From IMG/VR virus record IMGVR_UViG_3300042545_001134, positions 124,001 through 188,000 of that record: a stretch of DNA of 64,000 bases, one strand, 5' to 3'. The notes under the pieces were generated by a model. It was not told where the DNA came from. It saw nothing but the letters and a program-made list of their open reading frames with translations, and did not search any database. The position numbers and the translations under genes were made by a program. This document shows positions 1 to 64,000 of the stretch, piece by piece. How positions within the stretch are numbered: position 1 is the first letter of the stretch; the number at the start of each line of letters is the position of its first letter.

Positions 1-3000
1 TAACAAAGAGTTTAACTCCTGAAACGGGTGATGCACCCATCGCAATGTTTCCACTAGTATTAAGATGGAAATCGTTTTGATTATAACGACCCATTATAAC
101 TTTATTATCAGCGAACGCCTCAATTACGGGAACACCCGCAATTGTATTAACTGAGAATAATGAGTTACTTAAATCATCTGTGATTGTAAACAATCTACCA
201 TTAACACCATCAACCGTGAATACTTCTGTTCCACTTGCTGTACTGTTTAATTTAACAGTTGATAAGTTTGAAGTACTTGCCGGATTTAAATAATATGCGG
301 TGTCATTAATATCGTAGTAAATTGGTGCGTAAACTCTACCTGAACCATCTACTCTATATGTGAATGATGAACTGTCCGTTCTTAATGCGTAACCATAAGT
401 GGCCCCTGCGGCAATGTTTACATAAATACCATATTCTGATTTAGAACTGTTATATGCGTTGAACTGTGCCAACCAGTCATTGTTGTTTGTTGCGGTTACA
501 TATAAAGTGGCATCTTGAACTGTGTTACTATTTCCACCATCAATCCAAAGACCTCTATTATCATAAGTTCGAACCATTGTTGATTCGGTTTGGTAGATAC
601 CACCACCATGTGTTGAGTTGTACCAACCAGTATTTCCACTACTTCTAAACCAATCACTTGCGTTAAATGAAGCGGCATAAACGTAATCAGTTGATGGATT
701 TACATAAACTTCAGCGGTTCCATAAACCGCATTTCCTGAACCCCATAATAATTGATAGTTACTGTTACTATTATTGTTGTAACTAATTGCCCCAAGATAC
801 GTTCCCGCCTCTTGGTACTTACCATCGATATCAACTGTTACAGTACCGCCATCATTTCTTGTCATGGTGATAACACCAGTTGATGTATTAAATGTTGCTC
901 CGGTTACATAATAATTTGTGTCGGTATCAACAACTGTTTCACTTGCGGTGGTGATTCCGGTGATGTGACCAAAACTATCTAATAAAATGTCTTGTATGTA
1001 AGTTCTACCTGAGTTGTCTGAAGAACCAGCAGCACTTACTGAAGGGTGACCTGTTAAGAACGCAGATGCGTGTTGACCATCAAGAGTATCCGCATCCAAC
1101 CCACTTCCACTTCCATCATTACCAGAATGCCAAATTCTATATCTAACGTTACCTACTGACCATCCACCCCATACTAAGTCATTTTCTGCACCACCTAATC
1201 CGAAGTAACCCGCATAATCTCCACCAATGTGGAATGTCATATATGCATCAGCACCTGCGGTATCTTGGTAGACAGTTAATCCCCTATTAGCGGCGGCAAC
1301 TGTATTAATAAATGTATTTGATGTTTGATAAAACTCGGCAGTTCTTGTTGTTGATGCCCCACGAGAAAGTACACTATCTAATGTATCGGTTTCAGAATAA
1401 CCAGTTATGTATCCACTATTATTTGTAAACTGAGAAATATTCATACTACTCAACGCACCAGCAGTATCGGCATAACCCGCATAAATCTTATACCAAGAAC
1501 CCCACGTAGTTGCTTCTCTTGTTCTAAATGTTACATACCTATCAGAAGTATTATATCTTGGGATTGCCAACTGCATTGCGTAGTTAGCAAATGAATAATC
1601 ATTACCAAGTCCCAAAGTAAATCCGTAGAATTGTGATGAACCCGTACCCGGACCGTTTGTTGACCCATTCACATATCTCGCTCCAAAGTCTCCAACACTA
1701 TTAAAATCGGTGTAGGTACTATGATTCTGACCCATGTTATTGAACAAACGATGTTCGTCTGTCATATCATCTATTACCGAATGGGTGTGTGATGATTCCG
1801 CATATTTTCCATCAATATCAACCGTGACTGTACCACCATCATTTCTTGTCATGGTGATAACACCAGTTGAAGTATTAAATGTTGCTCCCGTTACGTAATA
1901 GTTCGTATCGGTGTTAACTGATGATATATCAACCGGACTACTAAACGCCCCTCCTGAACCGGTAAATGTTAAATTAGTGCCGTCAAAAGTAACATCACTA
2001 ATAAAATCATTCGTATCGGTTACAGTCTCACTCGCGGTAGTGATACCGGTTATATGACCAAAACCATCCAATAAAATATCTTGTATGTATGTGCGTCCAC
2101 TGTTGTTCGATGAACCTGCAGCACTTACTGAAGGGTGAGCAGTTAAGAATGAAGATGCGTGAAGACCATCTAAGGTATCGGCATCTAATCCTGAAGATGC
2201 CCCATCAGTACCCGCAGTCCACACTTTTGAATTATCCCAATATAAAACACCATCAGTTCTCATTTCTAAGAACTTACCAACATTACCACTTATATGAAAC
2301 GCAACACCAGTGGTGGTGTTACCATATGATTCAGTTGTAAGTGCTGCGGTCGAGTAGTTATTATCGGTTTGATTCTTTCTGGCATTTAAACCTCCGGTGA
2401 ACACCGATTGTGTTGAGGTTGACGCTCCCCTTGCTGTTACAGATGCCAATGTATCCGTTTCAGAATATGAAGTTAAGAATGAAGATGCGTGAAGACCATC
2501 TAAGGTATCAGCATCTAATCCTGAAGATGCCCCATCGTTTCCTGAGTGCCATACCGTTCCACCATTTACTGTTGCGGAACCACTAACCGCAAATGAACCA
2601 CTTACTGTTGTTGTTGTTCCACTAACAACAAATGCGTTTGTTCCGAATGAACCCGCAACTAATTTGTCATCAGAGAATACCTCTAATATTGGTAAACCTG
2701 AAATATCGTTAACTGAGAATAATGAACCCGATAAACTATCGGTTATTGAGAACAATTGTCCTTGTGAACCTTGAACATCAAATACTAAACTACCTGAACC
2801 ATAAACTTGTAATGGAACGTTTGGTGTTGCTGTATCTGATTCACCATAACCAACTCTAACACCTCTAGCAACTGTTAAGTAACCATTGGTTGTAAGTGCC
2901 ATTGCACCTTGTGCATCACTATGAGCAGTATCACCCCACCAAAAACCTCTATCGTCTTCACTATTGAATTGGAAAGTCATTGCGTAGTCATTAAGACCAC

Positions 3001-6000
3001 CATATGTCATTCCATTCATCATACCAATTGCATACTCACTAGATGTACCCCATAATCTAAACTTATCTCTTAATGGTGAATACGTTGTGTTATATGCCGT
3101 TGCGGTAACACTTGAGAATGTTGGACTATTACTTGTACCTAAATCTTGGTTGATTGTATATTGAGTAATATTGTATGCGTTTCCGGTAATATTACCTGTG
3201 ATTTTTGAACCGGCAAGTGCGGTAATCCATGAAGGGTTACTATATGTACCGTTATCGTAAACACCATTAGTTACCGTTGCGGCATTTCCTGATATATTGA
3301 TACCCCAAGTACCATTTTCAAAAACATATTTGTAACCGGCACCATTTCTAAGGAAACCATCTGTCGCCAAATAGAATCTAACATTACCTGATTGTGTGAA
3401 TTTAATTTCTTCATCACTATCATCCTGTGTACCGATTTCTAAGTATGAACCACCAGCGGCGTTACTTGTTGAAATAAACTTGATGAATGCAGCATCGGTA
3501 TTCACTCCCCATGTTAAACCTAAGTTTGATGTTGCACCGAATGCAATGTTACCGGTCATTGTACCTCCCGATAATGGAAGTTTTGCTCCGATTGAACTCG
3601 CAATCGTTGTTGCGAAGTTCGCATCGTCACCTAACGCCGCCGCCAATTCATTTAAAGTATCAAGTGCTGAAGGTGCCCCATCAATCAGGTTCGTAATTTG
3701 TGTTTGTACATAACCTGTGGTTGCATAACCCTGACTTGCGTGGTTACCCCATCCATATGCGGTATCCCAATTTGATTTGTTATATCCTGTTATCGCAACC
3801 GAACCTCCAAAGAAGTTGGCGATTTCAGTTTCTGTATAATATCTTGTATCTGTTGTAGTTGAATAGTTGTTTGTATTCAAATACTCATATTGTGTTATGT
3901 CTCCACCACCGTAGATTGGTCCCGTCACAATCATACCACCTTGTGGTGTTTGGTCAAGGTCAACTTGTGCTGGAGTTTCGGTCAATGCGGGGAAATTACT
4001 TACATCTCCAGGGTCAACAGCCTCATCAACCCAATCTTTAATAACCCAACCGCTTGATTGGATATTTTCCAACATCCATGCTTGTACCGTAGAACTACTT
4101 TGGTCTATATAAACTTGAAGTAATGCACCATCGTATGTTGAACCATCTTGAATACGAATGTATCTAAATGGATTACCTGAATATCTTGAGTTAATTAAAA
4201 CTGTAATATCTGAGTAATTTCCATAATGGTGTGTTGCATAGAACACAACTGATTGGTGATTACCACTTGAGGTGTCTCTTAAAATAAATTTACCAACCGC
4301 TCTGCTCCCCGTGTTTACCGCAATGGTATACCATCGACCATCGGGTAATCCCAAAGTTTCTACATTTTTAACATACGGAAGATATCTATCATCATGAGTG
4401 TGACCCAATTCTGAATACTTTCCATCGATATCAACTGTTACAGTATTACCGTCATTACGTGTAAGTGTAATAATACCATTACCTGTATTGAAAGTTGCTC
4501 CTGTTACATAGTAATTTGTATTTGTATCAACAACCGTTTCAGTACCTGTTGTAATTCCTGTAATATGTCCAAATGAATCTAATAAGATGTCTTGGATATA
4601 TGTTCTTCCTGAGTTATCAGATGAACTCGCCGCACTCACCGAAGGGTGAGCGGTTAAGAATCTACCATCGATATCAACGGTGATTGTGTTTCCGTCATTT
4701 CTTGTTAAAGTGATAACCCCATCACCTGTGTTGAACGTTGCCCCCGTTACATAATAGTTCGTATCGGTTACTGTTTCACTTGCGGTTGTTATACCTGTTA
4801 TATGTCCAAATGAATCTAAAAGTATGTCTTGGATGTATGTTCTTCCACTATTGTTCGAAGAACTTGCCGCAGATACAGAAGGGTGTGCGGTTAAATATGT
4901 GTTAGTGTCTAACGAACCATCACCCTTAACGAACTCACCACTATTACCTCCTTGGGTAATGAATGATGCCGCAGTTATTGATATTGTTGAGGTGTTACCT
5001 CTTTGAACAACATCCTCTAATGTTGATATTTCACTGTACGATGTTAAGAACCTACCATCGATATCAACAGTATATGTTCCACCGTCGTTACGAGTGTATG
5101 TAATTACACCGTTACTGGTATTGAAGGTTGCACCTGTTGTGTAGTAATCAGTACTTGATACACCATATCTTCCATCTAAATCAACAGTATAAGTTCCACC
5201 ATCTGTTCTTGTGAAAGTTAAAACACCGTCGCCCGTGTTAAATGTTACACCAGTTGTGTAATAGTTTAAGTATGAAGTTAAATATGTATTTGTATCAACA
5301 CTACCATCTGCCTTTAAGAACTGAGATGATGTTCCACCACTCTTAACAAATGATGTTGCTCTTACATTTCCACTCACCGCCAATTTATATCCCGATACAG
5401 GTAGTAATCCCATACCAATCTCACCTGTTGTTCCTAAGTAGAAATCATTTTGATTAAATCTACCCATTACAATGTGGTAATCGGCAAATGCCTCAATCAC
5501 AGGTAAACCTGAAATTGTACTAACTGAGAATAATGAATTACTTAAATCATCAGTAACCGCAAACAATCTACCATTTGTACCGTCAACCGCAAATACGGTT
5601 GCTCCCGATACTGATTCGTAAACTGTTAATGTACCACCACTAATTACAACATCATTATATGATGTCATTCCACTTACAGTGATTGCTTGGTTGGTTGTGT
5701 TACCTCTTGCGGTAACTGTTGCTAGTGTATCTGTTTCACTATATGAAGTTAAGAATCTACCATCAATATCAACTGTTACAGTTCCACCATCGTTTCTTGT
5801 TAACGTAATAATACCATTACCGGTATTGAAGGTTGCTCCCGTTACGTAATAGTTTGTATCGGTGTTAACTGATGATATATCAACCGGACTACTAAACGCT
5901 CCACCTGAACCGGTGAATGTTAAATTAGTACCATCGAAAGTAACATCACTAATAAAATCATTAGTATCTGTTACGGTTTCAGTTGCAGTTGTGATTCCCG

Positions 6001-7969
6001 TTATATGACCAAAACCATCTAATAAGATGTCTTGGATATATGTTCTTCCTGAATTGTTTGATGAACCTGCAGCGCTTACTGAAGGGTGGGCGGTTAAATA
6101 AGTGTTCGAATCAACACTACCGTCTGCCTTTAAGAACTGCGTTGAAAGTCCACCTATTTTTTTTATTGTCGCGGCATTTAGTATACCACCATTTTCAAAG
6201 AAAATTCTTGGAACACCACCACCATCGATGAACTCTAATTGGTCAAAACTTGAATCCTTATTATATCTAATTAGGTACCCATTAAATGCACCCCCATCAC
6301 CGGCATACATTTCAATTGTTGTAAATCCGGTTGAGACGTTAATTTGACCTAATGTAAGTGTTGTATTATTCTTAAAGATACTAAGGTTACCAGTCATGGT
6401 ATCGCCACTCTTAGAAACTTTGTTTCCAATTGATGTTGCGACTGTTGTTGCGAAGTTAGGGTCATCCCCTAACGCCGCTGCCAATTCATTTAAGGTATCT
6501 AATGTTGATGGTGACGAATCAATTAGGTTAGTAATTTGTGTTTGTACGTAACCTGTAGTTGCATAACCATTAAGTGATGTTGATGTTAAATATGTGTTTG
6601 TGTCAACACCTAATGTACCATCTGAGTTAATAAACTTAACGAAACCATTTGTTGAATATGCATTGAATCTTGTTGTACCATTATTACTTAAACGGAAGTA
6701 TTCACTTCCACCAAATGTATACCATAATCCTTGGTTAGGTGTTGATGCGTTACTTCCACCAATATTGAAAACACTTTGTGTGCTTCCATCACCCGCCTTT
6801 AAAACTAAATTACTAAAGAATTGGTCGGCGGTACCTTGGTTATTTGAGTGGATATTAATTTGTCCACCACTCTTAATTGAGTAATTAACATTATTATCAG
6901 CAACAGGTCCAAATTGGATGTCACCGTTTGTTGTTAATCCACCAACTTCGATTGTATTTGTTGTTACCGAACCTCTGTCTGTTACATTATCAAATGTATC
7001 CGTTTCGGTGTATCCTGTTAGATATGAACCAGCGGGTTGGAATCTTCCATCAATGTCAACGGTGTATGTTCCACCATCGTTTTTTGTAAACGTGATGACA
7101 CCATCTCCGGTGTTAAACGTTGCACCAGTTGTAAATGTATTTGTATCTGTGTAACCTGTTAGGAAACCAAGAGAATATATCTGAGCGGAACCACTAATGA
7201 TATTAGAAGGTATTCCCGTCAATCCACTATAAGAAATTTGAGATGAACCCGATACTAATGTTGGTACATTAATAAGGTATGAATAACCTAATGAACCCGA
7301 TAAACCGTTGGTTACAATTAATGAACCTGTAATTTCAGAATTACTATTGATTGATACGATTGTACCCGTATCTGTAATATTTGAAGAGGTGATGTGGTCA
7401 CCACCTTGACCTTTTGTTACTCTATTATTTATGGTACCAACTTCATCACCAAGAGAACCTGTGTTTCTTGGACCTGAAATTAACATACCACCACTATACA
7501 TGGAGTCGACCGTGTTAGTGTAAACCCAATGATTTTTTTCACTATCCCATGTAAGAGATGCAGTCGCATTAGATGAACCCGAATCGTATACTTTAATACC
7601 TCCGAATCTCTCTAACGGTTCAAAAACGTTTACACTAATGTATGATTCACTAACTGCAAGTTGTGATGCGGTCAAGTAAAGTACCGATGATGAACCGTGT
7701 ACAATTAAATCATTAAGAATATAAACTGAACCACTTACAAATTGATTTCCTAAAAGATTTAGAGAACCCGTTAATGTATGTGAGCCGGAAATGTTAACAC
7801 TACCAGTAAAATTATGATTATCACTTAATTGGTCTCCGAACTTGGTGTTTCCATCAACAGTCAAAGAACCTGTAATAGTTTGTGAACCACTAACAACCAA
7901 GTTACCTTTTAATTCTGATGAACCCGATACGTGTAACGACCCCGTTACGTCTGCGTCAAATATTCTCAT
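1..7969 (-). CDS. Giant repetitive tail fibre / receptor-binding protein, partial (>=2656 aa, runs off the left edge)
   Basis: ATG at 7969 (MRIFDADVTGSLHVSGS). The same frame reads ...GNIAMGASPVSGVKLFV at position 1, and the ORF track reports no closed ORF in this frame, implying no internal stop. G/S/T/N-rich with fibre motifs LDTLNELAAALGDDxNFATT (x2) and GLDADTLDGxHASxFL (x3), and 8 copies of YVTGATFNTxTGVITxTRxDGxTVTVDxDG. Confidence 0.88.
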   Translation of the reverse strand, partial: MRIFDADVTGSLHVSGSSELKGNLVVSGSQTITGSLTVDGNTKFGDQLSDNHNFTGSVNISGSHTLTGSLNLLGNQFVSGSVYILNDLIVHGSSSVLYLTASQLAVSESYISVNVFEPLERFGGIKVYDSGSSNATASLTWDSEKNHWVYTNTVDSMYSGGMLISGPRNTGSLGDEVGTINNRVTKGQGGDHITSSNITDTGTIVSINSNSEITGSLIVTNGLSGSLGYSYLINVPTLVSGSSQISYSGLTGIPSNIISGSAQIYSLGFLTGYTDTNTFTTGATFNTGDGVITFTKNDGGTYTVDIDGRFQPAGSYLTGYTETDTFDNVTDRGSVTTNTIEVGGLTTNGDIQFGPVADNNVNYSIKSGGQINIHSNNQGTADQFFSNLVLKAGDGSTQSVFNIGGSNASTPNQGLWYTFGGSEYFRLSNNGTTRFNAYSTNGFVKFINSDGTLGVDTNTYLTSTSLNGYATTGYVQTQITNLIDSSPSTLDTLNELAAALGDDPNFATTVATSIGNKVSKSGDTMTGNLSIFKNNTTLTLGQINVSTGFTTIEMYAGDGGAFNGYLIRYNKDSSFDQLEFIDGGGVPRIFFENGGILNAATIKKIGGLSTQFLKADGSVDSNTYLTAHPSVSAAGSSNNSGRTYIQDILLDGFGHITGITTATETVTDTNDFISDVTFDGTNLTFTGSGGAFSSPVDISSVNTDTNYYVTGATFNTGNGIITLTRNDGGTVTVDIDGRFLTSYSETDTLATVTARGNTTNQAITVSGMTSYNDVVISGGTLTVYESVSGATVFAVDGTNGRLFAVTDDLSNSLFSVSTISGLPVIEAFADYHIVMGRFNQNDFYLGTTGEIGMGLLPVSGYKLAVSGNVRATSFVKSGGTSSQFLKADGSVDTNTYLTSYLNYYTTGVTFNTGDGVLTFTRTDGGTYTVDLDGRYGVSSTDYYTTGATFNTSNGVITYTRNDGGTYTVDIDGRFLTSYSEISTLEDVVQRGNTSTISITAASFITQGGNSGEFVKGDGSLDTNTYLTAHPSVSAASSSNNSGRTYIQDILLDSFGHITGITTASETVTDTNYYVTGATFNTGDGVITLTRNDGNTITVDIDGRFLTAHPSVSAASSSDNSGRTYIQDILLDSFGHITGITTGTETVVDTNTNYYVTGATFNTGNGIITLTRNDGNTVTVDIDGKYSELGHTHDDRYLPYVKNVETLGLPDGRWYTIAVNTGSRAVGKFILRDTSSGNHQSVVFYATHHYGNYSDITVLINSRYSGNPFRYIRIQDGSTYDGALLQVYIDQSSSTVQAWMLENIQSSGWVIKDWVDEAVDPGDVSNFPALTETPAQVDLDQTPQGGMIVTGPIYGGGDITQYEYLNTNNYSTTTDTRYYTETEIANFFGGSVAITGYNKSNWDTAYGWGNHASQGYATTGYVQTQITNLIDGAPSALDTLNELAAALGDDANFATTIASSIGAKLPLSGGTMTGNIAFGATSNLGLTWGVNTDAAFIKFISTSNAAGGSYLEIGTQDDSDEEIKFTQSGNVRFYLATDGFLRNGAGYKYVFENGTWGINISGNAATVTNGVYDNGTYSNPSWITALAGSKITGNITGNAYNITQYTINQDLGTSNSPTFSSVTATAYNTTYSPLRDKFRLWGTSSEYAIGMMNGMTYGGLNDYAMTFQFNSEDDRGFWWGDTAHSDAQGAMALTTNGYLTVARGVRVGYGESDTATPNVPLQVYGSGSLVFDVQGSQGQLFSITDSLSGSLFSVNDISGLPILEVFSDDKLVAGSFGTNAFVVSGTTTTVSGSFAVSGSATVNGGTVWHSGNDGASSGLDADTLDGLHASSFLTSYSETDTLASVTARGASTSTQSVFTGGLNARKNQTDNNYSTAALTTESYGNTTTGVAFHISGNVGKFLEMRTDGVLYWDNSKVWTAGTDGASSGLDADTLDGLHASSFLTAHPSVSAAGSSNNSGRTYIQDILLDGFGHITGITTASETVTDTNDFISDVTFDGTNLTFTGSGGAFSSPVDISSVNTDTNYYVTGATFNTSTGVITMTRNDGGTVTVDIDGKYAESSHTHSVIDDMTDEHRLFNNMGQNHSTYTDFNSVGDFGARYVNGSTNGPGTGSSQFYGFTLGLGNDYSFANYAMQLAIPRYNTSDRYVTFRTREATTWGSWYKIYAGYADTAGALSSMNISQFTNNSGYITGYSETDTLDSVLSRGASTTRTAEFYQTSNTFINTVAAANRGLTVYQDTAGADAYMTFHIGGDYAGYFGLGGAENDLVWGGWSVGNVRYRIWHSGNDGSGSGLDADTLDGQHASAFLTGHPSVSAAGSSDNSGRTYIQDILLDSFGHITGITTASETVVDTDTNYYVTGATFNTSTGVITMTRNDGGTVTVDIDGKYQEAGTYLGAISYNNNSNSNYQLLWGSGNAVYGTAEVYVNPSTDYVYAASFNASDWFRSSGNTGWYNSTHGGGIYQTESTMVRTYDNRGLWIDGGNSNTVQDATLYVTATNNNDWLAQFNAYNSSKSEYGIYVNIAAGATYGYALRTDSSSFTYRVDGSGRVYAPIYYDINDTAYYLNPASTSNLSTVKLNSTASGTEVFTVDGVNGRLFTITDDLSNSLFSVNTIAGVPVIEAFADNKVIMGRYNQNDFHLNTSGNIAMGASPVSGVKLFV
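1881..2090. repeat. Intragenic duplication, copy A (copy B at about 5832-6041)
   Basis: Near-identical run gttgctcccgttacgtaatagtt..gtatcggtgttaactgatgatatatcaaccggactactaaacgc...aaagtaacatcactaataaaatcatt at both loci; differences are mostly at synonymous positions. Confidence 0.9.
2141..2536. repeat. 66-bp direct repeat x2 (2141-2206 and 2471-2536)
   Basis: agttaagaatgaagatgcgtgaagaccatctaaggtatc(g/a)gcatctaatcctgaagatgccccatc with one mismatch; encodes DGASSGLDADTLDGLHASSFLT. Confidence 0.9.
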
Positions 7970-7993
7970 GTAAAGTTCTTATTATTTTATTAG

Positions 7994-8000
7994 ATAAATA
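7994..8000 (-). promoter_or_regulatory. TATTTAT putative late-promoter element
   Basis: Motif about 25 nt upstream of the giant fibre ATG; recurs upstream of many structural genes. Confidence 0.55.
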
Positions 8001-8033
8001 CTTCAAATGTCCGTTCTTTATCCCTTTGCTTGT

Positions 8034-8040
8034 TATTTAT
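8034..8040 (+). promoter_or_regulatory. TATTTAT element (plus strand)
   Basis: Same motif, flipped to the plus strand, 25 nt upstream of the plus-strand GNAT gene. Confidence 0.45.
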
Positions 8041-8065
8041 TCTTAGTAATCTATTATAAATATCG

Positions 8066-8542
8066 ATGGTCCCTTATAGTCTAAACATTCAAAACAGAAT
8101 TTATAGTGAAAATACACAATTAGTTGTGGAAGAAATACTAGAACCGAATCACTCGGATATCCAAAAAACAATTGACAATTTTAATTCCCAATACACATGG
8201 GATATGATGTTTACCATACAAGAAACCGAATTAAGAATGGATTATGGTGATAGACTGTTCTTATTTTATCTGAATGGTGAGGTTGTGGGACATACGTGGG
8301 TTTCAAAAAAACATCTTCCTGAACCACATATATACATATATAATGTGTTTGTGGATAAAACCAAACATAACAAAGAGTTATGTGATAGTACAACTTATGT
8401 TTGTATGGTGATGGATATATTATCTAAGGAAGGTTACACCGATGTTCACCTTTACGTGGATAAATGGCATAAAAAAGCCCAAACTTTTTTTACGAGAATG
8501 GGCTTTAAAGAATCAAATTGGCTTACTCTCCAAGATGTTTAA
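8066..8542 (+). CDS. GNAT-family N-acetyltransferase-like protein
   Basis: 158 aa; FLFYLNGEVVGHTW beta-strand, IYIYNVFVDK (motif A-like), VHLYVDKWHKKAQTFFTRMGF (motif B, N.xA..FY..xGF-like). Confidence 0.65.
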   Translation: MVPYSLNIQNRIYSENTQLVVEEILEPNHSDIQKTIDNFNSQYTWDMMFTIQETELRMDYGDRLFLFYLNGEVVGHTWVSKKHLPEPHIYIYNVFVDKTKHNKELCDSTTYVCMVMDILSKEGYTDVHLYVDKWHKKAQTFFTRMGFKESNWLTLQDV

Positions 8543-8672
8543 GTTTAATTGCATTAACAATTTGTGTCGTTAAATTCTTTAAAATTACCTTTTTAGGTTC
8601 TGAAACCTTTTTCAAGAACATTTTATATTCTTGAGCGGTATATAGTTTGTTTTTGTTTACTTCTGTACTCAT
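8523..8672 (-). CDS. Small hypothetical protein (49 aa, below ORF-track cutoff)
   Basis: Hand translation MSTEVNKNKLYTAQEYKMFLKKVSEPKKVILKNLTTQIVNAIKLKHLGE*; A-rich leader; starts 18 nt after the ATP-grasp gene stop. Confidence 0.6.
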   Translation of the reverse strand: MSTEVNKNKLYTAQEYKMFLKKVSEPKKVILKNLTTQIVNAIKLKHLGE

Positions 8673-8690
8673 AGTTTTAATTTTTTAATT

Positions 8691-10604
8691 TTACGCTCCA
8701 TGTTCTTTTGTGTTACTCGTTTCACAAGTAAAAAATTCTCCCGGGCCTGAGGGGGGGTCGTATCTTAAAACATATTGTGGTGGATAGGAAGTTATTGAAC
8801 AATCAACTGGTCCAAATGTTTGAGTTGTCAACTCACCAGCACAACAAAAATAATCACAATAATTACACGTATAAGTTGGAAGGGGACCGCTGTATGGCAT
8901 TTGTCTTTCACAATCACTTCTGTTTGCCCCATAAAAATAAACGTACCATTGTGGGGTCATTGGGATACTCATTGGGTCATACCCTGGTGGAAATGGCTCA
9001 CATGGTTGAGTACAAGACCAACTACAATTCGGTTGGCCCCTTTCACCCCATTCAACCATCGGAGGTAAATCGTTACAATTACCACCAAAACCATTTCTTA
9101 AATTATTTTGATTAGGGGGGTTGGGTTGTGAAGGAAAGTTACCGTAAGATGGTTGATAAAAAGAAGCACAAACACCAGCGTTTGATTGTACTGACGCAAA
9201 TCTTGGTTGATTGTTTTCTTCTTCGACAACCATATAGTTATCTATATCTTCTATGTCGAGTGTCGATACATTTTGTTTTGTGAATTGGAATTTAATGTTC
9301 AAAATATTTTTTATAACAAAACTTTCTGTATCCATATCATATAAAACAACACCATCTCCAACCTCTAAGAATTGATATTTTTTATATTTTGTTATGCCAT
9401 TATTGTCCACCGCAATTGATGAGTTCGGTACGTCAGAAAAAATAATACCGTCTTCCAATTCAATTCTCCTAACCCAAATCAATACATTTTCATATTTTGA
9501 AATGTTTTTAACTTTTGAAAAACCTATCGTTGAACCTGTTAAAACATTTTCAGTTGTTGCCGACCATGATGTGGTAACACCGGTCAATGGTAACTCATAC
9601 AAATTTGCTGATTTAACATCGTCATCAATTTGTATGGTTGTTCCATTAACAAATGTACCGTCAGATTTTAAAATAAAACTATTATCATCTAAGTGATATA
9701 AAACATTATATATAAGTGAGTTTTGGTGTTTTTGTAAATAAACAGGTCTTTCCCAATATTGTATCTCGTTGTTATCGTCGTAATCTACTGAAACTGATAA
9801 TGGGCAAGGGTTTGTTTGTTCAAATGGTTGGAATAGGTTTAAAATACTAAGAGTATCGCCATATAAAACATCGATGGTTCTATATGTTACCTGTTTACCT
9901 AAAACCAAATTATCCGTGTTAACGATATATTCTTGTAATAGTGTATTTTCAGGTAAATTAGTTTTTAAAGTTTCTAGTTCTTCAATTGTGTCTATTTTAA
10001 AAACTTTTGGGTATATCCCATAATTTGTTGTTGGGTATCTTTCCTTTATAATAAAATTAGGATGAACCCCATTGTCTCGAATATCACTACCGATGGTGTC
10101 AAACCCCAGTGTCCCATTTATAAAATATGTTTTAGGTATTGAAGTTGACTCCGTATCGTACATTAATTTTAAAAACTCAAAGTTGTCCTTTGCGTATGTT
10201 GAATCAACTAACGCGGTTGTATCATAAACCTGTCTTAAAATTAATTCATTTGGGGAGTTTTCAATATATGGAACAGTGATTGCCCTTGGGGATATGACCT
10301 CAATGTGTAATGAAATTCCCTTATCAGCACATTTATCAAATAAAAAATCTTGAAATGTATATAATGTACCGTAATTAACGTTATTGTTTTCATCCAAATC
10401 ACCATACTGACCCGGTAATTCTTTATTTAGAAGGTAGGTAATTTTTGTTATCTCATTGTCAATCAAAAAATTATCAAACGCAACCTCATTAATGTATTCT
10501 CTACAATCAGAAAAAACAAATCCAACGTTGGTATTAATTTCAAGTATTTTGAAACTACCGTCCGTATCCTGTATGTAATCAGTTCCTACTAAAACTCCTC
10601 TCAT
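8691..10604 (-). CDS. Circularly permuted ATP-grasp ligase-like domain + degenerate Hint domain + Cys/Pro-rich C-terminal tail
   Basis: N-terminal DYIQDTDGSFKILEINTN (D..ExN motif moved to the N-terminus), then FIIKERYP and LLQEYI. Aa 303-475 are Hint-like (HLDDNSFILKSDGTFV..IQIDDDVKS; IELEDG; FLEVGD; VSTLDIEDIDNY; VQSN). Aa 476-637 contain 12 Cys. Confidence 0.65.
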   Translation of the reverse strand: MRGVLVGTDYIQDTDGSFKILEINTNVGFVFSDCREYINEVAFDNFLIDNEITKITYLLNKELPGQYGDLDENNNVNYGTLYTFQDFLFDKCADKGISLHIEVISPRAITVPYIENSPNELILRQVYDTTALVDSTYAKDNFEFLKLMYDTESTSIPKTYFINGTLGFDTIGSDIRDNGVHPNFIIKERYPTTNYGIYPKVFKIDTIEELETLKTNLPENTLLQEYIVNTDNLVLGKQVTYRTIDVLYGDTLSILNLFQPFEQTNPCPLSVSVDYDDNNEIQYWERPVYLQKHQNSLIYNVLYHLDDNSFILKSDGTFVNGTTIQIDDDVKSANLYELPLTGVTTSWSATTENVLTGSTIGFSKVKNISKYENVLIWVRRIELEDGIIFSDVPNSSIAVDNNGITKYKKYQFLEVGDGVVLYDMDTESFVIKNILNIKFQFTKQNVSTLDIEDIDNYMVVEEENNQPRFASVQSNAGVCASFYQPSYGNFPSQPNPPNQNNLRNGFGGNCNDLPPMVEWGERGQPNCSWSCTQPCEPFPPGYDPMSIPMTPQWYVYFYGANRSDCERQMPYSGPLPTYTCNYCDYFCCAGELTTQTFGPVDCSITSYPPQYVLRYDPPSGPGEFFTCETSNTKEHGA

Positions 10605-10882
10605 TATATTAATGTAGTATTTTTCTTTGTTGGTAGGTATTTTTCATCAACCTCACCCCATTTTGCCAATGGACATGAATTGTGAATCATACTGAATACC
10701 TTTTTATTAATCGGACATCCACATTCTCCACAGTACGCGGCCCAATCCTGATTTATGTTTAATCTTCTATTTAATGATGGACATTCCGCACAAATCGCAA
10801 TCCTCTCTTTGGACATATTTCGTTGAATGTCTGTTGGGTTGAATGAACTCAACCACGAATTAAAAATGTCTTTTAAGTCCAT
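10604..10882 (-). CDS. Small Cys-cluster protein (DUF6171-like; CxxC...CxxCxC...CP..KW)
   Basis: 92 aa, RIAICAECPSL...YCGECGCPINKKV...SCPLAKW; its stop overlaps the ATP-grasp start (TAATG). Confidence 0.65.
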   Translation of the reverse strand: MDLKDIFNSWLSSFNPTDIQRNMSKERIAICAECPSLNRRLNINQDWAAYCGECGCPINKKVFSMIHNSCPLAKWGEVDEKYLPTKKNTTLI

Positions 10883-10922
10883 ATATGTAAATATCTTTTG
10901 ATTAGAATATAAATAAAAAAAA

Positions 10923-11036
10923 CTAATGATTGTAGGTAAAAGGGTCTCTTTTCTTTAATTCCCTTAGTTTTTCCCTGAATTTCTTCTTCCGTTTATAGTC
11001 TAACCAAATTCCTTTAATCCACTGTATTATTTTCAT
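10923..11036 (-). CDS. Small basic peptide (37 aa, KRDPFTY motif)
   Basis: Hand translation MKIIQWIKGIWLDYKRKKKFREKLRELKKRDPFTYNH*; ATGA overlap with the carbamoyltransferase stop. Confidence 0.65.
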   Translation of the reverse strand: MKIIQWIKGIWLDYKRKKKFREKLRELKKRDPFTYNH

Positions 11037-12703
11037 TTTTTTGTTATTATGTAGTTATTAATCACCAATATATCTATTTCGGTATCCAAAAATGTCTCTA
11101 CCGCATCTTGTGGGGTGAGTACCATAGTTTTATCTTTAATATTAAAAGATGTGTTAAGTAATATTGGATACCCTGTTATGATTTCAAACTTTTTTAATAG
11201 GTGGTATATGTCATTGTACGGTATAACGGATTGAATTCTTGCCGTCCCATCTACATGAACCACCGCCGGTAGTTTATCGATATATTTTTCTTCCACCTCT
11301 ACCACTTGGTTCATATAGGGAATGAAATCACCACTTTTAAAGTATTTCTTTTGTGATTCAAACAATACCATTGGGGCAAAGGGTCTAAACCCTTCTCTTT
11401 TTTTGATTACTTTGTTGATTCTATCCTTCATATTAGGTGAAGTCGGGTTCGCCAATATTGACCTATGACCTAACGCTCTAGAACCAAATTCAATCTTACC
11501 TTGAAACCACCCAACTATCTTGTTTCTTTTTAATTCCATCGCAATTTTATCATGAACTGATGTAATCGTTTCATATCTTTTATAAGTTATCCCATTTGTG
11601 TTTTTTAACACGTCAAGAATTTCCTCATTTGAGTATGATGGACCTAAAAAAGGATTCGTGTGAACCCTAACGGGTGTTTTCTTTTGATGAAAGTAATTTA
11701 AACATGCACCAATACAAGAACCCGCGTCAGATGGTGCTGGTGGGACCCACACGTTTTTAAAGTCAGTATTTTCTTTTATTTTCCCATTTGCGGTTCCGTT
11801 GTATGCGCATCCACCGGCCAATGCAAGATTTTTTGAATCACTGAATAAGTGAACATCCTTTAAAATCTCAAATAATACGTGTTCATACTTTTCTTGAACG
11901 GATGCTGCAATGTTTTTATGTTCCTGTGTTATATCTTCTTCGGGTAATCTATTTTCAACACCCATTAATTCAATCAAATCTTCGTTGAACATTAGGTCAT
12001 CTCTATCCCATGTGAAATAAATCATATTTGTTTTTAACGACACACAATTGTGTATCACCAACTTATCAATCTTATCTCTATATGGTTCGGGGTCCCCGTA
12101 AGATGCAAGTCCCATCATTTTATATTCACCTTCGTTTGGTTTAAATCCAAGGAACGATGTCATTGCAGAATAGAATAAACCAATTGAATGTGGGTAAACC
12201 GCCAGTGGTATAATCTTAAATGAATCTTTATTCACATATGCGGCCGATAATGTTTCCTTCTCACCAACACCGTCTACCGATAAGACAACACAATCTTTAA
12301 ATGGTGATGTGTAATATGAATAATATAAATGTGAATCGTGATGTTTTGAGTAGAAGATATTGTCTGATAACTTTCTCAACTCTCTTTCTAATGACCAATA
12401 ATTGTATTTGGTTCTTATTAGGGTTTTGGCAACATATATTGGACGCTCAATAAAATTTCTGAAGAATGTATTTTTAACTCTCTCAAGTTTAATTTTTGGG
12501 TCTTCATAATAACAAATCATTTCAACATCTTTCTTTTTGATGTTATATTTTTTGTAGATGTATTGTAACGTATTAACTGGAAATCTATAATCATGTTTTA
12601 CCCCTGTGAATTTTTCTTCTTCACATGCAAAAACCAACTCCCCATTTTTGAACAAACAGACAGATGAGTCATGATAATATGATGATATACCAATTACGTA
12701 CAT
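11033..12703 (-). CDS. Carbamoyltransferase (NodU/CmcH family)
   Basis: GISSYYHDSSVCL...EEEKFTGVKHD, HHDSH, SVDGVGE, LAGGCAYNG, GWFQGKIEFGSRALGHRSIL, KKREGFRPFAP, HVDGTARIQ, LLNTSFN. Confidence 0.95.
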   Translation of the reverse strand: MYVIGISSYYHDSSVCLFKNGELVFACEEEKFTGVKHDYRFPVNTLQYIYKKYNIKKKDVEMICYYEDPKIKLERVKNTFFRNFIERPIYVAKTLIRTKYNYWSLERELRKLSDNIFYSKHHDSHLYYSYYTSPFKDCVVLSVDGVGEKETLSAAYVNKDSFKIIPLAVYPHSIGLFYSAMTSFLGFKPNEGEYKMMGLASYGDPEPYRDKIDKLVIHNCVSLKTNMIYFTWDRDDLMFNEDLIELMGVENRLPEEDITQEHKNIAASVQEKYEHVLFEILKDVHLFSDSKNLALAGGCAYNGTANGKIKENTDFKNVWVPPAPSDAGSCIGACLNYFHQKKTPVRVHTNPFLGPSYSNEEILDVLKNTNGITYKRYETITSVHDKIAMELKRNKIVGWFQGKIEFGSRALGHRSILANPTSPNMKDRINKVIKKREGFRPFAPMVLFESQKKYFKSGDFIPYMNQVVEVEEKYIDKLPAVVHVDGTARIQSVIPYNDIYHLLKKFEIITGYPILLNTSFNIKDKTMVLTPQDAVETFLDTEIDILVINNYIITKK

Positions 12704-13842
12704 TATTTAATTCTTTTACCGTAGTAGATTGTATCTTTATGTACTCTTTCTCTCCATGGGTCTAAAACAATACTACCCATTGGAAATTCTGTTCCATTAA
12801 AAACATTTCTATGTCCTAATAAATAAATAGCGGGTTTGTTAATAGTGTCATATTCAACTTCCATAATAAAACTACCAATAAGTAATGAATATGAACCATC
12901 AATATATTCAACACCGGGTTTGTAACTCTTACCCATAATAACCACAGGTAAAGAATGTTCAACAGAAAGGTCAATTAATCTATTTGCCATGTTCTTTGCC
13001 TGTATTTCTCTCGACAACATAATTGAATCAAAAAGGTCATAACCTAAATCTAATTCTTTTGCCATGTATCTTAATGCAATATTGTCGCGAGGGTGACACG
13101 AACCTCCATCACCTAATCCCGCCTTCATATACGCGGGACCCGTAATGCGGTAGGTACTTCTTTCCAACGCACCCGTTACAATATCGGTATCCATATTACC
13201 ATTCTTTTCCGCAACATCCTGAATCATATTGACCAATGAAATCTTTGCGGATATGAATGTATTATAAAATATTTTAATTGCCTCAGCATCATCCCACGTA
13301 CCAATTTCATAACGAGTCCACGGTGTGATGAGTGTTTCGTAAAAATCTCTCAGTATTTTCGCATCGGTTGTTTCTGAACCATCCTCAGTCCCAATGATAA
13401 CCATTTCAGGATTTACCATATCGTTTTTTACGGTACCCATGGCAATAAGATATGGGTTGTAAATGAATCGATAATTCTTAACAAGTGGAATGAACTCTCT
13501 ACGAGTTGTTCCCGGTAGAACTGTTGAAATTAAAACAACCAATTGTTCTTTGGTTGTGTAATCGTTTATTTCATCTAAGATGTTCTTTACTGTCGTGTAA
13601 TCAAAATCCTTTGGGGTTAGATGTGATGTTGGGTGGCTACCATCATATAATGGGTCATGGGGTGTGGGTACCGCAATAAAGATTAAATCTTTACCGTTAC
13701 ACACTTCTTTTATGGTTGATACCATTTTAAAATTAGTGGGAGTCACTTCTCTAACATCGTAACCCTCAACAAAGTGTTTCTCCGCCATTACTTCCCCCAC
13801 ATCTTTTCCGAGTTTTCCAACTCCGATAAATCCTATTTTCAT
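12703..13842 (-). CDS. ugd: UDP-glucose/GDP-mannose dehydrogenase family protein
   Basis: Rossmann GFIGVGKLG, IAVPTP, ISTVLPGTT, YNPYLIAMG, AEAIKIFYNTF..KIS, GDGGSCHPRD with the catalytic Cys. Confidence 0.92.
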   Translation of the reverse strand: MKIGFIGVGKLGKDVGEVMAEKHFVEGYDVREVTPTNFKMVSTIKEVCNGKDLIFIAVPTPHDPLYDGSHPTSHLTPKDFDYTTVKNILDEINDYTTKEQLVVLISTVLPGTTRREFIPLVKNYRFIYNPYLIAMGTVKNDMVNPEMVIIGTEDGSETTDAKILRDFYETLITPWTRYEIGTWDDAEAIKIFYNTFISAKISLVNMIQDVAEKNGNMDTDIVTGALERSTYRITGPAYMKAGLGDGGSCHPRDNIALRYMAKELDLGYDLFDSIMLSREIQAKNMANRLIDLSVEHSLPVVIMGKSYKPGVEYIDGSYSLLIGSFIMEVEYDTINKPAIYLLGHRNVFNGTEFPMGSIVLDPWRERVHKDTIYYGKRIK

Positions 13843-14570
13843 AATACGTTATTTTTTAAATACGGAACAATTACTTCTTCCGAAAACTTTTTATGTCCAA
13901 ACTCAGTTGGGTGTATACCTCTATGTTCATAACCAACATGTCCATCAAATCCTAATTCGTTGTAGTTCTCTTTAACCCATTCATGACAACCACTCACGGG
14001 GAGGAACTTACTAAAATCAACCATATCAAATAGATATTTTACTTCGGGATGTGATATCAAAGTGTCTGCGCCATTTGCATGGAAAATATCCAAATATGAT
14101 GACATAAAATATTTGATACCTTTACGTTCCAAATACCATTGCACCATTAATATATTTTGCATGGTCATTAACATTGAACCAACATATGTATGTAGATTTT
14201 CGTACCAAATCTTTGCTTGGGGTATGTCCCACATATAGTTAGTTATAACCCAATTTTTTCTACCGTCAACAACATTAGTTGGGTTTTCAATCCATCCATT
14301 AATGTTTGATATTCTTTTTGAATCTTCAGTGTAAAAATCGTGTCGGTCAATACCACTCCACATGACACCAACAATAATGTCTTCAGGTTTGTGTGTCTCT
14401 AATAATTTATCTACTTGGTATATTACTTTTTTAGAAATTAATCCGTTACCCTGTGATGCCATCCCAACATTAACCAAATTGTAATCCATTTCATTACATA
14501 CAAATGTTGGCCAATTCCATGGTTCAAATGTGAAACTACATCCACTGGCAATTAGTGTTTTCTTATTCAT
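13839..14570 (-). CDS. SGNH/GDSL hydrolase-like protein
   Basis: LIASGCSFT (block I Ser), NVGMASQGNGLI (block II), C-terminal IHPTEFGH. Confidence 0.6.
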   Translation of the reverse strand: MNKKTLIASGCSFTFEPWNWPTFVCNEMDYNLVNVGMASQGNGLISKKVIYQVDKLLETHKPEDIIVGVMWSGIDRHDFYTEDSKRISNINGWIENPTNVVDGRKNWVITNYMWDIPQAKIWYENLHTYVGSMLMTMQNILMVQWYLERKGIKYFMSSYLDIFHANGADTLISHPEVKYLFDMVDFSKFLPVSGCHEWVKENYNELGFDGHVGYEHRGIHPTEFGHKKFSEEVIVPYLKNNVL

Positions 14571-15358
14571 TATATTAATTTTTTATTTATGTGTTCAAAC
14601 CAATTGTTTGATAATTGTTCCTGATACTCTAATGTGGTGTGGAATCTATATTTAATTGATGGGTCACTTCCCCGATATGTCCACGGGTTTAGTTTAGAAT
14701 CTAACATTATCATTCTATCACCAAAAAATTCAAACTCATTTGAATATAGATTTGTGTTTATACAATAGAATTCAATTCCGTTATCTAACAACTTTCTTAA
14801 CCCATTGGCAACAATCCAAGAGTCCTGTTGTGCTTTCCAATTGAAGTCGTAGAATCTATCAAACCATTCTTCTAAAATTCTAACCTCAGATTTGTTAAGT
14901 GTCTCCTTAGATTGGTTACCCCAAAAAAAGTTATTTAATGTTTCACTAATCATCTTAGGTGTTATCACTCCGAATCCCCCATGTTCCGAACTCTTATCGG
15001 GAAACCCAACATAATCTATGTTATATAGTCCATTGTTTGGTTCGTACATATTTGTTTTAAATTCCTCTTTAAATTTATCAAAATAATCTTCAGTCGTTAA
15101 GTCGTATATTGGGTATTCAAATCTATCTGGTGAGGTTAGACCAATAATCACCAAATCGGGTTTGTGTTTTATAATCTCATCGATTTGTAAACGAATAGTT
15201 TGATTACTACATCCACCTCGAGCATAGGTTACGACATTCCACCCAAGTTTTTCTCCCAGTAACTCAGTAAAATGTTTACCGTAACCATTATCTAAATCAT
15301 TTTCATTAAATGAAATTGCAGACATAAAACTATCACCACAAACACCTAAAGTTTTCAT
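14570..15358 (-). CDS. SGNH/GDSL hydrolase-like protein
   Basis: LGVCGDSFM, YARGGCSNQTI, C-terminal FHTTLEYQ. Confidence 0.55.
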   Translation of the reverse strand: MKTLGVCGDSFMSAISFNENDLDNGYGKHFTELLGEKLGWNVVTYARGGCSNQTIRLQIDEIIKHKPDLVIIGLTSPDRFEYPIYDLTTEDYFDKFKEEFKTNMYEPNNGLYNIDYVGFPDKSSEHGGFGVITPKMISETLNNFFWGNQSKETLNKSEVRILEEWFDRFYDFNWKAQQDSWIVANGLRKLLDNGIEFYCINTNLYSNEFEFFGDRMIMLDSKLNPWTYRGSDPSIKYRFHTTLEYQEQLSNNWFEHINKKLI

Positions 15359-16785
15359 ATTAATCTATTTGATATCTTTTTGTTTTCAAGTACTGTGAAA
15401 AGTTTAATAACCTCATGATTACTAATCATATTATTAAAATTATGAATTAATACTTCTTCCATTTCTTGGGTTACCTGATAACATTTATCCATATCCCACG
15501 ATGCAATTTCCTCCATTACACTGGTAATCATGTCCATTCTTTTCGTATAATTGGTCTCATTGTCATAACTTTCATCCCACCATTTGTCAAATGTTTTGAA
15601 CCCCAACTCTTTTAATTTTTTAATTGAGTATGGGTTACCAACAATAATGAATGGTTGACACGTATACATTGGTTTGTATGTCTTTTCAGAATAAAATATT
15701 GAACCTTCATCAATTAGAGATTCTGTAACCACATTTACAAAAGTGGTACTATGCGCTCCTTTACTCAAATTGGCCGCTTTGTTATTTTCTAAATCATTTT
15801 CATCGTACACGTAATGTTTTGATGAATCGTATGTGTTATAAAAATCTAATAGTCTTTTCTTTGAATGAACATAATACTCGCCTAAAGTTGCATTTAATAT
15901 GTTAAAAAATTCATGGTGGAACTTATTTTGTGAAGCACCTAAAGATTTAATTGATTTACCTATTAATTTTTCATTTGAAGATAATTCAGCAAACATAACC
16001 AGTCTATGTGGTTTAGTAACCCTATTAAAAGATAAAAAATGAAATTCTTTTTTAGTGGTTTTATTATTTTGTAAATACCAATTAAAGTTTTCTCTCATTT
16101 TTTCTTTTGTTTCATCCATTAAAATTCTACCACCGTCATGAAACCAAAGACTGTGTTGAAAATATGAGTATGGGTGTATAGTAAAATTGTCTCGGATTAA
16201 CCCGTCATTAAGTAATTTTGAATATCTATTAGTAGTCAAGAAATTAGACGTGATAACGATTACATCATCTTTATTGAAATCATATTTAGTTGATAAATTT
16301 GAAACCCATACATAATCGTTCATATTTTGTCCAAAAAATCCCTCTGTTGCCTGTATAATACACAATCTTGCTCTTTTATTTTTAATACATTCAACTAATT
16401 TATCATCTAAATCTATTGTTGGGTATTTTAAAAATAAGTCATTGTTATATAACACAATTGGGTAAACAAAACTTTTATCGGTTTCGTATATTTCATCTAA
16501 AGAAAATACTTTAAAATTACCATATGTGTTATCCAGTAAACCTTCAAAATTTTGACTATAAAATTTACACAAATACATCCTTAACTCATTAGAATCTTCG
16601 GACTTTAATCTATATGGAAATTTAATACCAAGTTCCTCCTCAATTTCATGTATTTTATCAAATTTAGCGGTGTGCCATGGGTGGATATCGTACTTCGCAA
16701 CATTTGAGTTGGGGTATAGAATTCTATTGTCTTCCGTATAAACCAAAATTTCGGAATATGCGACATTTATCTCAATATCTTTCAT
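15355..16785 (-). CDS. Putative glycosyltransferase (GT10/fucosyltransferase-like phage family)
   Basis: C-terminal FLSFNRVTKPHR, FVNVVTES, YSEKTYKP, PFIIVGNPYSIKKLKELGFKTFDKWWDESYD, resembling the GT10 ..SEK...A.....P region. Confidence 0.5.
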   Translation of the reverse strand: MKDIEINVAYSEILVYTEDNRILYPNSNVAKYDIHPWHTAKFDKIHEIEEELGIKFPYRLKSEDSNELRMYLCKFYSQNFEGLLDNTYGNFKVFSLDEIYETDKSFVYPIVLYNNDLFLKYPTIDLDDKLVECIKNKRARLCIIQATEGFFGQNMNDYVWVSNLSTKYDFNKDDVIVITSNFLTTNRYSKLLNDGLIRDNFTIHPYSYFQHSLWFHDGGRILMDETKEKMRENFNWYLQNNKTTKKEFHFLSFNRVTKPHRLVMFAELSSNEKLIGKSIKSLGASQNKFHHEFFNILNATLGEYYVHSKKRLLDFYNTYDSSKHYVYDENDLENNKAANLSKGAHSTTFVNVVTESLIDEGSIFYSEKTYKPMYTCQPFIIVGNPYSIKKLKELGFKTFDKWWDESYDNETNYTKRMDMITSVMEEIASWDMDKCYQVTQEMEEVLIHNFNNMISNHEVIKLFTVLENKKISNRLI

Positions 16786-18185
16786 TAAATCACAATTGTT
16801 TTACAAAAATTATAAAACTCCTCATATTCGGGGAATGTTTTACAGAAGTTAGTTCCTCTTCTTATATCATGTTCATTAAAGAACCTATAAAAATCTCTAC
16901 GATTTATCATTTGACGATAATCATCCTGTGGTGAAATCATCCAATCATAAATTCTCTTAATTTTTGGGATTTCCATTTGTGTAAAACCGTAACTAACCCC
17001 CTCTTTATTTAACCCAACATGAAATACTTCTTCATATGATTCCATTAAATCCCCATGACCCTTTACTAAACCACTAAAATTATGTGGTAAAACTTGTACA
17101 GTTTGATGTAACGGATACCTCAAGAATGATGAATCTAAAGAAACTGGTGTGGTCCATGCTCTTTGTGTTGATGCGTATTCCTTTTTAAGGTCGTAAACAC
17201 CACTAATCAATTTATCATAACTTAATACTGACAGTGCATTATAGGTGCTCATAATACCAATTGTCACAGTAGGACATTTAGTAAGTATTTTATTTAAGTT
17301 ATCCCAAAATTTGTTAAACACTAATCCGTGTCTACCGTATTCGGCGTGTTCACCCCAACCATCAACTGAGGTGAAAATAACAAAGTCTTTTACTCTTCGT
17401 TGGTCCTCGATTATATTGATTTTCTCAATTAGTTTATCAATTAAATTATCTGGTACACCTAAGTTACTATTAATAGCCAAGTGTAGATTTCTATTTGGTT
17501 CTTTTTGTTCGATTATATAATCTAAAACACCCCATGTATCCTTAGATAATAATGGCTCACCACCAGTGATTCTAAAAGTATCTAAGTCTCGATATAATTC
17601 GGGCCACCACTCCCAAAATGCATCAACATATGGGTTTGGTTCCGTTGCCTTAAATGGCATTCTATTTTCTTTCTTTAAATAATCTAACCCATTAAAGTTA
17701 GTAGTTGTTGGGTATGCTCCGTGACGTTCAATTTCTTGAACCCACTGTGATGAAAATGACGGACCGCAGTACGAACATTTAAAATTACATGTGTTTGAAA
17801 ATGCAACCTCAACGTAACGAGGGTTAAAATCTTCTCTCCAATCTGATTTTTTAATATCATCTAAAAGTGGTAATGACCATGGTTCGGCTGATTTAAATAT
17901 CCTATCCGAATGTTGGTCTGAATTATCTTCTACATTCCAACAATAAGCACATTCTGTTGGTCTACCGCCCTCTAACATTTCCTTTCTTTTCTCTTTTTTA
18001 AATTTAGTATTGTGTAGAGCAGAGGGGTTCCTTTTCAATTCGGATAAAGGGATAACGTGAGTATCGGGGTGGTGACATGAGTGTGTTCTACCCAATTGTA
18101 AGTGTATGGTTACTTGTGTCCATTTCGCAAGACAGAACCCGCAACCAACCTTATTTAATTCTTCTTTTATGTTATTTCGGTCCAT
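16785..18185 (-). CDS. Radical SAM protein with N-terminal auxiliary Cys cluster (twitch-like)
   Basis: CNFKCSYC (CxxxCxxC), ITGGEPLL; N-terminal CLAKW...SCHH...CAYCW. Confidence 0.88.
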   Translation of the reverse strand: MDRNNIKEELNKVGCGFCLAKWTQVTIHLQLGRTHSCHHPDTHVIPLSELKRNPSALHNTKFKKEKRKEMLEGGRPTECAYCWNVEDNSDQHSDRIFKSAEPWSLPLLDDIKKSDWREDFNPRYVEVAFSNTCNFKCSYCGPSFSSQWVQEIERHGAYPTTTNFNGLDYLKKENRMPFKATEPNPYVDAFWEWWPELYRDLDTFRITGGEPLLSKDTWGVLDYIIEQKEPNRNLHLAINSNLGVPDNLIDKLIEKINIIEDQRRVKDFVIFTSVDGWGEHAEYGRHGLVFNKFWDNLNKILTKCPTVTIGIMSTYNALSVLSYDKLISGVYDLKKEYASTQRAWTTPVSLDSSFLRYPLHQTVQVLPHNFSGLVKGHGDLMESYEEVFHVGLNKEGVSYGFTQMEIPKIKRIYDWMISPQDDYRQMINRRDFYRFFNEHDIRRGTNFCKTFPEYEEFYNFCKTIVI

Positions 18186-19602
18186 TTGTTTTTACGTTTA
18201 TTATCTTAGTGTTGTTGTAATTATAAGGATTTTCTTCAATATTTTGAATCGTTAAATTGTCCATAATTTGATTGAATCCATCATTTTTATAGTCTATTTT
18301 TCTTTGTTGCATTTCGGTAACAAATCTTTTTTCATTTCTCGCCGTGGTCTCACCCTTCACCCATCCTCCATTAACGAATCCCTCATCTTCATGTTGAAGG
18401 CATTGGAATGAACCTTCCCTTCTGTATGGGATAATATTTTCAATAATTTCAATATCCTCATCCTCAAATAAAATGTTATTTATGTCTCCATCTATTTCCT
18501 TTGTAAAGTTACAATCTAAAACTAAACTATCTACATCATCTTCCATTTTAGTGATATCATCAAAAAATCTGTTATATATCTTTATGTCCGCAATTTTACC
18601 TTTATAGTGGGTGTTTGATTGACCGCAGAATCCAATTAGAAACGGTTTAATTGATGTGTGTGACCTTAAATCTCCAGATATGGGAAATGGTATGTTTTGT
18701 TTAATACCGTCCATCTGAGAGATTAATTCATCGTTTATGTAAAAGTACATATTTTTCTCCTCACTATTGTAAGAAAGAGTCACTTGTGTCCATAGATTTT
18801 CAAATCTCTTGGCCCAATTGTAATTGAATTGATTTGACTTATCGAATAGAGTTGCGGTTACTGCTCTTGAATTATTAAATGAAATCCCCCAAGTACCACT
18901 ACCATCTTTTCTCAATAATGGGTATTCTATAAATTTTCTATTCTTATCCCCAACTAACCAAATTGGTGTCTTTTCGTCTTGTTGCTCGGCATTAAAAATG
19001 ATTGTTATTGTATGGTCATTATGTAAACAAGAATTACTTTCCCTGTTAGATAATATTTTAATCGATGAGTTTTCACCATTAAATTTGGCAACTCGTTTGT
19101 TGTTTATTTTTTTGTGTATTTTACCGGTGGTGTAATTTTCAAAATAACATCTCCAAAACAAATCATCATCCTCTTGACCCCAATCCCAATACTCGTTTGA
19201 ATATCCATTTGTTCTTTCAACATGTTCTTTGGTAAACAAAACAACCCCTCCGAAATATTGGTCATAACCTAATCCATATTGATATTTGGATAGTTTTGTT
19301 GCGATATGGATTGGGTTGTCTTTCGGATATGAATAATCGGGTAACGTATCCATATGTTTGGTATATGCTAACATATCAACATCGTGCCATGCAATATAAT
19401 CACAACCATCGTCAAATGCGAATTTGGCCGCAATGTTTTTCATCATACCCCTATTGAATAGATTATCATCCACCTGATGACCAACGTAAAATTTATGTTC
19501 AATACCTCTTTCATTTAGGTAGTTACTTAAATGTGGTACCAACCTATCGAGGTGTTCTTGTCTGTTTCTATATGGGATACAAATCCCTAATTTATGTGTC
19601 AT
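18172..19602 (-). CDS. GT7 (beta-1,4-galactosyltransferase-like) with inserted LamG-like domain
   Basis: IPYRNRQEHL, FNRGMMKN, HDVDM, YFGGV, GYSNEYWDWGQEDDDL; then about 220 aa LamG-like (KFNGENSSI...WTQVTLSY...YKGKIADIKIYNR); then PYRREGSFQCLQH. Confidence 0.85.
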   Translation of the reverse strand: MTHKLGICIPYRNRQEHLDRLVPHLSNYLNERGIEHKFYVGHQVDDNLFNRGMMKNIAAKFAFDDGCDYIAWHDVDMLAYTKHMDTLPDYSYPKDNPIHIATKLSKYQYGLGYDQYFGGVVLFTKEHVERTNGYSNEYWDWGQEDDDLFWRCYFENYTTGKIHKKINNKRVAKFNGENSSIKILSNRESNSCLHNDHTITIIFNAEQQDEKTPIWLVGDKNRKFIEYPLLRKDGSGTWGISFNNSRAVTATLFDKSNQFNYNWAKRFENLWTQVTLSYNSEEKNMYFYINDELISQMDGIKQNIPFPISGDLRSHTSIKPFLIGFCGQSNTHYKGKIADIKIYNRFFDDITKMEDDVDSLVLDCNFTKEIDGDINNILFEDEDIEIIENIIPYRREGSFQCLQHEDEGFVNGGWVKGETTARNEKRFVTEMQQRKIDYKNDGFNQIMDNLTIQNIEENPYNYNNTKIINVKTNGPK

Positions 19603-21011
19603 ATTCCTACTACAATATTTGTTTGATTCTCAACATTCGCAACACTATGTTGAATGTACTTACAAGTGGATAAACCATCTTCCTTTATGTTTCGATAACC
19701 TTTCATTACTTCATTGTAAAATCTTAATTGGTTAAACCTCGTCATGTCACTTCTCCAACCATCTTTAACAAAACCATTTTCTTCGTGGGTTAATAATTTG
19801 AATGTTGATTGTCTTCTAAATGGTACATCAATTGTTTTGAATTCATCATAGGTGTTACCAACAATCTCACAATTAATGATTTCCCCATCGTTTCCATTAC
19901 CAGATAAATCCATAAGTTTATAACCTTTAATGAATTTTGAATCATAATAAAGTTTCAATGCATAATCAGATGTATATCTTCCAAAACTTTGAGTTAAACC
20001 AAAATAATGATTGTCAGATATTTCCCTTATCTCAGCATATGATAATTCTTTATCGAAGACCGCAAATGAACTAATTAATCCTCTATAATAATTGTTTTCT
20101 CGGGTTCTATTTGGATTACCAACACCTAAATAAAAATGTGGTTCCTTTGTGTACTCGTATAATTTGGTGAACTTGTCTTGTGAAACCAAATCCCCATCCT
20201 GATAAAATTTAATTATCTTATCTGTTGGGTTAATGGTTACCGCAATATTGGTTCTATAATTTGTTTTTATATTTGAATATTGATATATGATATTTCTACC
20301 TCCATCAAAAATTTCCACTGTGTATCTTGAGTATGAGTTATATGTAATTGTGAAATCATAACCGGGTATGGTAAATAATGAATACTTATCACTTTTCTCC
20401 TCGAAGTCACAAACTAGTTCATCGGGGTAGAATGAAATGAATATTGTCATCTCCTCTCTTTGTTTGAAGAAGTTGTTACCCTTAACATATGCATCAACAC
20501 CATTAAATTTTAAAGATGCAACATTCCCACCCTTCATTTCAATTTTCTTTGTGTCGAGTGGAACTCCATTTACTTTACATCTAAAAAGTAAATCATCATC
20601 TTCGTAACCCCATCCCCAATAATCATTTGAATACCCATTTATATGTTCGAATGAATCAATAGGAAACATTGTTACCCCACCGAAGTAACCATCAAAGATT
20701 ACCCTATTTGTTTCACCAATAAAGTTTGTTGCCATTTGAATTGGTATGTCAGAATACGAATAATCAACATCAACTGGTAACATGTCTACATCGTGGAAAA
20801 CAACATAATCACATTTAATTTTCTTGGCATACAAAAATCCCACATTCAATAATTTACCTCTATTGAATGCAGAAGAATCGTCCTGTTCAACTACAATTAA
20901 CTCAAAATCAATTCCTTTATTTTTTAAGTAAGGTATAATTGATTGTTTAAACATTTGTAGATGTTCATAACGGTCTCTATATGGGACTATGACACCAAGT
21001 TTCTTATCCAT
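19599..21011 (-). CDS. GT7 (beta-1,4-galactosyltransferase-like) with inserted LamG-like domain, paralog
   Basis: VPYRDRYEHL, FNRGKLLNVG, FHDVDMLP, YFGGV, GYSNDYWGWGYEDDDL; LamG-like insert (KFNGVDAY...YRGLISSFAVFDKELS); then PFRRQSTFKLLTH. Confidence 0.87.
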   Translation of the reverse strand: MDKKLGVIVPYRDRYEHLQMFKQSIIPYLKNKGIDFELIVVEQDDSSAFNRGKLLNVGFLYAKKIKCDYVVFHDVDMLPVDVDYSYSDIPIQMATNFIGETNRVIFDGYFGGVTMFPIDSFEHINGYSNDYWGWGYEDDDLLFRCKVNGVPLDTKKIEMKGGNVASLKFNGVDAYVKGNNFFKQREEMTIFISFYPDELVCDFEEKSDKYSLFTIPGYDFTITYNSYSRYTVEIFDGGRNIIYQYSNIKTNYRTNIAVTINPTDKIIKFYQDGDLVSQDKFTKLYEYTKEPHFYLGVGNPNRTRENNYYRGLISSFAVFDKELSYAEIREISDNHYFGLTQSFGRYTSDYALKLYYDSKFIKGYKLMDLSGNGNDGEIINCEIVGNTYDEFKTIDVPFRRQSTFKLLTHEENGFVKDGWRSDMTRFNQLRFYNEVMKGYRNIKEDGLSTCKYIQHSVANVENQTNIVVGI

Positions 21012-21222
21012 TTATGGTTGGGTCTTTCGGTTTTGTGGTATCGTGCCACTCAGAAAGATAAAATTGAATTCTATCACTCCATTCTTTTTTATCAACCTCT
21101 TCAAACCAAACGGTTAGTGCATCTAAAGAGTTGGCAATTTTTTCCATTGCCTTAACTTTTCTTTGCTCAAGAAGTAGGAACTCATTTTGTTCTTCTGTCG
21201 TGTTTCCTTTTTTTACGGTCAT
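21004..21222 (-). CDS. Hypothetical protein (72 aa)
   Basis: ORF track; overlaps both neighbours in operon fashion. Confidence 0.6.
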   Translation of the reverse strand: MTVKKGNTTEEQNEFLLLEQRKVKAMEKIANSLDALTVWFEEVDKKEWSDRIQFYLSEWHDTTKPKDPTING

Positions 21223-22076
21223 ATTGATATGATTTTTTTAATTAATTTATTCCATTGTTTATACTGTTTGAATTCGGGTTTTGATGTATTTTTTTCAAAC
21301 ATGTATTCAGGTTCATTTAAATCTATTTTAAATTTTGATTTTCTCAATGATTCGTACATTTTTTTATACTCGGATGAATATGCGTATGGTTGATTGATTA
21401 ACGCAACATTTTTAACCCTCCCAATTGAATCTTTATCCCATTTAAAATGGTGAACCTGTATTGAATATGTATCAATTGGTGCAATCAGTGGGTGACTCCA
21501 ACCTTGCCATCTCCATGTGGTGTGACCATCTATTTTTGCATAGTGTTGACCATTTGTGATTTCAACATATCCTTTAACAACACAAATCTTATTGGGGCAG
21601 GCATCACTCATTGGATGTCTAAAGAAACCAGCATTTGGGTATTGTTTCCAAATAGATTCATTTGGTTGTAATTCTGAAAACTCCCCATCGGGTCCAATTC
21701 TATCAATAAATCCACCGCGTACAATATCCCAATTGTTTTTTTCACAATCAGATATTAATTGTTTTAAATTGTCTTTGGGGTATAGATGGAATTCATCGAT
21801 ATCGGCGATTACCCACCAATCATCAGGATAATCCTTTTTAATGTAGTTGTATGATTGAGTTACTTTTTCCCAATCAAAAACTCTTTCGTTGATTGTCTTA
21901 ACAATCTTTACATTGGTAAACTCGATAAGAATCTGACTAATTTCATCACCCAATTCTCGGTGTAAATCAGATTCGTATACAACGATGTTAATTTCGTCAA
22001 CATATTTTTCATAATGTTTTATAAAGTGGGGTAGTAACTTAGTTCCATGTCCAATTACAGTTAATAACCTTATCAT
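21219..22076 (-). CDS. GT-A fold glycosyltransferase (GT2/GT92-like)
   Basis: LLPHFIKHY, WWVIADIDEFH (DxDE motif), KICVVKG, HHFKW. Confidence 0.7.
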   Translation of the reverse strand: MIRLLTVIGHGTKLLPHFIKHYEKYVDEINIVVYESDLHRELGDEISQILIEFTNVKIVKTINERVFDWEKVTQSYNYIKKDYPDDWWVIADIDEFHLYPKDNLKQLISDCEKNNWDIVRGGFIDRIGPDGEFSELQPNESIWKQYPNAGFFRHPMSDACPNKICVVKGYVEITNGQHYAKIDGHTTWRWQGWSHPLIAPIDTYSIQVHHFKWDKDSIGRVKNVALINQPYAYSSEYKKMYESLRKSKFKIDLNEPEYMFEKNTSKPEFKQYKQWNKLIKKIISI

Positions 22077-22801
22077 TTTTTTCTATTTATAATCGTTATC
22101 CCCGTCGAAGACGGTTTTGAAGGAATAATACGAAAATTAAATAGATTAATCAAGTTCCACTCGGGATTTTCTTGTAGTTCTTTAATAAATTTGGACGGAC
22201 CGTCAAACTTATGGTAATCTTTTTTTGCATCTTCAGACACAATTAGATTCTTTTCATAGTTTTCATCGGTATCGTGAATAACAATCACCCCGTTTTCAGA
22301 TAATAAGGTGGAGTAAAGGTCAAAATCTAATTTTACACCCTCATAGGTGTGGTCTCCATCAATAAATAGGAAATCAATCTTAATATCTTGGAGAGTAAAA
22401 AAGTTATAAAAGGCGTTTTCTGAGGTATTTTTAATAAATCGTGGGTAAAACGTTTTTCTATAGAAAGAATCTTCATTTTCAAGGTCAGTTTCTCCACCAA
22501 CACCGTTACATGCGTCCACAACATAAGTTGCACCAATGTCACCCCAATTATAATCGGGATTCCCCTCAAAAATACCTTGTTTGTGAAGGTCAATACGTGA
22601 CTGTGTGATGATACGTGGAATGAATCCACCACCTGAACCGATACACACACAATTCTTTGCTCTCATGTGTTGTATTAGACTATAAACAACAATCCCATCA
22701 CCCATATGGAAATCGGTTGCACCGTGTGTCCAACGATAGGGAACGGGATTATCCTCGTTATTAGTAATAAAGTTCTTTATGTAGTCACTATTGGTAATCA
22801 C
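22073..22801 (-). CDS. Class I SAM-dependent methyltransferase (Methyltransf_24-like)
   Basis: VCIGSGGG, VVDA, IDFLFIDGDHTYEGVKLDFDLYSTLLSENGVIVIHD. Confidence 0.85.
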   Translation of the reverse strand: MITNSDYIKNFITNNEDNPVPYRWTHGATDFHMGDGIVVYSLIQHMRAKNCVCIGSGGGFIPRIITQSRIDLHKQGIFEGNPDYNWGDIGATYVVDACNGVGGETDLENEDSFYRKTFYPRFIKNTSENAFYNFFTLQDIKIDFLFIDGDHTYEGVKLDFDLYSTLLSENGVIVIHDTDENYEKNLIVSEDAKKDYHKFDGPSKFIKELQENPEWNLINLFNFRIIPSKPSSTGITIINRKK

Positions 22802-22820
22802 AATAGAAATTTACATAAAA

Positions 22821-23183
22821 TTATTCAGGTTGTGAAGGGGTTGGAAACATTTCAGGGTCCATGGGTACTGTCCACTCTTCTGTTGCCAAAAGCGCCAAAA
22901 TATCTTCATGGTTGTACTCAGGATAAGTACCATTATAAATTGCCGGTCTACCATATGTTCCAGCAAGAATTGTTGATGTCCCCTCTTCCATAGTTTCGGG
23001 GTTAATGAAGGTACTTGTTGTATCTTCTTCAACAATATTAACTTCATATTTAATGAATGTTTTAGTTCCATCAACTGAATAACGTAATGTTTCAGTTGAA
23101 TTCTCATGTACTTGATTGAAGTCTACGTTTTCGACTTCTGAGGTTGGGATTACCAACCAACGTCTATTAGGAAAATTGCTCAT
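22821..23183 (-). CDS. Conserved phage hypothetical protein, probably virion-associated
   Basis: 120 aa, VDFNQVHENSTETLRYSVDGTKTFIKY...YNHEDILALLATEEW; preceded by a TATTTAT motif. Confidence 0.7.
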   Translation of the reverse strand: MSNFPNRRWLVIPTSEVENVDFNQVHENSTETLRYSVDGTKTFIKYEVNIVEEDTTSTFINPETMEEGTSTILAGTYGRPAIYNGTYPEYNHEDILALLATEEWTVPMDPEMFPTPSQPE

Positions 23184-23196
23184 ATTCTTTTTATTT

Positions 23197-23203
23197 ATAA
23201 ATA
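23197..23203 (-). promoter_or_regulatory. TATTTAT putative late-promoter element
   Basis: 13 nt upstream of ATG 23183. Confidence 0.5.
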
Positions 23204-23213
23204 TTCTTAATTA

Positions 23214-25166
23214 TTAAAAGACAACCCACAAACTCCAGTTATCTGCTCCACCGATAATTGATGGTTCTGTCCAACCGGCGTATCCACATACACCCGTTTT
23301 AAGTGGGTTACCACCATTGACACCTATACCGAACGCAGAACCTGCGGCACCATATGACAACGCACCTGTATTTCCGGTACTCTCATCCAATATACTACCA
23401 ACTCGTATTCTTCCTCCTGAACTACCTCCACCACCACCATAGTGTCCCTCATGTTTTAAATCCATACCCATTAGGTATATTTCAGTACCAAGAGCACTGG
23501 TGTATCGTCTATCTGCACCAACTAAACTTCTATAGTCAATACTGTTACCGAAATGTGGTGAACTTCTATTTGCTGAACTATTCCAACTTCTTGTTTGTGC
23601 TGCGTACATACTACTCACTTCACTTGCCAATGAGAATGTTGATTGGTAATTAAGTTCACCCATGGTCCAATAGAATTCCGTAAATGGAACGACGTTGTAA
23701 CTTTGATATTTACTACTAACTCCGTTTGTTAGGGTAAAATCATTTTGGTTATCTAATGTTGTGTTTTCCCAATATGAACTATCGGGTACATAACCACTTT
23801 CATTTCCACCTTTCATTACGCAAACCATTGCCTTATTTAAATAAAATTTAACAGGTGCTTGAAACGCCGATTGTCCACTTGGTTGTAACCAATAGTTACC
23901 ATCTTTTGAAATACCTAAATTTTTTAAATAAGTGGCACTTGGAGCCGCTAACGCTTGGGTGCTACCATCCTTAACTGATGGTAATGAAAATCTACCTTTA
24001 TATTGTTGATAGTTATTTAAAATTTCATTTTCGGTTAATGCCCTGTTATAAACTTTTGTAACGTCTACTTGACCATTTAATTTATAAGTACCGTAACCAC
24101 TATGATTACTTTGTCCAATCCAAGTTCCGTATATTGGATATGCTCCCATTTTTGTGTCAACATAAACACCGGCAGATTGTCCATTAATATATAATCTCAC
24201 TCTACCATCTGTTGCACTTATTGTTTCGTAAATCCCAACAACATGATTATAATTGGTTTTTGGTTGGCACGCAACTGTTGCGTTTCCACTAACCGTGTAT
24301 TGATATCCTACAGTGTCGGGTGGCCCACTTCTTGTTGATAAACTAACAATATCGGATGAATATGAGTACCACAAATTAAAACGATAATTTTCAAATAACG
24401 GTCCGTCATTACCTGATGCTCCACTAGCAATTTTAAAAACTTGTTCAACGGTTACCGCAGAAACGCTCGATGGGAAATAATCACTAACATTACCTAAATC
24501 AATTCTATCATCTGTTCCATCTAAAACGGGTTTACCATTTGCATCAAAAGAAGATGCCGATAAATCAATAGTTGTTAAACCCACAATATCTAATAACCCT
24601 TGTGTTACACTTCTTGAACCGTCAACAAATGGTGTGGCAAACGAACCAGCCTCAATTTGTGGCATTGTTACTTCCCATGACGAAAAATCATCACAATAAG
24701 TTCCACCGAATGATATTAAATAAAAGGTACCGTTAGTTCCCGTGCAATTTTGTGTGTTGGACACTCTAATCCACTCACCGGGAGACGATTTACTATGGTA
24801 CGCTGCGGTGTCACCGATTCCAAAACCACTTGTATAGACTGTACCACCATTATTATTTGCCGAACCTCCAATATACCTAATATATGCGGAAAATGTGTAT
24901 GTTCCGGTTGATGGTAATGATATACCACCCATAACGACACCATTCCAAGAGCCAAGATTTGACATTCGATATCCTGTTGTTCCAAACTCTGTTGTAAACG
25001 TAACAGGTGTACCACAAGAATAGTTACCAAAATTCGCCATAGTTGACGCATTGGTAACATAATTTGTTGTTGGTTTACCCTTAAATGAATTTTTAGTTTC
25101 ACCAACATCATACCCAAAGGTTAATCCTGATGTTGAAATTTTTCCATATCCCGAATTTACTGACAT
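23214..25166 (-). CDS. LamG/ConA-like lectin protein with CBM-like insert and C-terminal fibrinogen/intelectin-like domain
   Basis: GLTFGYD..NSFKGKPTTN; insert ending PQIEAGSFATPF; LDGTDDRI..LNGQVDVTKVYNRALTENEILNNY; then SATYL..DGNYWLQPSG. Confidence 0.8.
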   Translation of the reverse strand: MSVNSGYGKISTSGLTFGYDVGETKNSFKGKPTTNYVTNASTMANFGNYSCGTPVTFTTEFGTTGYRMSNLGSWNGVVMGGISLPSTGTYTFSAYIRYIGGSANNNGGTVYTSGFGIGDTAAYHSKSSPGEWIRVSNTQNCTGTNGTFYLISFGGTYCDDFSSWEVTMPQIEAGSFATPFVDGSRSVTQGLLDIVGLTTIDLSASSFDANGKPVLDGTDDRIDLGNVSDYFPSSVSAVTVEQVFKIASGASGNDGPLFENYRFNLWYSYSSDIVSLSTRSGPPDTVGYQYTVSGNATVACQPKTNYNHVVGIYETISATDGRVRLYINGQSAGVYVDTKMGAYPIYGTWIGQSNHSGYGTYKLNGQVDVTKVYNRALTENEILNNYQQYKGRFSLPSVKDGSTQALAAPSATYLKNLGISKDGNYWLQPSGQSAFQAPVKFYLNKAMVCVMKGGNESGYVPDSSYWENTTLDNQNDFTLTNGVSSKYQSYNVVPFTEFYWTMGELNYQSTFSLASEVSSMYAAQTRSWNSSANRSSPHFGNSIDYRSLVGADRRYTSALGTEIYLMGMDLKHEGHYGGGGGSSGGRIRVGSILDESTGNTGALSYGAAGSAFGIGVNGGNPLKTGVCGYAGWTEPSIIGGADNWSLWVVF

Positions 25167-25169
25167 ATC

Positions 25170-26381
25170 TTAAATAAACTTAGATTTTGTATTTGTATAT
25201 AGTTTATTAATTTCAGTTGCATTCAACACTTCATTGTATACCATAGATAGTGGTAATTTACCTTCATATGATGAGTGGTATTCTCTACCAATCATCGCGG
25301 TCGACGCTCTCGCAGTTCCACCCAAAAATCCCGTATTGGCACTATTAATCGATTGACCATTCAAATAAAGAATTAAACCTCCCGCTATATTGTAGGTACA
25401 CGCTAACATATTCCAAGAATTTAATGGTGTACTTCCACCTCCAAGTAAATAATCATTTGCCCCATTATTGTTACCAACCCATGCGGCCAAACCACCATGA
25501 TAATAACTCATTAATTTAACACCATGTCTATATGCTGTATCAGTACAAATTATTGTTCTATGTGGTGCACCTGTTCCACCATTCCAATAAAACCAACCAG
25601 CAAGTGTTACATCACCGGTTATTGTACTTATTGGTCCGTTTGTGATGACACCATAACTATTCGAACCATCAAAATATATCTGACCATTATTATCGAATCC
25701 ACCATTGGTCATTGTCACCGTTGAATTACCTGTTACATCGACAATTGCATTTGTTGTACTTCTTGTTCCTAAAACTAAAGATGTCATGTGGTTTTTTTGT
25801 TCGACTTGATGTCCAAAATACCATATTTTATCCCCAATATATGTTCCTATGTAGTTACTAATATAAATTCCATCCTCGTTAGCTGCTGTGGTTCCACTTG
25901 CAGTTATTTTTATCCATTGATTGGCTGGCCATGTACTTGTATCTGTATTTCCATTATAAGCCAAATTGGCTAAACCCACATTTGTAATATTGGTTCTTAA
26001 ATATGGTTGGGACGCACCTGCCCTGCTTTGTCTGTACCATACTGAAACGGTATATGTTGTTGATGGGGATACGTATGTAAACCCACACCCAAATTGTACA
26101 CTCCCACCCGTTGCGGTACTTCTTCCACTTAATACTCTAAGGTTTGTGGCATCAACCCCCGGAGTTGATGGTTTTGGAACATCGGTTTCGTTATCGTTGT
26201 ATTCCCATGAACCCACATTCACCCATGATATTGGTGCTGCCAAATATTCACTACCACCTTGACCATTATTATATGAAAGGTTGGTTGTTGGTTCTCCTTT
26301 AAATGAGTTTGCAGTGTCAGTTACATCGTAACTGAATATCAATCCACTATTGTTAATATTTGGTCCTAAACTTTGTGACAT
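25170..26381 (-). CDS. LamG/ConA-like lectin protein with CBM-like insert
   Basis: GLIFSYD..NSFKGEPTTN, TYTVSVWYR, QVEQKNH, YFDGSNSY, WNMLACTY, YEGKLPLSMVYN. Confidence 0.8.
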   Translation of the reverse strand: MSQSLGPNINNSGLIFSYDVTDTANSFKGEPTTNLSYNNGQGGSEYLAAPISWVNVGSWEYNDNETDVPKPSTPGVDATNLRVLSGRSTATGGSVQFGCGFTYVSPSTTYTVSVWYRQSRAGASQPYLRTNITNVGLANLAYNGNTDTSTWPANQWIKITASGTTAANEDGIYISNYIGTYIGDKIWYFGHQVEQKNHMTSLVLGTRSTTNAIVDVTGNSTVTMTNGGFDNNGQIYFDGSNSYGVITNGPISTITGDVTLAGWFYWNGGTGAPHRTIICTDTAYRHGVKLMSYYHGGLAAWVGNNNGANDYLLGGGSTPLNSWNMLACTYNIAGGLILYLNGQSINSANTGFLGGTARASTAMIGREYHSSYEGKLPLSMVYNEVLNATEINKLYTNTKSKFI

Positions 26382-27088
26382 TATAAACCGAATCTATTTT
26401 TTGTTGCGTTATAGTTTTGTGTTATTTCCGTTGGACTTAATGGTCGATTATAAATCCTATAAATTGGAATTGCACCATTTGTGGCATAAGACCCACCATC
26501 ATATGCTCCAATGGATATTGGGCTCGATGTGTTTTGAGAGTATACATTATTTGTGTCGTTTAATACCAAGGTTGTGTTAGAATATAATCTTCGATTAACC
26601 CCATCATGTGTTGCCACAATATTTCTCCAAGTACCTGCAGATGACCCAATACTTGCACCACCATCATTTCCATTTGTTCCTTGTGTTCTGAAGGTCAGAG
26701 TAGAACAATAATATAGTTCCCAAGAACCATTCCATTTAGTAAACGCAGTACACACATATGATGTTTCTCTAATCCACATATCTATGGTCATACCATTCTC
26801 ACATAACGCTTGGTCAAGGATACTTGTATTTGAGATTAATGCGTAGTTATTTGCATCACCATCACTTCCACCAAGATGTCTATCAAACATCATATATTTT
26901 GTTGTTGTGTCGTATCCCGATGTATTTCCCGCAGATGGTGAATTCATATTAATCATGCTAGCGTTATGACCATATCCACTTAAATCGTACCATGTGGTAC
27001 CACTACCCGGATATGATGTACTATCCATGGAATCTAATAAAACTATTAAACCATCTGTAACTAATCTCGAACTAAAATGTAATGCCAT
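26381..27088 (-). CDS. LamG/ConA-like lectin protein (no insert)
   Basis: TDGLIVLLD..SYPGSGTTWYDLSG...IYRIYNRPLSPTEITQNYNATKNRFGL. Confidence 0.85.
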   Translation of the reverse strand: MALHFSSRLVTDGLIVLLDSMDSTSYPGSGTTWYDLSGYGHNASMINMNSPSAGNTSGYDTTTKYMMFDRHLGGSDGDANNYALISNTSILDQALCENGMTIDMWIRETSYVCTAFTKWNGSWELYYCSTLTFRTQGTNGNDGGASIGSSAGTWRNIVATHDGVNRRLYSNTTLVLNDTNNVYSQNTSSPISIGAYDGGSYATNGAIPIYRIYNRPLSPTEITQNYNATKNRFGL

Positions 27089-27100
27089 ATCTTAAATACT

Positions 27101-29170
27101 TTATTTAATCCAAATACTATAGTAGTATGTCCCACCAATATTTGCCGGTGGAAAATCTTGACCCGCACCATAAACTGAACCAGGTATGATATCTCTATAA
27201 TCAATGGTACCACCTCTATTGGTAAAACAACCAATCCCTGAAGGACCGTCAACGCCATCAGCGGCATCATGTCGATGCCACGCAATCATAGTTCTATCTT
27301 TATTTCCGTCTTGAGCCCCGTCAATTTCACCGTATTTAAATAATAATTTACTCTTACCTGATGATTGTAAAACTGGGTCATCAACTCCAAAATTTGTTAT
27401 ATTAAGTGCCTTAACTCTATTTCTATTAAATGCATCATTTGATGCATCGGAACCGAGTGCTCCCCATTTTAATGAACCAAACCAACTTGATAATGAAGAA
27501 TTATTGGATTTAATCTGACCTTCATTTGTATATAATAATTTACGTTGTGAATTACCTGCATCTTTTATCATTATCTGTGAGAAGGGGATTGATGACCATC
27601 CTGTATTTTTATAATCGGAAACAAACGTCGGAGTCGAACCCCCAAAAGTTGTATTATCATCCCACGGCGGACATGATTGAATTGCATTCATATCATTACT
27701 CCATTTATGATATGTTGAGTTATTACTCGGAGCATCCTCATCGTCGATTGTCCCGACATGAACCCATGGTGCGCCTACACTATTAAAATCAATATACGCC
27801 TGAAATGGTGTTGAACCTGATGTTGGTTTTAACCAATAAACACCGTCAGTTCTATATCCAACATCATATAATAATTGAGCACTTGGCGATGCTGATTCCG
27901 ATGCGGTACCCAAAGTATTAACCGCCGTTAGTGATTTTACATCTCTTAAAACAAATCTATCTTTATAATGTAGGTAGTTTTTATGAACTTCCTCCGGTGT
28001 TAATTCTTTATTATAAATTTTAAGAACGGGAATGTCTCCTTTATAATAGTATGCTTTGACCGTATCAATATCATATCTACCAATACTTACACTATTAAGT
28101 AAAGAAATTGTTGATGTTTGACCCCCTCCATAGTGCCACAAAGTACCATCCAAATAAATTCTCATAATACCTGTGGTTGAATTCTTACTAACCACCCAAT
28201 GATGATTACCAAGATAATTATCAGACGACCCAATTGCTTTAGATATTCTATTAAACGGTCTACCAAAATCCCAATAAACATTTCCATCACCCCATGGTAG
28301 GTGTAAATTTAAATCTTGATTTCCTCCACTACCACCCGCAATAATTGAGTTATTCTGTAACGCACCACTCCACGATGTTACTATCTCGATTGTTATTTGA
28401 TTTCCTGTTGGTATTGCCGACGGACTCAAGTTGATGTAATCATCAGAACCATCAAAATTTATTTTTGGATTTGTATCTGAATTAAAGGTTACGTTCGTTA
28501 AATCTAATGAATGATTATTAGTTAAATCTTTTAACCCTTGGGTTACAGAACGAGTACCATAAACATATTGTGATATTGCGGTACTATTTAAATCTTCTTT
28601 GAATGGTCCCGCCCAAAATATAGTGATTGGAACATTTAATGATGCACTTAACGGGTTAATTGCCCAATATTTTCCATCGGATTGTGTTACCGTATTATAC
28701 CATAATACCCTTGCTCTAAACCAACCATCCCCCATATCTTCGGGTGCACAGCTTTGACATTGCCAACCACCAATATTTGAATAGTGTAGATAAATTGGTG
28801 TACCAGCCATTGGTACTGTTGGTTTAAAAAATATTGAGTGTCCCGTGTATCTATTCGCTAACCCACCGCCAGATGCTCCACCATAAAGAACAACACCTAA
28901 TCCGGGATTATTCGCATTCGATAACCAAGAAACACCACTACCATCCAATGGAGTTAGTGTTTGTCTCCATATTGGTGCACCTTTATATGTGTCACTTGTT
29001 TGAGTTAAATTTGTTGTAACACTTCCCGGTACGTTATTGTAGTTATATAAAGGTTCATTAAATCCGATATTATTTGTTGGTCTACCCAAATATGAATTAT
29101 ATGTGTCACCCGTGTCAAATCCGAATACTAAACCATCTTTTGTTGTTGAACCGTTTTGTTTACTTGCCAT
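27101..29170 (-). CDS. LamG/ConA-like lectin protein with insert and C-terminal fibrinogen/intelectin-like domain
   Basis: GLVFGFD..NSYLGRPTNN, GTRSVTQGLKDLT, FDGSDDYI, YKGDIPVLKIYNKELT; then SAQLL..DGVYWLKPTSGSTPFQAYIDF. Confidence 0.8.
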   Translation of the reverse strand: MASKQNGSTTKDGLVFGFDTGDTYNSYLGRPTNNIGFNEPLYNYNNVPGSVTTNLTQTSDTYKGAPIWRQTLTPLDGSGVSWLSNANNPGLGVVLYGGASGGGLANRYTGHSIFFKPTVPMAGTPIYLHYSNIGGWQCQSCAPEDMGDGWFRARVLWYNTVTQSDGKYWAINPLSASLNVPITIFWAGPFKEDLNSTAISQYVYGTRSVTQGLKDLTNNHSLDLTNVTFNSDTNPKINFDGSDDYINLSPSAIPTGNQITIEIVTSWSGALQNNSIIAGGSGGNQDLNLHLPWGDGNVYWDFGRPFNRISKAIGSSDNYLGNHHWVVSKNSTTGIMRIYLDGTLWHYGGGQTSTISLLNSVSIGRYDIDTVKAYYYKGDIPVLKIYNKELTPEEVHKNYLHYKDRFVLRDVKSLTAVNTLGTASESASPSAQLLYDVGYRTDGVYWLKPTSGSTPFQAYIDFNSVGAPWVHVGTIDDEDAPSNNSTYHKWSNDMNAIQSCPPWDDNTTFGGSTPTFVSDYKNTGWSSIPFSQIMIKDAGNSQRKLLYTNEGQIKSNNSSLSSWFGSLKWGALGSDASNDAFNRNRVKALNITNFGVDDPVLQSSGKSKLLFKYGEIDGAQDGNKDRTMIAWHRHDAADGVDGPSGIGCFTNRGGTIDYRDIIPGSVYGAGQDFPPANIGGTYYYSIWIK

Positions 29171-30444
29171 TATAATCCGTATTGTGATTTTGTTCTATTG
29201 TAATTATTTTGAATTTCTGATTGGGTTAACCCTTTTGAGTATGCCCTTACACTTCCAATTTTTCCATTAAAATTATATGATGAATTTCCTATTCCCCAAC
29301 TCCATGTTGGGGAACCGATTGTACATTGAGTTCCTTGTGGTGTGATTAAACCACTTCTCGTTGCGGTGTATTCCGTACCATTTAAATAAAATCTACAGGA
29401 TGTACCATACCATGTATAAGCCACATGCATCCAAGTGTTTACAGGGGCACTAACACCTGTTAACCAATCTTCAGTACTACTTCCATAATTAATAACGTAC
29501 CAAACACCATCTGAAATCATTAATGACCTCGATGCCCCATAAACTTGCGCTTCCCCCATTGAGAAAACATAATTTTGACCACTTACGTTTGTTGGGTGAC
29601 ACCATGCCTCAATTGTTCCAAATGCCTGTTGGTGACCTGTAATTCCCGTGAACGACATGTAATCGTCAGTACCATCAAACTCAAGTTCCCCAAGAGTTTT
29701 AATAGGTAATCCAAAGTTTAAATGAGCAACTGCTGATGTATCAACAGGATAGTTTTCAAACGCCCAACCAAATGCATTTCCAACACCAAGACCTGGTCTA
29801 CCAACCAAAACCCATTCGGGTCTTCCCGGTGATGGGTTCCACCCTGAAACCAATGACGGTGCACCTAAATCCAACATCATATTGACTGTGTTAGTGTCGT
29901 ATTGGTCAGCGGCGTGTGAACCAATTAAAATAAATGTACAATTTGGGAAACGTCCTCTTATTCTACTATAATCTCTAACTAACCAAACTAAATTATTTCC
30001 ATAACCAGTTTCTGAACCACCATAGTTGTCATAAGTATGGTAACCACTTGAATTTGAACCAACAAAATACGAATCCGCAACCCAAGAACTTGTATCGTTA
30101 TCCCAAGCCCACATACCTATTCCTCTACCAACACCAAATAAATTGTACGAACCTCTAATATTGTATCCCGTGTGAATCCCTTGGTATAAAAAACCTATTG
30201 AATCGGTACCGTAGTTACCTTCGGGGTATGTTTTCCCACCTCCAGTATAATATGTTTTATTTGAAAGTCTTAATCCATTAATGAAAAGACTTTTATTACT
30301 ATTAATTTGATTAACCACACCATCAGTACTTCCATTATATCCACCACACCCAATAGGGCTAACACCCGTACCAATGTTATGGGTGTCAACTACAAAATAT
30401 GCATCTTGTAAACTCGATAATATGGTTCCCGATTTTGACGACAT
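29170..30444 (-). CDS. LamG/ConA-like lectin protein with ILEI/PANDER-like segment
   Basis: C-terminal FDGTDDY..WMHVAYTW..FNGKIGSVRAYSKGLTQSEIQNNY; middle FILIGSHAAD..MLDLGA..R.EWVLVGRPG. Confidence 0.75.
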   Translation of the reverse strand: MSSKSGTILSSLQDAYFVVDTHNIGTGVSPIGCGGYNGSTDGVVNQINSNKSLFINGLRLSNKTYYTGGGKTYPEGNYGTDSIGFLYQGIHTGYNIRGSYNLFGVGRGIGMWAWDNDTSSWVADSYFVGSNSSGYHTYDNYGGSETGYGNNLVWLVRDYSRIRGRFPNCTFILIGSHAADQYDTNTVNMMLDLGAPSLVSGWNPSPGRPEWVLVGRPGLGVGNAFGWAFENYPVDTSAVAHLNFGLPIKTLGELEFDGTDDYMSFTGITGHQQAFGTIEAWCHPTNVSGQNYVFSMGEAQVYGASRSLMISDGVWYVINYGSSTEDWLTGVSAPVNTWMHVAYTWYGTSCRFYLNGTEYTATRSGLITPQGTQCTIGSPTWSWGIGNSSYNFNGKIGSVRAYSKGLTQSEIQNNYNRTKSQYGL

Positions 30445-30632
30445 TAAACGTTAATTTTTTCTACCTCAGTTATGTCCCATAAATTACCCATTTGATTTTC
30501 AAAATCAACGAATATTTGGTCACCATATATTGGGCAATAAATTTCCCAATTACTTTCGAAATCAATCTCACCTTCTGAGGTTTTGATTATTCTCTTATAC
30601 TTGTCTTCTTTTATGTGGAACTCTAATTTCAT
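30444..30632 (-). CDS. Hypothetical protein (62 aa)
   Basis: ORF track; TAATG coupling to the downstream gene. Confidence 0.6.
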   Translation of the reverse strand: MKLEFHIKEDKYKRIIKTSEGEIDFESNWEIYCPIYGDQIFVDFENQMGNLWDITEVEKINV

Positions 30633-30638
30633 AATATT

Positions 30639-31337
30639 TTATTTTATATAAACCGCACCATATTGGTGCGTGTCAGAACTTGAACCATTCCAATATGGTC
30701 CATTATCATATCCAAAATAGTTACCGCCCCAACATGACTCATACCACCACGGGTTATTACCGTAATATGATGAACAACTTCCACTATTGGTATCTTGGTC
30801 GTTATCGTATGTACTTAAATTATATCCGCCAGCAGCGTGATTATTGTATAAACCGGGTGAACCGGTACTTGTTTCATCACTTAACGCGGCAACACCAGAA
30901 AACGCAAATGTTGGTGTGAAATTATCAAACTTCCATCTGTATCTTTTGGTGTGTGAACCATTTAAAGGTGTCCCATTTGTTGGTGAAACAAACTGAGCAA
31001 CGGTTACATAACTTGAGTTGTTTCTTTTACCTAACGCCTCCCAATATTTTGTTCCAATCCAAACATTGTAGTTTGTTAATCCCGATAAATTATATAATGG
31101 TTCATTGGTATTACTCGATGTTCTATAGTTACACGTATTAATTGCATCATAGTACGTTAAGTTTCTCATTCCAACTGAACTCGCCCTATTCGCAATAACA
31201 CATACCCATCCGCCACCATCATATTCTTGGTCCACGTACACCACAACATTGTCGTTTCCAACTTTGATGTTGTAATATCCACTAGGTCCTGTTATTTGAG
31301 ATACACTCGTATATCTCCCTCCAAAATGCATTGCCAT
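30639..31337 (-). CDS. Fibrinogen C-terminal (FReD) domain protein
   Basis: SGYYNI..VYVDQEYDGGGWVCV; HAAGGYNLSTYDNDQD..SCSSYY..PWWYESCWGGN. Confidence 0.82.
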   Translation of the reverse strand: MAMHFGGRYTSVSQITGPSGYYNIKVGNDNVVVYVDQEYDGGGWVCVIANRASSVGMRNLTYYDAINTCNYRTSSNTNEPLYNLSGLTNYNVWIGTKYWEALGKRNNSSYVTVAQFVSPTNGTPLNGSHTKRYRWKFDNFTPTFAFSGVAALSDETSTGSPGLYNNHAAGGYNLSTYDNDQDTNSGSCSSYYGNNPWWYESCWGGNYFGYDNGPYWNGSSSDTHQYGAVYIK

Positions 31338-31355
31338 ATCTTATTCTTATATTAT

Positions 31356-31362
31356 ATAAATA
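31356..31362 (-). promoter_or_regulatory. TATTTAT putative late-promoter element
   Basis: 18 nt upstream of ATG 31337. Confidence 0.5.
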
Positions 31363-31366
31363 CCTT

Positions 31367-32539
31367 TTAAGTCAATCCGTATTGACGTTTATATTTTAAG
31401 TAATCATTTAGAATTTCTGTATCACTTAACTGTTTATTATAATGTTTGAAAACAGGAATATCCCCTTGGAAAAATTCATTTGTACTGTTATCACTACCTA
31501 TAGTTATTTTATTATTTGGTGCATTGTTGAATCCTGTTCTAACCGGTGTGGTTCCACCCAATACTCCATTTGAAAAGTGGGATATTGACCCATCATTATT
31601 TAATCTTACAACGATGTGTACGTATTGATTATCTGGAATTGCACTTACGGTATGGTATGGTACATTTAAACTATCGTAATATGTGAATATTGCCCCCGAA
31701 CCTGAACCAATATATAACGCACCTCCACTTGTTCCGTTTCTATAACTAATAATGTTTTTTTGTCCCGTATATCCCGTACTTGTTTTTCTGATAACCGCAA
31801 CAATTGTGGTTCCTGTGTTCACATTAACGGTTGATGGTGGAACAACATCAATTTTATCGTTTGTTCCGTCAAATGTCATTACCGCACTTGAATTAAACGA
31901 AACTCCCGATATATTAACTGTCGAATTTGTGGTTAAATCTAATAACCCTTGTGTGTTACTTCTTGATGTTGTTGTAAATGGTGTAGAATGTGAATTTCTT
32001 TCCCATTGAGCGGAAGATATGAAAACATTTGTACTTGTTGTGATACCCCTAACCGCAACCCAATGATAATCAACAAACGTAGTTAAACTTTCTGTGATTG
32101 TGTATCTAACCCAATCACTAGTTAATGTAATATCGGGACCCAGTTGATAACAGCATTGGTCATTATATGTTGCCAAATGACATGTTCCACTTCCTTTTAA
32201 ATAAACACTAAAACTTACCGTTTGATTAGATTCATTAACTACCGCATTTCCTTGTATCGTCCAATATGTTTGTGAATTTGTATCTGTTGTTGTTCCACTA
32301 ACTTGGGAAAAGTTACCCGATGGTATTGTATTGTCAACTCCATTAATAACAATTGCACTGGTTTGATATTGTCCATTAGCATAACTAGTACTTACATTCC
32401 CACCATAGTATGAGGCAATTGTTGCCACTAAATTAGTTGTTGGTTCCCCTCTATATGAGTTTGTTGTATCTTTTAAATCGTAGGCAAACACCAACGATTC
32501 TGAACCTGAAGTTTTACCAAATCCGTCTTGTACTGCCAT
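31367..32539 (-). CDS. LamG/ConA-like lectin protein with CBM-like insert
   Basis: LVFAYD..NSYRGEPTTN, SFSVYLKG..WVRYTIT, QWERNSHSTPF, FDGTNDKI, FQGDIPVFKHYN. Confidence 0.8.
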   Translation of the reverse strand: MAVQDGFGKTSGSESLVFAYDLKDTTNSYRGEPTTNLVATIASYYGGNVSTSYANGQYQTSAIVINGVDNTIPSGNFSQVSGTTTDTNSQTYWTIQGNAVVNESNQTVSFSVYLKGSGTCHLATYNDQCCYQLGPDITLTSDWVRYTITESLTTFVDYHWVAVRGITTSTNVFISSAQWERNSHSTPFTTTSRSNTQGLLDLTTNSTVNISGVSFNSSAVMTFDGTNDKIDVVPPSTVNVNTGTTIVAVIRKTSTGYTGQKNIISYRNGTSGGALYIGSGSGAIFTYYDSLNVPYHTVSAIPDNQYVHIVVRLNNDGSISHFSNGVLGGTTPVRTGFNNAPNNKITIGSDNSTNEFFQGDIPVFKHYNKQLSDTEILNDYLKYKRQYGLT

Positions 32540-33684
32540 TATATTCCGTATTTTCTTTTAATGTTATTATAGTTATTCAAAACTTCTGAGGATGATAATG
32601 CTCGGTTATAGAACGAAGTATTCGTAATTTTACCGTTAAAGTTTGCGGAAGATATGGGTCCATCGTTTCCAATATAAGCGGTGGCCTGTACAAAGTTGTA
32701 CCCTGTTGTGGCTGTGGCAACTGAATTTGCATTATAGTAGAGTGTAACGGCGGTTCCATCTCTGGTTATGACTACGTTAGTCCATTGCCCCACTGTGGGA
32801 AGTGTACTGTATTGAAGATGGTCTTCGACATTATATGCCCTTAAAACCATATTAGAACCAAGTTTACCTATCCAAAGTCCTCCAGTGACCGCAACAACTA
32901 ATAGACCAGCATAGTAAGAATATCCCACCGGATTTATCCAACAGGAGTATGTAAAATTTCCAGTTCCCGGAGCTAAATATGGATTATTACCAGCAGTAAT
33001 AAAATCATCCGTACCATCAAAAACCATTTGAGAGTTAGAATCGAATGAGACACTTGATAAATTAATTGTTGAATTGCCGGTCAAATCTAAAAGTCCTTGT
33101 GTTGTTGAACGGGTACCATTTACAAACGGTGTTGGATGTGATTTTACTTCTACTTGAAGATTTGAAAATCTCACTTTAACACTTCCCGATGAACCACCAC
33201 TACCGTTATTCATCCAAATTAAAATTCCAACCTTACCACCCGTACCAATAACTCCACTCCATGAAATTCTTTCTCGTGTTTTAGTATTTTTTGTGTTTCT
33301 ATCTTGTTCGGGTGAATACCCTAAATAAGTTTCTTCATTAACCGTTTGACCAATCCACATAAAACTAAACACACCATTGGTTTCATCGAACGACTCAACC
33401 ACCGCAGATATTGTAACGTATTGACCTGTATAATCGGATACATTATAATAAAAAGTTGTCCATGCCGCAACACCTCCCCACTCAACAGATGATGTTGTGA
33501 AATCAAAAGTTTTTGTTGCGCTATCAATTAAGGCATATGAACTCGGCCAACCACCATATAGTGGAGTGTTGTTTGCCAAATTTGTTGTTGGTTCACCCAA
33601 ATAGGAATTCTTTTGGTCAGATAAATCATAACCAAATACTAAATTCTCTTCTCCTGATATGTTGGGTCCTACGTGTGTTGGCAT
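32539..33684 (-). CDS. LamG/ConA-like lectin protein with CBM-like insert
   Basis: LVFGYD..NSYLGEPTTN, QVEVKSHPTPFVNGTRSTTQGLLDLT, FDGTDDFI, FNGKITNTSFYNRALS. Confidence 0.82.
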   Translation of the reverse strand: MPTHVGPNISGEENLVFGYDLSDQKNSYLGEPTTNLANNTPLYGGWPSSYALIDSATKTFDFTTSSVEWGGVAAWTTFYYNVSDYTGQYVTISAVVESFDETNGVFSFMWIGQTVNEETYLGYSPEQDRNTKNTKTRERISWSGVIGTGGKVGILIWMNNGSGGSSGSVKVRFSNLQVEVKSHPTPFVNGTRSTTQGLLDLTGNSTINLSSVSFDSNSQMVFDGTDDFITAGNNPYLAPGTGNFTYSCWINPVGYSYYAGLLVVAVTGGLWIGKLGSNMVLRAYNVEDHLQYSTLPTVGQWTNVVITRDGTAVTLYYNANSVATATTGYNFVQATAYIGNDGPISSANFNGKITNTSFYNRALSSSEVLNNYNNIKRKYGI

Positions 33685-34382
33685 TATAATCCGAATCTTG
33701 TTTTAGTTGCATTATAATTTTGAGTAATTTCTGCTTGAGTTATTACTCTATTATACATGAGAAAATTATATACATTTCCATCTAACGGATAGTTTCCACC
33801 AATTTGTAATCCTGATTGATTACCTAATGCCGCTCCACCTCCTCCTGTAGTAGTTAATAGGGTTGTGTTTTTGTAAAAATTTATATTTGAATTTGTTAAA
33901 CCATTTCCGTTATAGGTCATGGTAAAATAAAATATTTCGTTGTCAGTAAAGTTACTTGTAGTTTGAGTAAAGTTTGTTTGAGTTGCCGTGGAATTTTTTA
34001 TAAAATACCAATAACTTTGACCGTTACTATAGAATACATTTGTAACTATATAATGTAAACTATTGGATGAATTTAGATTGACTAAACACTTATCACCCAA
34101 TGTATCAAGTTTCATCCATGTACTAAATGACCACGCTCTTGATGACCAATCAATATCGCCAAATGGGGATGTTACTTGGGCATAATCATTACTCCCGTCA
34201 AAAACAATACTTCCTTTATTATTGGAGTTAAACGATGCACCATTAATCAATGTACCATTGTTTGCATTACCACTTAAATCATTCCACGAAGTACCCGACC
34301 CCGGATACGAATTGGTATCGGCGGAGTTCAAACATAAAACTAATCCATCTGTAATGATTTTTGCGGTGTATTCTAAACCCAT
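33684..34382 (-). CDS. LamG/ConA-like lectin protein (no insert)
   Basis: TDGLVLCLN..SYPGSGTSWNDLSG, FDGSNDY, MYNRVITQAEITQNYNATKTRFGL. Confidence 0.85.
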   Translation of the reverse strand: MGLEYTAKIITDGLVLCLNSADTNSYPGSGTSWNDLSGNANNGTLINGASFNSNNKGSIVFDGSNDYAQVTSPFGDIDWSSRAWSFSTWMKLDTLGDKCLVNLNSSNSLHYIVTNVFYSNGQSYWYFIKNSTATQTNFTQTTSNFTDNEIFYFTMTYNGNGLTNSNINFYKNTTLLTTTGGGGAALGNQSGLQIGGNYPLDGNVYNFLMYNRVITQAEITQNYNATKTRFGL

Positions 34383-34386
34383 ACCA

Positions 34387-34393
34387 ATAAATA
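34387..34393 (-). promoter_or_regulatory. TATTTAT putative late-promoter element
   Basis: Only 4 nt upstream of ATG 34382. Confidence 0.4.
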
Positions 34394-34446
34394 CCCAAAA
34401 CCTCAGTTATTAGGTCTCAATTTGTTAGATAATAAACATGGTAGTG

Positions 34447-35214
34447 TTAAATGTCGTATCTTTTCTTGAAGATTTCCCAATGATGTTCAATTTCAGTGTC
34501 AGATAATCTCTTTGAGTGGCACATCACGACCCCCATTTGACCGTTAAACTGAGTACTAGGTCCATCCGTACCGGGACCATAACTATCGGAGTTACAAGGA
34601 CCCCATAAACACCCAATACTATTTAATGGTGGATTAATTGACCCAACTAAAGTGGTATCATCCACCATATTATTATCAATGTACATTTTAATGTTTGTAC
34701 CTGCAACTGACCAAACGCAATAATGCCAATTACCATCATTAATTCCACCCGTTGTACTGTCAATTATTTGCCACGGTGCGGTATAATACCACATTCTTAG
34801 AAATCCATTTGAAATAACAAATCCAGCTCCCGATGGACCTCCATTACAGTGACCTAAAATTGCGTTATCACCACTAACACTTAATTTAACCCACGCCGAT
34901 ACGGTAAAGGTTGTTCCTAAGTTAAACGTTGATGGTGTTTTACCAAAATCATTAACACCATCAAATGTAAATTCACCACCTTTTGTTGTGGTGAATGGTA
35001 CTCCTTGTGATGGGTTACTGGAGTAAGTTGTCCCCCCATATGTGTACATGGTCAAATCTCTACCATTACCACTTAAATCTTTCAATATAGGACCATTACC
35101 TGAATATGAATAATAACGAGCAGGGTCGTAATATAATTGTAGTGAGTCAGTAACCACACCACTAATGTTGTAGTTTGAGTTTATTTTATTATCGGGTCCA
35201 GTTGTTATCGACAT
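34447..35214 (-). CDS. LamG/ConA-like lectin protein (no insert)
   Basis: DSLQLYYD..LKDLSGNG, FDGVNDF, FTVSAWVK, WHYCVW, FNGQMG. Confidence 0.82.
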   Translation of the reverse strand: MSITTGPDNKINSNYNISGVVTDSLQLYYDPARYYSYSGNGPILKDLSGNGRDLTMYTYGGTTYSSNPSQGVPFTTTKGGEFTFDGVNDFGKTPSTFNLGTTFTVSAWVKLSVSGDNAILGHCNGGPSGAGFVISNGFLRMWYYTAPWQIIDSTTGGINDGNWHYCVWSVAGTNIKMYIDNNMVDDTTLVGSINPPLNSIGCLWGPCNSDSYGPGTDGPSTQFNGQMGVVMCHSKRLSDTEIEHHWEIFKKRYDI

Positions 35215-35215
35215 A

Positions 35216-36373
35216 TTATATTCCGAATCTATTTTTTATTGCATTATAGTTTTCTAAAACTTCATTACTACTAAGTGTTCTATTATATATTTTAGATATC
35301 GGGATTTCTCCTGAAAAATTAGCGGCAGTTCCTAAGTTTTGCGCTCCAATTATTAAACTCACGTCAGGGTCTTCAGTCCACGTTCCTGTCGCAACTGAAT
35401 CGGTACTATCCAATACCCCATTTATATAATAAGATAAAACGGTGTCGTTTAAAGTTACGGTTATGTGGTAATAATTTAATGTGGAAGAAATGTCTCCATC
35501 ACTAAAATACGCATAATATCCACCATTAATAATAAATGCAATATGTATTTTTGTTGTGGGGTATCTTCCAAACCACCATACCGACCCTAAAGTATTATCC
35601 CATCTCGTAATAAATGCTTCTGAACCTGTGGAGTTATTAAATTTTACAACCGATTCCCAAGTCACTCTTCGACTATTTAAATCAAACGGTTGGACTAACC
35701 CACAATTAATAAAATCATTCGTACCATCAAATTCTATTTGTGAACTAGAATTAAATGAGACATTTGATATATCGATAGTTAAATTTCGTGATAAATCTTT
35801 TAACCCTATAGTGGATGAGCGCGTACCATTAATAAATGGTGTTGTGTGTGATTTCTTTTCAACTTGTGGTTCTTTTAATTCAAATGAGTGTGTATATGGA
35901 GTATAATCATCACCATCTTGCATATACCAAAAAAACAAATCAGTACCTGGTGGTGTAGTATAGTTATATGTCGCGGTTTGCCATTCATATGTATCAACAA
36001 CCCCTAATTGAATTGTTGTTGGAAACGCTGGTTGTACATAACTCCCACCTACTCTAGAATAAATTTGAAATCTAAGTGATGGTGTACCTCCAATTTTTCT
36101 ATATTTTACCGAAAAAGTATATATTGAATTTTCATTAACACCCCCCATCGTAATTGATTGTCTTGTATTTGACGCAATGTCATCAATTCTACAATGGTAT
36201 GGAGATATTATCGTTCTTGTTCCAGCGGCACTGTAACCTGACGCATCTATTCCCCATGCACCCCATACTGGATTAACCAAATTAGTTGTTGGTTCTCCAA
36301 CATATGATTTGGCATTATTAACATCGTAATAAAACACTAATCCATCTCTCGTTATTTTAGGTCCATTACTCAT
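35216..36373 (-). CDS. LamG/ConA-like lectin protein with CBM-like insert
   Basis: GLVFYYD..SYVGEPTTN, YTFSVKYRK, PQVEKKSHTTPF, FDGTNDFI, FSGEIPISKIYNR. Confidence 0.82.
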   Translation of the reverse strand: MSNGPKITRDGLVFYYDVNNAKSYVGEPTTNLVNPVWGAWGIDASGYSAAGTRTIISPYHCRIDDIASNTRQSITMGGVNENSIYTFSVKYRKIGGTPSLRFQIYSRVGGSYVQPAFPTTIQLGVVDTYEWQTATYNYTTPPGTDLFFWYMQDGDDYTPYTHSFELKEPQVEKKSHTTPFINGTRSSTIGLKDLSRNLTIDISNVSFNSSSQIEFDGTNDFINCGLVQPFDLNSRRVTWESVVKFNNSTGSEAFITRWDNTLGSVWWFGRYPTTKIHIAFIINGGYYAYFSDGDISSTLNYYHITVTLNDTVLSYYINGVLDSTDSVATGTWTEDPDVSLIIGAQNLGTAANFSGEIPISKIYNRTLSSNEVLENYNAIKNRFGI

Positions 36374-37491
36374 TATATTCCAAATCTTGTTTTAATTGCA
36401 TTATAGTTCTGATATAATTCCGAAGATGTGAGTGCCCTATTATACACCTTCGCAATTGCGATTTTTCCAATCCATCTTTCTCCATCACCTGACCCATGAG
36501 CACCTATACGTAAAAAATCCCAATCCATAATATCAGCACATGTGGTTGTTACAACTTGAATTGTTCCATTTACGCAGAAAGTTAAAGTGGTACCATTATA
36601 TGAAACGGCAACATATGACCATTGTCCGGTTGGAACAGATAAACTTGAACCTGCACATGGCCAAAACCCTAAAGTTCCATTTGGGAATACGTACAACGCA
36701 TCGTCACTATCAACATTATTTTGAATGATTGCCTCATATCTTCCAGTTGCGGTGTTTCTATAAACAACCGCCTCTATTGTTGGGTAATTAATTGAAGTTG
36801 GGGAAAAATTGGTATCGATAAAATCATCTGTTCCATCAAACGACATTTGTGCATTTGAGTCGAAAGAAACACTAGATAAATTTATTGTTTCATTTCTTGT
36901 TAAATCAAGTAAACCTTGTGTTACTGAACGTGTACCATTTACAAATGGTGTTGCATGTGACTTTGCTTCCACTTGCCAATCCGCAACATAAAAAGTTTTA
37001 GGTCCGCCCTCACCATAGAACCCAGTTATCGATGTTAGAGTCATAGATGTTCCATTATATAAAAGAGTACCTAAATACCATCCATCGAATAGATAAGTGA
37101 ATGTTGGTCCAGGATAAAAAGAACCCTCAGAACCGTAAATATATCCACCCGTTATTATTGTATTGGGATTTGACCCATCTGACATTTTTATTTTAAACGA
37201 TACCGTAAAAATTGGACTACTAACACTAGTATTATATGAGTAAACATATGAATTCCAAAATCCACCAGCATTTATTACCACCTTTCTTGATAATCTTCCT
37301 TGGAATGTTTCTTCCGAAGAATTTGCGGTTTGAGTGATATTCAATGGAGTATCACTACTAAATGTATTATTCGCAATATTAAAATTAGATAAATTTGTTG
37401 TTGGTTCACCGGCAAACGACTTTTCATTACCTGTATCGTAATAAAAAATTAAATCTTGTGTTGTTGTTTTTGGTCCTCTGTGGTGTCCCAT
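36373..37491 (-). CDS. LamG/ConA-like lectin protein with CBM-like insert
   Basis: LIFYYD..SFAGEPTTN, WQVEAKSHATPFVNGTRSVTQGLLDLT, FDGTDDFI, WIGKIAIAKVYNRAL. Confidence 0.82.
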   Translation of the reverse strand: MGHHRGPKTTTQDLIFYYDTGNEKSFAGEPTTNLSNFNIANNTFSSDTPLNITQTANSSEETFQGRLSRKVVINAGGFWNSYVYSYNTSVSSPIFTVSFKIKMSDGSNPNTIITGGYIYGSEGSFYPGPTFTYLFDGWYLGTLLYNGTSMTLTSITGFYGEGGPKTFYVADWQVEAKSHATPFVNGTRSVTQGLLDLTRNETINLSSVSFDSNAQMSFDGTDDFIDTNFSPTSINYPTIEAVVYRNTATGRYEAIIQNNVDSDDALYVFPNGTLGFWPCAGSSLSVPTGQWSYVAVSYNGTTLTFCVNGTIQVVTTTCADIMDWDFLRIGAHGSGDGERWIGKIAIAKVYNRALTSSELYQNYNAIKTRFGI

Positions 37492-37496
37492 ATTAA

Positions 37497-38570
37497 TTAC
37501 GCTATTTGAGACATTGTTACAATTATTGATGGTGTTGCGGGTCTAGATGGACTGGATTGTATTCCTTCGTAATATATTTGAGTGTCAGAACGGGTTGATG
37601 ACCACATTAATTCCACATATTCGGTTGCGTTTAATTCAACAAAAAAATTCCATGCGGCAACTAACTTCCCACCACCCGATATTTTTTCAATAGTTAAATC
37701 GGTATTGGAATTTGGGACATTGTTTCCATTCTTTCGTAACCAAATCGATATCTCCGCAGCATTATTTGTGGTTTGAAGTAACTGTGCCGAGAATTGTAAA
37801 TTATATATCCCACTATTTGCTGCGGTTATTCTTGTTCCACTAACAATACTAAATCCACTCGCCAAATCAACGGTATTAAGTCTCATTTCATGTGGAGTGG
37901 ATGAAGTCCCACCTCCATTTTGAATTGTTGTGTCACTAAATTGTCCGTAGTTGAGTGGTTTCCAACTCGCACCCACTCCATCAGTCTGTAAAATTCTTCC
38001 ATCATATGAAGAACTAATTGCCGGTAAACCACCACCAACTGTAGCAGTTGCATAACCTGATTGTGCTAAAGAAAATGTAATAATTGTTGTTATGTCACTG
38101 AACATCTCAATAGATGTCGGTATTACCACAAATCCGTTATCGTCATATACCTGAATAACGGGAAATTGTTCACCTAAATTGTGATTAAATGTCCAAGTTG
38201 TTGCTGGTGTTGAAACTGTTAATAATTGTGTTGAACCCGGAGTGGATTCAATTGTAAACGCCAAACCAGCATAAGAAGAGGAAACAGAATATGAGGATGA
38301 TACCGCATATGATGATGAAATTACATTCGTAATTCCTGAACCATTACCGACGAAATTAGACGCGGTTATATCTCCAATTAAATTTATCGAACCCGTGTTT
38401 ACGGTATTCGTGGAGATTAATTCTTCGATTGAGGGTCCCCCCGAACCTGACTTGGCAAGAAAAACTTTACCGTCACCAGTGTTAATGGATAATTCCCCTA
38501 ATTCGAGTTGTGCGTTTGTAGGTTTTTTACCTAAAACGGAACTTCTACGCAGTCTTACTATTTGCGCCAT
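37497..38570 (-). CDS. Tail-fibre-like protein (Mtd_N-like N-terminus, C1q/BclA-like C-terminal head)
   Basis: MAQIVRLRRSS..KPTNAQLELGELSINTGDGKVF; C-terminal ITAANSGIYNLQFSAQL..IWLRKNG..FVELNATEYVELMW. Confidence 0.65.
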   Translation of the reverse strand: MAQIVRLRRSSVLGKKPTNAQLELGELSINTGDGKVFLAKSGSGGPSIEELISTNTVNTGSINLIGDITASNFVGNGSGITNVISSSYAVSSSYSVSSSYAGLAFTIESTPGSTQLLTVSTPATTWTFNHNLGEQFPVIQVYDDNGFVVIPTSIEMFSDITTIITFSLAQSGYATATVGGGLPAISSSYDGRILQTDGVGASWKPLNYGQFSDTTIQNGGGTSSTPHEMRLNTVDLASGFSIVSGTRITAANSGIYNLQFSAQLLQTTNNAAEISIWLRKNGNNVPNSNTDLTIEKISGGGKLVAAWNFFVELNATEYVELMWSSTRSDTQIYYEGIQSSPSRPATPSIIVTMSQIA

Positions 38571-38634
38571 ATGTATGGTTTCTTCTTAAACTTGGTATGT
38601 ACCAAAAATTATTATAACCTATATAGGTCTAACA

Positions 38635-38641
38635 ATAAATA
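38635..38641 (-). promoter_or_regulatory. TATTTAT putative late-promoter element
   Basis: Immediately downstream of a terminator, 64 nt upstream of ATG 38570. Confidence 0.5.
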
Positions 38642-38654
38642 CTTCATTACCTAC

Positions 38655-38684
38655 AAATAAAAAACCCCAATTTCTTGGGGTTTT
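38655..38684 (-). terminator. Rho-independent terminator
   Basis: AAAACCCCAA-GAAA-TTGGGGTTTT stem-loop followed by a T tract on the minus strand, after gene 38708-40687. Confidence 0.8.
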
Positions 38685-38707
38685 CTTTTGTTTGTGTTTG
38701 GTTGTTT

Positions 38708-40687
38708 TTAGTAAGTTCCACCATCAATGACGGTCGAGAATATTAATCCACCATTTGAGTTTTTATAACCCAAAATACCATCCATAACGTCAGTTGTTTC
38801 TGTTGTTGAAACATAACCAACTACGTTGGTATTATTTCTAAACATAATTGCCGATGTTTTGGTTAAACCATCCGCACCGCCCGCAGAACTCAAAGTAACG
38901 TTACCAGCGATTAAGGTTGCCCCATCACTCGCAGTTACGGTGAATTTATTTGTGTTGTACGCTAAAGTTGTTCCATTATCAGTAAGTAAACTGTTTCCAA
39001 TACTACTTGCTCCGGTTGCTTTAGGGATTGTATTTGTTGTTAAACTTATTTCAGAACCATATGTTCCTGGAGTTGTACCAATTAATTTACTTGATTCACC
39101 ACTTGAAGAAACGAACATCCAATAGTCACTCAATGAATCCCAAACCAATGATGCAGAAACACCAACAGAACCTGAGTCAATAACTTCAAATCCAGCATAT
39201 CTTTCAAATGGAGAATATGCGTTCAATCTGATAATATTGTCATCCAATTCAATAACTGATGAAGAGATATGTACTTGAGTTGCACTACCTAATAAATTTA
39301 AATTACCACTAATATTAACATCACCACTGAAACCTGTGTTTCCTGTGATTGTCATTGTACCACCTGTAATGTTAGTTGATACTAAGTTAGTATGGTTAGC
39401 GGTTGTTGAATTTAATGTTGAACCCGTTCCTAAATCTACCGTTTGTGGTAAACTAACCGTCCAAGTTCTATCACCTGTTAAGTTTTGAGCCCCACCAACT
39501 ACAGTTACTTGGTTTGTTGTTCCTGTCACAGTTAAGTTTCTGTCACCCCTAACCGCATGTGATGTGGTGGTTGCTTGAGAACTTAATGTAAATTGATTAA
39601 AGGTAGGAGTTGCTCCTGTTCTAATGTCTTGGTCTAAATCATACTTTAATGTGTTTGTACTATTGTTGAATGTGGTGGTTAAACCTTTAGATGCAACACC
39701 TTCAAATGTTATACTTTCAGTTTTCAATGAAACCTCACCGATATTGGTGGTCGTACCATCGGAAGATGTAACAAATAATGTTGAAACAATTCCTGTTAAG
39801 TTAGAACCATCACCGATAAATGAACCTGTGAATGTAGATGCGGTAACTGCTCCTGTTAATATTGCTGAACCCTGTACATTCAATGAACCTGTAACGATAA
39901 CTTTATCAGTTACTTCATTACCCAAATAAGAACTACCACTAACAAGTAAATCCTGAGATATTGTCACTCCAGTGGCATTTAATGTACTAACGTATGCGGT
40001 ACCACTAAGGTATAGGTTTCTCCAATATTTTGAAGTAGAACCAAGGTCAAACGCGTTATTAATGTCGGGAACAATTGAAGAGGAGATATCAGCACCAAAT
40101 GATACAAAATCTGTATCACCGTCACCAACCGTGATATTACCACCTAAAGTGATATTACCATCAATAACTGCGTTTCCTGTTAATTTTAAGTTTGAACCAG
40201 TAATGTTTCCTGTAAAGATACTATCACCACCAACAGTTAAACTGTTTGTTACTTTTACGTGAGAACCTGTTAATGCAGATGTGAAGTTACCAATACTACC
40301 AGTTACTGAATTAACGTTTGCATTACTACCTGTTAAACTAGTAACGGTAACGTTGGAAATCGTATTTCCCTCCATGTTACCTGTTAAGTCTACCTTTCTG
40401 TTACCACCCGACGCTAAAACATATAATGCCTCATCTGTGGTTGAATAAAATGGAGTACCATCTAAAACAGTACCGTATGAACCGGCAGCAATTGTGGGTA
40501 CTGTTGACCCTTCATAAATTTTAGAAGTGGGTTTATATCCACCAGCGATTTCATCATCACCAACGAACACCCAAGGTCCATTCATTGTACCGATAGAACC
40601 GGTTGCTACAACAAATTCACCTTTTCTGGCTGTTACATCTTTCAGTTGTGTGATGGAACCCCTTCTGTGTTTGATTATTTGTGCCAT
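38708..40687 (-). CDS. Tail-fibre-like structural protein (659 aa)
   Basis: MAQIIKHRRG..ARKGEFVVATG (Mtd_N-like); G/S/T-rich beta repeats; C-terminal IDGGTY. Confidence 0.7.
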   Translation of the reverse strand: MAQIIKHRRGSITQLKDVTARKGEFVVATGSIGTMNGPWVFVGDDEIAGGYKPTSKIYEGSTVPTIAAGSYGTVLDGTPFYSTTDEALYVLASGGNRKVDLTGNMEGNTISNVTVTSLTGSNANVNSVTGSIGNFTSALTGSHVKVTNSLTVGGDSIFTGNITGSNLKLTGNAVIDGNITLGGNITVGDGDTDFVSFGADISSSIVPDINNAFDLGSTSKYWRNLYLSGTAYVSTLNATGVTISQDLLVSGSSYLGNEVTDKVIVTGSLNVQGSAILTGAVTASTFTGSFIGDGSNLTGIVSTLFVTSSDGTTTNIGEVSLKTESITFEGVASKGLTTTFNNSTNTLKYDLDQDIRTGATPTFNQFTLSSQATTTSHAVRGDRNLTVTGTTNQVTVVGGAQNLTGDRTWTVSLPQTVDLGTGSTLNSTTANHTNLVSTNITGGTMTITGNTGFSGDVNISGNLNLLGSATQVHISSSVIELDDNIIRLNAYSPFERYAGFEVIDSGSVGVSASLVWDSLSDYWMFVSSSGESSKLIGTTPGTYGSEISLTTNTIPKATGASSIGNSLLTDNGTTLAYNTNKFTVTASDGATLIAGNVTLSSAGGADGLTKTSAIMFRNNTNVVGYVSTTETTDVMDGILGYKNSNGGLIFSTVIDGGTY

Positions 40688-40715
40688 AATTTTTGTATAA
40701 TTTTTTTTCTTTTAT

Positions 40716-40722
40716 ATAAATA
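40716..40722 (-). promoter_or_regulatory. TATTTAT putative late-promoter element
   Basis: 28 nt upstream of ATG 40687. Confidence 0.5.
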
Positions 40723-40735
40723 GTTAATTTTTCCT

Positions 40736-41449
40736 TTAAATAAAACCTCCCAAGTCAATTTCAGCATTTGCGGTTGGATTGGAAAACACACCCAAACCTT
40801 GGAGACTTAAAGAGGCGGATACTACTTGTGTGTTAATCATGTTTTGAACAATAGACATCGTTCCTGAAACCACAAGAGATTCGGTATTTGGGTCATTTTT
40901 CTGAATAAGGGTTGTTTTACCCTCAACGATTAAATCTCCCTTAATTATGGTCGCACCACTAATAGTAATGATGGAACCGTCGTCAGATACTCGTGAATCT
41001 ACAAGAGTACCGTTCGCATGAACTTTTTGTAACACATTTGTGTTACCCAAACCACCAATAAGAATTGGTTGTTCAGAACCTGAAGGACCCGCTATCCATC
41101 TGTCATTTGCGGAATCCCATAATAAACTTCCCGACACCAAATTTGGTGATGTTGGGTCTCTAACGATAAAACCACCAAATGCATCTGCAGTCCCGTTTAG
41201 TTCGATAATATTATCGCCAAGGGATATTGTGGTTGAATCAATAGTGGTAGTTGTACCAAGTACAGTTAAGTTACCACCAACAACAACACTACCAGATGTT
41301 TGGAGGGTATTGATTGTGAGTGCTCCACTAACGTTTAAATCATTAGCGAATATTCCCTCTAATGGGGAACCGATACTACCTAAAACTACCGTAGTACCTG
41401 AAGGTGGAACCGTCTCAATTTGTGTCCAATTAATCTTTTGTAATGCCAT
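40736..41449 (-). CDS. Tail-fibre-like structural protein (237 aa)
   Basis: Shares the GNLTVLGTTTTIDS..DNIIELN..G..LLWDS module with gene 38708-40687 and the giant fibre N-terminus. Confidence 0.65.
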   Translation of the reverse strand: MALQKINWTQIETVPPSGTTVVLGSIGSPLEGIFANDLNVSGALTINTLQTSGSVVVGGNLTVLGTTTTIDSTTISLGDNIIELNGTADAFGGFIVRDPTSPNLVSGSLLWDSANDRWIAGPSGSEQPILIGGLGNTNVLQKVHANGTLVDSRVSDDGSIITISGATIIKGDLIVEGKTTLIQKNDPNTESLVVSGTMSIVQNMINTQVVSASLSLQGLGVFSNPTANAEIDLGGFI

Positions 41450-41476
41450 GTAAAAGTAAAGTCTTTTACATAAATA
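41448..41476 (-). promoter_or_regulatory. TATTTAT element overlapping a 9-bp hairpin that sequesters the start codon
   Basis: Minus strand reads TATTTATGTAAAAG-ACTTTA-CTTTTACATG; stem ATGTAAAAG/CTTTTACAT includes the AT of the ATG. Confidence 0.55.
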
Positions 41477-41498
41477 TTTTATATTAAGTTATAGGCAC

Positions 41499-41527
41499 AA
41501 AAAAAGAGGATTAATTATCCTCTTTTT
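41499..41527 (-). terminator. Rho-independent terminator overlapping the glutaredoxin stop
   Basis: AAAAGAGGAT-AATTA-ATCCTCTTTT followed by TTT. Confidence 0.7.
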
Positions 41528-41804
41528 CTAAAGTAATGTACTTTTTTATAATTTCTAACGCTTCTTCCTCGTTATTGAAGTCCCTTGTGGGACAAAAAAC
41601 AGGTCCATTTTCGGTTCCTTCCTGTTTTATAAAAAATGTTGGTAGGTAATCCAATTTGGTTTGAGCAACCACTTGGTCCCATAATTTTTGATTAGAATCA
41701 ACATCAATTTCGGTAAACGGAATGGAAAGTTCTTTTAGTTTACCCTTTAGGGTTTTACAGTGTCCACATCCTTTTAGGGTGAACAATAACAATTTATTAC
41801 TCAT
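41511..41804 (-). CDS. Glutaredoxin/NrdH-like protein
   Basis: LFTLKGCGHCKTLK, IPFTEIDVD, LPTFFI. Confidence 0.85.
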   Translation of the reverse strand: MSNKLLLFTLKGCGHCKTLKGKLKELSIPFTEIDVDSNQKLWDQVVAQTKLDYLPTFFIKQEGTENGPVFCPTRDFNNEEEALEIIKKYITLEKEDN

Positions 41805-42114
41805 TTATACTCAATTGTGACAATACATCTCGATAATGAGTGTCGGCTTGTATACCTGTGGTTGTGTTAACTTTTAAATTTCCATCAAAAAATATAACAG
41901 TCGGTACTGAGCGAATACCCAAATCTAACATGTATGATTGGTTATCATCAACATTTACCTTAACAAATTTAACGTCAGGGTACTCTGATTCTAATCTTTC
42001 TAATCTTGGGATTAACGTTTTACAGGGTCCACACCAGTCGGCGTAGAAATCCGCTAATACTTTTTCTCCACGGAACTTCATTTGTTCCAATTCTTCACTT
42101 GATACTTGTTGCAT
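41797..42114 (-). CDS. trxA: Thioredoxin
   Basis: ADFYADWCGPCK, KFVKVNVD, IRSVPTVIFF. Confidence 0.92.
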   Translation of the reverse strand: MQQVSSEELEQMKFRGEKVLADFYADWCGPCKTLIPRLERLESEYPDVKFVKVNVDDNQSYMLDLGIRSVPTVIFFDGNLKVNTTTGIQADTHYRDVLSQLSINE

Positions 42115-42119
42115 ATTTT

Positions 42120-43193
42120 TTAATTAAATCCTATTTGTGTTTTATTATCGTGTTTAAAGACTTCTTCGTCTATATTGTAAATATCAGCCAAAGTCATTCC
42201 TTTGTCAACCCTTTTTTCATTTCCAAGGTGTTCTAAAAGACGATTTGACTCTTCAGTTGTTAGTTTTTCAAATTTGTGTTCGGCAATCAATCTTCCTTTA
42301 CGAAGTAACGCTTGGTCAATCTTCTCTCTTTTCATATTAAATGTTGCCACAACCTGAATGTTCAAACAATCACCCAGAATACCGTCTGTAAGGTTCAGGA
42401 TGTTCGAAACTCCAACAGATGACCCATTACCCTCTCTATCGGCAATAACTCTCTCAGCGTCCTCTACAATCAAAATAGAGTTCTTATGTTCCATTAGGAA
42501 TGGAATGATTGATGGTTCGGATAATGATTCCGCCATTGATGGTGGAATGAATAAAATTTCCTTATCTGTAATCAAACGAGTAAGATATTTGATATATGAA
42601 GTTTTACCTGTCCCCGGGTCACCGTGAAATAGGATAATACCTTTATCATTCGGGTTGTTTAATCTTTTGATGATAACATCATGTACTTTAACAAACTCAG
42701 AACCGTAATTTAATTCCAAATTAATATCAGGTACATTCATCTCATACTCTTCAGTATCTAAATGTCCCATTTCTGATTTGACCAAGTTGATGCCCGATTT
42801 TTTAATTGAGATTTCAAATTGACTTAAATCCAAATATACAGTTTGCTCTTCGAATGAACCATTCTGAGTATTATAAAGTACTGATATCTCATAATAAATC
42901 CCATGAGTCTTATCATAATTACCTTTTAATAGGATACCAAGATGACCATCCGCATTAAAGAATAAATGATTATTCGATGGTTTATCGTATCTTCTACCGG
43001 TGTGTCTTGTCTCCACTTCTAAATAAAATTTATTTGAAATTAAGTGGTTATATAAATTATGTCCGTATTTTTTTGTTGAATCTGAAAATTTAGACGGTAC
43101 TGCGTCGAAGTAATGAACAAATAATTGTTCTAACGGCATTTCATATCCATATGAAATTTCGTGTAGTGGGTATTTTTCTGGTAATCTATTCAT
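42120..43193 (-). CDS. AAA+ ATPase (BCS1-like)
   Basis: Walker A GDPGTGKT, Walker B ILIVEDAE, SRH DQALLRKGRL. Confidence 0.88.
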   Translation of the reverse strand: MNRLPEKYPLHEISYGYEMPLEQLFVHYFDAVPSKFSDSTKKYGHNLYNHLISNKFYLEVETRHTGRRYDKPSNNHLFFNADGHLGILLKGNYDKTHGIYYEISVLYNTQNGSFEEQTVYLDLSQFEISIKKSGINLVKSEMGHLDTEEYEMNVPDINLELNYGSEFVKVHDVIIKRLNNPNDKGIILFHGDPGTGKTSYIKYLTRLITDKEILFIPPSMAESLSEPSIIPFLMEHKNSILIVEDAERVIADREGNGSSVGVSNILNLTDGILGDCLNIQVVATFNMKREKIDQALLRKGRLIAEHKFEKLTTEESNRLLEHLGNEKRVDKGMTLADIYNIDEEVFKHDNKTQIGFN

Positions 43194-43194
43194 C

Positions 43195-43488
43195 TTATTT
43201 TAAATAAAAATTTATCTGGTTTGGGATGTATTCGTATATTGAGTCATCCGGTATTTCCTCTTCTGATTTTTTAAATGCAACTAATGTTATTCTAACTAAT
43301 TCAAATTGTTCTTTACTTAATTCCGGTTGTCCTCTCTTTTCAAAATTGATTTGTGAAATGTCACTTACCAAATCAAAAAAATCAGATTCACTATCATTGG
43401 CAATAAAATACCTTTTTGCGTCTTCATTACCATCGATATATTTTTTTACAGTCTGCAGATAAATTAATACCTCAGGTGATTTCTCCAT
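43195..43488 (-). CDS. Hypothetical protein (97 aa)
   Basis: ORF track; operon spacing. Confidence 0.65.
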   Translation of the reverse strand: MEKSPEVLIYLQTVKKYIDGNEDAKRYFIANDSESDFFDLVSDISQINFEKRGQPELSKEQFELVRITLVAFKKSEEEIPDDSIYEYIPNQINFYLK

Positions 43489-43491
43489 AAA

Positions 43492-44379
43492 TTAATAATT
43501 CATTATCAGTAATTCGATGCCATCGTTTTGTGTTCCATCTTTCTTAGAACCCGCGGCCTTTTTGAACGTTCGTCTTTCCCATCTAAATTGTTTACTGAAC
43601 ATTGATAGTTGACCATTCTCACCTACATTGGTTCCGTATATTGGAAACCAATCATGTAGTTGTGGGAATTCGTAATATGATAAACTAAATTTACCTTGTG
43701 CACCCTTCAATGCGTTTGCCAATCTTTCGTGGTCTTTTGAATCGAAGTCGTGGTTTGAGTAATAGTTCTCAGTTTTCCAATACGGTGGGTCCATATAGAA
43801 ATATGTTGTGGGTGAATCGTATTTTTCAATTACTGTTTGAAAATCCATATTCTCAACGAATGTGATTCTCCCTAAATGTGCTCGGTATTCAAGATGTTTT
43901 AATTTATCCATGAATATCAAGACTTTACATCTGTACTTACCCTTATAATCAGTGTAATTTGATGACTCGGGTTTTGACCCCGAGAATACTTGGGTTAACA
44001 CATAGACGTACTTCGCAGCAACATCATAGTTAGGTTCGTCTCCAATTACTAAATCAGGACTAAACACCTCTTTTTGATAGGTTTTGAACATCTGTTCATA
44101 TTCAGGTGGGGTTACCTCAACACCAACCTGTTGACATGGGTATTTTGCCAACTCTTCCCACATCCTATCGCAGTCTCTTGAACATTTAAATAGATTGGCG
44201 TTCAATCCATTAAAGTCATTGTAGACTACAGTTTTCAAGTTAGGGTAGTTCTTTAAATCCATGTTAAAGAAAACCCAAAACATCCCTGAAAACCCTTCAA
44301 CATATGTTTCAATATCCGTTGGTATGTACGGAACTATCCATTTACCTATTCTTGCTTTTCCACCAATGTATGATATCAT
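43492..44379 (-). CDS. dam: N6-adenine DNA methyltransferase (D12/Dam class)
   Basis: MISYIGGK, YVEGFSG, VYNDFN, YMDPPY, FSLSY. Recognition sequence cannot be read from the sequence. Confidence 0.85.
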   Translation of the reverse strand: MISYIGGKARIGKWIVPYIPTDIETYVEGFSGMFWVFFNMDLKNYPNLKTVVYNDFNGLNANLFKCSRDCDRMWEELAKYPCQQVGVEVTPPEYEQMFKTYQKEVFSPDLVIGDEPNYDVAAKYVYVLTQVFSGSKPESSNYTDYKGKYRCKVLIFMDKLKHLEYRAHLGRITFVENMDFQTVIEKYDSPTTYFYMDPPYWKTENYYSNHDFDSKDHERLANALKGAQGKFSLSYYEFPQLHDWFPIYGTNVGENGQLSMFSKQFRWERRTFKKAAGSKKDGTQNDGIELLIMNY

Positions 44380-44415
44380 CTCCTAAAGTTGTAATTTAGT
44401 GTTTTATTTGTACGT

Positions 44416-44440
44416 ATTAGAAAATATAAGTAAAAAAAAC
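44416..44440 (-). promoter_or_regulatory. Putative early/middle promoter (T-tract + CTTATATT)
   Basis: TTTTTTTTACTTATATTTTC; shares the 14-mer TTTTTACTTATATT with 61694-61708 and resembles a degenerate Bacteroidota -7 element. Confidence 0.45.
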
Positions 44441-44498
44441 CGTAAAAAAAAGAGGTGGGTCAAAGTTTTTTGAGTGTCCTTATTTCTTGACAAACTCC

Positions 44499-44505
44499 TA
44501 TTTAT
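44499..44505 (+). promoter_or_regulatory. TATTTAT element (plus strand)
   Basis: 17 nt upstream of plus-strand ATG 44523. Confidence 0.45.
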
Positions 44506-44522
44506 TATGTATACTTTAAATT

Positions 44523-44675
44523 ATGGCATGTTCAGAATGTAAGAAAAAACAATCTCTCAAGGAGGAATTGGTTAAGAGCACCGAGTTTGTTCAGAAGGGG
44601 GTGATGTGGTTTGTTGTTATTTGGAGTGGGTTCGCCATTTACGGTATCTACACACTCATCTGTAAGTTTATATGA
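44523..44675 (+). CDS. Small membrane protein with N-terminal CxxC (50 aa, below ORF-track cutoff)
   Basis: MACSECKKKQSLKEELVKSTEFVQKGVMWFVVIWSGFAIYGIYTLICKFI*; ATGA overlap with the next gene. Confidence 0.7.
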   Translation: MACSECKKKQSLKEELVKSTEFVQKGVMWFVVIWSGFAIYGIYTLICKFI

Positions 44676-45310
44676 AAAACGGAAAGTACTTTATAGTTCT
44701 TTTCTGTAATAAGAAGAGAATAAAAATTTTGTATCGTTGTCAGAAACTGACGACAATACATGAGTACTGGCGCGAATTTAAAACTGAAAGACAACCACGT
44801 TTCTTAAAGACACAAGGTGGTAAAAGAAAACAAGAACAATTATTTGAATTGGCATTAATCTTCCCAAATAGTCGTTGGGTTAAGAGTACATATGTTAAAG
44901 ATAGTCTTGGTAGATTAATTGAGACAAAGATGGAAGACGATAAACTTCGCATCAAAGAAATTATTCCATATTGGAAAGAAGAATTAATTTATGATTTTCA
45001 AACAAAGAAAAGAATCCGATATCATGAGATGTTATCATCAATAATGGAGATATCGGAGATTGGTCAGATATTCACATTAAATAACAAACTATTTGTACAG
45101 GTTGAGGATGATATAAGATTGTACGGTAATAAAAATATTGCGGATGCTGAGAGATTGTTTGGTTTGGTTAGAGAGGACCTATTAAAAAAGAAAAAGGGTA
45201 ATTTCATCTTCGTTAAAGATGTAACTACCGCTCAAAGAAAATTACTTTATACTTTATTGGAATCAAAAGGATTTAAGAGGACTGAACTTTTTCGTCATTA
45301 CTCTTATTAA
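44672..45310 (+). CDS. Hypothetical basic protein (212 aa)
   Basis: ORF track; coupled to 44523-44675. Confidence 0.75.
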   Translation: MKNGKYFIVLFCNKKRIKILYRCQKLTTIHEYWREFKTERQPRFLKTQGGKRKQEQLFELALIFPNSRWVKSTYVKDSLGRLIETKMEDDKLRIKEIIPYWKEELIYDFQTKKRIRYHEMLSSIMEISEIGQIFTLNNKLFVQVEDDIRLYGNKNIADAERLFGLVREDLLKKKKGNFIFVKDVTTAQRKLLYTLLESKGFKRTELFRHYSY

Positions 45311-45524
45311 ACACAATATCCACCTCACCCATTTTAATTGTAAATGATTTACCGGGGTTTGAGGTTTTTCTATTTTGTTTTTTAGAAACGTAATCATATG
45401 TTTTATAGAATTCTAATTCGGCAACCTCAATTACGATTGTGTTTGAAACCGAGGCGATATTTAATTTTTCAATTAAATCGCTAACAATCGCAAGTTGATT
45501 TAATAAGTCACCCTTTTTTTCCAT
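45273..45524 (-). CDS. Hypothetical protein (83 aa)
   Basis: ORF track. Confidence 0.65.
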   Translation of the reverse strand: MEKKGDLLNQLAIVSDLIEKLNIASVSNTIVIEVAELEFYKTYDYVSKKQNRKTSNPGKSFTIKMGEVDIVFNKSNDEKVQSS

Positions 45525-45723
45525 AACCGAATATCATTAGTATTTTAGTAAATATGTTTATTTTCTTTTTTTCAGGTTCTTTGAACATTTGAGTCTTATC
45601 AATTTTTTTGATTTCCTCAATCATCCTCCTCTTCTGGTTCAGAATCTCCCTCTGGTCCCTCTCCGCTTCCTTCTTCAACCAATTTAATCCCTGTTGTAGG
45701 CTCTTGTTGTTTTTCTGTGCCAT
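45508..45723 (-). CDS. Hypothetical basic coiled-coil protein (71 aa)
   Basis: ORF track; overlaps the upstream gene by 107 nt. Confidence 0.55.
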   Translation of the reverse strand: MAQKNNKSLQQGLNWLKKEAERDQREILNQKRRMIEEIKKIDKTQMFKEPEKKKINIFTKILMIFGYGKKG

Positions 45724-46081
45724 TATCTATAAATGAAATTTCTTTTAGTTTATCAAGTGTTTCATGTTGGAACAGCAATTCCAATTCTTTAATTTTTGAC
45801 TGTAGTAGTTTTTGTTTTTCCTCCATCTCTTTGTTAGTGTCGATTACATCCTGAGCACATCTGAAGACAACATCATAACCATCTGTGGTTGCATGTGAAA
45901 TCAATGACAACAAAGTAAACTTATCGTTCTTGTCTTGGACTTTTGTTTTAATTGATTTATACGGAGCGACGATTTGTTCGAATCTCCATGTTACAGGTAG
46001 TTTAATGTCTAAACTGACATTGCCGTCAATCTCCCTTAATGAGAAAAAGAAAGGTCTTAAAAATCTTATAGTTTCAAACAC
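45617..46081 (-). CDS. Hypothetical protein (154 aa, coiled coil and acidic tail)
   Basis: ORF track; GTG start. Confidence 0.7.
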   Translation of the reverse strand: MFETIRFLRPFFFSLREIDGNVSLDIKLPVTWRFEQIVAPYKSIKTKVQDKNDKFTLLSLISHATTDGYDVVFRCAQDVIDTNKEMEEKQKLLQSKIKELELLFQHETLDKLKEISFIDNGTEKQQEPTTGIKLVEEGSGEGPEGDSEPEEEDD

Positions 46082-46085
46082 GTTG

Positions 46086-46265
46086 TTAAATTATAAAGTA
46101 AGTTATTATGTATGATGTTGTTAAGTAAAGAATCGTTTCATTTACTTTTGATACCTTCATCGGTACCGGTTCAGACTGAAATAGTTTAACTATAAACTCC
46201 AATATGAATCTTAGAGTGTAAACACAACTCAGAATGAGTAAGAATAATTTAAATTGCTCAATCAT
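46086..46265 (-). CDS. Small two-TM membrane protein (59 aa, below cutoff)
   Basis: MIEQFKLFLLILSCVYTLRFILEFIVKLFQSEPVPMKVSKVNETILYLTTSYIITYFII*. Confidence 0.6.
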   Translation of the reverse strand: MIEQFKLFLLILSCVYTLRFILEFIVKLFQSEPVPMKVSKVNETILYLTTSYIITYFII

Positions 46266-46437
46266 GTTGTTTAATCTCCTCCAAAATTTCTTTACGATAT
46301 TGTGCCATTAGTATTTTAACCTCCTGTGCGTGTTTCCTAGCACGTATCGATGCACTTCGGTTACCCTTTTCATAAACTTTAGTAGTGTCAACAGACATTT
46401 TCTCCACCAAGTCTTTTATTTTCTTTAGCGTTTCCAT
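46258..46437 (-). CDS. Histone H1-like / Hc1-family nucleoid protein (59 aa, below cutoff)
   Basis: METLKKIKDLVEKMSVDTTKVYEKGNRSASIRARKHAQEVKILMAQYRKEILEEIKQHD*; matches the EKGN[KR]xAxxRxR...YRKE core of Hc1 and Bacteroidota histone H1 proteins. Confidence 0.75.
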   Translation of the reverse strand: METLKKIKDLVEKMSVDTTKVYEKGNRSASIRARKHAQEVKILMAQYRKEILEEIKQHD

Positions 46438-46474
46438 ATTTTTCCGTTTTTATTACTAATATACGGAAAAAATT

Positions 46475-46930
46475 CTATTTTTTCAAGTTTTGTTCTAATA
46501 ATTTATAGACCTCAGTTAACATATCAAGCTCTGACCTTGATTTTTTATGTTTGAAGTCAAATAATTTATAGAAATACTCACCCATACGGGGATTACCTTC
46601 ATCCATTTTGGTACCGTAGTATGCCTCATAGAAGAAATTCCAAAGGTATTCATAATGATTACCCTTTTCTTTAAAATAAATCTTTTCCTTTGAAAAATCA
46701 GACAGTAATTTATCCCAACACCAGTTGAAGTGGTTTCGTTGGTCTGTCTCGTTGAATAGGACATCGACACCTAAGAATGTGGTATCGACTAGTTCATATA
46801 AAGAAGATAGAAAATCATAAAAAAGTTCTACCCTCTCTCTATGTATGTTATATGCCCTGTACCAAATGTCGATTTGATGTTTGTATTTGTCGGTAGTTTC
46901 AAACTCAATGTAATCTTCTCTCTTTTCCAT
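46475..46930 (-). CDS. Hypothetical protein
   Basis: ORF track gives a start at 46969; ATG 46930 (MEKREDY) is more plausible. Confidence 0.7.
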   Translation of the reverse strand: MEKREDYIEFETTDKYKHQIDIWYRAYNIHRERVELFYDFLSSLYELVDTTFLGVDVLFNETDQRNHFNWCWDKLLSDFSKEKIYFKEKGNHYEYLWNFFYEAYYGTKMDEGNPRMGEYFYKLFDFKHKKSRSELDMLTEVYKLLEQNLKK

Positions 46931-46977
46931 GTTGCCGAATATAAAAAATATAAGGAAAGAAAAGGACAAAAAGAAGT

Positions 46978-48432
46978 TTATTGAGTTTTTTCGTTGTATC
47001 CAAAGATTTTTTTCATTCTTTGAACTTCTTCCTCTAAGATTGATGACATTGTAGTTTTAGACTCGTTAACTGTTTTAACGTTCAAAGGTTCAATACCTTT
47101 ATGTCCCCAACTAACTTGTTTTTCTCCCGCTAACTTCTTTGCTTTTCTTTCTACTTTTTTACCCATGTTCTCACCTGTTTTAGAAGGGATAACATTTGCC
47201 GCGTCGTGTGAGTTACCCATTGTAGAATCACCCTCTAACGCCTTTTTTAATCTTACTTTAAATCTTTCTGATGGTTCGTAGTCGTATTGTAAATCTTCCA
47301 TTCCACCACCTCTATTATCTTCAATTGTTTCGTTTTCTTCGTCAGTTGTTCTTTGAGCAACTTTCTCACCTTTATTGATTTGGTTAGGAAACTCAGGGTT
47401 ATCATTACCATCAAACGTTGAGATGTCTTTCAATTTCTTTTCAACATCAGACATGTGTGATTTAGAGTCGTCACCCGAAGTTTTTTGCACCTTCTTAGTA
47501 AACTCAAGACCCGGTACTGATTCAGAAACCATTCTTGAAATCAATGAAACTAATTCACTTTCTGACAATCTTAAAGTTGCCCTTTTAGATTCACCTAACT
47601 GGTCTAAAGATGTAACGATTTCTTCGTCATCACCTTCGCCAAGGTCATCCATACTTGTAACAACCGTTTCATCTTCTTCCTTCATTGTTGAACATTCACT
47701 ACATTGTCCTTCCTCATTCATAGGAGAACCACATTCGTTGCACATTCCTTCACCTTCATTTAATTTATGGTCATGACCTTCACACTTACAATCTTCAACA
47801 GATTTACCACATGAATCACATGTTTCCATTTCACCCTCATTAGTGTCAATATCTTTGGTTATGGTTACTTTATGCATTTTACCACTTCCTTTTGGAAATT
47901 CAAATTCTTTTTTACCACCATCTCTAGCAGCATCGGCAGCTAAAACAAATGCATTAGATTCTTCAACATCACCTTCTTCATTCACATCACCATACCCAGA
48001 ATGCATTTCTTCTTCTTCAAGTTGTTTATAGTATTCATTAACATTATAAGATTCGGTTCCTACTTTTATTTCAGAAAGACCTCTTTCTTTAGCATCTAAA
48101 ATTGCTTGTGCTATGTTTTTAACTTTTATAGACTTTTTTTCCATGGTTTTTGTTTCTTTTACTTCAAAGGTTTCTCCCATCTCATCCAATTTGTCAATCA
48201 TATCAGAATGTGAGTTATATTTTTGTTTTTCAATAATAAACTCCTTTTCAGGATGTTTATCTTTATAAATATTTAAATGTTGATTTGCTTCTTCCTCAGA
48301 TTCAAATGAATCAATAGGTTCACCTTCACAAGTAATATGAAACACATCATTACCTTTTTCACCCTCTAAAATGGTTCTTTTTACCTCATCCATTAGGGTT
48401 TCATTAATTATATTTTGAATATTTGTTTTCAT
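46978..48432 (-). CDS. Acidic putative internal head / prohead core protein
   Basis: 484 aa, E/D-rich, many [LIVM]xE[EGS] motifs, CxxC clusters; TATTTAT motif 8 nt upstream. Confidence 0.55.
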   Translation of the reverse strand: MKTNIQNIINETLMDEVKRTILEGEKGNDVFHITCEGEPIDSFESEEEANQHLNIYKDKHPEKEFIIEKQKYNSHSDMIDKLDEMGETFEVKETKTMEKKSIKVKNIAQAILDAKERGLSEIKVGTESYNVNEYYKQLEEEEMHSGYGDVNEEGDVEESNAFVLAADAARDGGKKEFEFPKGSGKMHKVTITKDIDTNEGEMETCDSCGKSVEDCKCEGHDHKLNEGEGMCNECGSPMNEEGQCSECSTMKEEDETVVTSMDDLGEGDDEEIVTSLDQLGESKRATLRLSESELVSLISRMVSESVPGLEFTKKVQKTSGDDSKSHMSDVEKKLKDISTFDGNDNPEFPNQINKGEKVAQRTTDEENETIEDNRGGGMEDLQYDYEPSERFKVRLKKALEGDSTMGNSHDAANVIPSKTGENMGKKVERKAKKLAGEKQVSWGHKGIEPLNVKTVNESKTTMSSILEEEVQRMKKIFGYNEKTQ

Positions 48433-48433
48433 A

Positions 48434-49276
48434 TTATCTTATAAATATCTTATTTATTTCATTTAACACTACTTTCTCCATCTCTGAGTATGGAATTCCG
48501 TATTTTTTTGATACTTTCTTTACCGCTTCAACCAATCCATCCACTTCATAGAATTCAAGTGCTTTGGTACTTCCTTGGTTACAATAAGGGAATTTCTTAC
48601 ACTTATCCTTAACTCTTACGTAAACACCCTTAGGACCACCCCATTTAGGGAATTTTTTATCCTTAACCGCTCTACTTTGTTTGATACTCTTTTCCCCACC
48701 AATACTCAGTGGGTTTTTACGGTTTTTACTTGGGAATGGTGCATCATACGCACCATTAGAATCTGCAGTCATCGCCTCATCGATATCACCCTCTTCATTC
48801 ATATTATGTATCTTGGTGATTGGTCTATTAATTGGTTTACTATTAAACGCCATTTCAAATGAACCACCAGATTCTGCACCCATCGCCTCTGTGGTATCTT
48901 GTTTCTTCTTTTTACCTTGACAATGTGCCCTCTGTGAGAATCCTTTTGGATTTGAACAATCTATAGAATCTTTATATTCCTGTGACCATTTCTCCTCAAT
49001 CTCCATCTTACTTAATTTATCATAGTATTTTGGGTCTTCACCAATATGGTCCATGGCAATTTCCTTTGCTTGGCTTTTATTTTTGGTGTGTTCAAGTTCA
49101 ATCTTAATACCTTTATTCAATTGTTTTAACAATTCTGAAACCGTGATTTCAATGTCTTTTTTATCAACTGAATCGGTTGAATCGTCGTAGGCGTGTTTTA
49201 TCGCAATGTCTTTAATCGACATATTATCAGATTTACCACCCTTTAATTTGTTTGATTCTTTCATATTACTTGACAC
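48434..49276 (-). CDS. Putative head-associated mosaic protein (DUF5661-like domain)
   Basis: GIKIELEHT...AKEIAMDHIGEDPKYYDKL, followed by EEKWSQEYKDSIDCSNPKGFSQRAHC. Confidence 0.55.
   Translation of the reverse strand: MSSNMKESNKLKGGKSDNMSIKDIAIKHAYDDSTDSVDKKDIEITVSELLKQLNKGIKIELEHTKNKSQAKEIAMDHIGEDPKYYDKLSKMEIEEKWSQEYKDSIDCSNPKGFSQRAHCQGKKKKQDTTEAMGAESGGSFEMAFNSKPINRPITKIHNMNEEGDIDEAMTADSNGAYDAPFPSKNRKNPLSIGGEKSIKQSRAVKDKKFPKWGGPKGVYVRVKDKCKKFPYCNQGSTKALEFYEVDGLVEAVKKVSKKYGIPYSEMEKVVLNEINKIFIR
48441..48447 (-). promoter_or_regulatory. TATTTAT putative late-promoter element
   Basis: Embedded in the last codons of 48434-49276, 8 nt upstream of ATG 48432. Confidence 0.45.
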
Positions 49277-49505
49277 TCTTTAATGAACTTTCCCAAAACG
49301 ACTTACGCTGCCAAAGAGTTTTGAATAGTTCAACAACCACCTTAGTTGATAGGTCCACAATTCTGTCGTCGATACTTTTTGCACCGGTTTCCTTTTGTAT
49401 CATCTTAATAACGATATTATGTGCTTGAGTGGACTCAAGGAAGTCTTTCATTTCTTTCCTTGAAATTTTTTCAATCTCTTTAATATCTGCGCTTGATAAT
49501 GCCAT
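49266..49505 (-). CDS. Hypothetical protein (79 aa)
   Basis: ORF track. Confidence 0.7.
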   Translation of the reverse strand: MALSSADIKEIEKISRKEMKDFLESTQAHNIVIKMIQKETGAKSIDDRIVDLSTKVVVELFKTLWQRKSFWESSLKSVK

Positions 49506-49506
49506 C

Positions 49507-50061
49507 TTATGTGTTTCTTCTTGTTCTAATCAAAGGTTCCATTGCCGATGTATATGTCGGTAAAAACTTAACTAACTTGTCTAACATAGTCATAGTTTCG
49601 TTTTCAATTGGTAACATGTCTGAGTTAATATATAAACCACCATCTTGACCAACAATCATTACAAAGTTGATGTCTAAGTCACTAATAGTACCATCTAACC
49701 TAATTTGGTTATCGTCAATTGTAAAACCTGGGTCTAATTCCGCAAGTTGTGCGACTTGTTGTCTGAATGAGTCAATCAATTGACTTATTGAACCCTTTTC
49801 ATCTTCCTGTAGTTTAACATCCTCTTGGTCATATGAAAGTAATTTAACTTCCACATCGTTAACCACTTCTACGTTGTCAAACTGTTCTTGACTTGACTCA
49901 GGTGCTGGTTCATTAATATCGTCACCGGGTTCCATTGGTCTTGTTTCCTCAACCTCTTCGGTGATTGTTTTCTTGTTTGTCACTTTTGACTCGTTAAGAT
50001 TTCTCATTATATTGAGGAAACCTTTCATCTCGTCATATGGTGTCTGTTTCTTGTTGCTCAT
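49507..50061 (-). CDS. Hypothetical acidic protein (184 aa)
   Basis: ORF track. Confidence 0.7.
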   Translation of the reverse strand: MSNKKQTPYDEMKGFLNIMRNLNESKVTNKKTITEEVEETRPMEPGDDINEPAPESSQEQFDNVEVVNDVEVKLLSYDQEDVKLQEDEKGSISQLIDSFRQQVAQLAELDPGFTIDDNQIRLDGTISDLDINFVMIVGQDGGLYINSDMLPIENETMTMLDKLVKFLPTYTSAMEPLIRTRRNT

Positions 50062-50656
50062 TTCTAAAAAATATTCTAAAATTAAATGATGGGTTTATAT
50101 CTGTATAAATATTCGAAAAGTTGGATTTACAAACAACTCCATGGAATTTTATGACATTTTCTAAATAACCTTGTGATTGTACCACCTGTTTAGGTATACT
50201 ATGTAACCCACATAAGTGGTCACACAGGTCAGCAACAGACTCTAATTGACTGTCACTGTACTTATCCCAGAAATAATAGTTTCTCCAATTCCTAACGAAT
50301 GGTTCGGACCTATATGGGTCTCCAATCCAATTATTTAAAAACCCCGTGATGGTATTTTTACTTAACCACCCGAGGTTTTCAATTGCTATTTTAATAAATT
50401 GTTTATCTACTTTAGGTTCCTCAAAAGTATTTGAGTAGTAATTTGTATCGTATAATTGATACACCGTACCTAATTTAGTAACCACGAAATGTGGTATTTC
50501 AGAGTATTTCCCGTTATTTCTATACTTTAACTTATTAATGAAGTCGTCGGCTCTTCTACCGGTATCGTATAGTAATATTTGGGTTTTTTTTGTTTTTCTT
50601 TTTGTTATGTTTAGTACCTTACTATCTAAACCTTCTACGTTGTGTATTTCCAACAT
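50033..50656 (-). CDS. N-acetylmuramoyl-L-alanine amidase-like (Amidase_2 fold), Zn ligands apparently substituted
   Basis: QILLYDT, IPHFVVTKLGTVYQLYD, IKIAIENLG, YSDSQLESVADLC, GVVCKSN..TDINP. Confidence 0.65.
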   Translation of the reverse strand: MLEIHNVEGLDSKVLNITKRKTKKTQILLYDTGRRADDFINKLKYRNNGKYSEIPHFVVTKLGTVYQLYDTNYYSNTFEEPKVDKQFIKIAIENLGWLSKNTITGFLNNWIGDPYRSEPFVRNWRNYYFWDKYSDSQLESVADLCDHLCGLHSIPKQVVQSQGYLENVIKFHGVVCKSNFSNIYTDINPSFNFRIFFRNEQQETDTI

Positions 50657-50831
50657 TCCTTGTAATCGTTTTTCTCATGGGGGAAGGTCTTGGCGATAAC
50701 TCCGCCGTTGGTGTCTCCTCCACGTTATTGTCCTCAGATTCCCAATAAAGGTCATCATTTTTAATAGTATCCGTAACCTTTTCCAAACCATCGTTTGGAG
50801 AATTTATTACTTGGGATTGGGACTCTGTTAC
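50622..50831 (-). other. -1 frame extension (69 aa) of gene 50828-52051 via slippery site A_AAA_AAG (50837-50831)
   Basis: GAA AAA AAA AAG TAA; the -1 frame stays open as VTESQSQVINSPNDGLEKVTDTIKNDDLYWESEDNNVEETPTAELSPRPSPMRKTITRNVGNTQRRRFR*, with a TGA closing that frame just upstream (50849-50847). Confidence 0.6.
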
Positions 50832-52051
50832 TTTTTTTTTTCTTCCTCAGATTCTATCGTTGGAAGTTCTTCAGTTGGTGTTTCGATAAGAGGTTCTGAT
50901 AATGGTTCCTCGTATGGTGGTTCATCTTCAAAACCATCCATTAACGTAATATCCCACTCTTTAAACTCTTCCATATCTTCAGGTGAATATATTTCATCCG
51001 ATTCAATTGGCATATCCTCAATCGTTAATTGTGGTACTTCAACCACAGGAATATTTTCGAGTAAAACCTCTATAACCTCCTCTGGTGTTACCGTTGCGGT
51101 TGGGGTGAATGTCGGAACCTCAGTCTCTGTTGGAGTCATTGTAGGTGTCTCTGTTGGGGTATTAGTTGGGGTTGGTGTTACTGTAATTGTAGGTGTCTCT
51201 GTTGGGGTATTAGTTGGGGTTGGTGTTACTGTAATTGTAGGGGTTGGAGTCACCTCAGGTATAATAAGTGGTTCCGTACCAAATCCATCTAATTCTTTTT
51301 CATAGACCCCAATAGGTTGTTCAGTAATTTGGGGTTCTTGTTGTTTTTTATACTCCTCCGCCGCCTTAACTAACGTATCATTTGGTTTAGGTGGGTTGTT
51401 TAAATATCTTTCCAATATGGCCAAATCTTCTTCAGTTAATCTAACTCTTGAAACCTCACCAACAATGTCTTTTGCATCAACCACAGGGATTTCTTCTTTA
51501 ACTTCTTCTTTGGATTTATTTTTCTGCTCCCTTATGTATTCACTAATACCACCATCATCAATAATTGCGTCAATTCCCCTTTCTTTATTTTCTTGAGTAA
51601 ACTTAACTAACATGTGTAAGAATGACAATGAAATGATTGGTAACATTCCACCAGCAAAAAACGATAAGAATCGTTTATGACCAACAAGGTCTGTTTGGTC
51701 AACTCCCATGAATTCAACAAATGGGGCAACCAATTCTACCCATGATTTAAATGAGTCACTCGTAACATCAATAAACGAATACGCAAAATAGACATTACCA
51801 ATAAATTGAATAAGGGTCACTATACCAAATGGAAAATATACTTTTCTACCCATATCGGCGGAAATTGCTGCAAGTGCTGATAATGCGGCAATCTCAATAC
51901 CAATTGATAGGTAAACCGCCCAAGTAACTGGGTTTGATAACCCATACCACTTTGTTACGTGTGATATAGATACCAATGCAACCGTAATAATCGGTATTAA
52001 AAATGCCGATATAATGATTGTTTTATAATTCCTTTTAAACCAAGTCTCCAT
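50828..52051 (-). CDS. Four-TM membrane protein with acidic Pro/Thr-rich cytoplasmic or periplasmic tail
   Basis: Four hydrophobic segments in aa 10-150, then an E-rich region and TPTPT repeats. Confidence 0.8.
   Translation of the reverse strand: METWFKRNYKTIIISAFLIPIITVALVSISHVTKWYGLSNPVTWAVYLSIGIEIAALSALAAISADMGRKVYFPFGIVTLIQFIGNVYFAYSFIDVTSDSFKSWVELVAPFVEFMGVDQTDLVGHKRFLSFFAGGMLPIISLSFLHMLVKFTQENKERGIDAIIDDGGISEYIREQKNKSKEEVKEEIPVVDAKDIVGEVSRVRLTEEDLAILERYLNNPPKPNDTLVKAAEEYKKQQEPQITEQPIGVYEKELDGFGTEPLIIPEVTPTPTITVTPTPTNTPTETPTITVTPTPTNTPTETPTMTPTETEVPTFTPTATVTPEEVIEVLLENIPVVEVPQLTIEDMPIESDEIYSPEDMEEFKEWDITLMDGFEDEPPYEEPLSEPLIETPTEELPTIESEEEKKK
51141..51240. repeat. 48-bp perfect tandem repeat x2 (encodes ITVTPTPTNTPTETPT)
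   Basis: gtaggtgtctctgttggggtattagttggggttggtgttactgtaatt at 51141-51188 and 51189-51236. Confidence 0.95.
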
Positions 52052-52338
52052 TAATTCAATTTTGATTCTAATGATTTTAATTCATTGTCGATTTCGGTTT
52101 GTCTTGTAACATCTAAAATCTTTCTGTCTGTTGATTGAATCATTCTTTTTTCTGCCTTCAATCCTTCAATTTGTAATCTAACATTTAATTCTTCTTTTGT
52201 ATAAGTCGAATCTTTAATTGTCTCGATTTCTTTTCTCATTTTAGACAATTCTCTACCGTCACCACATCCTTTAAGGAATGTTAACACGGCAATTACAAGA
52301 ACAATTACAATGAAGTTATTTTCAACGAACTTTTTCAT
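52051..52338 (-). CDS. Small membrane/lipoprotein-like coiled-coil protein
   Basis: N-terminal hydrophobic helix ending FLKGC (possible lipobox), then a coiled coil. Confidence 0.6.
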   Translation of the reverse strand: MKKFVENNFIVIVLVIAVLTFLKGCGDGRELSKMRKEIETIKDSTYTKEELNVRLQIEGLKAEKRMIQSTDRKILDVTRQTEIDNELKSLESKLN

Positions 52339-52349
52339 AATTTTTTATT

Positions 52350-53159
52350 TTATAAATAGTTTAGTAATCCATAACTATCGTTTCTAAGTTTTTTAAGTGC
52401 CTTGTCACGTAGTTGTCTAATACGTTCTTTGGTACATCCAAACTCTTCACCGAGGTCTTCCAAATTCATTTCTACACCAGCAAGACCGTAGGATTTTTCA
52501 ATTATGACCTTTTCTCTGTCATCTAAGATAGATAACATCATATCCACTCTTCTACGAACTTCTTCGGGAGTGTTTAATAGTGCCTCAGGGTCATCGGCAT
52601 CTTTATTTGGGATTACATCAATAAGTTGGTCCCCATCTTCATTTATTTCATCATTAAGGTTTACACAATGTGGTAAAATAAAATCTCTTCCCTTATCTTC
52701 ATAGTTAATGAAAAATTGGTCGTCTTTGTATGGTTGGTTTTTTTGTCTTTTCTGATTTTCTTGAATGATATTCGAAGGTAATCGAATGATTCTTGCATTC
52801 TCATTAAGAGATGCCATGATTGATTGTTTCACCCACCAAACGGCGTATGATATAAATTTGAAACCACTAGTTGGGTCGAATCTTTCCGACGCTTTCATTA
52901 GACCGATATTACCTTCAGATATTAAATCCATAATATCCATTCCTTGACCTTGATATAATTTGGCAACGGTAATAACAAAACGAAGATTTCCTACAACTAA
53001 TTCATTGAGATAATTTTCTCTTTCTTTTTTTGGTAGGTCTTTTCTTTTTAGTTCAGTAAAAATTATTTCTTGTCTCTCGTGAGAAATAACTTTAATCTTT
53101 CTAAGGTCTTTTATGTATTGTTGTATTTCCTCCGTGTTGATTAATATTGATTTACTCAT
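52350..53159 (-). CDS. rpoD: RNA polymerase sigma-70 factor, RpoD/SigA family
   Basis: Region 2 NLRFVITVAKLY..DLISEGNIGLMKASERFDP..FKFISYAVWWVKQSI; region 4 MNLEDLGEEFGCTKERIRQL..KAL.KLR; no region 1.1. Confidence 0.93.
   Translation of the reverse strand: MSKSILINTEEIQQYIKDLRKIKVISHERQEIIFTELKRKDLPKKERENYLNELVVGNLRFVITVAKLYQGQGMDIMDLISEGNIGLMKASERFDPTSGFKFISYAVWWVKQSIMASLNENARIIRLPSNIIQENQKRQKNQPYKDDQFFINYEDKGRDFILPHCVNLNDEINEDGDQLIDVIPNKDADDPEALLNTPEEVRRRVDMMLSILDDREKVIIEKSYGLAGVEMNLEDLGEEFGCTKERIRQLRDKALKKLRNDSYGLLNYL
52352..52358 (-). promoter_or_regulatory. TATTTAT putative late-promoter element
   Basis: Within the last codons of the sigma gene, 13 nt upstream of ATG 52338. Confidence 0.45.
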
Positions 53160-53181
53160 AAATTTGTTGTTTGGTTCACTA

Positions 53182-53212
53182 CAAATGTACGAATATTTTT
53201 TTAATTTTCAAA
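53182..53212 (-). promoter_or_regulatory. Bacteroidota sigmaA-type promoter (-33 TTTG / -7 TAnnTTTG)
   Basis: Minus strand TTTG (53212-53209), 19-nt spacer, TACATTTG (53189-53182), 22 nt upstream of the sigma ATG. Confidence 0.75.
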
Positions 53213-53665
53213 GTTATCTAGAAAGTTTTTTTCGTCTTCCGTTAAACTCCCAACACCAAACTGTTCTATTTTTTCGAGGATAATATCTAAATCCATGGTT
53301 TCGAAGTTAATAGGGTCTTTAACGTCTTTATCCAATGGATACTCCACTCTAAGGGATGTGTGATTTTCTTTTGGTTTAAAGATGAATTCTTTCATCTGTA
53401 CAGGTAAATTGGCACTGTAGATGTTCTCACGGTCAAAAAGAAAGTAAAACTTCACGGTATCATTAACTAGAATACTATGAAGTTCTGCGGATAATTCTTT
53501 TCTTTCCATTTCAGAATCAAATATAACAATTATATTCTTATTATTTTCAATCACAAATCTAACAGAATTAACTGCTGGACTTGTACCTAAAATTTCCATA
53601 CAGAAAAATTCAATATCCTCAATATCTTCAAATGTTCCGTATAAAAACAATAAAAATGTTTTCAT
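53201..53665 (-). CDS. Hypothetical protein with C-terminal DxILEKI..G..SLTxxEK motif (DUF6576-like)
   Basis: LDIILEKIEQFGVGSLTEDEKNFL. Confidence 0.7.
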   Translation of the reverse strand: MKTFLLFLYGTFEDIEDIEFFCMEILGTSPAVNSVRFVIENNKNIIVIFDSEMERKELSAELHSILVNDTVKFYFLFDRENIYSANLPVQMKEFIFKPKENHTSLRVEYPLDKDVKDPINFETMDLDIILEKIEQFGVGSLTEDEKNFLDNFEN

Positions 53666-53682
53666 ATATAATAAAAATGTAT

Positions 53683-54093
53683 TTAAGGTAACAACAATAA
53701 AACTCCTAAAACTGCAACCATACCACCACCAAGGATTGTTTTGAATTTACCTTTTACTTTCTCTTTCTTTAATTGAAATTCAAGTTTTTTAGTATATCCT
53801 TCTAACACAGTATATTTTTGGTTTTGAGCGTCAACTATTGATATGTAATTCTGTTCTTTGATTTGCATAGTTGAGATGACACTATCTTTAAGTATTACCT
53901 TTTCCTCGGTTTTAATTAGTTGTTCGTTAACTAATTTTAACTCAGCCATTGCTGAATCACCTCTTAATAAATCTTGTGCGATTTTCTTAAAAGTTGATAC
54001 TGGTAGACATTTAACTTTAATACTAGTATCTGTCTGAGAAAAAGCTGTCAAGCTCAGGCTCAGTGTAAGTATTAACACGATTAATTTTCTCAT
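53683..54093 (-). CDS. Secreted coiled-coil protein with C-terminal TM (spanin-like candidate)
   Basis: Signal peptide MRKLIVLILTLSLSLTAFSQ, coiled coil, C-terminal ILGGGMVAVLGVLLLL. Confidence 0.6.
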   Translation of the reverse strand: MRKLIVLILTLSLSLTAFSQTDTSIKVKCLPVSTFKKIAQDLLRGDSAMAELKLVNEQLIKTEEKVILKDSVISTMQIKEQNYISIVDAQNQKYTVLEGYTKKLEFQLKKEKVKGKFKTILGGGMVAVLGVLLLLP

Positions 54094-54379
54094 GATATTC
54101 TTTTTTAACTGTTGTTTTTTTATGTTTTATTTCTTCAATTTGTTTGTCAACCGCGTCAATTTCTTTATTTAGACCAAGAATGGTACTATCTAATTTTGCG
54201 TTCTCTTTATGAAGACCTTGAATTACGACATTTAATGAGTCAATTTGTGACTTTTCTTTGCCGGACATTGAAACTGAAGGTGTTAATACGAAAATCATCC
54301 AATATAACACAAACAGCCCAAACAGTAAACCTAAGATAATTTTGTAGTTTTTACCGATAAAAGATGTTACTTTATTCAT
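54023..54379 (-). CDS. N-terminal TM + coiled-coil protein (i-spanin-like candidate)
   Basis: IILGLLFGLFVLYWMIFVL followed by heptad repeats; overlaps the next gene by 71 nt. Confidence 0.6.
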   Translation of the reverse strand: MNKVTSFIGKNYKIILGLLFGLFVLYWMIFVLTPSVSMSGKEKSQIDSLNVVIQGLHKENAKLDSTILGLNKEIDAVDKQIEEIKHKKTTVKKEYHEKINRVNTYTEPELDSFFSDRY

Positions 54380-54393
54380 ACCTATATTTTATT

Positions 54394-54400
54394 ATAAATA
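54394..54400 (-). promoter_or_regulatory. TATTTAT putative late-promoter element
   Basis: 14 nt upstream of ATG 54379, just after the clpP terminator. Confidence 0.5.
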
Positions 54401-54402
54401 TG

Positions 54403-54432
54403 AAGAAGGGGGAAAATGTCTCCCCCATTTTT
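54403..54432 (-). terminator. Probable terminator after clpP
   Basis: GGGGGA-GACATTT-TCCCCC stem with a weak TTCTT tail. Confidence 0.5.
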
Positions 54433-54434
54433 AG

Positions 54435-55109
54435 TTACTTCTTCTTACGGATAATTTCATCAATGATTCCGTACTCAAGAGCGTCATCGGCAGATAACCA
54501 CAAGTCTCTCGATGCATCATTTTTAACCTGTTCTGCCGGTTTATTACAGTAAGAACCCAATAATTCAAAGAGAACATTGTTGAGTTTGTCCCACTCAATC
54601 ATGTCAATTCTCGCATCTTGGATGTTTCCTCTAAAACCACCTGAAGATTGGTGTAACATTGTGCGTGAGAAACGAAGTGAACTTCTCTTTCCAACTGTGC
54701 CCGCTCCGAGTAGAATGGAACCCATTGATGCCGCCATACCGGTGTTAATTGTACGGATGTCTGAATTGATGTAATCCATTACGTCAACCATTGACAAACC
54801 AGATTTAACTGAACCGCCGGGACTATCAATATGCATTGTTATATCATTATTATCTATACTATCCAAGAACATCAACTGTGCTTGGACAATTGTTGACATG
54901 TGGTCGTTTACCTCACCGGCAACCCATATGATACGTTCCATCATTAAACGAGAGAACACATCCATTACGGTGATGTTCATTTGTCTTTCCTCAAGGATAT
55001 AAGGTGTTAGACTTGATTCAATTTGTTTATTGAAATTGTGTAGACTTAGACTACTGATACCTTTGTCTTTGGCATATAATCCAAAGTCTTTATAATCGTT
55101 TGTGTTCAT
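54435..55109 (-). CDS. clpP: ATP-dependent Clp protease proteolytic subunit
   Basis: TPYILEERQMNITVMDVFSRLMMERII, IDSPGGSV, GMAASMG (catalytic Ser), MLHQ (His), RDLWLSADDALEYGIID. Start revised from 55169 to ATG 55109. Confidence 0.95.
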   Translation of the reverse strand: MNTNDYKDFGLYAKDKGISSLSLHNFNKQIESSLTPYILEERQMNITVMDVFSRLMMERIIWVAGEVNDHMSTIVQAQLMFLDSIDNNDITMHIDSPGGSVKSGLSMVDVMDYINSDIRTINTGMAASMGSILLGAGTVGKRSSLRFSRTMLHQSSGGFRGNIQDARIDMIEWDKLNNVLFELLGSYCNKPAEQVKNDASRDLWLSADDALEYGIIDEIIRKKK

Positions 55110-55146
55110 AATTTGTTTTTTATAAAAATAAGAAAAATTTTTGGTT

Positions 55147-57489
55147 TTAGGAAATTTTGGGGGTAACATAATCCACAGAACTTATGTTATCCTCTTTTTT
55201 AACCATAATCAAGTTATCGGACCAATTACGTATTAATGTATTGTGTGAGATAACAAATATATGGTCAAAGTAAGTTTTAATCTTTTTGAAGAACTCACCA
55301 ACCATCTCCAAGTTCTCATCTGCAATCTTACCGAACACCTCATCCATCACAACGATGTTTGGTTTTGGTAATGATGATATCTTAGTTAATACACTTCTAA
55401 GTGCTAACGATGAAATGGTACGTTCATAACCTGAACCAGAATTAAGTGGTTTTACAACTCTTGTTTCTGTGTCAATCATTACGAATTCAACCTCATTCTT
55501 TTCATTAATATTCAATTCCAATATGAAGTGACAACTATCAACCAACAAACGATACAACTCCTGATTGATTAATGGAATCATGTTTTTAAGAACAACCTTA
55601 GAGATTCCATTTTTACCAAACACAGTTAAATACACTTTGAAGATTGCCTGAGTTTCATTCTCTACTTTGATTTTTGCGATTAATTCTTCTGAAGTCTTAA
55701 TCTTATCATTTAGTACGGAGATGTTACTGTTACATCTTTCAATTAGTGAATTGTAGTTACGAATGTTGGCGTTTGCGGTTTCAATCTGTGTTCTCAAACC
55801 AACCAAATCCGTATCAATCTTTTTATTCTCCTCTAACTTTTGTTTGTTACGGTCAAAGTTGTCTAACTTGGTTTGTAACTTATCAATTTCATTTTGTTTT
55901 TGTTCCGACTCGAGTTCATAACGAGCCTTCTTTAACTTATTCTTCTCGTACTCATCAAACTCTTTCTTCAAGTTAACGAATACCGTTTGAAGTTCATTCT
56001 GTTCGTTCAAGTTCTTTGTGAAACCATCTTTTAAATCGTACAGTTTTTTGATGTCCTCTTTAATTTTATTAATCTCATCAGTGTGGTCAACGTCCGCAAG
56101 TGCTCGTTTACATGTTGGACAAATTGAACCCTCGGTCAATTGTTTAACCAAATTTTCTAAACGGGTAATCTCACCTGTATTCGCTCTACCTTCAACAATA
56201 ATGTTGTTGATTATATCATTTTGTTTTTGATGGGCATCCTCATCATAATATTGAGATGGTTCTTTTACATCGACAGATTTTGCGTTGTTTACCGCAGAAG
56301 TTTTTGAAACATTGAACGCATTGATATCCGATTTGATTTGGTCGGGGTTTGTCCTGATTAACTCTTGGTCGATGTCGTTGTTTCTTCTCTTTAACGCATC
56401 TTCTTTTTTCGTTTCAAGTTCCAATAAGTTAGTTTGTGTTGTTTCTAACTCTCCCTGATATTTTAGAATATTGTTTTGATTGGTTTCAATCTCTTCTTTG
56501 TATTGGGTGATGTCTGTTTCTAACTGAATTGTATTATAATTGTTGGATGTTAGTTTTTTAGACCACTCAGTTTGAATACTCTTACAAATCTCCTCCTTTT
56601 GTTTAAGGGTTTCCAATCCTAAGAATTTAGTAAGGATTTGTCCACGTGCGGTTGGTTTAGATTCAATTAACTCCTCCAAGTTATATCCTGTTGTTAAGAT
56701 AGTCGATAAGAAGTCCTCTTCTGAACCAATTGCGGACGTAATAAACGCCTCAGTTTCTCTACGTTGTTCACCATTTAAGTTCTCAATGGTACCGTCAAGA
56801 TTTTGTCTGTAGAACTCAAGTTTATTGGTAACGGTATAATCACCACTTCTACCTTTTTTACGATTAGTGATTCGTTCAATAACGTAATCGTCACCATCTA
56901 TCGACACAAACCCTTTTACATATACATCATCGATGTCTGTAAAACGATTAAAGATTTCAATATTGGTTTTGGTCTTAGTTGTCTTATTGAAGAATAAGAA
57001 CATTAATAGGTCAACTGTTGCAGTTGATTTACCCCCAAAGTTTTTAGGTGTTGACTCAACAACAGTGATTCCAGGTAAATCTGTAAAATCAATAATATTA
57101 TCGTTACCATAAGAAAGAAAGTTTGAAAATTCTACTTTCTTAATGAACCACTTATTATATTTTACTTTACTACCGTTAATATGTAATAACTCTTCGTTGA
57201 CTTTATTATCCAACTTGTCAAGTCTTTCCCAAATAACATCAATTTTGTTTTCCTCAACAAAATCCTTCATTAAGGTTTTTTGATAATCGTTATCTGAAAT
57301 GTTTTCAGAAATATCAAGTGACTTTAATTTCGTATCCTCAACATTAGAAACGGTCTTAGTAATAATTTGAACATTCTTACTATTGTATTTATTTTGGAAA
57401 TAGGATTTAACACTTCTGATTTTTTCAGGGGTAAAATTCTCAGGTGTATCCTGCCAAGTTACTTTAATGTATGGGTTATTGTATGCCAT
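55147..57489 (-). CDS. sbcC: SbcC/Rad50/gp46-like recombination ATPase with N-terminal extension
   Basis: FSNFLSYG, Walker A NFGGKST, zinc hook CPTC, signature SGSGYER, Walker B VVMDEVFG, ISHN. Start revised from 57528 to ATG 57489. Confidence 0.9.
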   Translation of the reverse strand: MAYNNPYIKVTWQDTPENFTPEKIRSVKSYFQNKYNSKNVQIITKTVSNVEDTKLKSLDISENISDNDYQKTLMKDFVEENKIDVIWERLDKLDNKVNEELLHINGSKVKYNKWFIKKVEFSNFLSYGNDNIIDFTDLPGITVVESTPKNFGGKSTATVDLLMFLFFNKTTKTKTNIEIFNRFTDIDDVYVKGFVSIDGDDYVIERITNRKKGRSGDYTVTNKLEFYRQNLDGTIENLNGEQRRETEAFITSAIGSEEDFLSTILTTGYNLEELIESKPTARGQILTKFLGLETLKQKEEICKSIQTEWSKKLTSNNYNTIQLETDITQYKEEIETNQNNILKYQGELETTQTNLLELETKKEDALKRRNNDIDQELIRTNPDQIKSDINAFNVSKTSAVNNAKSVDVKEPSQYYDEDAHQKQNDIINNIIVEGRANTGEITRLENLVKQLTEGSICPTCKRALADVDHTDEINKIKEDIKKLYDLKDGFTKNLNEQNELQTVFVNLKKEFDEYEKNKLKKARYELESEQKQNEIDKLQTKLDNFDRNKQKLEENKKIDTDLVGLRTQIETANANIRNYNSLIERCNSNISVLNDKIKTSEELIAKIKVENETQAIFKVYLTVFGKNGISKVVLKNMIPLINQELYRLLVDSCHFILELNINEKNEVEFVMIDTETRVVKPLNSGSGYERTISSLALRSVLTKISSLPKPNIVVMDEVFGKIADENLEMVGEFFKKIKTYFDHIFVISHNTLIRNWSDNLIMVKKEDNISSVDYVTPKIS

Positions 57490-58003
57490 TTTTCTTTTTA
57501 ATTCGTTGTTTTTTCCATTTACCACCAACCAAGTCGTATGTGTCTACGTGTTCTTGTCTGAATGACATCCACTTCTCAACTTCAGTACTATTGTTTGGTT
57601 GGAACTCGGTCCACAGTATTTTGTTTCTGTTCTTAATTGTTGTTGGTTTAATTACAATCGCTTGGGTGAAGTCTTTATTGGTGCGAATAAACAGATTTTT
57701 TTTCCTATTCGGAAGTAAAACTTCATTTATTTTATCATACCAATATTTTGTTTTCCTGATTGGGATATTAATTGTACCAAAATCTAATTTACTAATCTTC
57801 ACATATTTCTCATTTAACCAAAAATCACCTTCCCATCCTCCTCCTTCCATCTCAACTCCTTTATTGTAATCTTCAGGGTTGATTAGGTCTATCGCAATTT
57901 TGTTTGGGTGGTTTTCAAATAGTAAACCAAACTGTTCTTTTGTAAATTTAATTCCAAATTCTCTAACAAGAGTGTCATCAAAATTTCTTCTTATAAATGC
58001 CAT
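57476..58003 (-). CDS. Putative PD-(D/E)xK-like endonuclease
   Basis: IAIDL...GVEME...INIPIRKTK pattern; weak. Confidence 0.4.
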   Translation of the reverse strand: MAFIRRNFDDTLVREFGIKFTKEQFGLLFENHPNKIAIDLINPEDYNKGVEMEGGGWEGDFWLNEKYVKISKLDFGTINIPIRKTKYWYDKINEVLLPNRKKNLFIRTNKDFTQAIVIKPTTIKNRNKILWTEFQPNNSTEVEKWMSFRQEHVDTYDLVGGKWKKQRIKKKNGIQ

Positions 58004-58037
58004 TAATCATAATCTAATGCATCCACTCAATGGTGGT

Positions 58038-58346
58038 TTATTTTATTCTGCTCTCCTCGAAGAACTCAACGATTCCGTTAATCGCCCAAACAATACCCGC
58101 AGTAAACATACCATCGAAAAAAATTGATGGTATCCAATGGATATCCAATGATGTAGTTAATCCACCAAGGGTTATTGACATGAAGAAACCGACCCACGTC
58201 GATGTACATAACATGCATGAAATTAAATCTCCAAAGAATTTTGAATTTCGTTTAATCCACTCTCTTGATTTTTCAAAGATGGAACCATAGACAAGTATTG
58301 TTGTCATTCCATATGCCATAAAAGACCATAAAAATAATGTTGCCAT
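58038..58346 (-). CDS. Membrane protein with CxxC (DUF1360-like)
   Basis: DLISCMLCTSTWVGF plus three hydrophobic helices. Confidence 0.65.
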   Translation of the reverse strand: MATLFLWSFMAYGMTTILVYGSIFEKSREWIKRNSKFFGDLISCMLCTSTWVGFFMSITLGGLTTSLDIHWIPSIFFDGMFTAGIVWAINGIVEFFEESRIK

Positions 58347-58392
58347 AAGTTTTTTTATTAAAATAATACGAAAAAAATTTGACTAAACCAAA

Positions 58393-59004
58393 TTATTCGT
58401 CATATAATGATGACATATTACTACCACGCATTAATGTACCCTTCTTACCAATATTGTCGAGGGAACTTTTAAGTGAATTCAATTCGTTTGTTAGTTTAAG
58501 ATTCTCTTGGGTTAATTTGTCAATTTCTTCTGTGTTGATTACTTCTTTTATAACCTCAACAATTTTTTCAACCTTAACTTCCTTAATAACCTCAACAGGT
58601 ACCTCTACCTTAACTTCTTTGATTATTTCTTTTGTAATGACTTGAGTGTCACCTTTTATTTCGATAGGTACTTCTCTAACCACTTCAACGGTTACCTCTT
58701 TAATTACTTCCCTAATGACCTCAACTGGTACCTCTTTGATTACTTCCTTAATAACTTCAACAGGAACTTTAACTATCTTCTCAACAATCTTCTCTACCTC
58801 AACCTCTTTAATAACTTCTTTGATTACCTCCTTTTCAACAACCGTGGGTTCTGATTTAAACCCGTTAGGTGTCTCACCATACTTCAACAACGAAAACCCC
58901 TTATTGAATACTTGTTTGGCAAGTTTCTCAGGGTTTTCAATGTTGTTTAAATCACAATATTGTTGAAAGTCGTTATCTAACGTTAAGGAGATTTTCTTCT
59001 TCAT
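58393..59004 (-). CDS. Protein with V/I-K-E-V(P) low-complexity repeats (alveolin-like)
   Basis: About 100 aa of VIKEVIKEVPVEV / VEKIVE repeats between a globular N-terminus and a C-terminal coiled coil. Confidence 0.75.
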   Translation of the reverse strand: MKKKISLTLDNDFQQYCDLNNIENPEKLAKQVFNKGFSLLKYGETPNGFKSEPTVVEKEVIKEVIKEVEVEKIVEKIVKVPVEVIKEVIKEVPVEVIREVIKEVTVEVVREVPIEIKGDTQVITKEIIKEVKVEVPVEVIKEVKVEKIVEVIKEVINTEEIDKLTQENLKLTNELNSLKSSLDNIGKKGTLMRGSNMSSLYDE

Positions 59005-59776
59005 TTTCTATGTCTGCAATATCTGATATTGAGAAGTGCAGGAATGGTTGTTCGTTTTTTAAATCGCGTGTTGTGTATTCGTTTGTTGGTACATCATAAA
59101 TACCATATCCGTGGTAGTTTACGGTCTCACCGAAGTTCTGTTGGATTAATGAACCAATCATTATTGCCTTACCTCCACCGGGTAAATCAAACATTTGTCT
59201 CTTATGAATATCACCACATAGAAGTAAATCTAAATCAACAAAGTTTAATGGTGAGTACGCACTTTCAAATTCAAATCCTAAGTCGGTTGACAGACCTTGA
59301 ATTGGTCCGTGAAATAAACCAACGTAGAAACCTTCTTCTTTTGTGTACTCAGGTTTTTGATTGTGTTCATATAATGAATAAACAACCCAATTGATGTTGT
59401 CATCTTCATATACTCCACTATTTTTATAGTATTTAATATCCTCGTGGTTTAATAACTCAACCACAGGTGTGATACTATCTAAACGCTGTACGTTGTTCTC
59501 CAAGAAGTCATGGTTACCCGGAATGATAATAACTTTACCAATAATATCGGCAAGTTCTTTAATTAACCAAGAGGTTAACATCATTTGTTCGTTTGAAATA
59601 TTAATCTTTTGATGTGCAATGTCTCCAGCAATTACAACTCTAATTTCAGAATAGTCATAATCCAAAACTTGTTCCTTTAAATCTTCCAATAGTAAATCAA
59701 ATTGTCTCTTGTACATCTCATGGTATTGATATGTACGAATGTGCAAATCTGCAATATGTATAATCTTTTTTATCAT
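58973..59776 (-). CDS. sbcD: SbcD/Mre11/gp47-like metallophosphoesterase nuclease
   Basis: HIADLHI, IAGDIAH, IPGNHD, FHGP, CGDIHK. Confidence 0.9.
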   Translation of the reverse strand: MIKKIIHIADLHIRTYQYHEMYKRQFDLLLEDLKEQVLDYDYSEIRVVIAGDIAHQKINISNEQMMLTSWLIKELADIIGKVIIIPGNHDFLENNVQRLDSITPVVELLNHEDIKYYKNSGVYEDDNINWVVYSLYEHNQKPEYTKEEGFYVGLFHGPIQGLSTDLGFEFESAYSPLNFVDLDLLLCGDIHKRQMFDLPGGGKAIMIGSLIQQNFGETVNYHGYGIYDVPTNEYTTRDLKNEQPFLHFSISDIADIENEEENLLNVR

Positions 59777-60636
59777 TTCTTTTTCATGTATTGTTTAACA
59801 TTCATTTGTAATATTGATTGGGTAACTTCAAATGGTACCTTAAACTCTTCAAATGTACCATCGTCTTTTAATAAAACAACAACACAACCCAATAATTTTG
59901 TTAGGTCAAATTTAGTACCCTGTAACATTTTAATTAACAACTTACCGTATAATGGTAATTGAATAAAATAATGTGTTAATGCCGTATCGTAATAATTTTC
60001 AAACGGATGTATCATCTTACCTGTGTAAGGTTGGATTTTAAAGTTCTTTGGTTGATTTGTTTTCCAATCCGTAACAACGATACCAAAACCATCTTGTGTT
60101 TTGTTCATCATCAACCACACTTTATCTGGTTGACCTGTGTAACCTAATTCAGGGTCACCAAGTACAAGTTCCGTGTCTAATAATACCGCATTTCTCTCGG
60201 TCATTAAATCTAAGAACTTATTACCAGCACCAATCATCGAATCACTCTTAATAATTTGACTGTTATCACAATTAAAGATTGGTTCTCTAACTTGTTTATA
60301 GTCTCCATACCTTGTGATGGTTTCGGTTTCTAACAAATAGTGAACACGACTACCCATATTGGTTGAGTAATCTCCCGATGCCTTCCATTGCTCCAGTAAT
60401 TCCCTTTGTTTATTTAAATCACCTTTGGCCATTTGAAGTGATTTTGTTTCAGCGTCAAATGGTACATAAAAATTCTTTATTACTTTAGAAACTGAAGGAA
60501 AGTTACTTTTAATAACACCATCGGTATCCTTCATATAATAAATGTGGTCCTCTTCAATGAATGTGAGTTCCATTTCCTGTCTTCTAATCTCAAGAGCATC
60601 TCTCATCTCCTGAGCAATCTGTTTTAAGTCTATCAT
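59773..60636 (-). CDS. PD-(D/E)xK exonuclease (phage Cas4/RecB-like)
   Basis: FPSVSKV, GSRVHYLLE, ELVLGD..GYTGQPD, VTDWKT, YFIQLPLY. Confidence 0.82.
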   Translation of the reverse strand: MIDLKQIAQEMRDALEIRRQEMELTFIEEDHIYYMKDTDGVIKSNFPSVSKVIKNFYVPFDAETKSLQMAKGDLNKQRELLEQWKASGDYSTNMGSRVHYLLETETITRYGDYKQVREPIFNCDNSQIIKSDSMIGAGNKFLDLMTERNAVLLDTELVLGDPELGYTGQPDKVWLMMNKTQDGFGIVVTDWKTNQPKNFKIQPYTGKMIHPFENYYDTALTHYFIQLPLYGKLLIKMLQGTKFDLTKLLGCVVVLLKDDGTFEEFKVPFEVTQSILQMNVKQYMKKK

Positions 60637-61580
60637 TCTAATTTAAATTCTTTGTAATCACCTAATTTACCCTGTAAGTCGGCAATATCTTGTTCTATTG
60701 GAAGTTTAATTATCCATACCTTACCCATCAACTTACCACAATTCAATTTGTGGAATAACAATTCAGCATCATTCCATGCGTCTCCATCCAACACAATAAC
60801 CACCTTAGTTGCGTTGTCATAGATTTTATTAAATAAATGTTCCGACATGAACTTACCTAACATTGGTACTGAGTTGGGTAAGAATATACTATCGAACGCG
60901 CCCTCGACAATATAAACGGGGTCTTCCCATTTGATGTTATATTCGTTCCATATAATGATTTCTTTTTGAACCTCGGGGTTCTTATATTTCATATAAGGTT
61001 TTGTCAGATACGACCTGGCAATAAAATAATTTAATTTGAAATATTCATCATATGATGGAATGATAATTCTAAATGCATATGGACCTTCATAACAAAACCC
61101 AATGTTATATCGGGTAATCATTTGGTCGGTAATGTTTCTTTTTTTAATATAATTCCACGCTTGTCTATATTGTGGAGTTAGTTTTAATCCCGCACTTGCC
61201 TTGTCAAACGAGTTATATTCTTTTGGTAATTGAACTTTATTATAAACTCTCTTATTTCCATCCTCATCTTCTTCAGGTCTTAATAGTTCATAATTTTTAA
61301 GATGTTTTGCGTTACCGTGTTTTTTTATCAACTTATAAAGTGAACCATATGTGTTATGTGTTTCTGCACAAGACCAACATTTATAAACACCTCGACGATA
61401 ATTTACTTCCAAATTTCCCTTACCATCACCATCATCTAAACCTTTGATATCATGTGAACAAACAGGACAATCAAATGACATTTGACCCTTGTAGTCGTTG
61501 TGCATGTGATGTCCCCCTAAGATGTCTTCAAGAATGTCTATAATCGGTTCGTATTCCATAATAAGGGTTGCCATACCCAT
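60633..61580 (-). CDS. dnaG: DNA primase (Zn finger + TOPRIM)
   Basis: FDCPVC...YKCWSC, IIIPSYD..LNYFIAR, YIVEGAFD, VLDGDA. True start may be ATG 61559. Confidence 0.88.
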   Translation of the reverse strand: MGMATLIMEYEPIIDILEDILGGHHMHNDYKGQMSFDCPVCSHDIKGLDDGDGKGNLEVNYRRGVYKCWSCAETHNTYGSLYKLIKKHGNAKHLKNYELLRPEEDEDGNKRVYNKVQLPKEYNSFDKASAGLKLTPQYRQAWNYIKKRNITDQMITRYNIGFCYEGPYAFRIIIPSYDEYFKLNYFIARSYLTKPYMKYKNPEVQKEIIIWNEYNIKWEDPVYIVEGAFDSIFLPNSVPMLGKFMSEHLFNKIYDNATKVVIVLDGDAWNDAELLFHKLNCGKLMGKVWIIKLPIEQDIADLQGKLGDYKEFKLE

Positions 61581-61617
61581 AATATAAATAAAAAAAATGG
61601 ATTTTCCAAATGAGCAT

Positions 61618-61652
61618 AAAAAAGGGCGGAGGTTACACCAAAACCCCCACCC
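61618..61652 (-). terminator. Rho-independent terminator
   Basis: GGGTGGGGGTT-TTGGTGT-AACCTCCGCCC, an 11-bp stem with two G-U pairs, followed by TTTTTT. Confidence 0.75.
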
Positions 61653-61690
61653 GTAACTAACACCTATATTTCTATAGGTTCAGTACTATT
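61618..61690 (-). ncRNA. Candidate small structured RNA or attenuated leader (about 70 nt)
   Basis: Promoter-like TTTTTACTTATATTCT, then ACCTATA-GAAA-TATAGGT hairpin, then a terminator; no ORF. Confidence 0.35.
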
Positions 61691-61728
61691 GTAGAATATA
61701 AGTAAAAAGATTTATAAAAAAAAATTAA

Positions 61729-62328
61729 TTATAAACTTTTTTGCATATTAACATGACCGATAACGGCAGTTGCTGCGTCACTCATATCGTAATTCTCTTT
61801 TCTGAGTTGTCCCGTTTTACCATATAACCACTCAACCTCAGGACACACCGCATTAACGTGTTCCCATATAACGTGTTTTTTATCAATGTCTTTTGGTAAA
61901 CCACCAAATAAAACTTTCCTACCTTTATCGTTCATACTTACCAAATCAGGAAATGCAAATTTCCTTGCGTTGTAAGTTGAAATAAATGTTGGGAGTACTC
62001 CAAGAACATCATAACACGACTTGAGAATCAATGTGTTATACCTTAAAAGGGTACCAACTGTGTAAATGTTATTTGATTGTAATAGTGGCTCTTCAATCAC
62101 CACCTTGGTAATACCAACATCTCTGTAGTTCTCCAATTGTTTTTTAAACGCATCGGCCTTCAATAAAAGTTCTTCAATTTTATCTTCGGGTTGAGGTTTA
62201 ATTTTTGGTGAAAAATGTGTCAGTTCTAATAATTTAGAAGAACCGATATCAAATAGCGCCCATCCGATGGTCTTAGTTGAAATGTCTAAACCCAAAATTT
62301 TGGGTGCATTCTTTAGTTTTATACTCAT
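61729..62328 (-). CDS. ruvC: RuvC-like Holliday junction resolvase
   Basis: ILGLDISTKTIGWA, VVIEEP, DMSDAATAV. Confidence 0.8.
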   Translation of the reverse strand: MSIKLKNAPKILGLDISTKTIGWALFDIGSSKLLELTHFSPKIKPQPEDKIEELLLKADAFKKQLENYRDVGITKVVIEEPLLQSNNIYTVGTLLRYNTLILKSCYDVLGVLPTFISTYNARKFAFPDLVSMNDKGRKVLFGGLPKDIDKKHVIWEHVNAVCPEVEWLYGKTGQLRKENYDMSDAATAVIGHVNMQKSL

Positions 62329-62367
62329 ATAACAATATATAAGAAATATTATGCAATTAGTAAAGTC

Positions 62368-64000
62368 TTAGAAGTCTAATCTTACTCCAAACACTTGTGT
62401 GCCAATTCTTTTAATTGGTTTTGCGGTTTTAGCAATCACCATAACTTCCTTATTACTGTTCAATAAGGCAACTTCAGTAATTCTTTTATCCGCACCTGAT
62501 GGGTAAGTAGGATTTTGTGTTGTTGTGAACTGAGATGATGGTAAGTTTACCATAAATGTCATTCTTTCTATGTCAGTTGCTCTAACCAATCTAATACTTC
62601 CCGGAAATGGTTGTTCATCACCAAATTGTGGTAATCCAGGTTCGGTTAATGAATCAGATTCATTGGGAACTAAACCTAAATAACTTTCAATATCATATAA
62701 TGTACCACTTGTATACATTGCGTTTGTAACTTTCATTGAAACATTAGTGATATCTAATGGGTCAATTAATTGTCCAACCGTATGTCCCGAAATGTGTGAT
62801 GTGTAATTGATTCTTGTCCAGTTATCATGAATCGGTAGTTCACCTGTATCAGTAACTTGTACCAAAATTTGGAATTGGTTTGCGATGAATCCTGATGACG
62901 CTCCTGAACACACGTTTGTGTTATTCATGAATGGGAAACTATCTTCTCCAAATTTAACAAATAATTGAGATGGGTTTTTTAAACATTCGTCACCATCAAA
63001 TACTTCAATTTTAGAATAATAATTACATGGTAATCCATTTAATTGTGTGTCACCTGTGTAATTGAACATGTATGTTACCCAAATAGTTTGTCCTGTTGTT
63101 GAACCTGTGAAGAATGATTCTCCTGTAGATGTGTCACTCGGAATTAAACTAATTTTAGGTGCTGGTAATGTGTATTTTCTATTTGATTTATAGTCAAGTA
63201 CCGCAATAAGTTCTTGGTCGTCAAAAACAATTGTTTTGTTGTTAACGTAAATCTTACCAACTTTATAACCTTGTTCATCTAACAAATATCTGAACAATAA
63301 TAATTGAGTTGGGTTAATACTTGATTTCATATAGTAATCGGTAGTATCCATTGTAAATAACGCACCAACTGTGGTTCCAGTATTTCTGTGATATTGAACA
63401 AACGGAATATAAACCTCAAAATATTCTAAATCGGTAATTGTGTTCTCATCGGCATCTTCCAATAACGCATCACCTTCAACATTATTTGTTGAGATGTAAT
63501 CATCGTACTTATAAAATCTTTCAGGGTCATTAACTAAATCTCCCAATTCTGAATAATGAATAATCGCAATTGTTCTTTGTTCTTCGGGAGAAACAATAAT
63601 TTTCTCGTCAAATGAATTGTAATAAGATGTAACACCCGTAATTGTTCCACCTGTACTGTTTACCCATGTTTGACCACTTGTTGTGGTATAACCTAAAAAT
63701 TGTTTTGTTGATACGTGTTTGTTACTTGTGAAACCAGTTAGATTTTCATCTAAACCATTAACATCAAATCCGGTTGGTTTTTTATCCCATACAATATTCA
63801 TTGTCCACGAATTTAATTGTTGTGATGGGTCGATATCATTTGGACTACAATACGGACTAATTCCCGCATCTATAGGATATTCATTTTCACACGAATTACA
63901 AATAACCTGAACATTACCCGAACATCCTGAGAAGTTAGGTAAATTTCTATCCACCGTGATTGTGTTTCCACTTACACTGATTACTTGATAAATTAAACTT
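62368..64000 (-). CDS. Large virion structural protein (baseplate/tail-associated), partial at the right edge
   Basis: Frame is open to the window edge (SLIYQVISVSGNTITVDRN...), so the track start at 63954 is internal. C-terminal RITEVALLNSNKEVMVIAKTAKPI..VRLDF resembles tail-collar/baseplate C-termini. Confidence 0.65.
   Translation of the reverse strand, partial: SLIYQVISVSGNTITVDRNLPNFSGCSGNVQVICNSCENEYPIDAGISPYCSPNDIDPSQQLNSWTMNIVWDKKPTGFDVNGLDENLTGFTSNKHVSTKQFLGYTTTSGQTWVNSTGGTITGVTSYYNSFDEKIIVSPEEQRTIAIIHYSELGDLVNDPERFYKYDDYISTNNVEGDALLEDADENTITDLEYFEVYIPFVQYHRNTGTTVGALFTMDTTDYYMKSSINPTQLLLFRYLLDEQGYKVGKIYVNNKTIVFDDQELIAVLDYKSNRKYTLPAPKISLIPSDTSTGESFFTGSTTGQTIWVTYMFNYTGDTQLNGLPCNYYSKIEVFDGDECLKNPSQLFVKFGEDSFPFMNNTNVCSGASSGFIANQFQILVQVTDTGELPIHDNWTRINYTSHISGHTVGQLIDPLDITNVSMKVTNAMYTSGTLYDIESYLGLVPNESDSLTEPGLPQFGDEQPFPGSIRLVRATDIERMTFMVNLPSSQFTTTQNPTYPSGADKRITEVALLNSNKEVMVIAKTAKPIKRIGTQVFGVRLDF

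Follow-up and report, generated by a model that had tools for sequence, protein, structure and literature searches.

Our analysis suggests that the gene at 8691..10604 on the minus strand of the window, the whole 64,000-nucleotide stretch of viral DNA studied here, encodes a single-turnover, self-processing enzyme-cargo fusion of a ~310-kb phage, a reading to which we give a probability of about 0.55. The reading frame is intact (637 aa, 72.4 kDa) and places an N-terminal ligase domain (aa 1-298) before a Hint domain (aa 299-475) and a Cys-rich tail (aa 476-637). The ORF is real and built as the preliminary description of this DNA had claimed, and every point of that description open to an in-silico check was upheld. 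Its features are not due to chance, and structure prediction with Foldseek recovered the fold of each of the two domains independently. Sequence searching yielded 257 close homologues, and at least 300 clusters at 50% identity have the same layout, nearly all of them from viral contigs and none carrying a name. Members occur on 61 IMG/VR contigs, mostly of large phages, and the N-terminal ligase domain is common to every one. The gene defines a large, virus-specific and uncharacterised protein family. As a whole, the 637-aa protein has no match in Pfam (E<=1), PHROGs or NCBIfam, among PDB sequences or by PDB profile search, and tblastn against 50,697 INPHARED phage genomes returned no match. 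No published description of a ligase-Hint-cargo architecture was found in the literature, in keeping with the earlier statement that the architecture was not recognised as a characterised phage system.

Residues E22, N24 and N475 are invariant in 114 relatives and in 64 more distant ones, and D9 is invariant or nearly so. In the 64 distant members the invariant columns besides M1 are E22, N24, R124, D134, K187 and N475, which argues that the active sites of both the ligase and the Hint domain are under selection. Judged by comparison, self-processing of the protein is a well supported prediction, and the family probably makes and releases a processed peptide.

The N-terminal ATP-grasp-like domain

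The AF2 model of aa 1-298 (9711..10604, minus strand) has a pLDDT of 91.4. Its best Foldseek matches are eukaryotic glutathione synthetases, the textbook permuted ATP-grasps (5oev_A, E 5.8e-5; 3kak_A, 1.5e-4; 1m0t_A, 8e-4), with a probability of ~1.0 but modest TM scores of 0.39-0.45; the non-permuted PurK is matched weakly (E 0.11). These enzymes provide the best structural match over the whole N-domain and share with it an Mg2+-ligand strand pair that comes first in the chain. In the phage protein this pair is a hairpin at aa 9-24 (10533..10580, minus strand) carrying the predicted Mg2+ ligands D9, E22 and N24, the last two in an ExN motif. hhalign pairs the three with D257, E270 and N272 of E. 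coli DdlB, used as a single sequence, at E 0.0026. The sole significant stretch is short, aa 6-49 against DdlB 254-300, and as the triad lies at the C-terminus of DdlB, it therefore sits N-terminally in the phage domain. The preliminary description had singled out the N-terminal motif KILEINTN, and it is indeed found at aa 19-26. Further invariant ligase residues among the 114 relatives are R124, D128, D134, K187, R189, Q224, R242 and D274. In-silico de-permutation gave a colinear DdlB alignment (K187 with K144, QEY224-226 with EKW180-182) with no gain in score. Conservation extends to K187 and Q224-E225-Y226, whose DdlB counterparts K144 and E180-W182 lie in a part of the alignment that adds no score.

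Neither the whole protein at E<=1 nor the 114 N-domains at E<=10 matched the Pfam models CP_ATPgrasp_1/2 or GSH_synth_ATP, and at the looser threshold the N-domains drew scattered noise from Pfam, including one RimK match at E 0.22. The N-domain likewise had no match in the BFVD viral structure library. The earlier assignment to the permuted ATP-grasps is supported by the glutathione synthetase matches and the N-terminal placement of the DdlB triad; the protein does not belong to the Pfam CP_ATPgrasp families. Taken together, fold and motifs show an ATP-grasp fold permuted as in eukaryotic glutathione synthetase, whose predicted Mg/ATP site is intact, and make the domain a candidate carboxylate-amine/thiol ligase. 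It differs from glutathione synthetase in being ~150 aa shorter (TM ~0.45), in showing no detected sequence-profile similarity and in its fusion to a Hint domain and cargo. That the assignment is one of fold and motifs, with TM scores of 0.43-0.45, no Pfam or NCBIfam match and a short DdlB match, counts against our preferred reading of an enzyme-cargo fusion. So does the finding that the ligase residues stay invariant even where the cargo of a relative is reduced to 5-7 aa or consists of Hint domains only; the Cys-rich peptide may therefore not be what the ligase acts on. Graspetide-type chemistry was considered and not adopted, there being no HMM relation.

The degenerate Hint domain and its predicted scissile bond

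The first Hint domain (Hint1; aa 299-475, 9180..9710, minus strand) is degenerate, retaining blocks F and G and ending in S474-N475. Foldseek aligns it to hedgehog 1at0 at E 2e-7 with a TMt of 0.82, and the best 50 of its 53 matches at E<=1e-3 are all hedgehog, intein or BIL domains, including 2lwy and 6y75. hhalign against canonical, Pfam-verified Hint domains gives a probability of 93.6% and E 2e-7. Both results support the Hint fold proposed earlier for aa 303-475 (nt 9698-9180, coordinates that proved right). Alignment confirms, too, the earlier remark that Cys1 and TxxH are lost and the terminal Asn kept: H304 of the window occupies the position of the block A nucleophile, a column without conservation across the family, no conserved Thr or His stands at the columns aligned with block B, and N475 is invariant. 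With Cys1 and TxxH absent no N-terminal thioester can form, and therefore only Asn-driven C-terminal cleavage would be possible.

The predicted scissile bond lies between N475 and A476 (codons at 9177..9182, minus strand), in the junction VQSN475/A476GVCASF, and would be cut by Asn cyclisation. Beyond N475 the sequence differs among relatives in length and type. The +1 position, A476 in the window, is Cys, Ser or Thr in only 22 of 230 relatives. Nucleophile, TxxH and +1 Cys/Ser/Thr, three marks of an intein, are all missing from the window protein, and the Asn is invariant. In 43 of the 230 the +1 residue is Pro, which directly after Asn is unfavourable in engineered inteins and weighs against cleavage as we propose it. 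The preliminary description had passed over the residue preceding the terminal Asn, which is His in ~90% of relatives, giving the canonical intein HN, and is Ser474 in the window's clade. This Ser is a second point against our proposal, and the cleavage competence of the window's clade is uncertain; some inteins do function without the penultimate His, according to a reference cited in PMC4031507. The likeness to hedgehog, intein and BIL domains extends over the Hint fold, the block F/G-like motifs and the terminal (H)N, and with BIL domains, going by references cited in PMC4031507, it includes a non-nucleophile flanking residue. Hint1 stands apart from all of these in lacking Cys1 and TxxH and in being joined to a ligase rather than to a ubiquitin-like or signalling domain.

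The Cys-rich cargo and the modules that follow it in relatives

The 162-aa tail (aa 476-637; 8694..9179, minus strand; 18.06 kDa) contains 12 Cys, 24 Pro, 15 Gly and 13 Tyr, in agreement with the composition first reported for it. It is the fastest-evolving region of the protein, with identities in the window's clade of 61% in the tail against ~89% in the body and, family-wide and outside the Cys columns, of 16% against 50% and 35%. Cys counts are even in the tails of 113 of the 114 relatives (6, 8, 10, 12, 14 or 16). Metal or Fe-S binding by the tail was considered, and the near-always even counts fit disulfides better. Every one of 179 cargos has at least one Lys, which is the only one in 119 and the C-terminal residue in 80; Lys makes up 2.1% of cargo residues against 5.3% in the body, and between 0 and more than 5 residues follow it, varying among relatives. 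In the window the sole Lys of the tail is K633 (8706..8708, minus strand), near the C-terminus; its family-wide conservation is another feature that had not been remarked on. On the tree of the body the tail type changes at least 23 times. With the tail as query, all matches were truncated gene calls from this family, so that the cargo was not found outside this carrier, and no paralogue of it was seen in the window or in the relatives' loci examined. The hypervariability expected earlier for the post-Asn tail is borne out as rapid evolution and not in the polymorphic-toxin sense, because the Cys framework and the terminal Lys are conserved. We take the tail to be a mini-protein of disulfide type, in which the Cys framework is fixed, the loops vary and a single Lys stands at the C-terminal end. 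The low AF2 confidence of the tail model counts against our preferred reading.

The idea that the tail is cargo is strengthened by relatives, in which this most variable region can have a processing domain on its far side. In other clades a second self-cleaving module, an S74 domain or a canonical Hint, brackets the cargo on that side. S74 domains usually act as trimers; this may point to a structural function of the cargo and speaks against our preferred reading. In a clade of ~640-aa proteins an S74 domain with its Ser...Lys(+5) dyad follows a 70-aa Cys-rich module; these tails match PF13884 (Peptidase_S74) starting at the Ser of NK/SDKRLK, scoring above the Pfam cut-off in P0116, P0107 and P0091, and the window's tail has no PF13884 match. 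Cleavage by S74/ICA domains is N-terminal of that Ser (PMC8326128), and the cargo is therefore predicted to end exactly after the conserved Lys. P0092 and P0102, nested within the S74 clade, end at exactly that Lys. The likeness to the Peptidase_S74 chaperones of phage tail spikes and MYRF is thus confined to the ~640-aa relatives, whose S74 follows a Cys-rich module and not a triple beta-helix. Where the second module is a canonical Hint, a type that matches Pfam PT-HINT, the cargo ends in GG ahead of the Hint Cys1, and nearly all of these domains have a Lys after them. The Hints of P0151, P0160 and P0168 sit between GG and K(K), and their sisters lacking the Hint have GGQK (P0158) and GNIKMP (P0165). 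The Lys recalls BIL2 of Tetrahymena BUBL, where the Hint mediates attachment of a C-terminus to the epsilon-amine of a Lys (PMC8616854).

These arrangements bear on whether the protein is cleaved at all. The Hint domain could instead be a dead spacer and the Cys-rich tail an anchor that holds an uncleaved ATP-grasp ligase on a virion fibre or glycan, the ligase serving an adjacent glycan or PTM pathway, where it could amidate, for instance, a uronic acid from the neighbouring UDP-glucose dehydrogenase. The gene does lie at the edge of a glycan island with a UDP-Glc dehydrogenase and adjoins a giant fibre gene, and the loss of the penultimate His in the window's clade, the fair conservation of the tail inside that clade and the independence of ligase conservation from cargo type would all fit. 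We nevertheless consider this unlikely, given an invariant Asn that is mostly preceded by His, the relatives that terminate 5-7 residues past HN, and the recurrence of S74 or canonical Hint domains beyond the cargo, which is hard to explain without release.

Genomic setting and proposed mechanism

The gene forms part of a conserved three-gene module. Upstream, a 92-aa protein with 7 conserved Cys (10604..10882, minus strand; DUF6171-like, phrog_13558) has a stop codon overlapping the ATG of the fusion gene (TAATG), and a 49-aa ORF ending in KLKHLGE (8523..8672, minus strand) lies 19 nt downstream. A ~90-aa Cys-rich partner is present in 63 of 67 loci and a small ORF of 36-51 aa, 2-48 nt downstream, in at least 62 of the 67; the small ORF has a conserved C-terminal motif, and its C-terminus differs between clades. 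Searching with the 92-aa protein found only four close homologues, none with an informative name, and no description of DUF6171 was found in the literature. Genes for peptide- and glycan-modifying enzymes flank the module, among them radical-SAM, oxygenase, methyl-, sulfo- and glycosyl-transferase genes, with SET and Biotin_lipoyl genes nearby.

A Hint directly before a variable C-terminal module, with a small gene next, resembles polymorphic toxins with pretoxin HINT domains (PMC3482391). By that analogy the Hint would free, upon lysis, a variable Cys-rich toxin against rival bacteria or grazers, and the small downstream ORF would be the immunity protein or antidote. Fast-diverging cargo loops, the repeated switching of cargo type and the PT-HINT matches of the relatives' canonical Hints are in line with such a weapon. 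We regard it as very unlikely: the N-terminus is a conserved enzyme, with no secretion or trafficking domain; Pfam and other searches found no known toxin domain; the Cys framework and Lys are conserved and not cassette-swapped; and the downstream ORF is not coupled to the cargo, since it persists with the Cys-rich partner in relatives that have no Cys cargo (L007, L010 and L012). The family is, moreover, nearly all viral.

The conserved Lys kept in an otherwise Lys-poor cargo, together with the GG and Lys around the second Hints, raises a further reading based on tagging. The ligase would link a carboxylate, perhaps the C-terminal one of either the 49-aa protein or the cargo, to a Lys epsilon-amine of the cargo or of a host or virion protein, yielding an isopeptide conjugate with an outcome like pupylation or the ubiquitin-like dispensing of BUBL/BIL2. 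The BIL2 precedent, the near-constant small ORF with its C-terminal motif and the SET and Biotin_lipoyl neighbours agree with it. The observations behind it are architectural throughout, the number of residues after the Lys varies and the small ORF differs at its C-terminus among clades, and we hold it to be decidedly unlikely.

Under the preferred reading of a self-processing fusion, N475 would form a succinimide and cut the N475-A476 bond, leaving fragments of 54.4 kDa (ligase-Hint) and 18.1 kDa (cargo). The family would further need a defined cargo C-terminus at Lys, which could come from a stop codon, from S74 autocleavage just past the Lys or from a BIL-type Hint just before it. In what is the most speculative step, the ligase would carry out an ATP-dependent ligation on the Lys-bearing C-terminal peptide, with the Lys epsilon-amine as acceptor or with the new termini joined to each other. 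The 49-aa and 92-aa partners are assumed to help, and further groups may be added to the product by the neighbouring radical-SAM enzyme, oxygenase and methyl-, sulfo- and glycosyl-transferases. In its fullest form, which we offer tentatively and think rather improbable as a whole, the scheme would be a new route to phage ribosomal peptides. A 475-aa ligase "leader" would remove itself, the Hint exposing the N-terminus of the cargo and a stop, S74 or BIL-type Hint setting its Lys end; the permuted ATP-grasp, or a thioester in the Hint-bearing relatives, would then join the ends or acylate the single Lys. This would yield a disulfide-rich mini-protein, either cyclised head to tail or branched through an isopeptide bond, by what would be a natural equivalent of peptide cyclisation with split inteins.

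Fused RiPP precursors offer a parallel to one chain holding enzyme and candidate substrate. Borosin/OphMA-type systems fuse modifying enzyme and core, and graspetides and PGM1 employ ATP-grasp RiPP enzymes. Shared with these are the ATP-grasp as predicted ligase and radical-SAM, oxygenase and methyltransferase neighbours. Release in the phage system would in contrast be built in through the Hint and would need no separate protease, the N-domain has no sequence relation to the MdnB/MdnC types, and the cargo is of 30-160 aa and disulfide-type.

Confirmation of cleavage and ligation would make this protein the first example of a Hint autoprocessing domain linked in cis with an ATP-grasp ligase, and the family would then illustrate a protease-free, single-turnover peptide factory, with stop codon, S74 and BIL-type Hint as natural variants of one design for setting the cargo C-terminus. 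The C-cleavage-only degenerate Hint and the Lys-followed Hints would be of interest as protein-engineering parts. The family would also offer a large supply of disulfide-rich peptides (30-160 aa) specific to viruses, and might account for some of the poorly understood gene islands that encode 2OG-oxygenases, radical-SAM and SET proteins and enzymes of sulfation and glycosylation in big aquatic phages.

Ligase and Hint1 domains

The target is an intact open reading frame of 637 aa on the minus strand (8691..10604), made up of a ligase domain (aa 1-298), a degenerate Hint domain (Hint1, aa 299-475) and a Cys-rich tail. The protein has no family match in Pfam, PHROG or NCBIfam, PDB sequences were matched neither by the single protein nor by a profile, and tblastn against 50,697 deposited phage genomes returned zero matches. 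The folds of ligase and Hint1 are assigned here from predicted models. The AlphaFold model of aa 1-298, made from a 114-sequence alignment, has a pLDDT of 91.4 and a pTM of 0.87. Over its full length the top PDB matches belong to the eukaryotic glutathione-synthetase family (5oev_A, E 5.8e-5; 3kak_A, E 1.5e-4, TMq 0.45; 1m0t_A, E 8e-4), with canonical non-permuted ATP-grasps such as PurK ranking lower at E ~0.1. The enzyme from eukaryotes is the standard example of a permuted ATP-grasp, reportedly the subject of a 1999 paper by Polekhina et al., listed in PMC2213659. A profile of the family aligned with E. coli DdlB gives a single supported stretch, aa 6-49 against DdlB 254-300 (E 0.0026), which spans the motif KILEINTN at aa 19-26 and places D9, E22 and N24 on the Mg2+ ligands D257, E270 and N272. 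Moving the first 30-50 columns in silico to the other end makes the DdlB alignment colinear over 190-208 columns with K187 opposite K144 and Q224-E225-Y226 opposite E180-K181-W182, at no gain in score. The glutathione synthetase matches and the aligned Mg2+ triad together support a circularly permuted ATP-grasp, as the preliminary description had proposed; that assignment holds by fold and motif but does not extend to membership of the Pfam CP_ATPgrasp families. E22, N24, R124, D134 and K187 are invariant in 64 highly divergent members, which speaks for a functional enzyme.

The full-length model (pLDDT 78) is of high confidence over aa 1-475 and low in the tail. It has 53 PDB matches at E<=1e-3, of which the best 50 are all Hint domains. 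Hedgehog 1at0 matches Hint1 with E 2e-7 and TMt 0.82, and other matches include many inteins, the Clostridium BIL domain 2lwy and Tetrahymena BIL2 6y75. A Hint1 profile also aligns (probability 93.6%, E 2e-7) with a profile of canonical Hints taken from distant relatives and confirmed with the Pfam models Intein_splicing, PT-HINT and Hint. In this alignment the Cys1 column falls on the unconserved H304, TxxH is absent from Hint1, and block F/G is discernible as ..DVE.ID.YLTMEE....P.Y.I.QHN, ending in an invariant Asn. A Hint layout stripped of Cys1 and TxxH with its terminal Asn kept had been described over aa 303-475 (nt 9698-9180), and both the layout and the coordinates are borne out. PMC4031507 sets out intein nomenclature and the splicing steps with their residues, step 3 being Asn cyclisation. 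On these residues, those of steps 1-2 are gone from Hint1 and those of step 3 are retained, because of which Hint1 cannot splice as an intein and is a candidate C-terminal-cleavage-only domain. The residue before the Asn is His in ~90% of relatives and Ser in the clade of the target's closest relatives.

A Lys-bearing cargo and its probable processing

Cleavage after the terminal Asn would occur at ..VQSN475/A476GVCASF.., the junction claimed from sequence, and would free the claimed 162-aa tail with 12 Cys; its many Pro, Gly and Tyr number 24, 15 and 13. The expected variability of the tail is found in part. It is the fastest-evolving region, with 61% identity in the target's clade against ~89% for the ligase-Hint1 body, and 16% family-wide outside Cys-Cys columns against 50% for ligase and 35% for Hint1, but two features are fixed. 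Of 114 relatives, 113 have an even Cys count, most often 10 or 12, which fits disulfides, and a Lys is held at or near the cargo C-terminus. All 179 Cys-rich cargos have at least one Lys, 119 exactly one and 80 have it as last residue, although Lys makes up 2.1% of cargo against 5.3% of body. K633 is the single Lys of the target's tail. Searched as a query, the tail is found only joined to this ligase-Hint1 carrier. The relative P0016 has ~120 extra residues beyond its Cys module (540-672) with a motif ..YICQFHGSMQGEI.. that is cupredoxin-like by eye, and Pfam gave no significant match to them.

Relatives probably set the end of the cargo in several ways. In a clade of ~640 aa, a ~70-aa Cys module ending ..CN.NK is followed by SDKRLK..., a match to Peptidase_S74 that begins at position 1 of the profile. 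Domains of the S74/ICA type cleave on the N-terminal side of that Ser with a Ser/Lys(+5) dyad (PMC8326128), so the product of this clade would, by analogy, have the conserved Lys as its last residue. Nested in the clade are P0092 and P0102, which have no S74 domain, although their nearest neighbour P0085 does, and which terminate precisely at the Lys where their relatives would be cut. Other clades (for example P0151, P0160 and P0168) carry canonical Hints, with a Cys start (CF.AGT), TxxH inside and a ..VHN end, inserted between ..GG and K(K), where the nearest relatives lacking such a Hint have an uninterrupted ..GGQK or ..GNIKMP (P0158, P0165). A canonical Hint precedes the cargo in P0211 and flanks both sides of it in P0244; arrays of 2-3 without cargo occur in P0250, P0251 and P0240. 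Tandem joints in these three and in P0233 are 0-5 residues long with no obvious cargo between. Pfam AXH (PF08517, Ataxin-1/HBP1) unexpectedly matches the N-terminal half of canonical Hints in 31 of 64 proteins, at E-values as low as 2e-36 (P0251:471-574, for example).

Lys or Arg nearly always directly follows canonical Hints, and in tandem arrays each HN. BIL domains need no flanking nucleophile to splice or cleave, according to references in PMC4031507, and Tetrahymena BIL2 links a Lys epsilon-amine to a C-terminus through an isopeptide bond (PMC8616854). A system for tagging or conjugation is given lower weight than a self-processing fusion of enzyme and cargo. Some members stop 5-7 residues past HN, with Lys in all but one of these short tails, and on the tree of the ligase-Hint1 body the tail type switches at least 23 times among 230 proteins (shuffled-label mean 72). 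From the S74, canonical Hint, short-tail and tail-switch observations together, we infer that release of a defined Lys-ended C-terminal piece is the most economical reading.

Against processing of a fusion stand the missing penultimate His in the target's clade, a Pro at +1 in 43 of 230 relatives, a ligase that is equally conserved where the cargo is tiny, and S74 itself, which implies trimers. An uncleaved pathway enzyme that keeps its tail as an anchor is a rival of lower weight.

Module partners and phage setting

Upstream of the target lies a 92-aa protein with 7 conserved Cys, whose stop overlaps the target ATG (TAATG); its matches are DUF6171, a weak one, and phrog_13558 (E 7e-8). A 49-aa ORF begins 19 nt downstream. 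The Cys-rich partner is found in 63 of 67 loci, either directly upstream or right behind the small ORF, and an ORF of 30-51 aa lies 2-48 nt downstream of the target's relative in at least 62 of 67. A weapon of the polymorphic-toxin type, with its immunity gene downstream, also carries lower weight than the self-processing fusion; both partners are kept in distant relatives (~20-28% identity) and in relatives without Cys-rich cargo.

The genes around the target are modification enzymes: carbamoyltransferase, UDP-glucose dehydrogenase, GDSL, radical SAM, glycosyltransferases, methyltransferase and GNAT. Many lie in a same-strand island of sugar and modification genes (11033..25166, minus strand) holding a Nol-like carbamoyltransferase, UDP-glucose dehydrogenase, DUF6071, GDSL, radical SAM, two GT7+LamG proteins, GT2, a methyltransferase and a LamG/sialidase-N protein. 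Relatives' loci have as many as four radical-SAM genes (one of them with SPASM), a B12-binding radical SAM at another locus, and three to five 2OG-Fe(II) oxygenases, SET and Biotin_lipoyl; clusters of 2OG-Fe(II) oxygenase, SET, PhyH, Biotin_lipoyl and radical SAM surround distant members (L008:9920-15183; L010:1-5559 and 6659-11030). Some also encode APS-kinase-like, HxGH nucleotidyltransferase and sulfotransferase-like proteins (L001:8738-9531; L002:8419-9238; L010:5851-6649 and 9534-10127), the last recognised by eye from a P-loop PR.GS motif, and together these would be a PAPS-making and sulfation set adjoining the module. The target's tail is Tyr-rich.

An open frame at 1..7969 (minus strand) encodes >2,655 aa with much Thr, Gly, Ser and Asn and continues beyond the first base of the window. 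It is probably a giant fibre, because syntenic genes in related phages encode 3,313-3,359 aa, with Peptidase_S74 in L001. Between it and the module lies a GNAT acetyltransferase (8066..8542, plus strand), present at the same place in L003; L001 has a gene of similar size and strand there.

In practice the family is viral. The target has 257 close homologues, annotated no better than 'hypothetical protein', on contigs of up to 337 kb, and a profile of aa 1-298 gathers 300 clusters at 50% identity. Among the matches listed, lengths are mostly 440-935 aa and the ligase begins at residue 1 in nearly all full-length members. IMG/VR holds 61 family loci; one-genome-per-species collections (185,579 species) hold only 3, all on MAG contigs. 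These (L004, L005 and L006, one on a 248-kb contig) are binned as Flavobacteriaceae, Pelagibacterales and Methanobacteriota and are probably mis-binned phage contigs. The window itself matches the 310,691-bp IMG/VR contig IMGVR_UViG_3300042545_001134 with 100% identity in the ligase domain as well as the tail. Elsewhere it encodes phage-like genes for an SbcC-like nuclease, a primase and virion structural proteins, and the neighbouring carbamoyltransferase has its closest relatives in a Ralstonia jumbo phage, pelagiphage HTVC008M and cyanomyophages.

A proposed model for peptide maturation

We favour, at a probability of about 0.55, a self-processing enzyme-cargo fusion. Its firmest part is the assignment of the ligase and Hint1 folds. 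Comparison among relatives strongly suggests that Asn-driven release would free the cargo. The equivalence of S74, Hint and stop codon in setting the cargo end suggests that this cargo would have a defined Lys C-terminus, and we hypothesise an ATP-dependent ligation centred on the Lys-bearing peptide. The literature searched gave no description of the ligase-Hint-cargo architecture or of the partner proteins. The components all come from known superfamilies, and there is precedent for C-terminal modules being released by a Hint; the chance that these phages encode a categorically new route of peptide maturation is low but real.

What the first reader, a model, noticed from the sequence alone, without database searches (positions are those of the whole stretch)
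11033..22801. 12 kb phage glycan-building and decorating operon next to the receptor-binding genes
Eleven translationally coupled genes: SAM methyltransferase, GT-A, a small ORF, two GT7, radical SAM, GT10-like, two SGNH-like (possible O-acyl transfer or removal), UDP-glucose dehydrogenase and carbamoyltransferase. This is enough to make a uronate-containing, methylated, acylated and carbamoylated glycan. Its position between the lectin array and the giant fibre suggests virion glycosylation or host-surface remodelling. NodU-family enzymes also carbamoylate 5-hmC in some phage DNA, but no hydroxymethylase is in this window.
Basis: partly seen in the sequence, partly recalled or inferred. Interest (0 to 1): 0.6.

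Follow-up and report, generated by a model that had tools for sequence, protein, structure and literature searches.

The report
Phage sugar-chain-building operon beside tail fibres
A large uncultured T4-like phage carries an intact 11-gene operon of soluble sugar-building enzymes next to its fibre genes; its seven-gene core recurs in hundreds of uncultured aquatic phages but in no sequenced isolate, and what it glycosylates is still unknown.

Summary
Window 11033-22801 (minus strand) contains eleven intact ORFs, and every junction overlaps by 1-14 nt. The "GT10-like" gene is a GT-B glycosyltransferase of unresolved family. The two "SGNH-like" genes are DUF6071-type proteins with an SGNH-like Ser/Asn/His signature.

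New findings:
- The first seven genes form a conserved cassette: methyltransferase, GT-A, a 72-aa helical protein, two GT7, an N-terminal-twitch radical SAM enzyme and a GT-B.
- The radical SAM has relatives at 403 places in IMG/VR, and 60-70 of the 80 loci fetched hold the cassette. It usually sits downstream of tail-fibre genes and is followed by a variable set of sugar-tailoring genes.
- The GT7 and GT-A genes have no match in 50,697 deposited phage genomes.
- Each GT7 catalytic domain is split by an inserted lectin-like domain.
- All eleven products are predicted soluble, and the genome encodes no flippase-, polymerase- or initiating-transferase-like membrane protein.
- The only thymidylate-synthase homologue is canonical, and no TET/JBP or C5-methylase gene exists. 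DNA glycosylation or carbamoylation is therefore unlikely.

My best reading is cytoplasmic glycosylation of phage structural proteins (about 0.4). Host-surface remodelling is a close rival (about 0.3). This is a new variant of the known glycan clusters in aquatic myophage host-recognition regions.

The parts
22073..22801 (-). g1: class I SAM-dependent methyltransferase (Methyltransf_24), 242 aa, GTG start. First gene of the conserved core.
   Evidence: Pfam E 4e-13. Homologues at 44-75% identity in 63 of 80 related loci, aligning from residue 2-4 onward, which supports the GTG start.
21219..22076 (-). g2: GT-A-type glycosyltransferase (GT2/GT92-like), 285 aa. Core gene.
   Evidence: GT2_4 at 25.9 bits, just under the 27.5 cut-off. 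ESM Atlas look-alikes (score 0.97) are viral GT92/GT2 clusters. Present in 69 of 80 loci at 40-68% identity. 46 invariant columns, including a DxDE motif. No match in 50,697 phage records.
21004..21222 (-). g3: 72-aa acidic, Cys-free protein. Core gene of unknown role, always found directly upstream of a GT7 gene.
   Evidence: Present in 69 of 80 loci at 36-82% identity. Conserved core sequence LEeRKVKALEKIAnSLDALTiWFEEIDKdEWSdRiQYYL, with variable termini. Helical character is judged from the sequence pattern and was not modelled.
19599..21011 (-). g4: GT7 (beta4GalT-like) glycosyltransferase with an internal ConA/LamG-like domain, 470 aa. Core gene.
   Evidence: Glyco_transf_7N E 8e-22, 7C E 3e-16, Laminin_G_3 E 7e-9. 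Paralogue of g5 (32% identity).
18172..19602 (-). g5: second GT7 glycosyltransferase, 476 aa. The catalytic domain (residues about 1-160 and about 395-476) is split by an inserted ConA/LamG-like domain (about 165-390). Core gene.
   Evidence: PDB beta4GalT7 at E 3e-31, with HDVD and WGxEDDD motifs. AF2 model pLDDT 89.8. VIA Z 26.9 and 26.4 to beta4GalT1 and beta4GalT7, with 216-219 residues aligned across model 1..476. Z about 20 to LamG domains over residues 167-430. No match in the phage collection.
16785..18185 (-). g6: radical SAM enzyme with an N-terminal twitch-type auxiliary-cluster domain (N_Twi_rSAM), 466 aa. The most conserved core gene.
   Evidence: NF033640 at 342 bits (cut-off 170). 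Conserved C18/C37/C79/C82 plus C133-x3-C137-x2-C140. 403 IMG/VR places encode a relative; the best 80 are 59-76% identical. The only isolate with a homologue is Ralstonia phage RsoM2USA, at 40%.
15355..16785 (-). g7: GT-B fold glycosyltransferase, 476 aa, with a poorly modelled N-terminal 90 aa. Last gene of the core.
   Evidence: No Pfam family above threshold. AF2 pTM 0.81. Foldseek and VIA hits are all GT-B enzymes: Z 12.6 T4 BGT, 12.3 GtfC, 11.8 H. pylori alpha1,3-FucT, all tied within 1 Z. Homologues in 62 of 80 loci.
14570..15358 (-). g8: DUF6071-related, SGNH-like protein (GDS motif at residues 8-10), 262 aa. Variable tailoring part.
   Evidence: GDSL_2 E 1e-4, below cut-off. hhalign to the g9 family: probability 97%, E 3e-11. 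Atlas look-alikes are viral clusters, some of them DUF6071. Found in only 3 of 80 loci.
13839..14570 (-). g9: DUF6071, SGNH-like protein, 243 aa. Variable tailoring part.
   Evidence: DUF6071 at 30.2 bits (cut-off 27). Ser12 and His220 are invariant and Asn34 nearly so across the family. The family profile hits GDSL and acetyl-esterases in the PDB only weakly (E 0.009-0.04). Found in 28 of 80 loci.
12703..13842 (-). g10: NDP-sugar 6-dehydrogenase (UDP-glucose dehydrogenase-like), 379 aa. Variable tailoring part.
   Evidence: Pfam N-terminal and central domains. phrog_9148 at 308 bits. TIGR03026 at 137 bits, below its 189.8 cut-off. GxGxxG motif and catalytic Cys in GGSCHPRD. About 70% identical copies in 4 related loci.
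11033..12703 (-). g11: NodU/CmcH/TobZ-family O-carbamoyltransferase, 556 aa. Last gene of the operon.
   Evidence: Carbam_trans_N 215 bits and Carbam_trans_C 211 bits. HHDSH motif. 28-35% identical to the carbamoyltransferases of RsoM2USA, pelagiphage HTVC008M and cyanophages.
23214..37491 (-). Context: array of twelve paralogous Laminin_G_3 (ConA-like) proteins directly upstream, on the same strand.
   Evidence: Pfam. PHROG 'virion structural protein' phrog_8510. All-against-all BLAST at 24-41% identity.
2..7969 (-). Context: N-terminal 2656 aa of a 4057-aa ORF (genome 119796-131969) with tail-fibre-type repeats, downstream on the same strand.
   Evidence: PHROG tail-fibre families phrog_23820 and phrog_8713.

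Best explanation
This is a soluble, cytoplasmic glycan-assembly operon made of two parts.

Part 1 (g1-g7) is a conserved cassette that moves horizontally between phages. It holds a methyltransferase, a GT-A, a small protein, two GT7 enzymes whose catalytic domain carries an inserted lectin-like domain next to the acceptor side, an N-twitch radical SAM enzyme and a GT-B. I infer that it builds a conserved core oligosaccharide containing a radical-SAM-modified and/or methylated sugar.

Part 2 (g8-g11) is a lineage-specific tailoring set: two SGNH-like acyl-handling proteins, an NDP-sugar 6-dehydrogenase and an O-carbamoyltransferase. I infer that it supplies a uronic acid and adds acyl and carbamoyl groups.

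I commit to a phage-encoded structural protein as the most likely acceptor (fibre or other virion surface protein). On this reading the glycan is added in the cytoplasm during assembly, giving a virion glycan with a constant core and a variable periphery.

Shown: gene integrity, family and fold assignments, conservation, synteny, solubility, and the absence of a DNA-base hydroxylation route. Inferred: the order of reactions, the sugars used, and above all the acceptor.
For: - The operon is intact and tightly packed. Catalytic motifs are preserved: DxD and WGxEDDD in GT7, seven conserved Cys in the radical SAM, the catalytic Cys in the dehydrogenase and HHDSH in the carbamoyltransferase.
- Core plus variable-tail architecture: g1-g7 recur in 62-80 of 80 loci, while g8, g10 and g11 occur in 3-9 (g9 in 28). 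They are replaced elsewhere by SDR, RmlC-like, TPP, second radical SAM and HAD genes.
- No cassette protein has a predicted TM segment, and no ORF in the 93%-complete genome has more than three. The phage therefore encodes no initiating phosphoglycosyl transferase, flippase, polymerase or ligase.
- The cassette is co-directional with fibre genes and 19-30 nt from them here. In 26 of the 46 related loci with at least 3 kb upstream, recognisable tail-fibre or virion genes are held in the locus; those mapped lie upstream of the cassette.
- In RsoM2USA, the only isolate with the radical SAM, the gene lies just downstream of the MS-confirmed virion proteins ORF356, 359 and 361, with an NDP-sugar epimerase among them (citing PMC8504454, 123).
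- Cassette proteins are about twice as conserved as the capsid protein between this phage and complete cassette-bearing genomes (radical SAM 65-66% and g3 66-82%, against MCP 32-33%). The cassette's GC (31-33%) is below its flanks (36-40%) and close to the relatives' median of 30%. This fits a self-contained module whose substrate travels with it.
- Precedent for virion glycosylation by phage GTs next to structural genes exists in mycobacteriophages (Freeman et al. 2023, as cited in PMC12619734).
Against: - No acceptor was identified.
- Soluble GTs also act on undecaprenyl-linked intermediates at the inner membrane face, so the lack of membrane proteins does not exclude host-glycan remodelling.
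- The published interpretation of similar clusters in pelagimyophages and cyanophages is host O-chain or cell-wall modification (PMC7029224; PMC12801897), although that interpretation is untested.
- Both phage lineages compared may infect related Bacteroidota hosts, which weakens the argument that the target is independent of the host.
- The inserted LamG domains show no close similarity to those of the neighbouring fibre paralogues.
- There is no evidence on expression timing. The T4 late-promoter motif is not enriched.
Confidence: 0.4

Rival explanations
1. Host-surface remodelling. The enzymes hijack the host's lipid-carrier pathway and alter LPS O-chain, capsule or an S-layer/glycoprotein glycan during infection, for example to block superinfection or to prevent progeny re-adsorbing to lysing cells.
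For: - The enzyme repertoire here and in relatives (NDP-sugar dehydrogenase, SDR, RmlC-like, several GTs, O-acyl and O-carbamoyl tailoring) looks like an O-antigen or capsule locus.
- The variable-tail architecture resembles O-antigen diversity.
- This is the interpretation given for the glycosyltransferase-rich 'host recognition cluster' of pelagimyophages and for cyanophage cell-wall genes.
- In a Bdellovibrionaceae genome the radical SAM homologues sit beside GT2, GDP-mannose dehydratase and epimerase genes.
Against: - No initiating transferase, flippase, polymerase, ligase or Gtr-type membrane protein exists anywhere in the genome.
- A core conserved at 60-76% identity across phages whose capsids are only about 32% identical would need the same host acceptor in all of their hosts.
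- The published host-modification reading has never been tested.
Confidence: 0.3
2. DNA hypermodification. The GTs, carbamoyltransferase and methyltransferase decorate a hydroxylated or hydroxymethylated base in phage DNA, as in T-even glucosyl-hmC, RB69/DLP3 arabinosyl-5hoC or TET-dependent pathways.
For: - This is a T4-like phage.
- The g7 model's tied best structural matches include the T4 beta- and alpha-glucosyltransferases.
- PHROG labels g1's nearest family 'DNA methyltransferase', weakly.
- Multi-sugar DNA glycans do exist in Straboviridae (PMC13326640).
Against: - The only Thymidylat_synt-family gene in the genome has the canonical Leu143 and Asn177 (LPPCH, PFNIASY) and matches true thymidylate synthases best (criteria).
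- There is no Tet_JBP and no C5 DNA methylase.
- A complete cassette-bearing genome (G003, 201,940 bp) has no TS-family gene at all, and two others have canonical ones.
- The cluster sits in the fibre region and not in the replication/nucleotide region where the known DNA-glycosylation clusters lie.
- The T4 BGT match is no better than the match to any other GT-B enzyme.
Confidence: 0.07
3. A free or secreted glycoconjugate or small molecule, for example an aminoglycoside- or oligosaccharide-like metabolite or signal made during infection, with no macromolecular acceptor.
For: TobZ/NodU-type carbamoyltransferases, twitch-domain radical SAM enzymes (BtrN-type chemistry, from general knowledge), methyltransferases and soluble GTs are typical of aminoglycoside and Nod-factor pathways. 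All the enzymes here are soluble.
Against: - There are no aminotransferase, cyclase or export genes in the operon.
- Four GTs, two of them with lectin-like inserts, suggest an oligosaccharide built on a large acceptor.
- The constant association with fibre genes would be left unexplained.
Confidence: 0.08

Closest known systems
Glycosyltransferase/LPS-gene-rich 'host recognition cluster' of metagenomic pelagimyophages, and the cell-wall/LPS gene clusters of large T4-like cyanophages (P-SSM2, S-SCSM1, S-SCSM2R)
   Same: All are T4-like aquatic phages. The cluster sits in the hypervariable tail-fibre region. It holds several GTs, a UDP-glucose dehydrogenase, NDP-sugar epimerases and radical SAM cassettes, and the function is untested (PMC7029224; PMC12801897). 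The carbamoyltransferase is 28-35% identical to those of these phages.
   Different: The core genes here (GT7 with inserted LamG, the GT92-like GT-A, the N-twitch radical SAM) have no tblastn match in any cyanophage or pelagiphage isolate. The dominant GT family reported for pelagimyophages is GT8. This phage's capsid is nearest to Flavobacterium phage immuto and Rhodothermus phage RM378, not to pelagi- or cyanomyophages.
Mycobacteriophage virion O-glycosylation (Che8, Corndog and Myrna type; Freeman et al. 2023, cited)
   Same: Phage-encoded soluble GTs, with methyltransferases (from my own knowledge), lie next to structural genes. They would modify virion proteins in the cytoplasm.
   Different: The enzyme families are unrelated, and there are far more genes here: a radical SAM, a dehydrogenase, a carbamoyltransferase and a lectin-inserted GT7. 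No acceptor tail was identified, and no experimental evidence exists for this cassette.
Animal beta-1,4-galactosyltransferases (CAZy GT7: beta4GalT1, beta4GalT7)
   Same: 35-39% identity over the first ~158 aligned residues (29-32% over the 216-219 residues aligned structurally). The GT-A fold matches at Z about 26.5 and rmsd 2.1 A. The DVD and WGxEDDD motifs are kept.
   Different: The catalytic domain is interrupted by a lectin-like ConA/LamG domain of about 225 residues. There is no membrane anchor or stem. The genes are phage-encoded and occur as tandem paralogues. Donor and acceptor are unknown.
T-even and RB69/DLP3 DNA glycosylation clusters
   Same: T4-like phage carrying several GT-B or GT-A enzymes and sugar-nucleotide genes.
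   Different: The defining TS homologue with N177D and L143D/E is absent, and the genomic location differs.
Ralstonia jumbo phage RsoM2USA, ORF349 region
   Same: This is the only isolate with a homologue of the radical SAM (40% identity). It also encodes a carbamoyltransferase (32%). The radical SAM gene lies just downstream of confirmed virion genes, with an NDP-sugar epimerase among them.
   Different: It has no GT7, GT-A, g3 or g7 homologues. All the neighbours are annotated as hypothetical, and its carbamoyltransferase is about 94 kb away from the radical SAM.

Membership tests
CAZy GT7 / beta4GalT-like (g4, g5) | Pfam Glyco_transf_7N and 7C above their gathering scores | tested here: met
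   g4: 77.7 and 59.1 bits. g5: 57.3 and 68.5 bits. Cut-offs are 27 and 23.
CAZy GT7 / beta4GalT-like (g4, g5) | GT-A fold with the DxD metal motif and the WGxEDDD motif | tested here: met
   HDVDML and WDWGQEDDD align to beta4GalT7. Z 26.4-26.9, rmsd 2.1 A, 216-219 residues aligned.
CAZy GT7 / beta4GalT-like (g4, g5) | Contiguous catalytic domain | tested here: not met
   A ConA/LamG domain (about residues 165-390) is inserted. The beta4GalT alignment spans model residues 1..476 around it. This makes it an architectural variant of the family.
CAZy GT7 / beta4GalT-like (g4, g5) | Inverting beta-1,4 transfer of Gal or GalNAc from a UDP-sugar | not testable with these tools
   Needs an enzyme assay.
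N_Twi_rSAM (NF033640) radical SAM (g6) | Score above the curated cut-off, the CX3CX2C motif, and an N-terminal auxiliary-cluster Cys set | tested here: met
   342 bits against 170. C133/C137/C140 and C18/C37/C79/C82 are conserved in 79 sequences.
NodU/CmcH/TobZ O-carbamoyltransferase (g11) | Both the Carbam_trans_N (Kae1-like) and Carbam_trans_C (YrdC-like) domains | tested here: met
   214.6 and 211.2 bits. HHDSH motif.
NodU/CmcH/TobZ O-carbamoyltransferase (g11) | NodU equivalog (NF041651) cut-off | tested here: not met
   170.6 bits against 1000. It is a family member but not a NodU orthologue, and the substrate is unknown.
UDP-glucose/GDP-mannose dehydrogenase family (g10) | N-terminal NAD domain, central domain and catalytic Cys | tested here: met
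   Pfam 57.6 and 64.2 bits. GVGKLG motif and GGSCHPRD. phrog_9148 at 308 bits.
UDP-glucose/GDP-mannose dehydrogenase family (g10) | C-terminal UDP-binding domain, and the subfamily or equivalog cut-offs that would fix UDP-glucose specificity | tested here: not met
   UDPG_MGDP_dh_C was not reported. TIGR03026 scored 137 against a cut-off of 189.8, and all equivalogs score far below theirs. 'Uronate-forming' is likely, but the sugar is not established.
SGNH/GDSL hydrolase superfamily (g8, g9) | Profile match above cut-off | tested here: inconclusive
   g8 GDSL_2 scored 23.1 against 32.9. g9 matches DUF6071 (30.2 against 27), not an SGNH model. The family profile hits GDSL esterases in the PDB only at E 0.009-0.04.
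SGNH/GDSL hydrolase superfamily (g8, g9) | Catalytic Ser (block I), Gly/Asn and His (block V) conserved | tested here: met
   Ser12 and His220 are invariant and Asn34 and Gly10 nearly so in 31 sequences. GDS is present in g8. The fold was not modelled.
CAZy GT10 fucosyltransferase (g7) | Sequence-profile match to Glyco_transf_10 | tested here: not met
   No such Pfam hit at E<=0.01. The family profile finds no GT in the PDB sequences.
CAZy GT10 fucosyltransferase (g7) | GT-B fold closest to alpha1,3-FucT | tested here: inconclusive
   The GT-B fold is clear, but FucT (Z 11.8) is tied with T4 BGT (12.6), GtfC (12.3), exostosin and TarM.
Phage DNA glycosylation systems (hmC, 5hoC, TET-dependent) | TS homologue with N177D and L143D/E, or TET/JBP dioxygenase plus C5 methylase | tested here: not met
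   The single TS homologue has L143 and N177. Tet_JBP and DNA_methylase are absent. A complete cassette genome has no TS homologue.
Host O-antigen/capsule modification (serotype-conversion type) | Phage-encoded membrane components (Gtr-type GT, flippase, polymerase, acyltransferase_3) or an initiating polyprenyl-P transferase | tested here: not met
   A hydropathy scan found no ORF with more than 3 TM segments in the genome, and none in the operon. The scan is crude, and use of host components is not excluded.
Phage virion glycosylation systems | GT genes embedded in or adjacent to the structural module | tested here: met
Phage virion glycosylation systems | Glycan demonstrably attached to a virion protein | not testable with these tools
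   Needs virions. The phage is uncultured.

The most novel reading that the evidence does not exclude
A horizontally mobile seven-gene cassette lets a broad group of uncultured aquatic T4-like phages glycosylate their own fibres or virion surface. The cassette comprises a methyltransferase, a GT92-like GT-A, a small adaptor protein, two lectin-inserted GT7 enzymes, an N-twitch radical SAM and a GT-B, and it is absent from every sequenced isolate. The glycan would have a conserved core and a lineage-specific periphery, with the radical SAM enzyme performing a sugar modification not yet described. This would be the first virion-glycan system in Gram-negative-infecting myophages and a new layer of host-range and defence-evasion variation.
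Probability: 0.3. Interest if true: 0.75.

Novelty: new variant of a known kind. Interest (0 to 1): 0.55.

Why it matters
Glycan gene clusters in the tail-fibre regions of marine and freshwater myophages have been noted for twenty years and are routinely labelled 'LPS genes', yet their target has never been tested.

This analysis turns one such cluster into a defined, testable unit. It has a seven-gene core found in hundreds of uncultured phages, with intact catalytic motifs and an unusual GT7 architecture. No membrane machinery accompanies it, and no route to a modified DNA base exists in the genome.

If the target is the virion, phage surface glycans would become a general variable in adsorption, in recognition by host defences and grazers, and in phage ecology beyond mycobacteriophages. 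If the target is the host envelope, the cassette would be a widespread superinfection-exclusion device. Either way, the N-twitch radical SAM and the lectin-inserted GT7 are new enzymology targets.

Tried and rejected
- **Megablast of the whole region against 50,697 phage records:** no match.
- **Complex prediction of g3 with g4:** no verdict (score 0.00). This is not evidence either way.
- **T4 late-promoter motif TATAAATA:** 13 hits in the window against 11.2 expected. Only 9 of 350 genome ORFs have it upstream, so it is uninformative on timing. The generic promoter/terminator scan was at chance level.
- **c2, a roughly 250-aa gene that follows the radical SAM in most relatives:** it is absent here and is not homologous to g8 (hhalign probability 0.4%). 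It has no Pfam or PDB match.
- **Profiles of g2 and g7 against PDB sequences:** nothing meaningful.
- **The idea that the GT7 LamG inserts were copied from the neighbouring LamG fibre paralogues:** no significant similarity.
- **Homologues in this genome of the genes that flank the cassette in relatives (c8, c14/15/12, c39, c16, c32):** none found.
- **Bacterial context of the radical SAM family:** sugar-nucleotide neighbours in one Bdellovibrionaceae genome, but many paralogues with mixed neighbours in Halobacteriovorax, so not decisive.
- **Pelagimyophage markers:** S21 present, CsgG absent. The capsid places the phage nearer the Flavobacterium phage immuto / RM378 group.
- **Whether this phage is one of the published 'moraphages':** could not be determined.
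- not used.

Full report
**1. The observation**

The window is bases 124001-188000 of a single 310,691-bp virus record with 34.7% GC, estimated 93% complete. The record encodes a T4-type gp23 major capsid protein (213 bits), so 'phage' is correct.

Between 22801 and 11033 on the minus strand lie eleven ORFs. All ten internal junctions overlap, by 1-14 nt. A 19-nt gap separates the first ORF from the preceding gene, and a 150-nt gap follows the last. No Shine-Dalgarno-like sequence is visible upstream of any start.

**2. What each gene is**

| Gene | Coordinates | Assignment | Evidence |
|---|---|---|---|
| g1 | 22073-22801 | Methyltransf_24 methyltransferase | |
| g2 | 21219-22076 | GT-A enzyme; just under the GT2_4 cut-off; nearest Atlas clusters are viral GT92/GT2 | |
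| g3 | 21004-21222 | 72-aa acidic, Cys-free protein | |
| g4, g5 | 19599-21011, 18172-19602 | True GT7 enzymes; both Pfam halves above cut-off; beta4GalT7 at E 3e-31 with DVD and WGxEDDD motifs | |
| g6 | 16785-18185 | Radical SAM of NCBIfam family N_Twi_rSAM (342 bits, cut-off 170); CX3CX2C plus four conserved N-terminal Cys | |
| g7 | 15355-16785 | No Pfam family; folds as a GT-B glycosyltransferase | |
| g8, g9 | 14570-15358, 13839-14570 | One DUF6071-type family with conserved Ser/Asn/His and only weak links to GDSL esterases | |
| g10 | 12703-13842 | NDP-sugar 6-dehydrogenase with catalytic Cys; below the cut-offs that would fix UDP-glucose specificity | |
| g11 | 11033-12703 | Full-length NodU/TobZ-family O-carbamoyltransferase | |

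Two points need more detail.

The g5 model is confident (pLDDT 89.8). It shows that the Laminin_G_3 region is not a C-terminal appendage. The beta4GalT alignment runs from residue 1 to 476, with 216-219 residues aligned (Z 26-27, rmsd 2.1 A). Residues of roughly 165-390 form a separate ConA/LamG domain (Z about 20) inserted into the catalytic domain.

For g7, the best structural matches are tied: T4 BGT Z 12.6, GtfC 12.3, H. pylori fucosyltransferase 11.8. 'GT10-like' therefore cannot be upheld beyond 'GT-B'.

None of the eleven proteins has a predicted transmembrane segment.

**3. Context**

Upstream, on the same strand, lie a 120-aa ORF and then twelve paralogous Laminin_G_3 proteins at 23214-37491. 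These resemble PHROG 'virion structural protein' families. Downstream lie a Cys-rich 92-aa ORF, a 637-aa unknown ORF, an opposite-strand GNAT gene, and a 4057-aa ORF with tail-fibre repeats.

**4. Relatives**

The radical SAM protein has relatives at 403 places in IMG/VR. The best 80 are 59-76% identical. In those 80 loci the other genes recur as follows:

| Gene | g1 | g2 | g3 | g4 | g5 | g7 | g8 | g9 | g10 | g11 |
|---|---|---|---|---|---|---|---|---|---|---|
| Loci with a homologue (of 80) | 63 | 69 | 69 | 77 | 78 | 62 | 3 | 28 | 9 | 3 |

Gene order is conserved: methyltransferase, GT-A, small protein, two (occasionally one or three) GT7, radical SAM, usually an unknown gene of about 250 aa that is absent here, then the GT-B. 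A variable stretch follows, and 97% of ORFs are co-directional. In relatives the variable stretch encodes SDR epimerase/dehydratases, an RmlC-like epimerase, a TPP-dependent E1-like protein, a second radical SAM, a HAD phosphatase and more DUF6071 proteins. The operon is therefore a conserved core (g1-g7) plus a lineage-specific tailoring set (g8-g11).

Upstream neighbours in relatives include tail-fibre proteins and a virion structural protein. At least one of these is held in 26 of the 46 loci with at least 3 kb upstream, and in the loci mapped they lie upstream of the cassette.

Three complete cassette-bearing genomes (288.7, 287.5 and 201.9 kb) also encode gp23. Their capsid protein is only 32-33% identical to this phage's, whereas the radical SAM is 65-66% and g3 is 66-82% identical. 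The operon's GC (31-33%) is below that of its flanks (36-40%) and near the relatives' median of 30%. Together these point to horizontal movement of the cassette between divergent T4-like lineages.

Among 50,697 deposited phage genomes, g5 and g2 have no tblastn match. The radical SAM has a full-length match (98% of the query) only in Ralstonia jumbo phage RsoM2USA, at 40% identity; two Vibrio phages give a partial match at 26% over 44% of it. In RsoM2USA the gene lies just downstream of the MS-confirmed virion proteins ORF356, 359 and 361, with an NDP-sugar epimerase among them.

Capsid similarity places this phage and its cassette-bearing relatives nearest Flavobacterium phage vB_FspM_immuto, Rhodothermus phage RM378, Microcystis phage Mel-JY01 and an uncultured huge phage. 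A Bacteroidota host is plausible but not shown.

Contigs carrying the whole cassette also sit in MAGs labelled Pelagibacter, Flavobacteriales and Gammaproteobacteria. They are probably binned phage contigs.

**5. Testing the DNA-modification alternative**

The genome has one Thymidylat_synt-family gene, outside the window at genome 102,906-103,946. It matches true thymidylate synthases best (237 bits). It keeps the residues that a recent study uses to separate dTMP synthases from dCMP hydroxymethylases and 5-hydroxy-dCMP synthases: Leu143 (LPPCH) and Asn177 (PFNIASY). Tet_JBP and C5 DNA methylase families are absent.

Of three complete cassette-bearing genomes, one has no TS-family gene, and two have the same canonical residues. 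The known DNA-glycosylation clusters lie in the replication region next to their TS homologue, whereas this one lies among fibre genes. I rate DNA modification at about 0.07.

**6. Virion or host surface?**

A hydropathy scan of all 350 ORFs finds none with more than three hydrophobic segments. The phage therefore brings no initiating transferase, flippase, polymerase, ligase or Gtr-type enzyme.

Four lines of evidence favour a phage-encoded protein acceptor glycosylated in the cytoplasm:
- the purely soluble enzyme set;
- the constant association with fibre genes;
- a core that is more conserved than the capsid protein;
- the lectin-like domain beside the GT7 acceptor side, whose analogy with lectin-bearing polypeptide GalNAc-transferases is my inference only.

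Four points count against this:
- soluble GTs routinely act on lipid-linked intermediates;
- the enzyme repertoire looks like an O-antigen locus;
- the literature reads comparable clusters in pelagimyophages and cyanophages as host O-chain or cell-wall modification, though without tests;
- no acceptor was identified.

I put virion or phage-protein glycosylation at about 0.4, host-surface remodelling at about 0.3, a free glycoconjugate at about 0.08, and DNA at about 0.07. The remainder is unassigned.

**7. Comparison with what is known, and novelty**

The general kind is already described: glycan-gene clusters in the tail-fibre 'host recognition' region of aquatic T4-like phages (PMC7029224; PMC12801897). 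Four core glycosyltransferase groups in large Bacteroidota 'moraphages' may be related (PMC12619734).

I found the following in no paper searched and in no deposited phage genome:
- the delimitation of a conserved, mobile seven-gene core;
- the absence of that core from all isolates;
- the GT7 catalytic domain split by a lectin-like insert;
- the pairing with an N-twitch radical SAM and a conserved 72-aa protein.

I class it as a new variant of a known kind. Interest is 0.55.

**8. Limits**

- Sugar identities, reaction order, the role of g3 and of the radical SAM, expression timing and the acceptor are all inferred or unknown.
- The TM scan is crude.
- Only the 80 closest of the 403 related places were examined.
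- The complex prediction for g3 with g4 returned no verdict.

Noticed in passing
window 23214-37491 (-): Twelve tandem paralogues (232-689 aa), most with a C-terminal Laminin_G_3 domain. Several share a 51-56% identical N-terminal stretch of about 40 aa, which looks like a diversified set of fibre or decoration proteins with a common attachment end.
   Followed up: partly
genome C1:102906-103946 (-), locus L001:868-2160: The thymidylate synthase homologue is 430 aa, with two insertions of about 40-45 aa (after residues ~223 and ~333) relative to solved ThyA structures. The catalytic and specificity residues are canonical.
   Followed up: partly
window 10604-10882 (-): A 92-aa ORF with six Cys, arranged like a zinc ribbon (CAEC...CGECGC), sits right after the operon and overlaps the next ORF (637 aa, 15 Cys, no family) by 1 nt. 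It matches phrog_13558 (unknown function).
   Followed up: no
window 8066-8542 (+): A GNAT acetyltransferase lies on the opposite strand between the operon region and the giant fibre gene, with a TATAAATA motif ending 4 nt before its ATG. It could supply or compete for acyl groups, or be unrelated.
   Followed up: no
genome C1:280791-280940 (+): A ribosomal protein S21 gene (36 bits) lies a few kb from the capsid gene. CsgG is absent.
   Followed up: partly
L003 (IMGVR_UViG_3300042997_001281, 245,393 bp): A second IMG/VR record is 100% identical (at protein level) over the whole operon and its flanks but has a different contig length (245 kb against 310 kb). It is either the same phage assembled twice or a near-identical strain.
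   Followed up: no
L086, L087, L089, L093 (genome contigs): Short contigs (10-23 kb) carrying most or all of the cassette are binned in MAGs labelled Pelagibacter, Pelagibacterales, Gammaproteobacteria and Flavobacteriales. They are probably phage contigs mis-binned into bacterial MAGs.
   Followed up: partly
G005 (genome of L091, Halobacteriovorax marinus) and L090 (Bdellovibrionaceae MAG): Predatory bacteria carry many N_Twi_rSAM paralogues: five above cut-off in one Halobacteriovorax genome and a tandem pair in a Bdellovibrionaceae MAG. The tandem pair sits next to GT2, GDP-mannose dehydratase and SPASM radical SAM genes.
   Followed up: partly
related loci, e.g. L011:11368-12126 and L011:403-1383: Two further families travel with the cassette in most relatives but are missing here. 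One is a protein of about 250 aa directly after the radical SAM (64 loci). The other is a protein of about 330 aa upstream of the methyltransferase (34 loci). Neither has a Pfam, PHROG or PDB match.
   Followed up: partly
window 50828-52051 (-): A 407-aa ORF with three predicted hydrophobic segments, the joint most in this genome (a 79-aa ORF also has three); it was not examined.
   Followed up: no

What the first reader, a model, noticed from the sequence alone, without database searches (positions are those of the whole stretch)
18172..21011. Two tandem GT7 galactosyltransferases whose catalytic domain is split by a LamG lectin domain
In beta4GalT family enzymes the WGxEDDD motif is followed within about 25 aa by R-P..G...H. 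In both genes here about 220-240 aa with LamG signatures (xFNG.xxY, W..V..Y, Y.G.I....Y/F...L) are inserted between EDDDL and P(Y/F)RR...H. This places a lectin module beside the acceptor site. It is the same fold that is amplified in the adjacent virion-gene array, which hints at substrate targeting or docking onto virion lectin proteins.
Basis: partly seen in the sequence, partly recalled or inferred. Interest (0 to 1): 0.7.

Follow-up and report, generated by a model that had tools for sequence, protein, structure and literature searches.

The report
Phage glycosyltransferases split by a LamG domain
Two neighbouring genes of a 310-kb freshwater phage encode sugar-transferring enzymes of the animal beta-1,4-galactosyltransferase type whose catalytic domain is interrupted by a lectin-like LamG module, and related phages attach the same module to radical-SAM enzymes, so it looks like a shared targeting device in a conserved phage glycan-modification cassette.

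Summary
Window 18172-19602(-) and 19599-21011(-) are intact ORFs of 476 and 470 aa that overlap by ATGA. Both score above threshold for Glyco_transf_7N and 7C. Both carry about 225-240 aa of LamG fold between the EDDD helix and the P-(Y/F)-R-R...H segment.

AlphaFold models are confident (pLDDT 93-95, pTM 0.89-0.90). Each superposes on Drosophila beta4GalT7 in one rigid fit over 206-216 of 241 residues, spanning both ends of the chain. So the C-terminal piece completes the GT-A core. The insert matches LamG/pentraxin domains at Z about 20. DxD, E-D and the metal-binding His are conserved.

New findings:
- The pair sits in a five-gene cassette (methyltransferase, GT2-like, GT7-B, GT7-A, twitch radical SAM) conserved in about 75-80 of 80 related viral contigs.
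- The insert is a circularly permuted LamG_3.
- In related phages the same permuted module stands free beside radical-SAM genes (30 of 30 cases) or is fused to the rSAM orthologue (13 ORFs).
- The architecture appears virus-specific and is not described in the literature I could search.

Donor sugar, acceptor and lectin activity remain untested. I rate it a new variant of a known kind, of moderate to high interest.

The parts
19599..21011 (-). GT7L_B gene (P0002, 470 aa): beta4GalT-like GT-A enzyme with an internal LamG module
   Evidence: ORF. Pfam 7N, 7C and Laminin_G_3 all above cut-off. AF2 model pLDDT 95.4, pTM 0.90. 3lw6_A matches at Z 25.8.
20535..21011 (-). GT7L_B N-terminal catalytic part (res 1-159): Rossmann-like core with DVD (D74, D76), W134 and E137-D138-D139-D140
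   Evidence: phmmer against beta4GalT7 and beta4GalT1 gives E 1e-28 over res 4-153. The uninserted-family HMM positions 2-158 map here. Invariant or near-invariant residues are listed.
19827..20534 (-). GT7L_B inserted LamG module (res about 160-395), a circularly permuted LamG_3
   Evidence: VIA-align matches on model 160-391: 8hgg_C Z 21.6, 4dqa_A Z 21.5, pentraxins Z 17-20. Pfam Laminin_G_3 covers 219-328. The last strands (res 348-382) align with the first strands of canonical phage LamG proteins: hhalign probability 91.6%, E 8e-7.
19599..19826 (-). GT7L_B C-terminal catalytic part (res 396-470) plus stop: P397, R399-R400, H409 (metal ligand), lid loop 410-421, N427..R430-F431 helix, D445-G446-L447
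   Evidence: Uninserted-family HMM 153-208 maps to res 399-463. The single superposition on 3lw6 spans residues 1..470 with 206 aligned. With the C-terminal profile, the top 12 PDB hits are all the beta4GalT1 C-terminus (E 0.26-1). pLDDT dips to 84 at 411-420.
18172..19602 (-). GT7L_A gene (P0001, 476 aa): paralogue with the same architecture, 30% identical to GT7L_B end to end
   Evidence: ORF. BLASTP E 9e-54 over the full length. AF2 pLDDT 93.2, pTM 0.89. 3lw6_A matches at Z 27.0 with 216 of 241 aligned, model 1..476.
18436..19107 (-). GT7L_A inserted LamG module (res about 166-389)
   Evidence: VIA-align matches on 166-389: 8hgg_C Z 20.0, 4dqa_A Z 18.0, pentraxins and neurexin LNS Z 15-17. 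Pfam Laminin_G_3 at 26.2 bits is just under the cut-off. The insert HMM scores E 1.7e-43. Polar and aromatic residues are conserved among orthologues.
16785..18185 (-). Twitch-domain radical SAM enzyme, last gene of the conserved cassette
   Evidence: NCBIfam NF033640 N_Twi_rSAM at 341.8 bits (cut-off 170). Adjacent in 77 of 80 related loci. Orthologues in related phages carry 1-2 N-terminal copies of the same permuted LamG module.
21219..22076 (-). GT2-like glycosyltransferase (Glyco_tranf_2_4, sub-threshold), cassette gene 2
   Evidence: Pfam E 1.5e-5, 25.9 bits against a cut-off of 27.5. Present in 79 of 80 related loci in the same order.
22073..22801 (-). Class I SAM-dependent methyltransferase (Methyltransf_24), cassette gene 1
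   Evidence: Pfam E 4e-13. Present in 75 of 80 related loci.
21004..21222 (-). Small 72-aa ORF between the GT2-like gene and GT7L_B; it overlaps both neighbours and matches no family
   Evidence: Called as a gene on the other contigs that carry the identical GT7L_B protein. No Pfam hit. Sequence shown.

Best explanation
The two genes encode soluble, cytoplasmic, metal-dependent inverting glycosyltransferases built on the beta4GalT (GT7) GT-A scaffold. Neither has a signal peptide, membrane anchor or stem.

Each carries a circularly permuted LamG_3 beta-sandwich of about 230 aa. It is inserted in the loop just before the metal-binding His, at the hinge of the lid loop that in beta4GalT1 closes over the donor and forms the acceptor site. 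The catalytic core is re-formed around the insert and should be active.

I propose that the LamG module is the acceptor-recognition, or targeting, part of the enzyme. It would hold a glycan or glycosylated acceptor next to the active site, functionally like the lectin domains of polypeptide GalNAc-transferases or GnT-IVa.

The two paralogues act as consecutive steps of a five-gene phage cassette: SAM methyltransferase, GT2-like transferase, GT7L_B, GT7L_A and twitch radical SAM. The cassette would build and tailor an oligosaccharide during infection.

My preferred acceptor is a phage structural or host-recognition protein encoded in the same hypervariable region. Host envelope glycan precursors are the main alternative.

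Shown here: the architecture, the fold, conservation of the catalytic residues, conservation of the cassette, and sharing of the module with rSAM enzymes. Inferred: activity, donor, the lectin role and the acceptor.
For: Architecture and fold:
- Pfam 7N + 7C + LamG_3.
- The uninserted-family HMM splits into two parts on both proteins.
- BLASTP of an uninserted relative jumps from residue 158 to residue 392.
- AF2 models have pLDDT 95.4 and 93.2 and pTM 0.90 and 0.89. This implies a confidently fixed arrangement of the two domains.
- 3lw6_A (beta4GalT7) matches at Z 25.8 and 27.0 with 206 and 216 of 241 residues aligned across the whole chain. LamG/pentraxin matches at Z about 20 fall on the insert.

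Catalytic competence:
- D74, D138 and P397 are invariant. D76, W134, E137, D140, H409 and N427 are at least 90% conserved in 69 homologues at about 29% mean identity. The pattern is the same with the A paralogue as reference.
- The N-Q-x-R-F helix aligns with the beta4GalT1 N-P-Q-R-F lid segment.

The insert is under selection:
- It is 43-46% identical among orthologues, against 49-52% for the C-terminal core.
- The A clade keeps conserved polar and aromatic residues such as H197, Q207, Q208, K211, E226, R231, N243, N244, R246, Y261, W263, K265 and W271.

Cassette:
- MT24, GT2_4, GT7L_B, GT7L_A and rSAM occur in the same order, in 75 to 80 of 80 IMG/VR loci depending on the gene.
- 74 of 80 loci have exactly two tandem GT7L genes and 5 have three.
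- Genes overlap at their ends.

The LamG module is a shared enzyme accessory:
- In 30 of 79 related loci a free-standing protein of 213-261 aa is colinear with the whole insert. In 30 of 30 cases it lies within 60 nt of an rSAM gene. Canonical small LamG proteins do so in only 3 of 23 cases.
- All 13 rSAM ORFs of 600 aa or more carry 1-2 such modules fused N-terminally to an orthologue (50-60% identity) of the window's rSAM.

Other support:
- A metagenomic protein fuses a B-like and an A-like uninserted domain in the same order.
- Tailoring genes lie next door: a NodU-like carbamoyltransferase, a nucleotide-sugar dehydrogenase-like gene and a GDSL-like gene.
- The literature describes a similar context of glycosyltransferases, rSAM cassettes and ConA-domain structural proteins in the host-recognition hypervariable region of aquatic T4-like phages (PMC7029224).
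- Precedents for lectin domains steering GT-A enzymes are PMC4432651 and PMC9296478.
Against: - No activity, donor, acceptor or ligand has been measured.
- I had no model coordinates, so the distance and orientation of the LamG surface relative to the active site are not known.
- Across all 69 homologues the only near-invariant insert residues are glycines, so no universal binding site is evident.
- The window's own rSAM lacks a LamG module, and this genome has no free-standing permuted LamG protein.
- Nothing here shows that the adjacent LamG array proteins are virion components or are glycosylated.
- Published opinion on similar phage regions favours modification of the host O-chain.
- Evidence for transcription is weak: only short contigs in one metatranscriptome, which may contain DNA.
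Confidence: 0.6

Rival explanations
1. The enzymes are as described, but the acceptor is a host cell-envelope glycan precursor (LPS O-chain, capsule or a lipid-linked oligosaccharide). The LamG module would recognise that polysaccharide. The cassette would remodel the host surface, for example to block superinfection or the re-adsorption of progeny.
For: This is the published reading of glycosyltransferase clusters in the hypervariable region of aquatic T4-like phages (PMC7029224). The neighbouring genes (NodU-like carbamoyltransferase, nucleotide-sugar dehydrogenase-like, GDSL-like) are typical of polysaccharide tailoring. The uninserted relatives of the catalytic domain are common in bacterial genomes.
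Against: The proteins have no membrane anchor or amphipathic terminus, because the GT domain starts at residue 3. No flippase, polymerase or Gtr-type genes were seen among the annotated neighbours. The architecture is found only on viral contigs, and it sits beside putative receptor-binding proteins.
Confidence: 0.25
2. The LamG module is not a lectin for the substrate. It is a protein-protein docking or scaffolding module that assembles the cassette enzymes (GT7L_A, GT7L_B and the rSAM enzymes) into one complex, or that fixes the lid-loop geometry. It would have no ligand of its own.
For: The same module is attached to two unrelated enzyme classes, which a common docking role would also explain. 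Pentraxin-like and LamG domains often mediate protein contacts. No universally conserved polar site is seen in the insert. pTM of 0.9 indicates a rigid interface with the GT core.
Against: The A clade keeps a cluster of conserved polar and aromatic residues typical of ligand sites. The window's own rSAM has no LamG module to dock with. The cassette methyltransferase and GT2-like enzyme showed no LamG domain in the Pfam scan.
Confidence: 0.15
3. The cassette glycosylates phage DNA, that is hypermodified bases, as protection against restriction.
For: Phage GT-A enzymes that glycosylate 5hmC DNA exist (bioRxiv 10.1101/2023.12.21.572611). The genome encodes a thymidylate-synthase-family protein. 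Radical SAM enzymes occur in some base-hypermodification pathways (my own knowledge).
Against: The thymidylate-synthase-like gene lies about 40 kb away, whereas DNA hypermodification genes usually cluster. The described DNA-acting GT-A enzymes are JGT/TarP-like, and neither GT7 nor a lectin is mentioned in that paper. A LamG beta-sandwich is not a known DNA-binding module. The neighbours are sugar-tailoring enzymes and LamG or fibrinogen-like proteins.
Confidence: 0.04
4. The proteins are catalytically dead pseudo-enzymes that survive as carbohydrate-binding or structural proteins.
For: A large insertion next to the lid loop might be expected to disturb catalysis. There are no activity data.
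Against: DxD, W-G-x-E-D-D-D, the His ligand and the C-terminal D-G-L segment are conserved across 69 homologues at 25-30% identity and in both paralogues. The N-terminal core is the most conserved part among orthologues at 63-66% identity.
Confidence: 0.04

Closest known systems
Animal beta-1,4-galactosyltransferases, CAZy GT7 (beta4GalT7: PDB 3lw6, 4lw6, 4irq; beta4GalT1: 1o0r, 2ae7)
   Same: They share the GT-A fold (Z 25.8-27, rmsd 2.0-2.2 A, 31-35% identity). They also share the DVD metal motif, the W-G-x-E-D-D-D motif with the catalytic Asp, a His metal ligand after an R-P-type strand, a lid segment with N..R-F, and a terminal D-G-L..Y strand.
   Different: The phage proteins have no membrane anchor or stem and are phage-encoded and cytoplasmic. 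About 230 aa of LamG domain is inserted 12 residues before the His ligand. Donor and acceptor are unknown, so 'galactosyltransferase' is only a family name here.
Uninserted GT7-like proteins of about 216 aa in bacteria and viruses (for example in Pelagibacteraceae, Chlamydiae, alphaproteobacteria, and Mimivirus/AaV 'galactosyltransferases')
   Same: The same catalytic domain, 40-50% identical over residues 3-156, and the same C-terminal R-x-G-x-(F/Y)-x-x-L-x-H ... D-G-L segment.
   Different: They have no insert. A constrained tree in which all 64 inserted proteins form one clade is not rejected and scores better than the free tree (p-AU 0.83). This is consistent with a single insertion event before the A/B duplication.
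Polypeptide GalNAc-transferases (GT27) and GnT-IVa/MGAT4A: GT-A enzymes with a lectin domain
   Same: A GT-A catalytic domain joined to a carbohydrate-binding module that selects or positions the acceptor (PMC4432651, PMC9296478). This is the functional analogy I propose.
   Different: In those enzymes the lectin is appended at the C-terminus, and in GalNAc-Ts it is a beta-trefoil fold. It is not a LamG domain inserted inside the catalytic domain. GalNAc-Ts are retaining enzymes (my own knowledge).
Free-standing and rSAM-fused permuted LamG modules of related phages
   Same: They are colinear with the whole insert (E 1e-11 to 1e-25), with the same permuted strand order. They are encoded in the same cassette.
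   Different: They are not inserted in a glycosyltransferase. They lie next to, or are fused N-terminally to, twitch radical SAM enzymes. This type is absent from the window's own genome.
Canonical LamG_3 proteins of the adjacent array (window 23214-38570)
   Same: The same Pfam family, with detectable sequence similarity (E 3e-16 to 6e-5).
   Different: The canonical strand order has the L-x-L-x-x-D...D-L-S-G-N-G-N strands first. In the insert these strands come last (hhalign probability 91.6%, E 8e-7).
Virus-encoded cytoplasmic glycosylation of structural proteins (chlorovirus capsid glycans; mycobacteriophage virion glycosylation, Freeman et al. 2023)
   Same: These viruses encode their own glycosyltransferases, and sugar methyltransferases, to decorate virion proteins (my own knowledge; cited in PMC12619734).
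   Different: The enzyme families differ, and no LamG-inserted GT7 is known there. Virion glycosylation is not shown for this phage.

Membership tests
beta4GalT family (Pfam Glyco_transf_7N/7C; CAZy GT7) | Sequence match to both family profiles above the curated cut-offs | tested here: met
   7N scores 57.3 and 77.7 bits (cut-off 27). 7C scores 68.5 and 59.1 bits (cut-off 23). phmmer against beta4GalT7 gives E 3e-28.
beta4GalT family (Pfam Glyco_transf_7N/7C; CAZy GT7) | GT-A fold that superposes on a solved family member, including the C-terminal part | tested here: met
   3lw6_A matches at Z 25.8 and 27.0, with 206 and 216 of 241 residues aligned at rmsd 2.2 and 2.0 A. The model ranges are 1..470 and 1..476. 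These are predicted models, not experimental structures.
beta4GalT family (Pfam Glyco_transf_7N/7C; CAZy GT7) | DxD metal motif, W-G-x-E-D-D-D with the catalytic Asp, and a downstream His metal ligand | tested here: met
   D74-V-D76, W134, E137-D138-D139-D140 and H409 in P0002. D74-V-D76, W141, E144-D145-D146-D147 and H404 in P0001. All are invariant or at least 90% conserved.
beta4GalT family (Pfam Glyco_transf_7N/7C; CAZy GT7) | Contiguous catalytic domain (EDDD helix to His within about 27 residues) | tested here: not met
   About 225-240 aa is inserted between them. This is the variant feature. It does not remove the other defining features.
beta4GalT family (Pfam Glyco_transf_7N/7C; CAZy GT7) | Inverting transfer of Gal or GalNAc from a UDP-sugar in beta-1,4 linkage | not testable with these tools
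   No assay was possible. The Tyr at the position of bovine Y289 (Y109 and Y116, from the alignment) hints at a hexose rather than a HexNAc donor. That is inference only.
beta4GalT family (Pfam Glyco_transf_7N/7C; CAZy GT7) | Type II membrane topology with a stem (animal members) | tested here: not met
   The catalytic domain starts at residue 3-4. The uninserted microbial relatives share this.
LamG / ConA-like lectin superfamily (Pfam Laminin_G_3) | Profile match above the cut-off | tested here: inconclusive
   P0002 scores 36.5 bits, above the 27.6 cut-off. P0001 scores 26.2 bits, below it. The insert HMM links both inserts at E 1.7e-43.
LamG / ConA-like lectin superfamily (Pfam Laminin_G_3) | Beta-sandwich fold matching solved LamG/pentraxin domains | tested here: met
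   8hgg_C matches at Z 21.6 and 20.0, 4dqa_A at Z 21.5 and 18.0, and pentraxins, neurexin LNS and laminin LG at Z 14-20. All fall on residues about 160-391 and 166-389.
LamG / ConA-like lectin superfamily (Pfam Laminin_G_3) | Canonical strand order | tested here: not met
   The insert's last strands align with the first strands of canonical phage LamG_3 proteins (hhalign 91.6%, E 8e-7). HMM hits are split in permuted order. This has not been verified on structures.
LamG / ConA-like lectin superfamily (Pfam Laminin_G_3) | Binding of a carbohydrate or other ligand (lectin function) | not testable with these tools
   No binding data exist. Only clade-specific conserved polar and aromatic residues point that way.

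The most novel reading that the evidence does not exclude
Aquatic jumbo phages use a dedicated, circularly permuted LamG 'adaptor' module to aim chemically unrelated modification enzymes at one common target. It is inserted at the lid hinge of two GT7 glycosyltransferases and is fused to, or partnered with, twitch radical-SAM enzymes. The target would most likely be a glycan on their own host-recognition or virion proteins. The cassette would then be a programmable system for glycan decoration of virions, in which acceptor binding by the inserted LamG is mechanically coupled to closure of the catalytic lid.
Probability: 0.25. Interest if true: 0.8.

Novelty: new variant of a known kind. Interest (0 to 1): 0.62.

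Why it matters
GT7 enzymes are textbook animal Golgi enzymes. Here thousands of phage homologues carry a lectin-fold domain inserted into the catalytic domain itself, right at the hinge of the loop that creates the acceptor site. Lectin modules that I know of in GT-A enzymes are appended at the C-terminus, not inserted.

The same permuted module travels with radical-SAM enzymes. That offers a natural case of modular enzyme targeting, and a handle on the unexplained glycosyltransferase and radical-SAM cassettes in the host-recognition regions of abundant aquatic phages.

If the target is the virion, this would extend phage virion glycosylation beyond mycobacteriophages to a widespread group of freshwater and marine jumbo phages. 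The compact, soluble enzymes could also be useful for glyco-engineering.

Tried and rejected
- Megablast of the locus against 50,697 GenBank phage records found no match. tblastn of P0002 against the same set also found none.
- PHROGs and NCBIfam returned no family for either protein.
- phmmer of the bare C-terminal 86-92 aa against PDB sequences found nothing. A 62-sequence profile then gave only sub-significant hits (E 0.26-1). All of them were to the correct part of beta4GalT1.
- MAFFT of inserted plus uninserted sequences misplaced the short C-termini. I replaced it with the HMM split test.
- The first tree used a flawed labelling in which truncated fragments counted as uninserted, so I discarded it. 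The relabelled tree is poorly resolved at depth, so I relied on the constrained-clade test.
- A five-sequence HMM of canonical LamG proteins gave only weak permuted hits. The profile-profile comparison superseded it.
- Complex prediction of GT7L_B with GT7L_A returned 'no answer', so I make no claim about a heterodimer.
- Literature searches for Glyco_transf_7C plus phage, and for LamG plus galactosyltransferase plus phage, found nothing.
- Membership of this genome in the 'moraphage' lineage (PMC12619734) could not be checked. The paper lists no identifiers comparable to ours.
- I considered assembly chimera or gene-fusion artefact and rejected it. The identical protein is on 19-21 contigs from many samples, and the architecture is conserved down to 25% identity.

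Full report
**1. What is there**

The window is positions 124001-188000 of a 310,691-bp IMG/VR virus record, estimated 93% complete. The record encodes a T4-type major capsid protein. It matches Pfam Gp23 at E 6.5e-64. It is only 32% identical to its best GenBank relative, an uncultured 484-kb phage. The locus is found in many lake-water and freshwater metagenomes.

The finding's coordinates coincide with two intact minus-strand ORFs. I call 19599-21011 (470 aa, P0002) GT7L_B and 18172-19602 (476 aa, P0001) GT7L_A. The stop of B overlaps the start of A by ATGA. The upstream 72-aa ORF and the downstream radical-SAM gene also overlap their neighbours. This is a tightly packed operon.

**2. The split catalytic domain is real**

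Both proteins exceed the Pfam cut-offs for Glyco_transf_7N and 7C. Both have a Laminin_G_3 match between the two halves: 36.5 bits in B and 26.2 bits in A, against a cut-off of 27.6. Residues 4-153 align with solved beta4GalT7 and beta4GalT1 at E 1e-28 to 1e-23. The alignment stops right after the EDDD helix.

The exhaustive representative search found many uninserted relatives of about 216 aa. A profile of 17 of them hits each phage protein twice and colinearly. Profile positions 2-158 map to residues 2-159. Positions 153-208 map to residues 399-463 in B, and positions 146-210 map to 387-461 in A. An uninserted relative aligns by plain BLASTP to A residues 3-158 and then 392-446. The net insertion is about 240 aa in B and about 225 aa in A.

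**3. Structure**

I built AlphaFold2 models from alignments of 69 and 63 homologues. They are very confident: pLDDT 95.4 and 93.2, pTM 0.90 and 0.89. An exhaustive structural comparison puts Drosophila beta4GalT7 (3lw6_A) first. It scores Z 25.8 and 27.0, with 206 and 216 of its 241 residues superposed at 2.0-2.2 A, over model ranges 1..470 and 1..476. The N-terminal part has only about 155 residues. So at least 50-60 residues of the C-terminal segment must occupy their canonical place in the same rigid fit. The GT-A core is therefore reconstituted around the insert.

The next matches all fall on residues about 160-391 (B) and 166-389 (A). They are the PAPP-A LG domain (Z 21.6 and 20.0), BACOVA_03559 (Z 21.5 and 18.0), pentraxins, neurexin LNS, laminin LG and CBM40. 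The insert is a LamG/ConA-like sandwich.

**4. Catalytic machinery**

I aligned 69 inserted homologues with a mean column identity of 29%. D74, D138, P397 and G446 are invariant. D76, W134, E137, D140, H409 and N427 are at least 90% conserved. The pattern is equivalent with A as the reference. These residues correspond to the DVD metal motif, the W-G-x-E-D-D-D motif with its catalytic Asp, and the His metal ligand of beta4GalT1 and beta4GalT7. That assignment rests on established knowledge of the family and on the alignments.

A profile of the C-terminal segment finds only beta4GalT1 chains in the PDB. The hits are sub-significant (E 0.26-1) but fall at the correct colinear place. They align the phage N427-Q-L-R430-F431 with the N-P-Q-R-F lid segment. 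The lowest model confidence in that region is at residues 411-420, as expected for a mobile lid. The insertion therefore sits 12 residues upstream of the His ligand, at the N-terminal hinge of the lid. I could not obtain coordinates, so the spatial relation of the LamG surface to the cleft remains an inference.

**5. The insert is a permuted LamG_3 under selection**

A profile of the insert detects the adjacent array of LamG proteins in this genome at E 3e-16 to 6e-5. The hits cover only profile positions about 4-180. Small extra hits to positions about 170-225 lie N-terminal in those array proteins.

Canonical phage LamG_3 proteins begin with the L-x-L-x-x-D ... D-L-S-G-N-G-N-x-G strands. An F-D-G segment follows, and they end with L-S-x-x-E-I-x-x-N-Y. 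The insert begins with F-N-G and runs to L-S-Y-A-E-I. After a short linker it ends with L-K-L-Y-Y-D ... D-L-S-G-N-G-N-D-G. A profile-profile comparison aligns the insert's last strands (B residues 348-382) with residues 10-49 of a canonical 232-aa protein, at probability 91.6% and E 8e-7. This is the signature of a circular permutation. It still needs structural confirmation.

Among orthologues from 79 related loci the insert is 43-46% identical. The C-terminal core is 49-52% identical and the N-terminal core 63-66%. The insert is therefore constrained. The A clade keeps many polar and aromatic insert residues.

**6. Conserved cassette**

At least 474 IMG/VR stretches encode relatives. The contigs reach 335 kb. 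In the 80 best loci the gene order is Methyltransf_24, GT2-like, GT7L_B, GT7L_A, radical SAM. These genes are present in 75, 79, 80, 80 and 77 loci respectively. Seventy-four loci have exactly two tandem GT7L genes, five have three and one has one.

The radical-SAM protein belongs to NCBIfam N_Twi_rSAM, scoring 341.8 bits against a cut-off of 170. In this genome the cassette is flanked on one side by a NodU-like carbamoyltransferase, a nucleotide-sugar dehydrogenase-like gene, DUF6071 and a GDSL-like gene. On the other side lies an array of LamG_3 proteins plus a fibrinogen-C-like protein.

**7. The same module serves radical-SAM enzymes**

In 30 of the 79 related loci there is a free-standing protein of 213-261 aa that is colinear with the entire insert, in the same permuted order (E down to 1.7e-25). 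In all 30 cases it lies within 60 nt of a radical-SAM gene. Canonical small LamG proteins do so in only 3 of 23 cases.

All 13 radical-SAM ORFs of 600 aa or more consist of one or two N-terminal copies of this module followed by an orthologue (50-60% identity) of the window's radical-SAM protein. One module type is thus inserted into GT7 enzymes and is fused to, or partnered with, radical-SAM enzymes of the same cassette. This is my strongest, though indirect, evidence that the module is a functional accessory such as a targeting or docking device, and not an inert insertion. One metagenomic protein fuses an uninserted B-like and an uninserted A-like domain in the genomic order. That fits A and B working together.

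**8. Distribution and origin**

Among 185,579 species genomes, full-length inserted hits occur only on a handful of MAG contigs, some of them 23-248 kb. I interpret these as mis-binned phage contigs, though I did not check this. All other hits cover only residues about 3-156, that is uninserted bacterial relatives. ESM Atlas clusters with the 7N/7C/LamG_3 architecture are labelled 100% viral.

AlphaFold DB clusters hold one full-length match, A0A2E0BNI5 (474 aa, TM 0.72), which carries an automatic name only. The viral structure library has none. No GenBank phage record matches. A tree of the N-terminal core is poorly resolved. However, forcing all 64 inserted proteins into one clade gives a better likelihood than the free search, and it is not rejected (p-AU 0.83). 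This is consistent with one insertion event before the A/B duplication.

**9. Mechanism and rivals**

Most likely these are active, Mn-dependent inverting transferases that perform two consecutive steps. The LamG module would present a glycan or glycosylated acceptor to the cleft. The polypeptide GalNAc-transferase and GnT-IVa lectin domains are functional analogues (PMC4432651, PMC9296478).

For the acceptor I prefer phage structural or host-recognition proteins, at about 0.4. Host envelope glycans are the main alternative and are favoured in the literature for similar regions (PMC7029224). A pure docking or scaffold role, DNA glycosylation and pseudo-enzymes are less likely. A heterodimer prediction gave no answer. 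Short metatranscriptome contigs map to both genes, but this does not prove transcription.

**10. Novelty**

The phage group may be related to the recently named 'moraphages' (PMC12619734). That paper notes four glycosyltransferase orthogroups but describes no such architecture. My literature searches found no description of a LamG-inserted GT7 enzyme. The sequences exist in databases as hypothetical proteins. I rate this a new variant of a known enzyme kind. It has an unusual internal lectin-fold insertion and an unexpected link to radical-SAM enzymes.

Noticed in passing
L029:10815-13637, L019:6602-8722 and 11 other long ORFs in related IMG/VR loci: Orthologues of the window's twitch radical-SAM protein carry one or two N-terminal copies of the same permuted LamG module that is inserted in the GT7 enzymes. 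In 30 further loci the module is a separate gene directly next to an rSAM gene.
   Followed up: yes
protein P0130 (450 aa, metagenomic representative): This is a single polypeptide made of an uninserted GT7L_B-like domain followed by an uninserted GT7L_A-like domain, in the same order as the tandem genes. It could be a natural fusion or secondary loss of the inserts. Only one sequence was seen.
   Followed up: partly
G000:C1:13589-15988 (outside the window; L003:415-2814, minus strand): A 799-aa multi-domain protein contains a third GT7-like domain that is uninserted, with the motif W-G-W-G-S-E-D-N-D. Long additional N- and C-terminal regions flank it and were not scanned for domains. The genome thus has three GT7-type domains.
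   Followed up: partly
window 23214-38570 (-): An array of about 13 paralogous genes, most ending in a canonical Laminin_G_3 domain. It includes small proteins of 232-255 aa that begin M-A/G-L-H/E-F/Y. A fibrinogen-C-like protein lies at 30639-31337. I obtained no evidence on whether these are virion proteins.
   Followed up: partly
window 11033-15358 (-): A run of sugar-tailoring-type genes next to the cassette: a NodU-like carbamoyltransferase (11033-12703), a nucleotide-sugar dehydrogenase-like gene below the family cut-offs (12703-13842), DUF6071 (13839-14570) and a GDSL/SGNH-like gene (14570-15358).
   Followed up: no
window 15355-16785 (-): A 476-aa protein with only a weak DUF5757 hit. 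It recurs near the cassette in about 20 of 80 related loci. Its function is unknown.
   Followed up: no
G000:C1:276548-278026 (outside the window; L005): The T4-type major capsid protein (576 aa) matches the Gp23 profile in two pieces, positions 3-107 and 110-356, separated by about 125 aa. This suggests an insertion domain in the capsid protein.
   Followed up: no
window 2-7969 (-): A very long ORF of more than 2,656 aa that runs off the window end. It has no credible Pfam match. It may be a fibre or another large structural protein.
   Followed up: no
G000:C1:102906-103946 (outside the window; L170): A thymidylate-synthase-family domain sits in a 430-aa ORF, longer than a plain ThyA. I did not resolve whether it is a thymidylate synthase or a hydroxymethylase.
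   Followed up: no
L076:6210-7664, L077, L078, L084, L085: Five related loci carry a third, more divergent GT7-LamG paralogue (about 25% identity) between the GT2-like gene and GT7L_B.
   Followed up: partly
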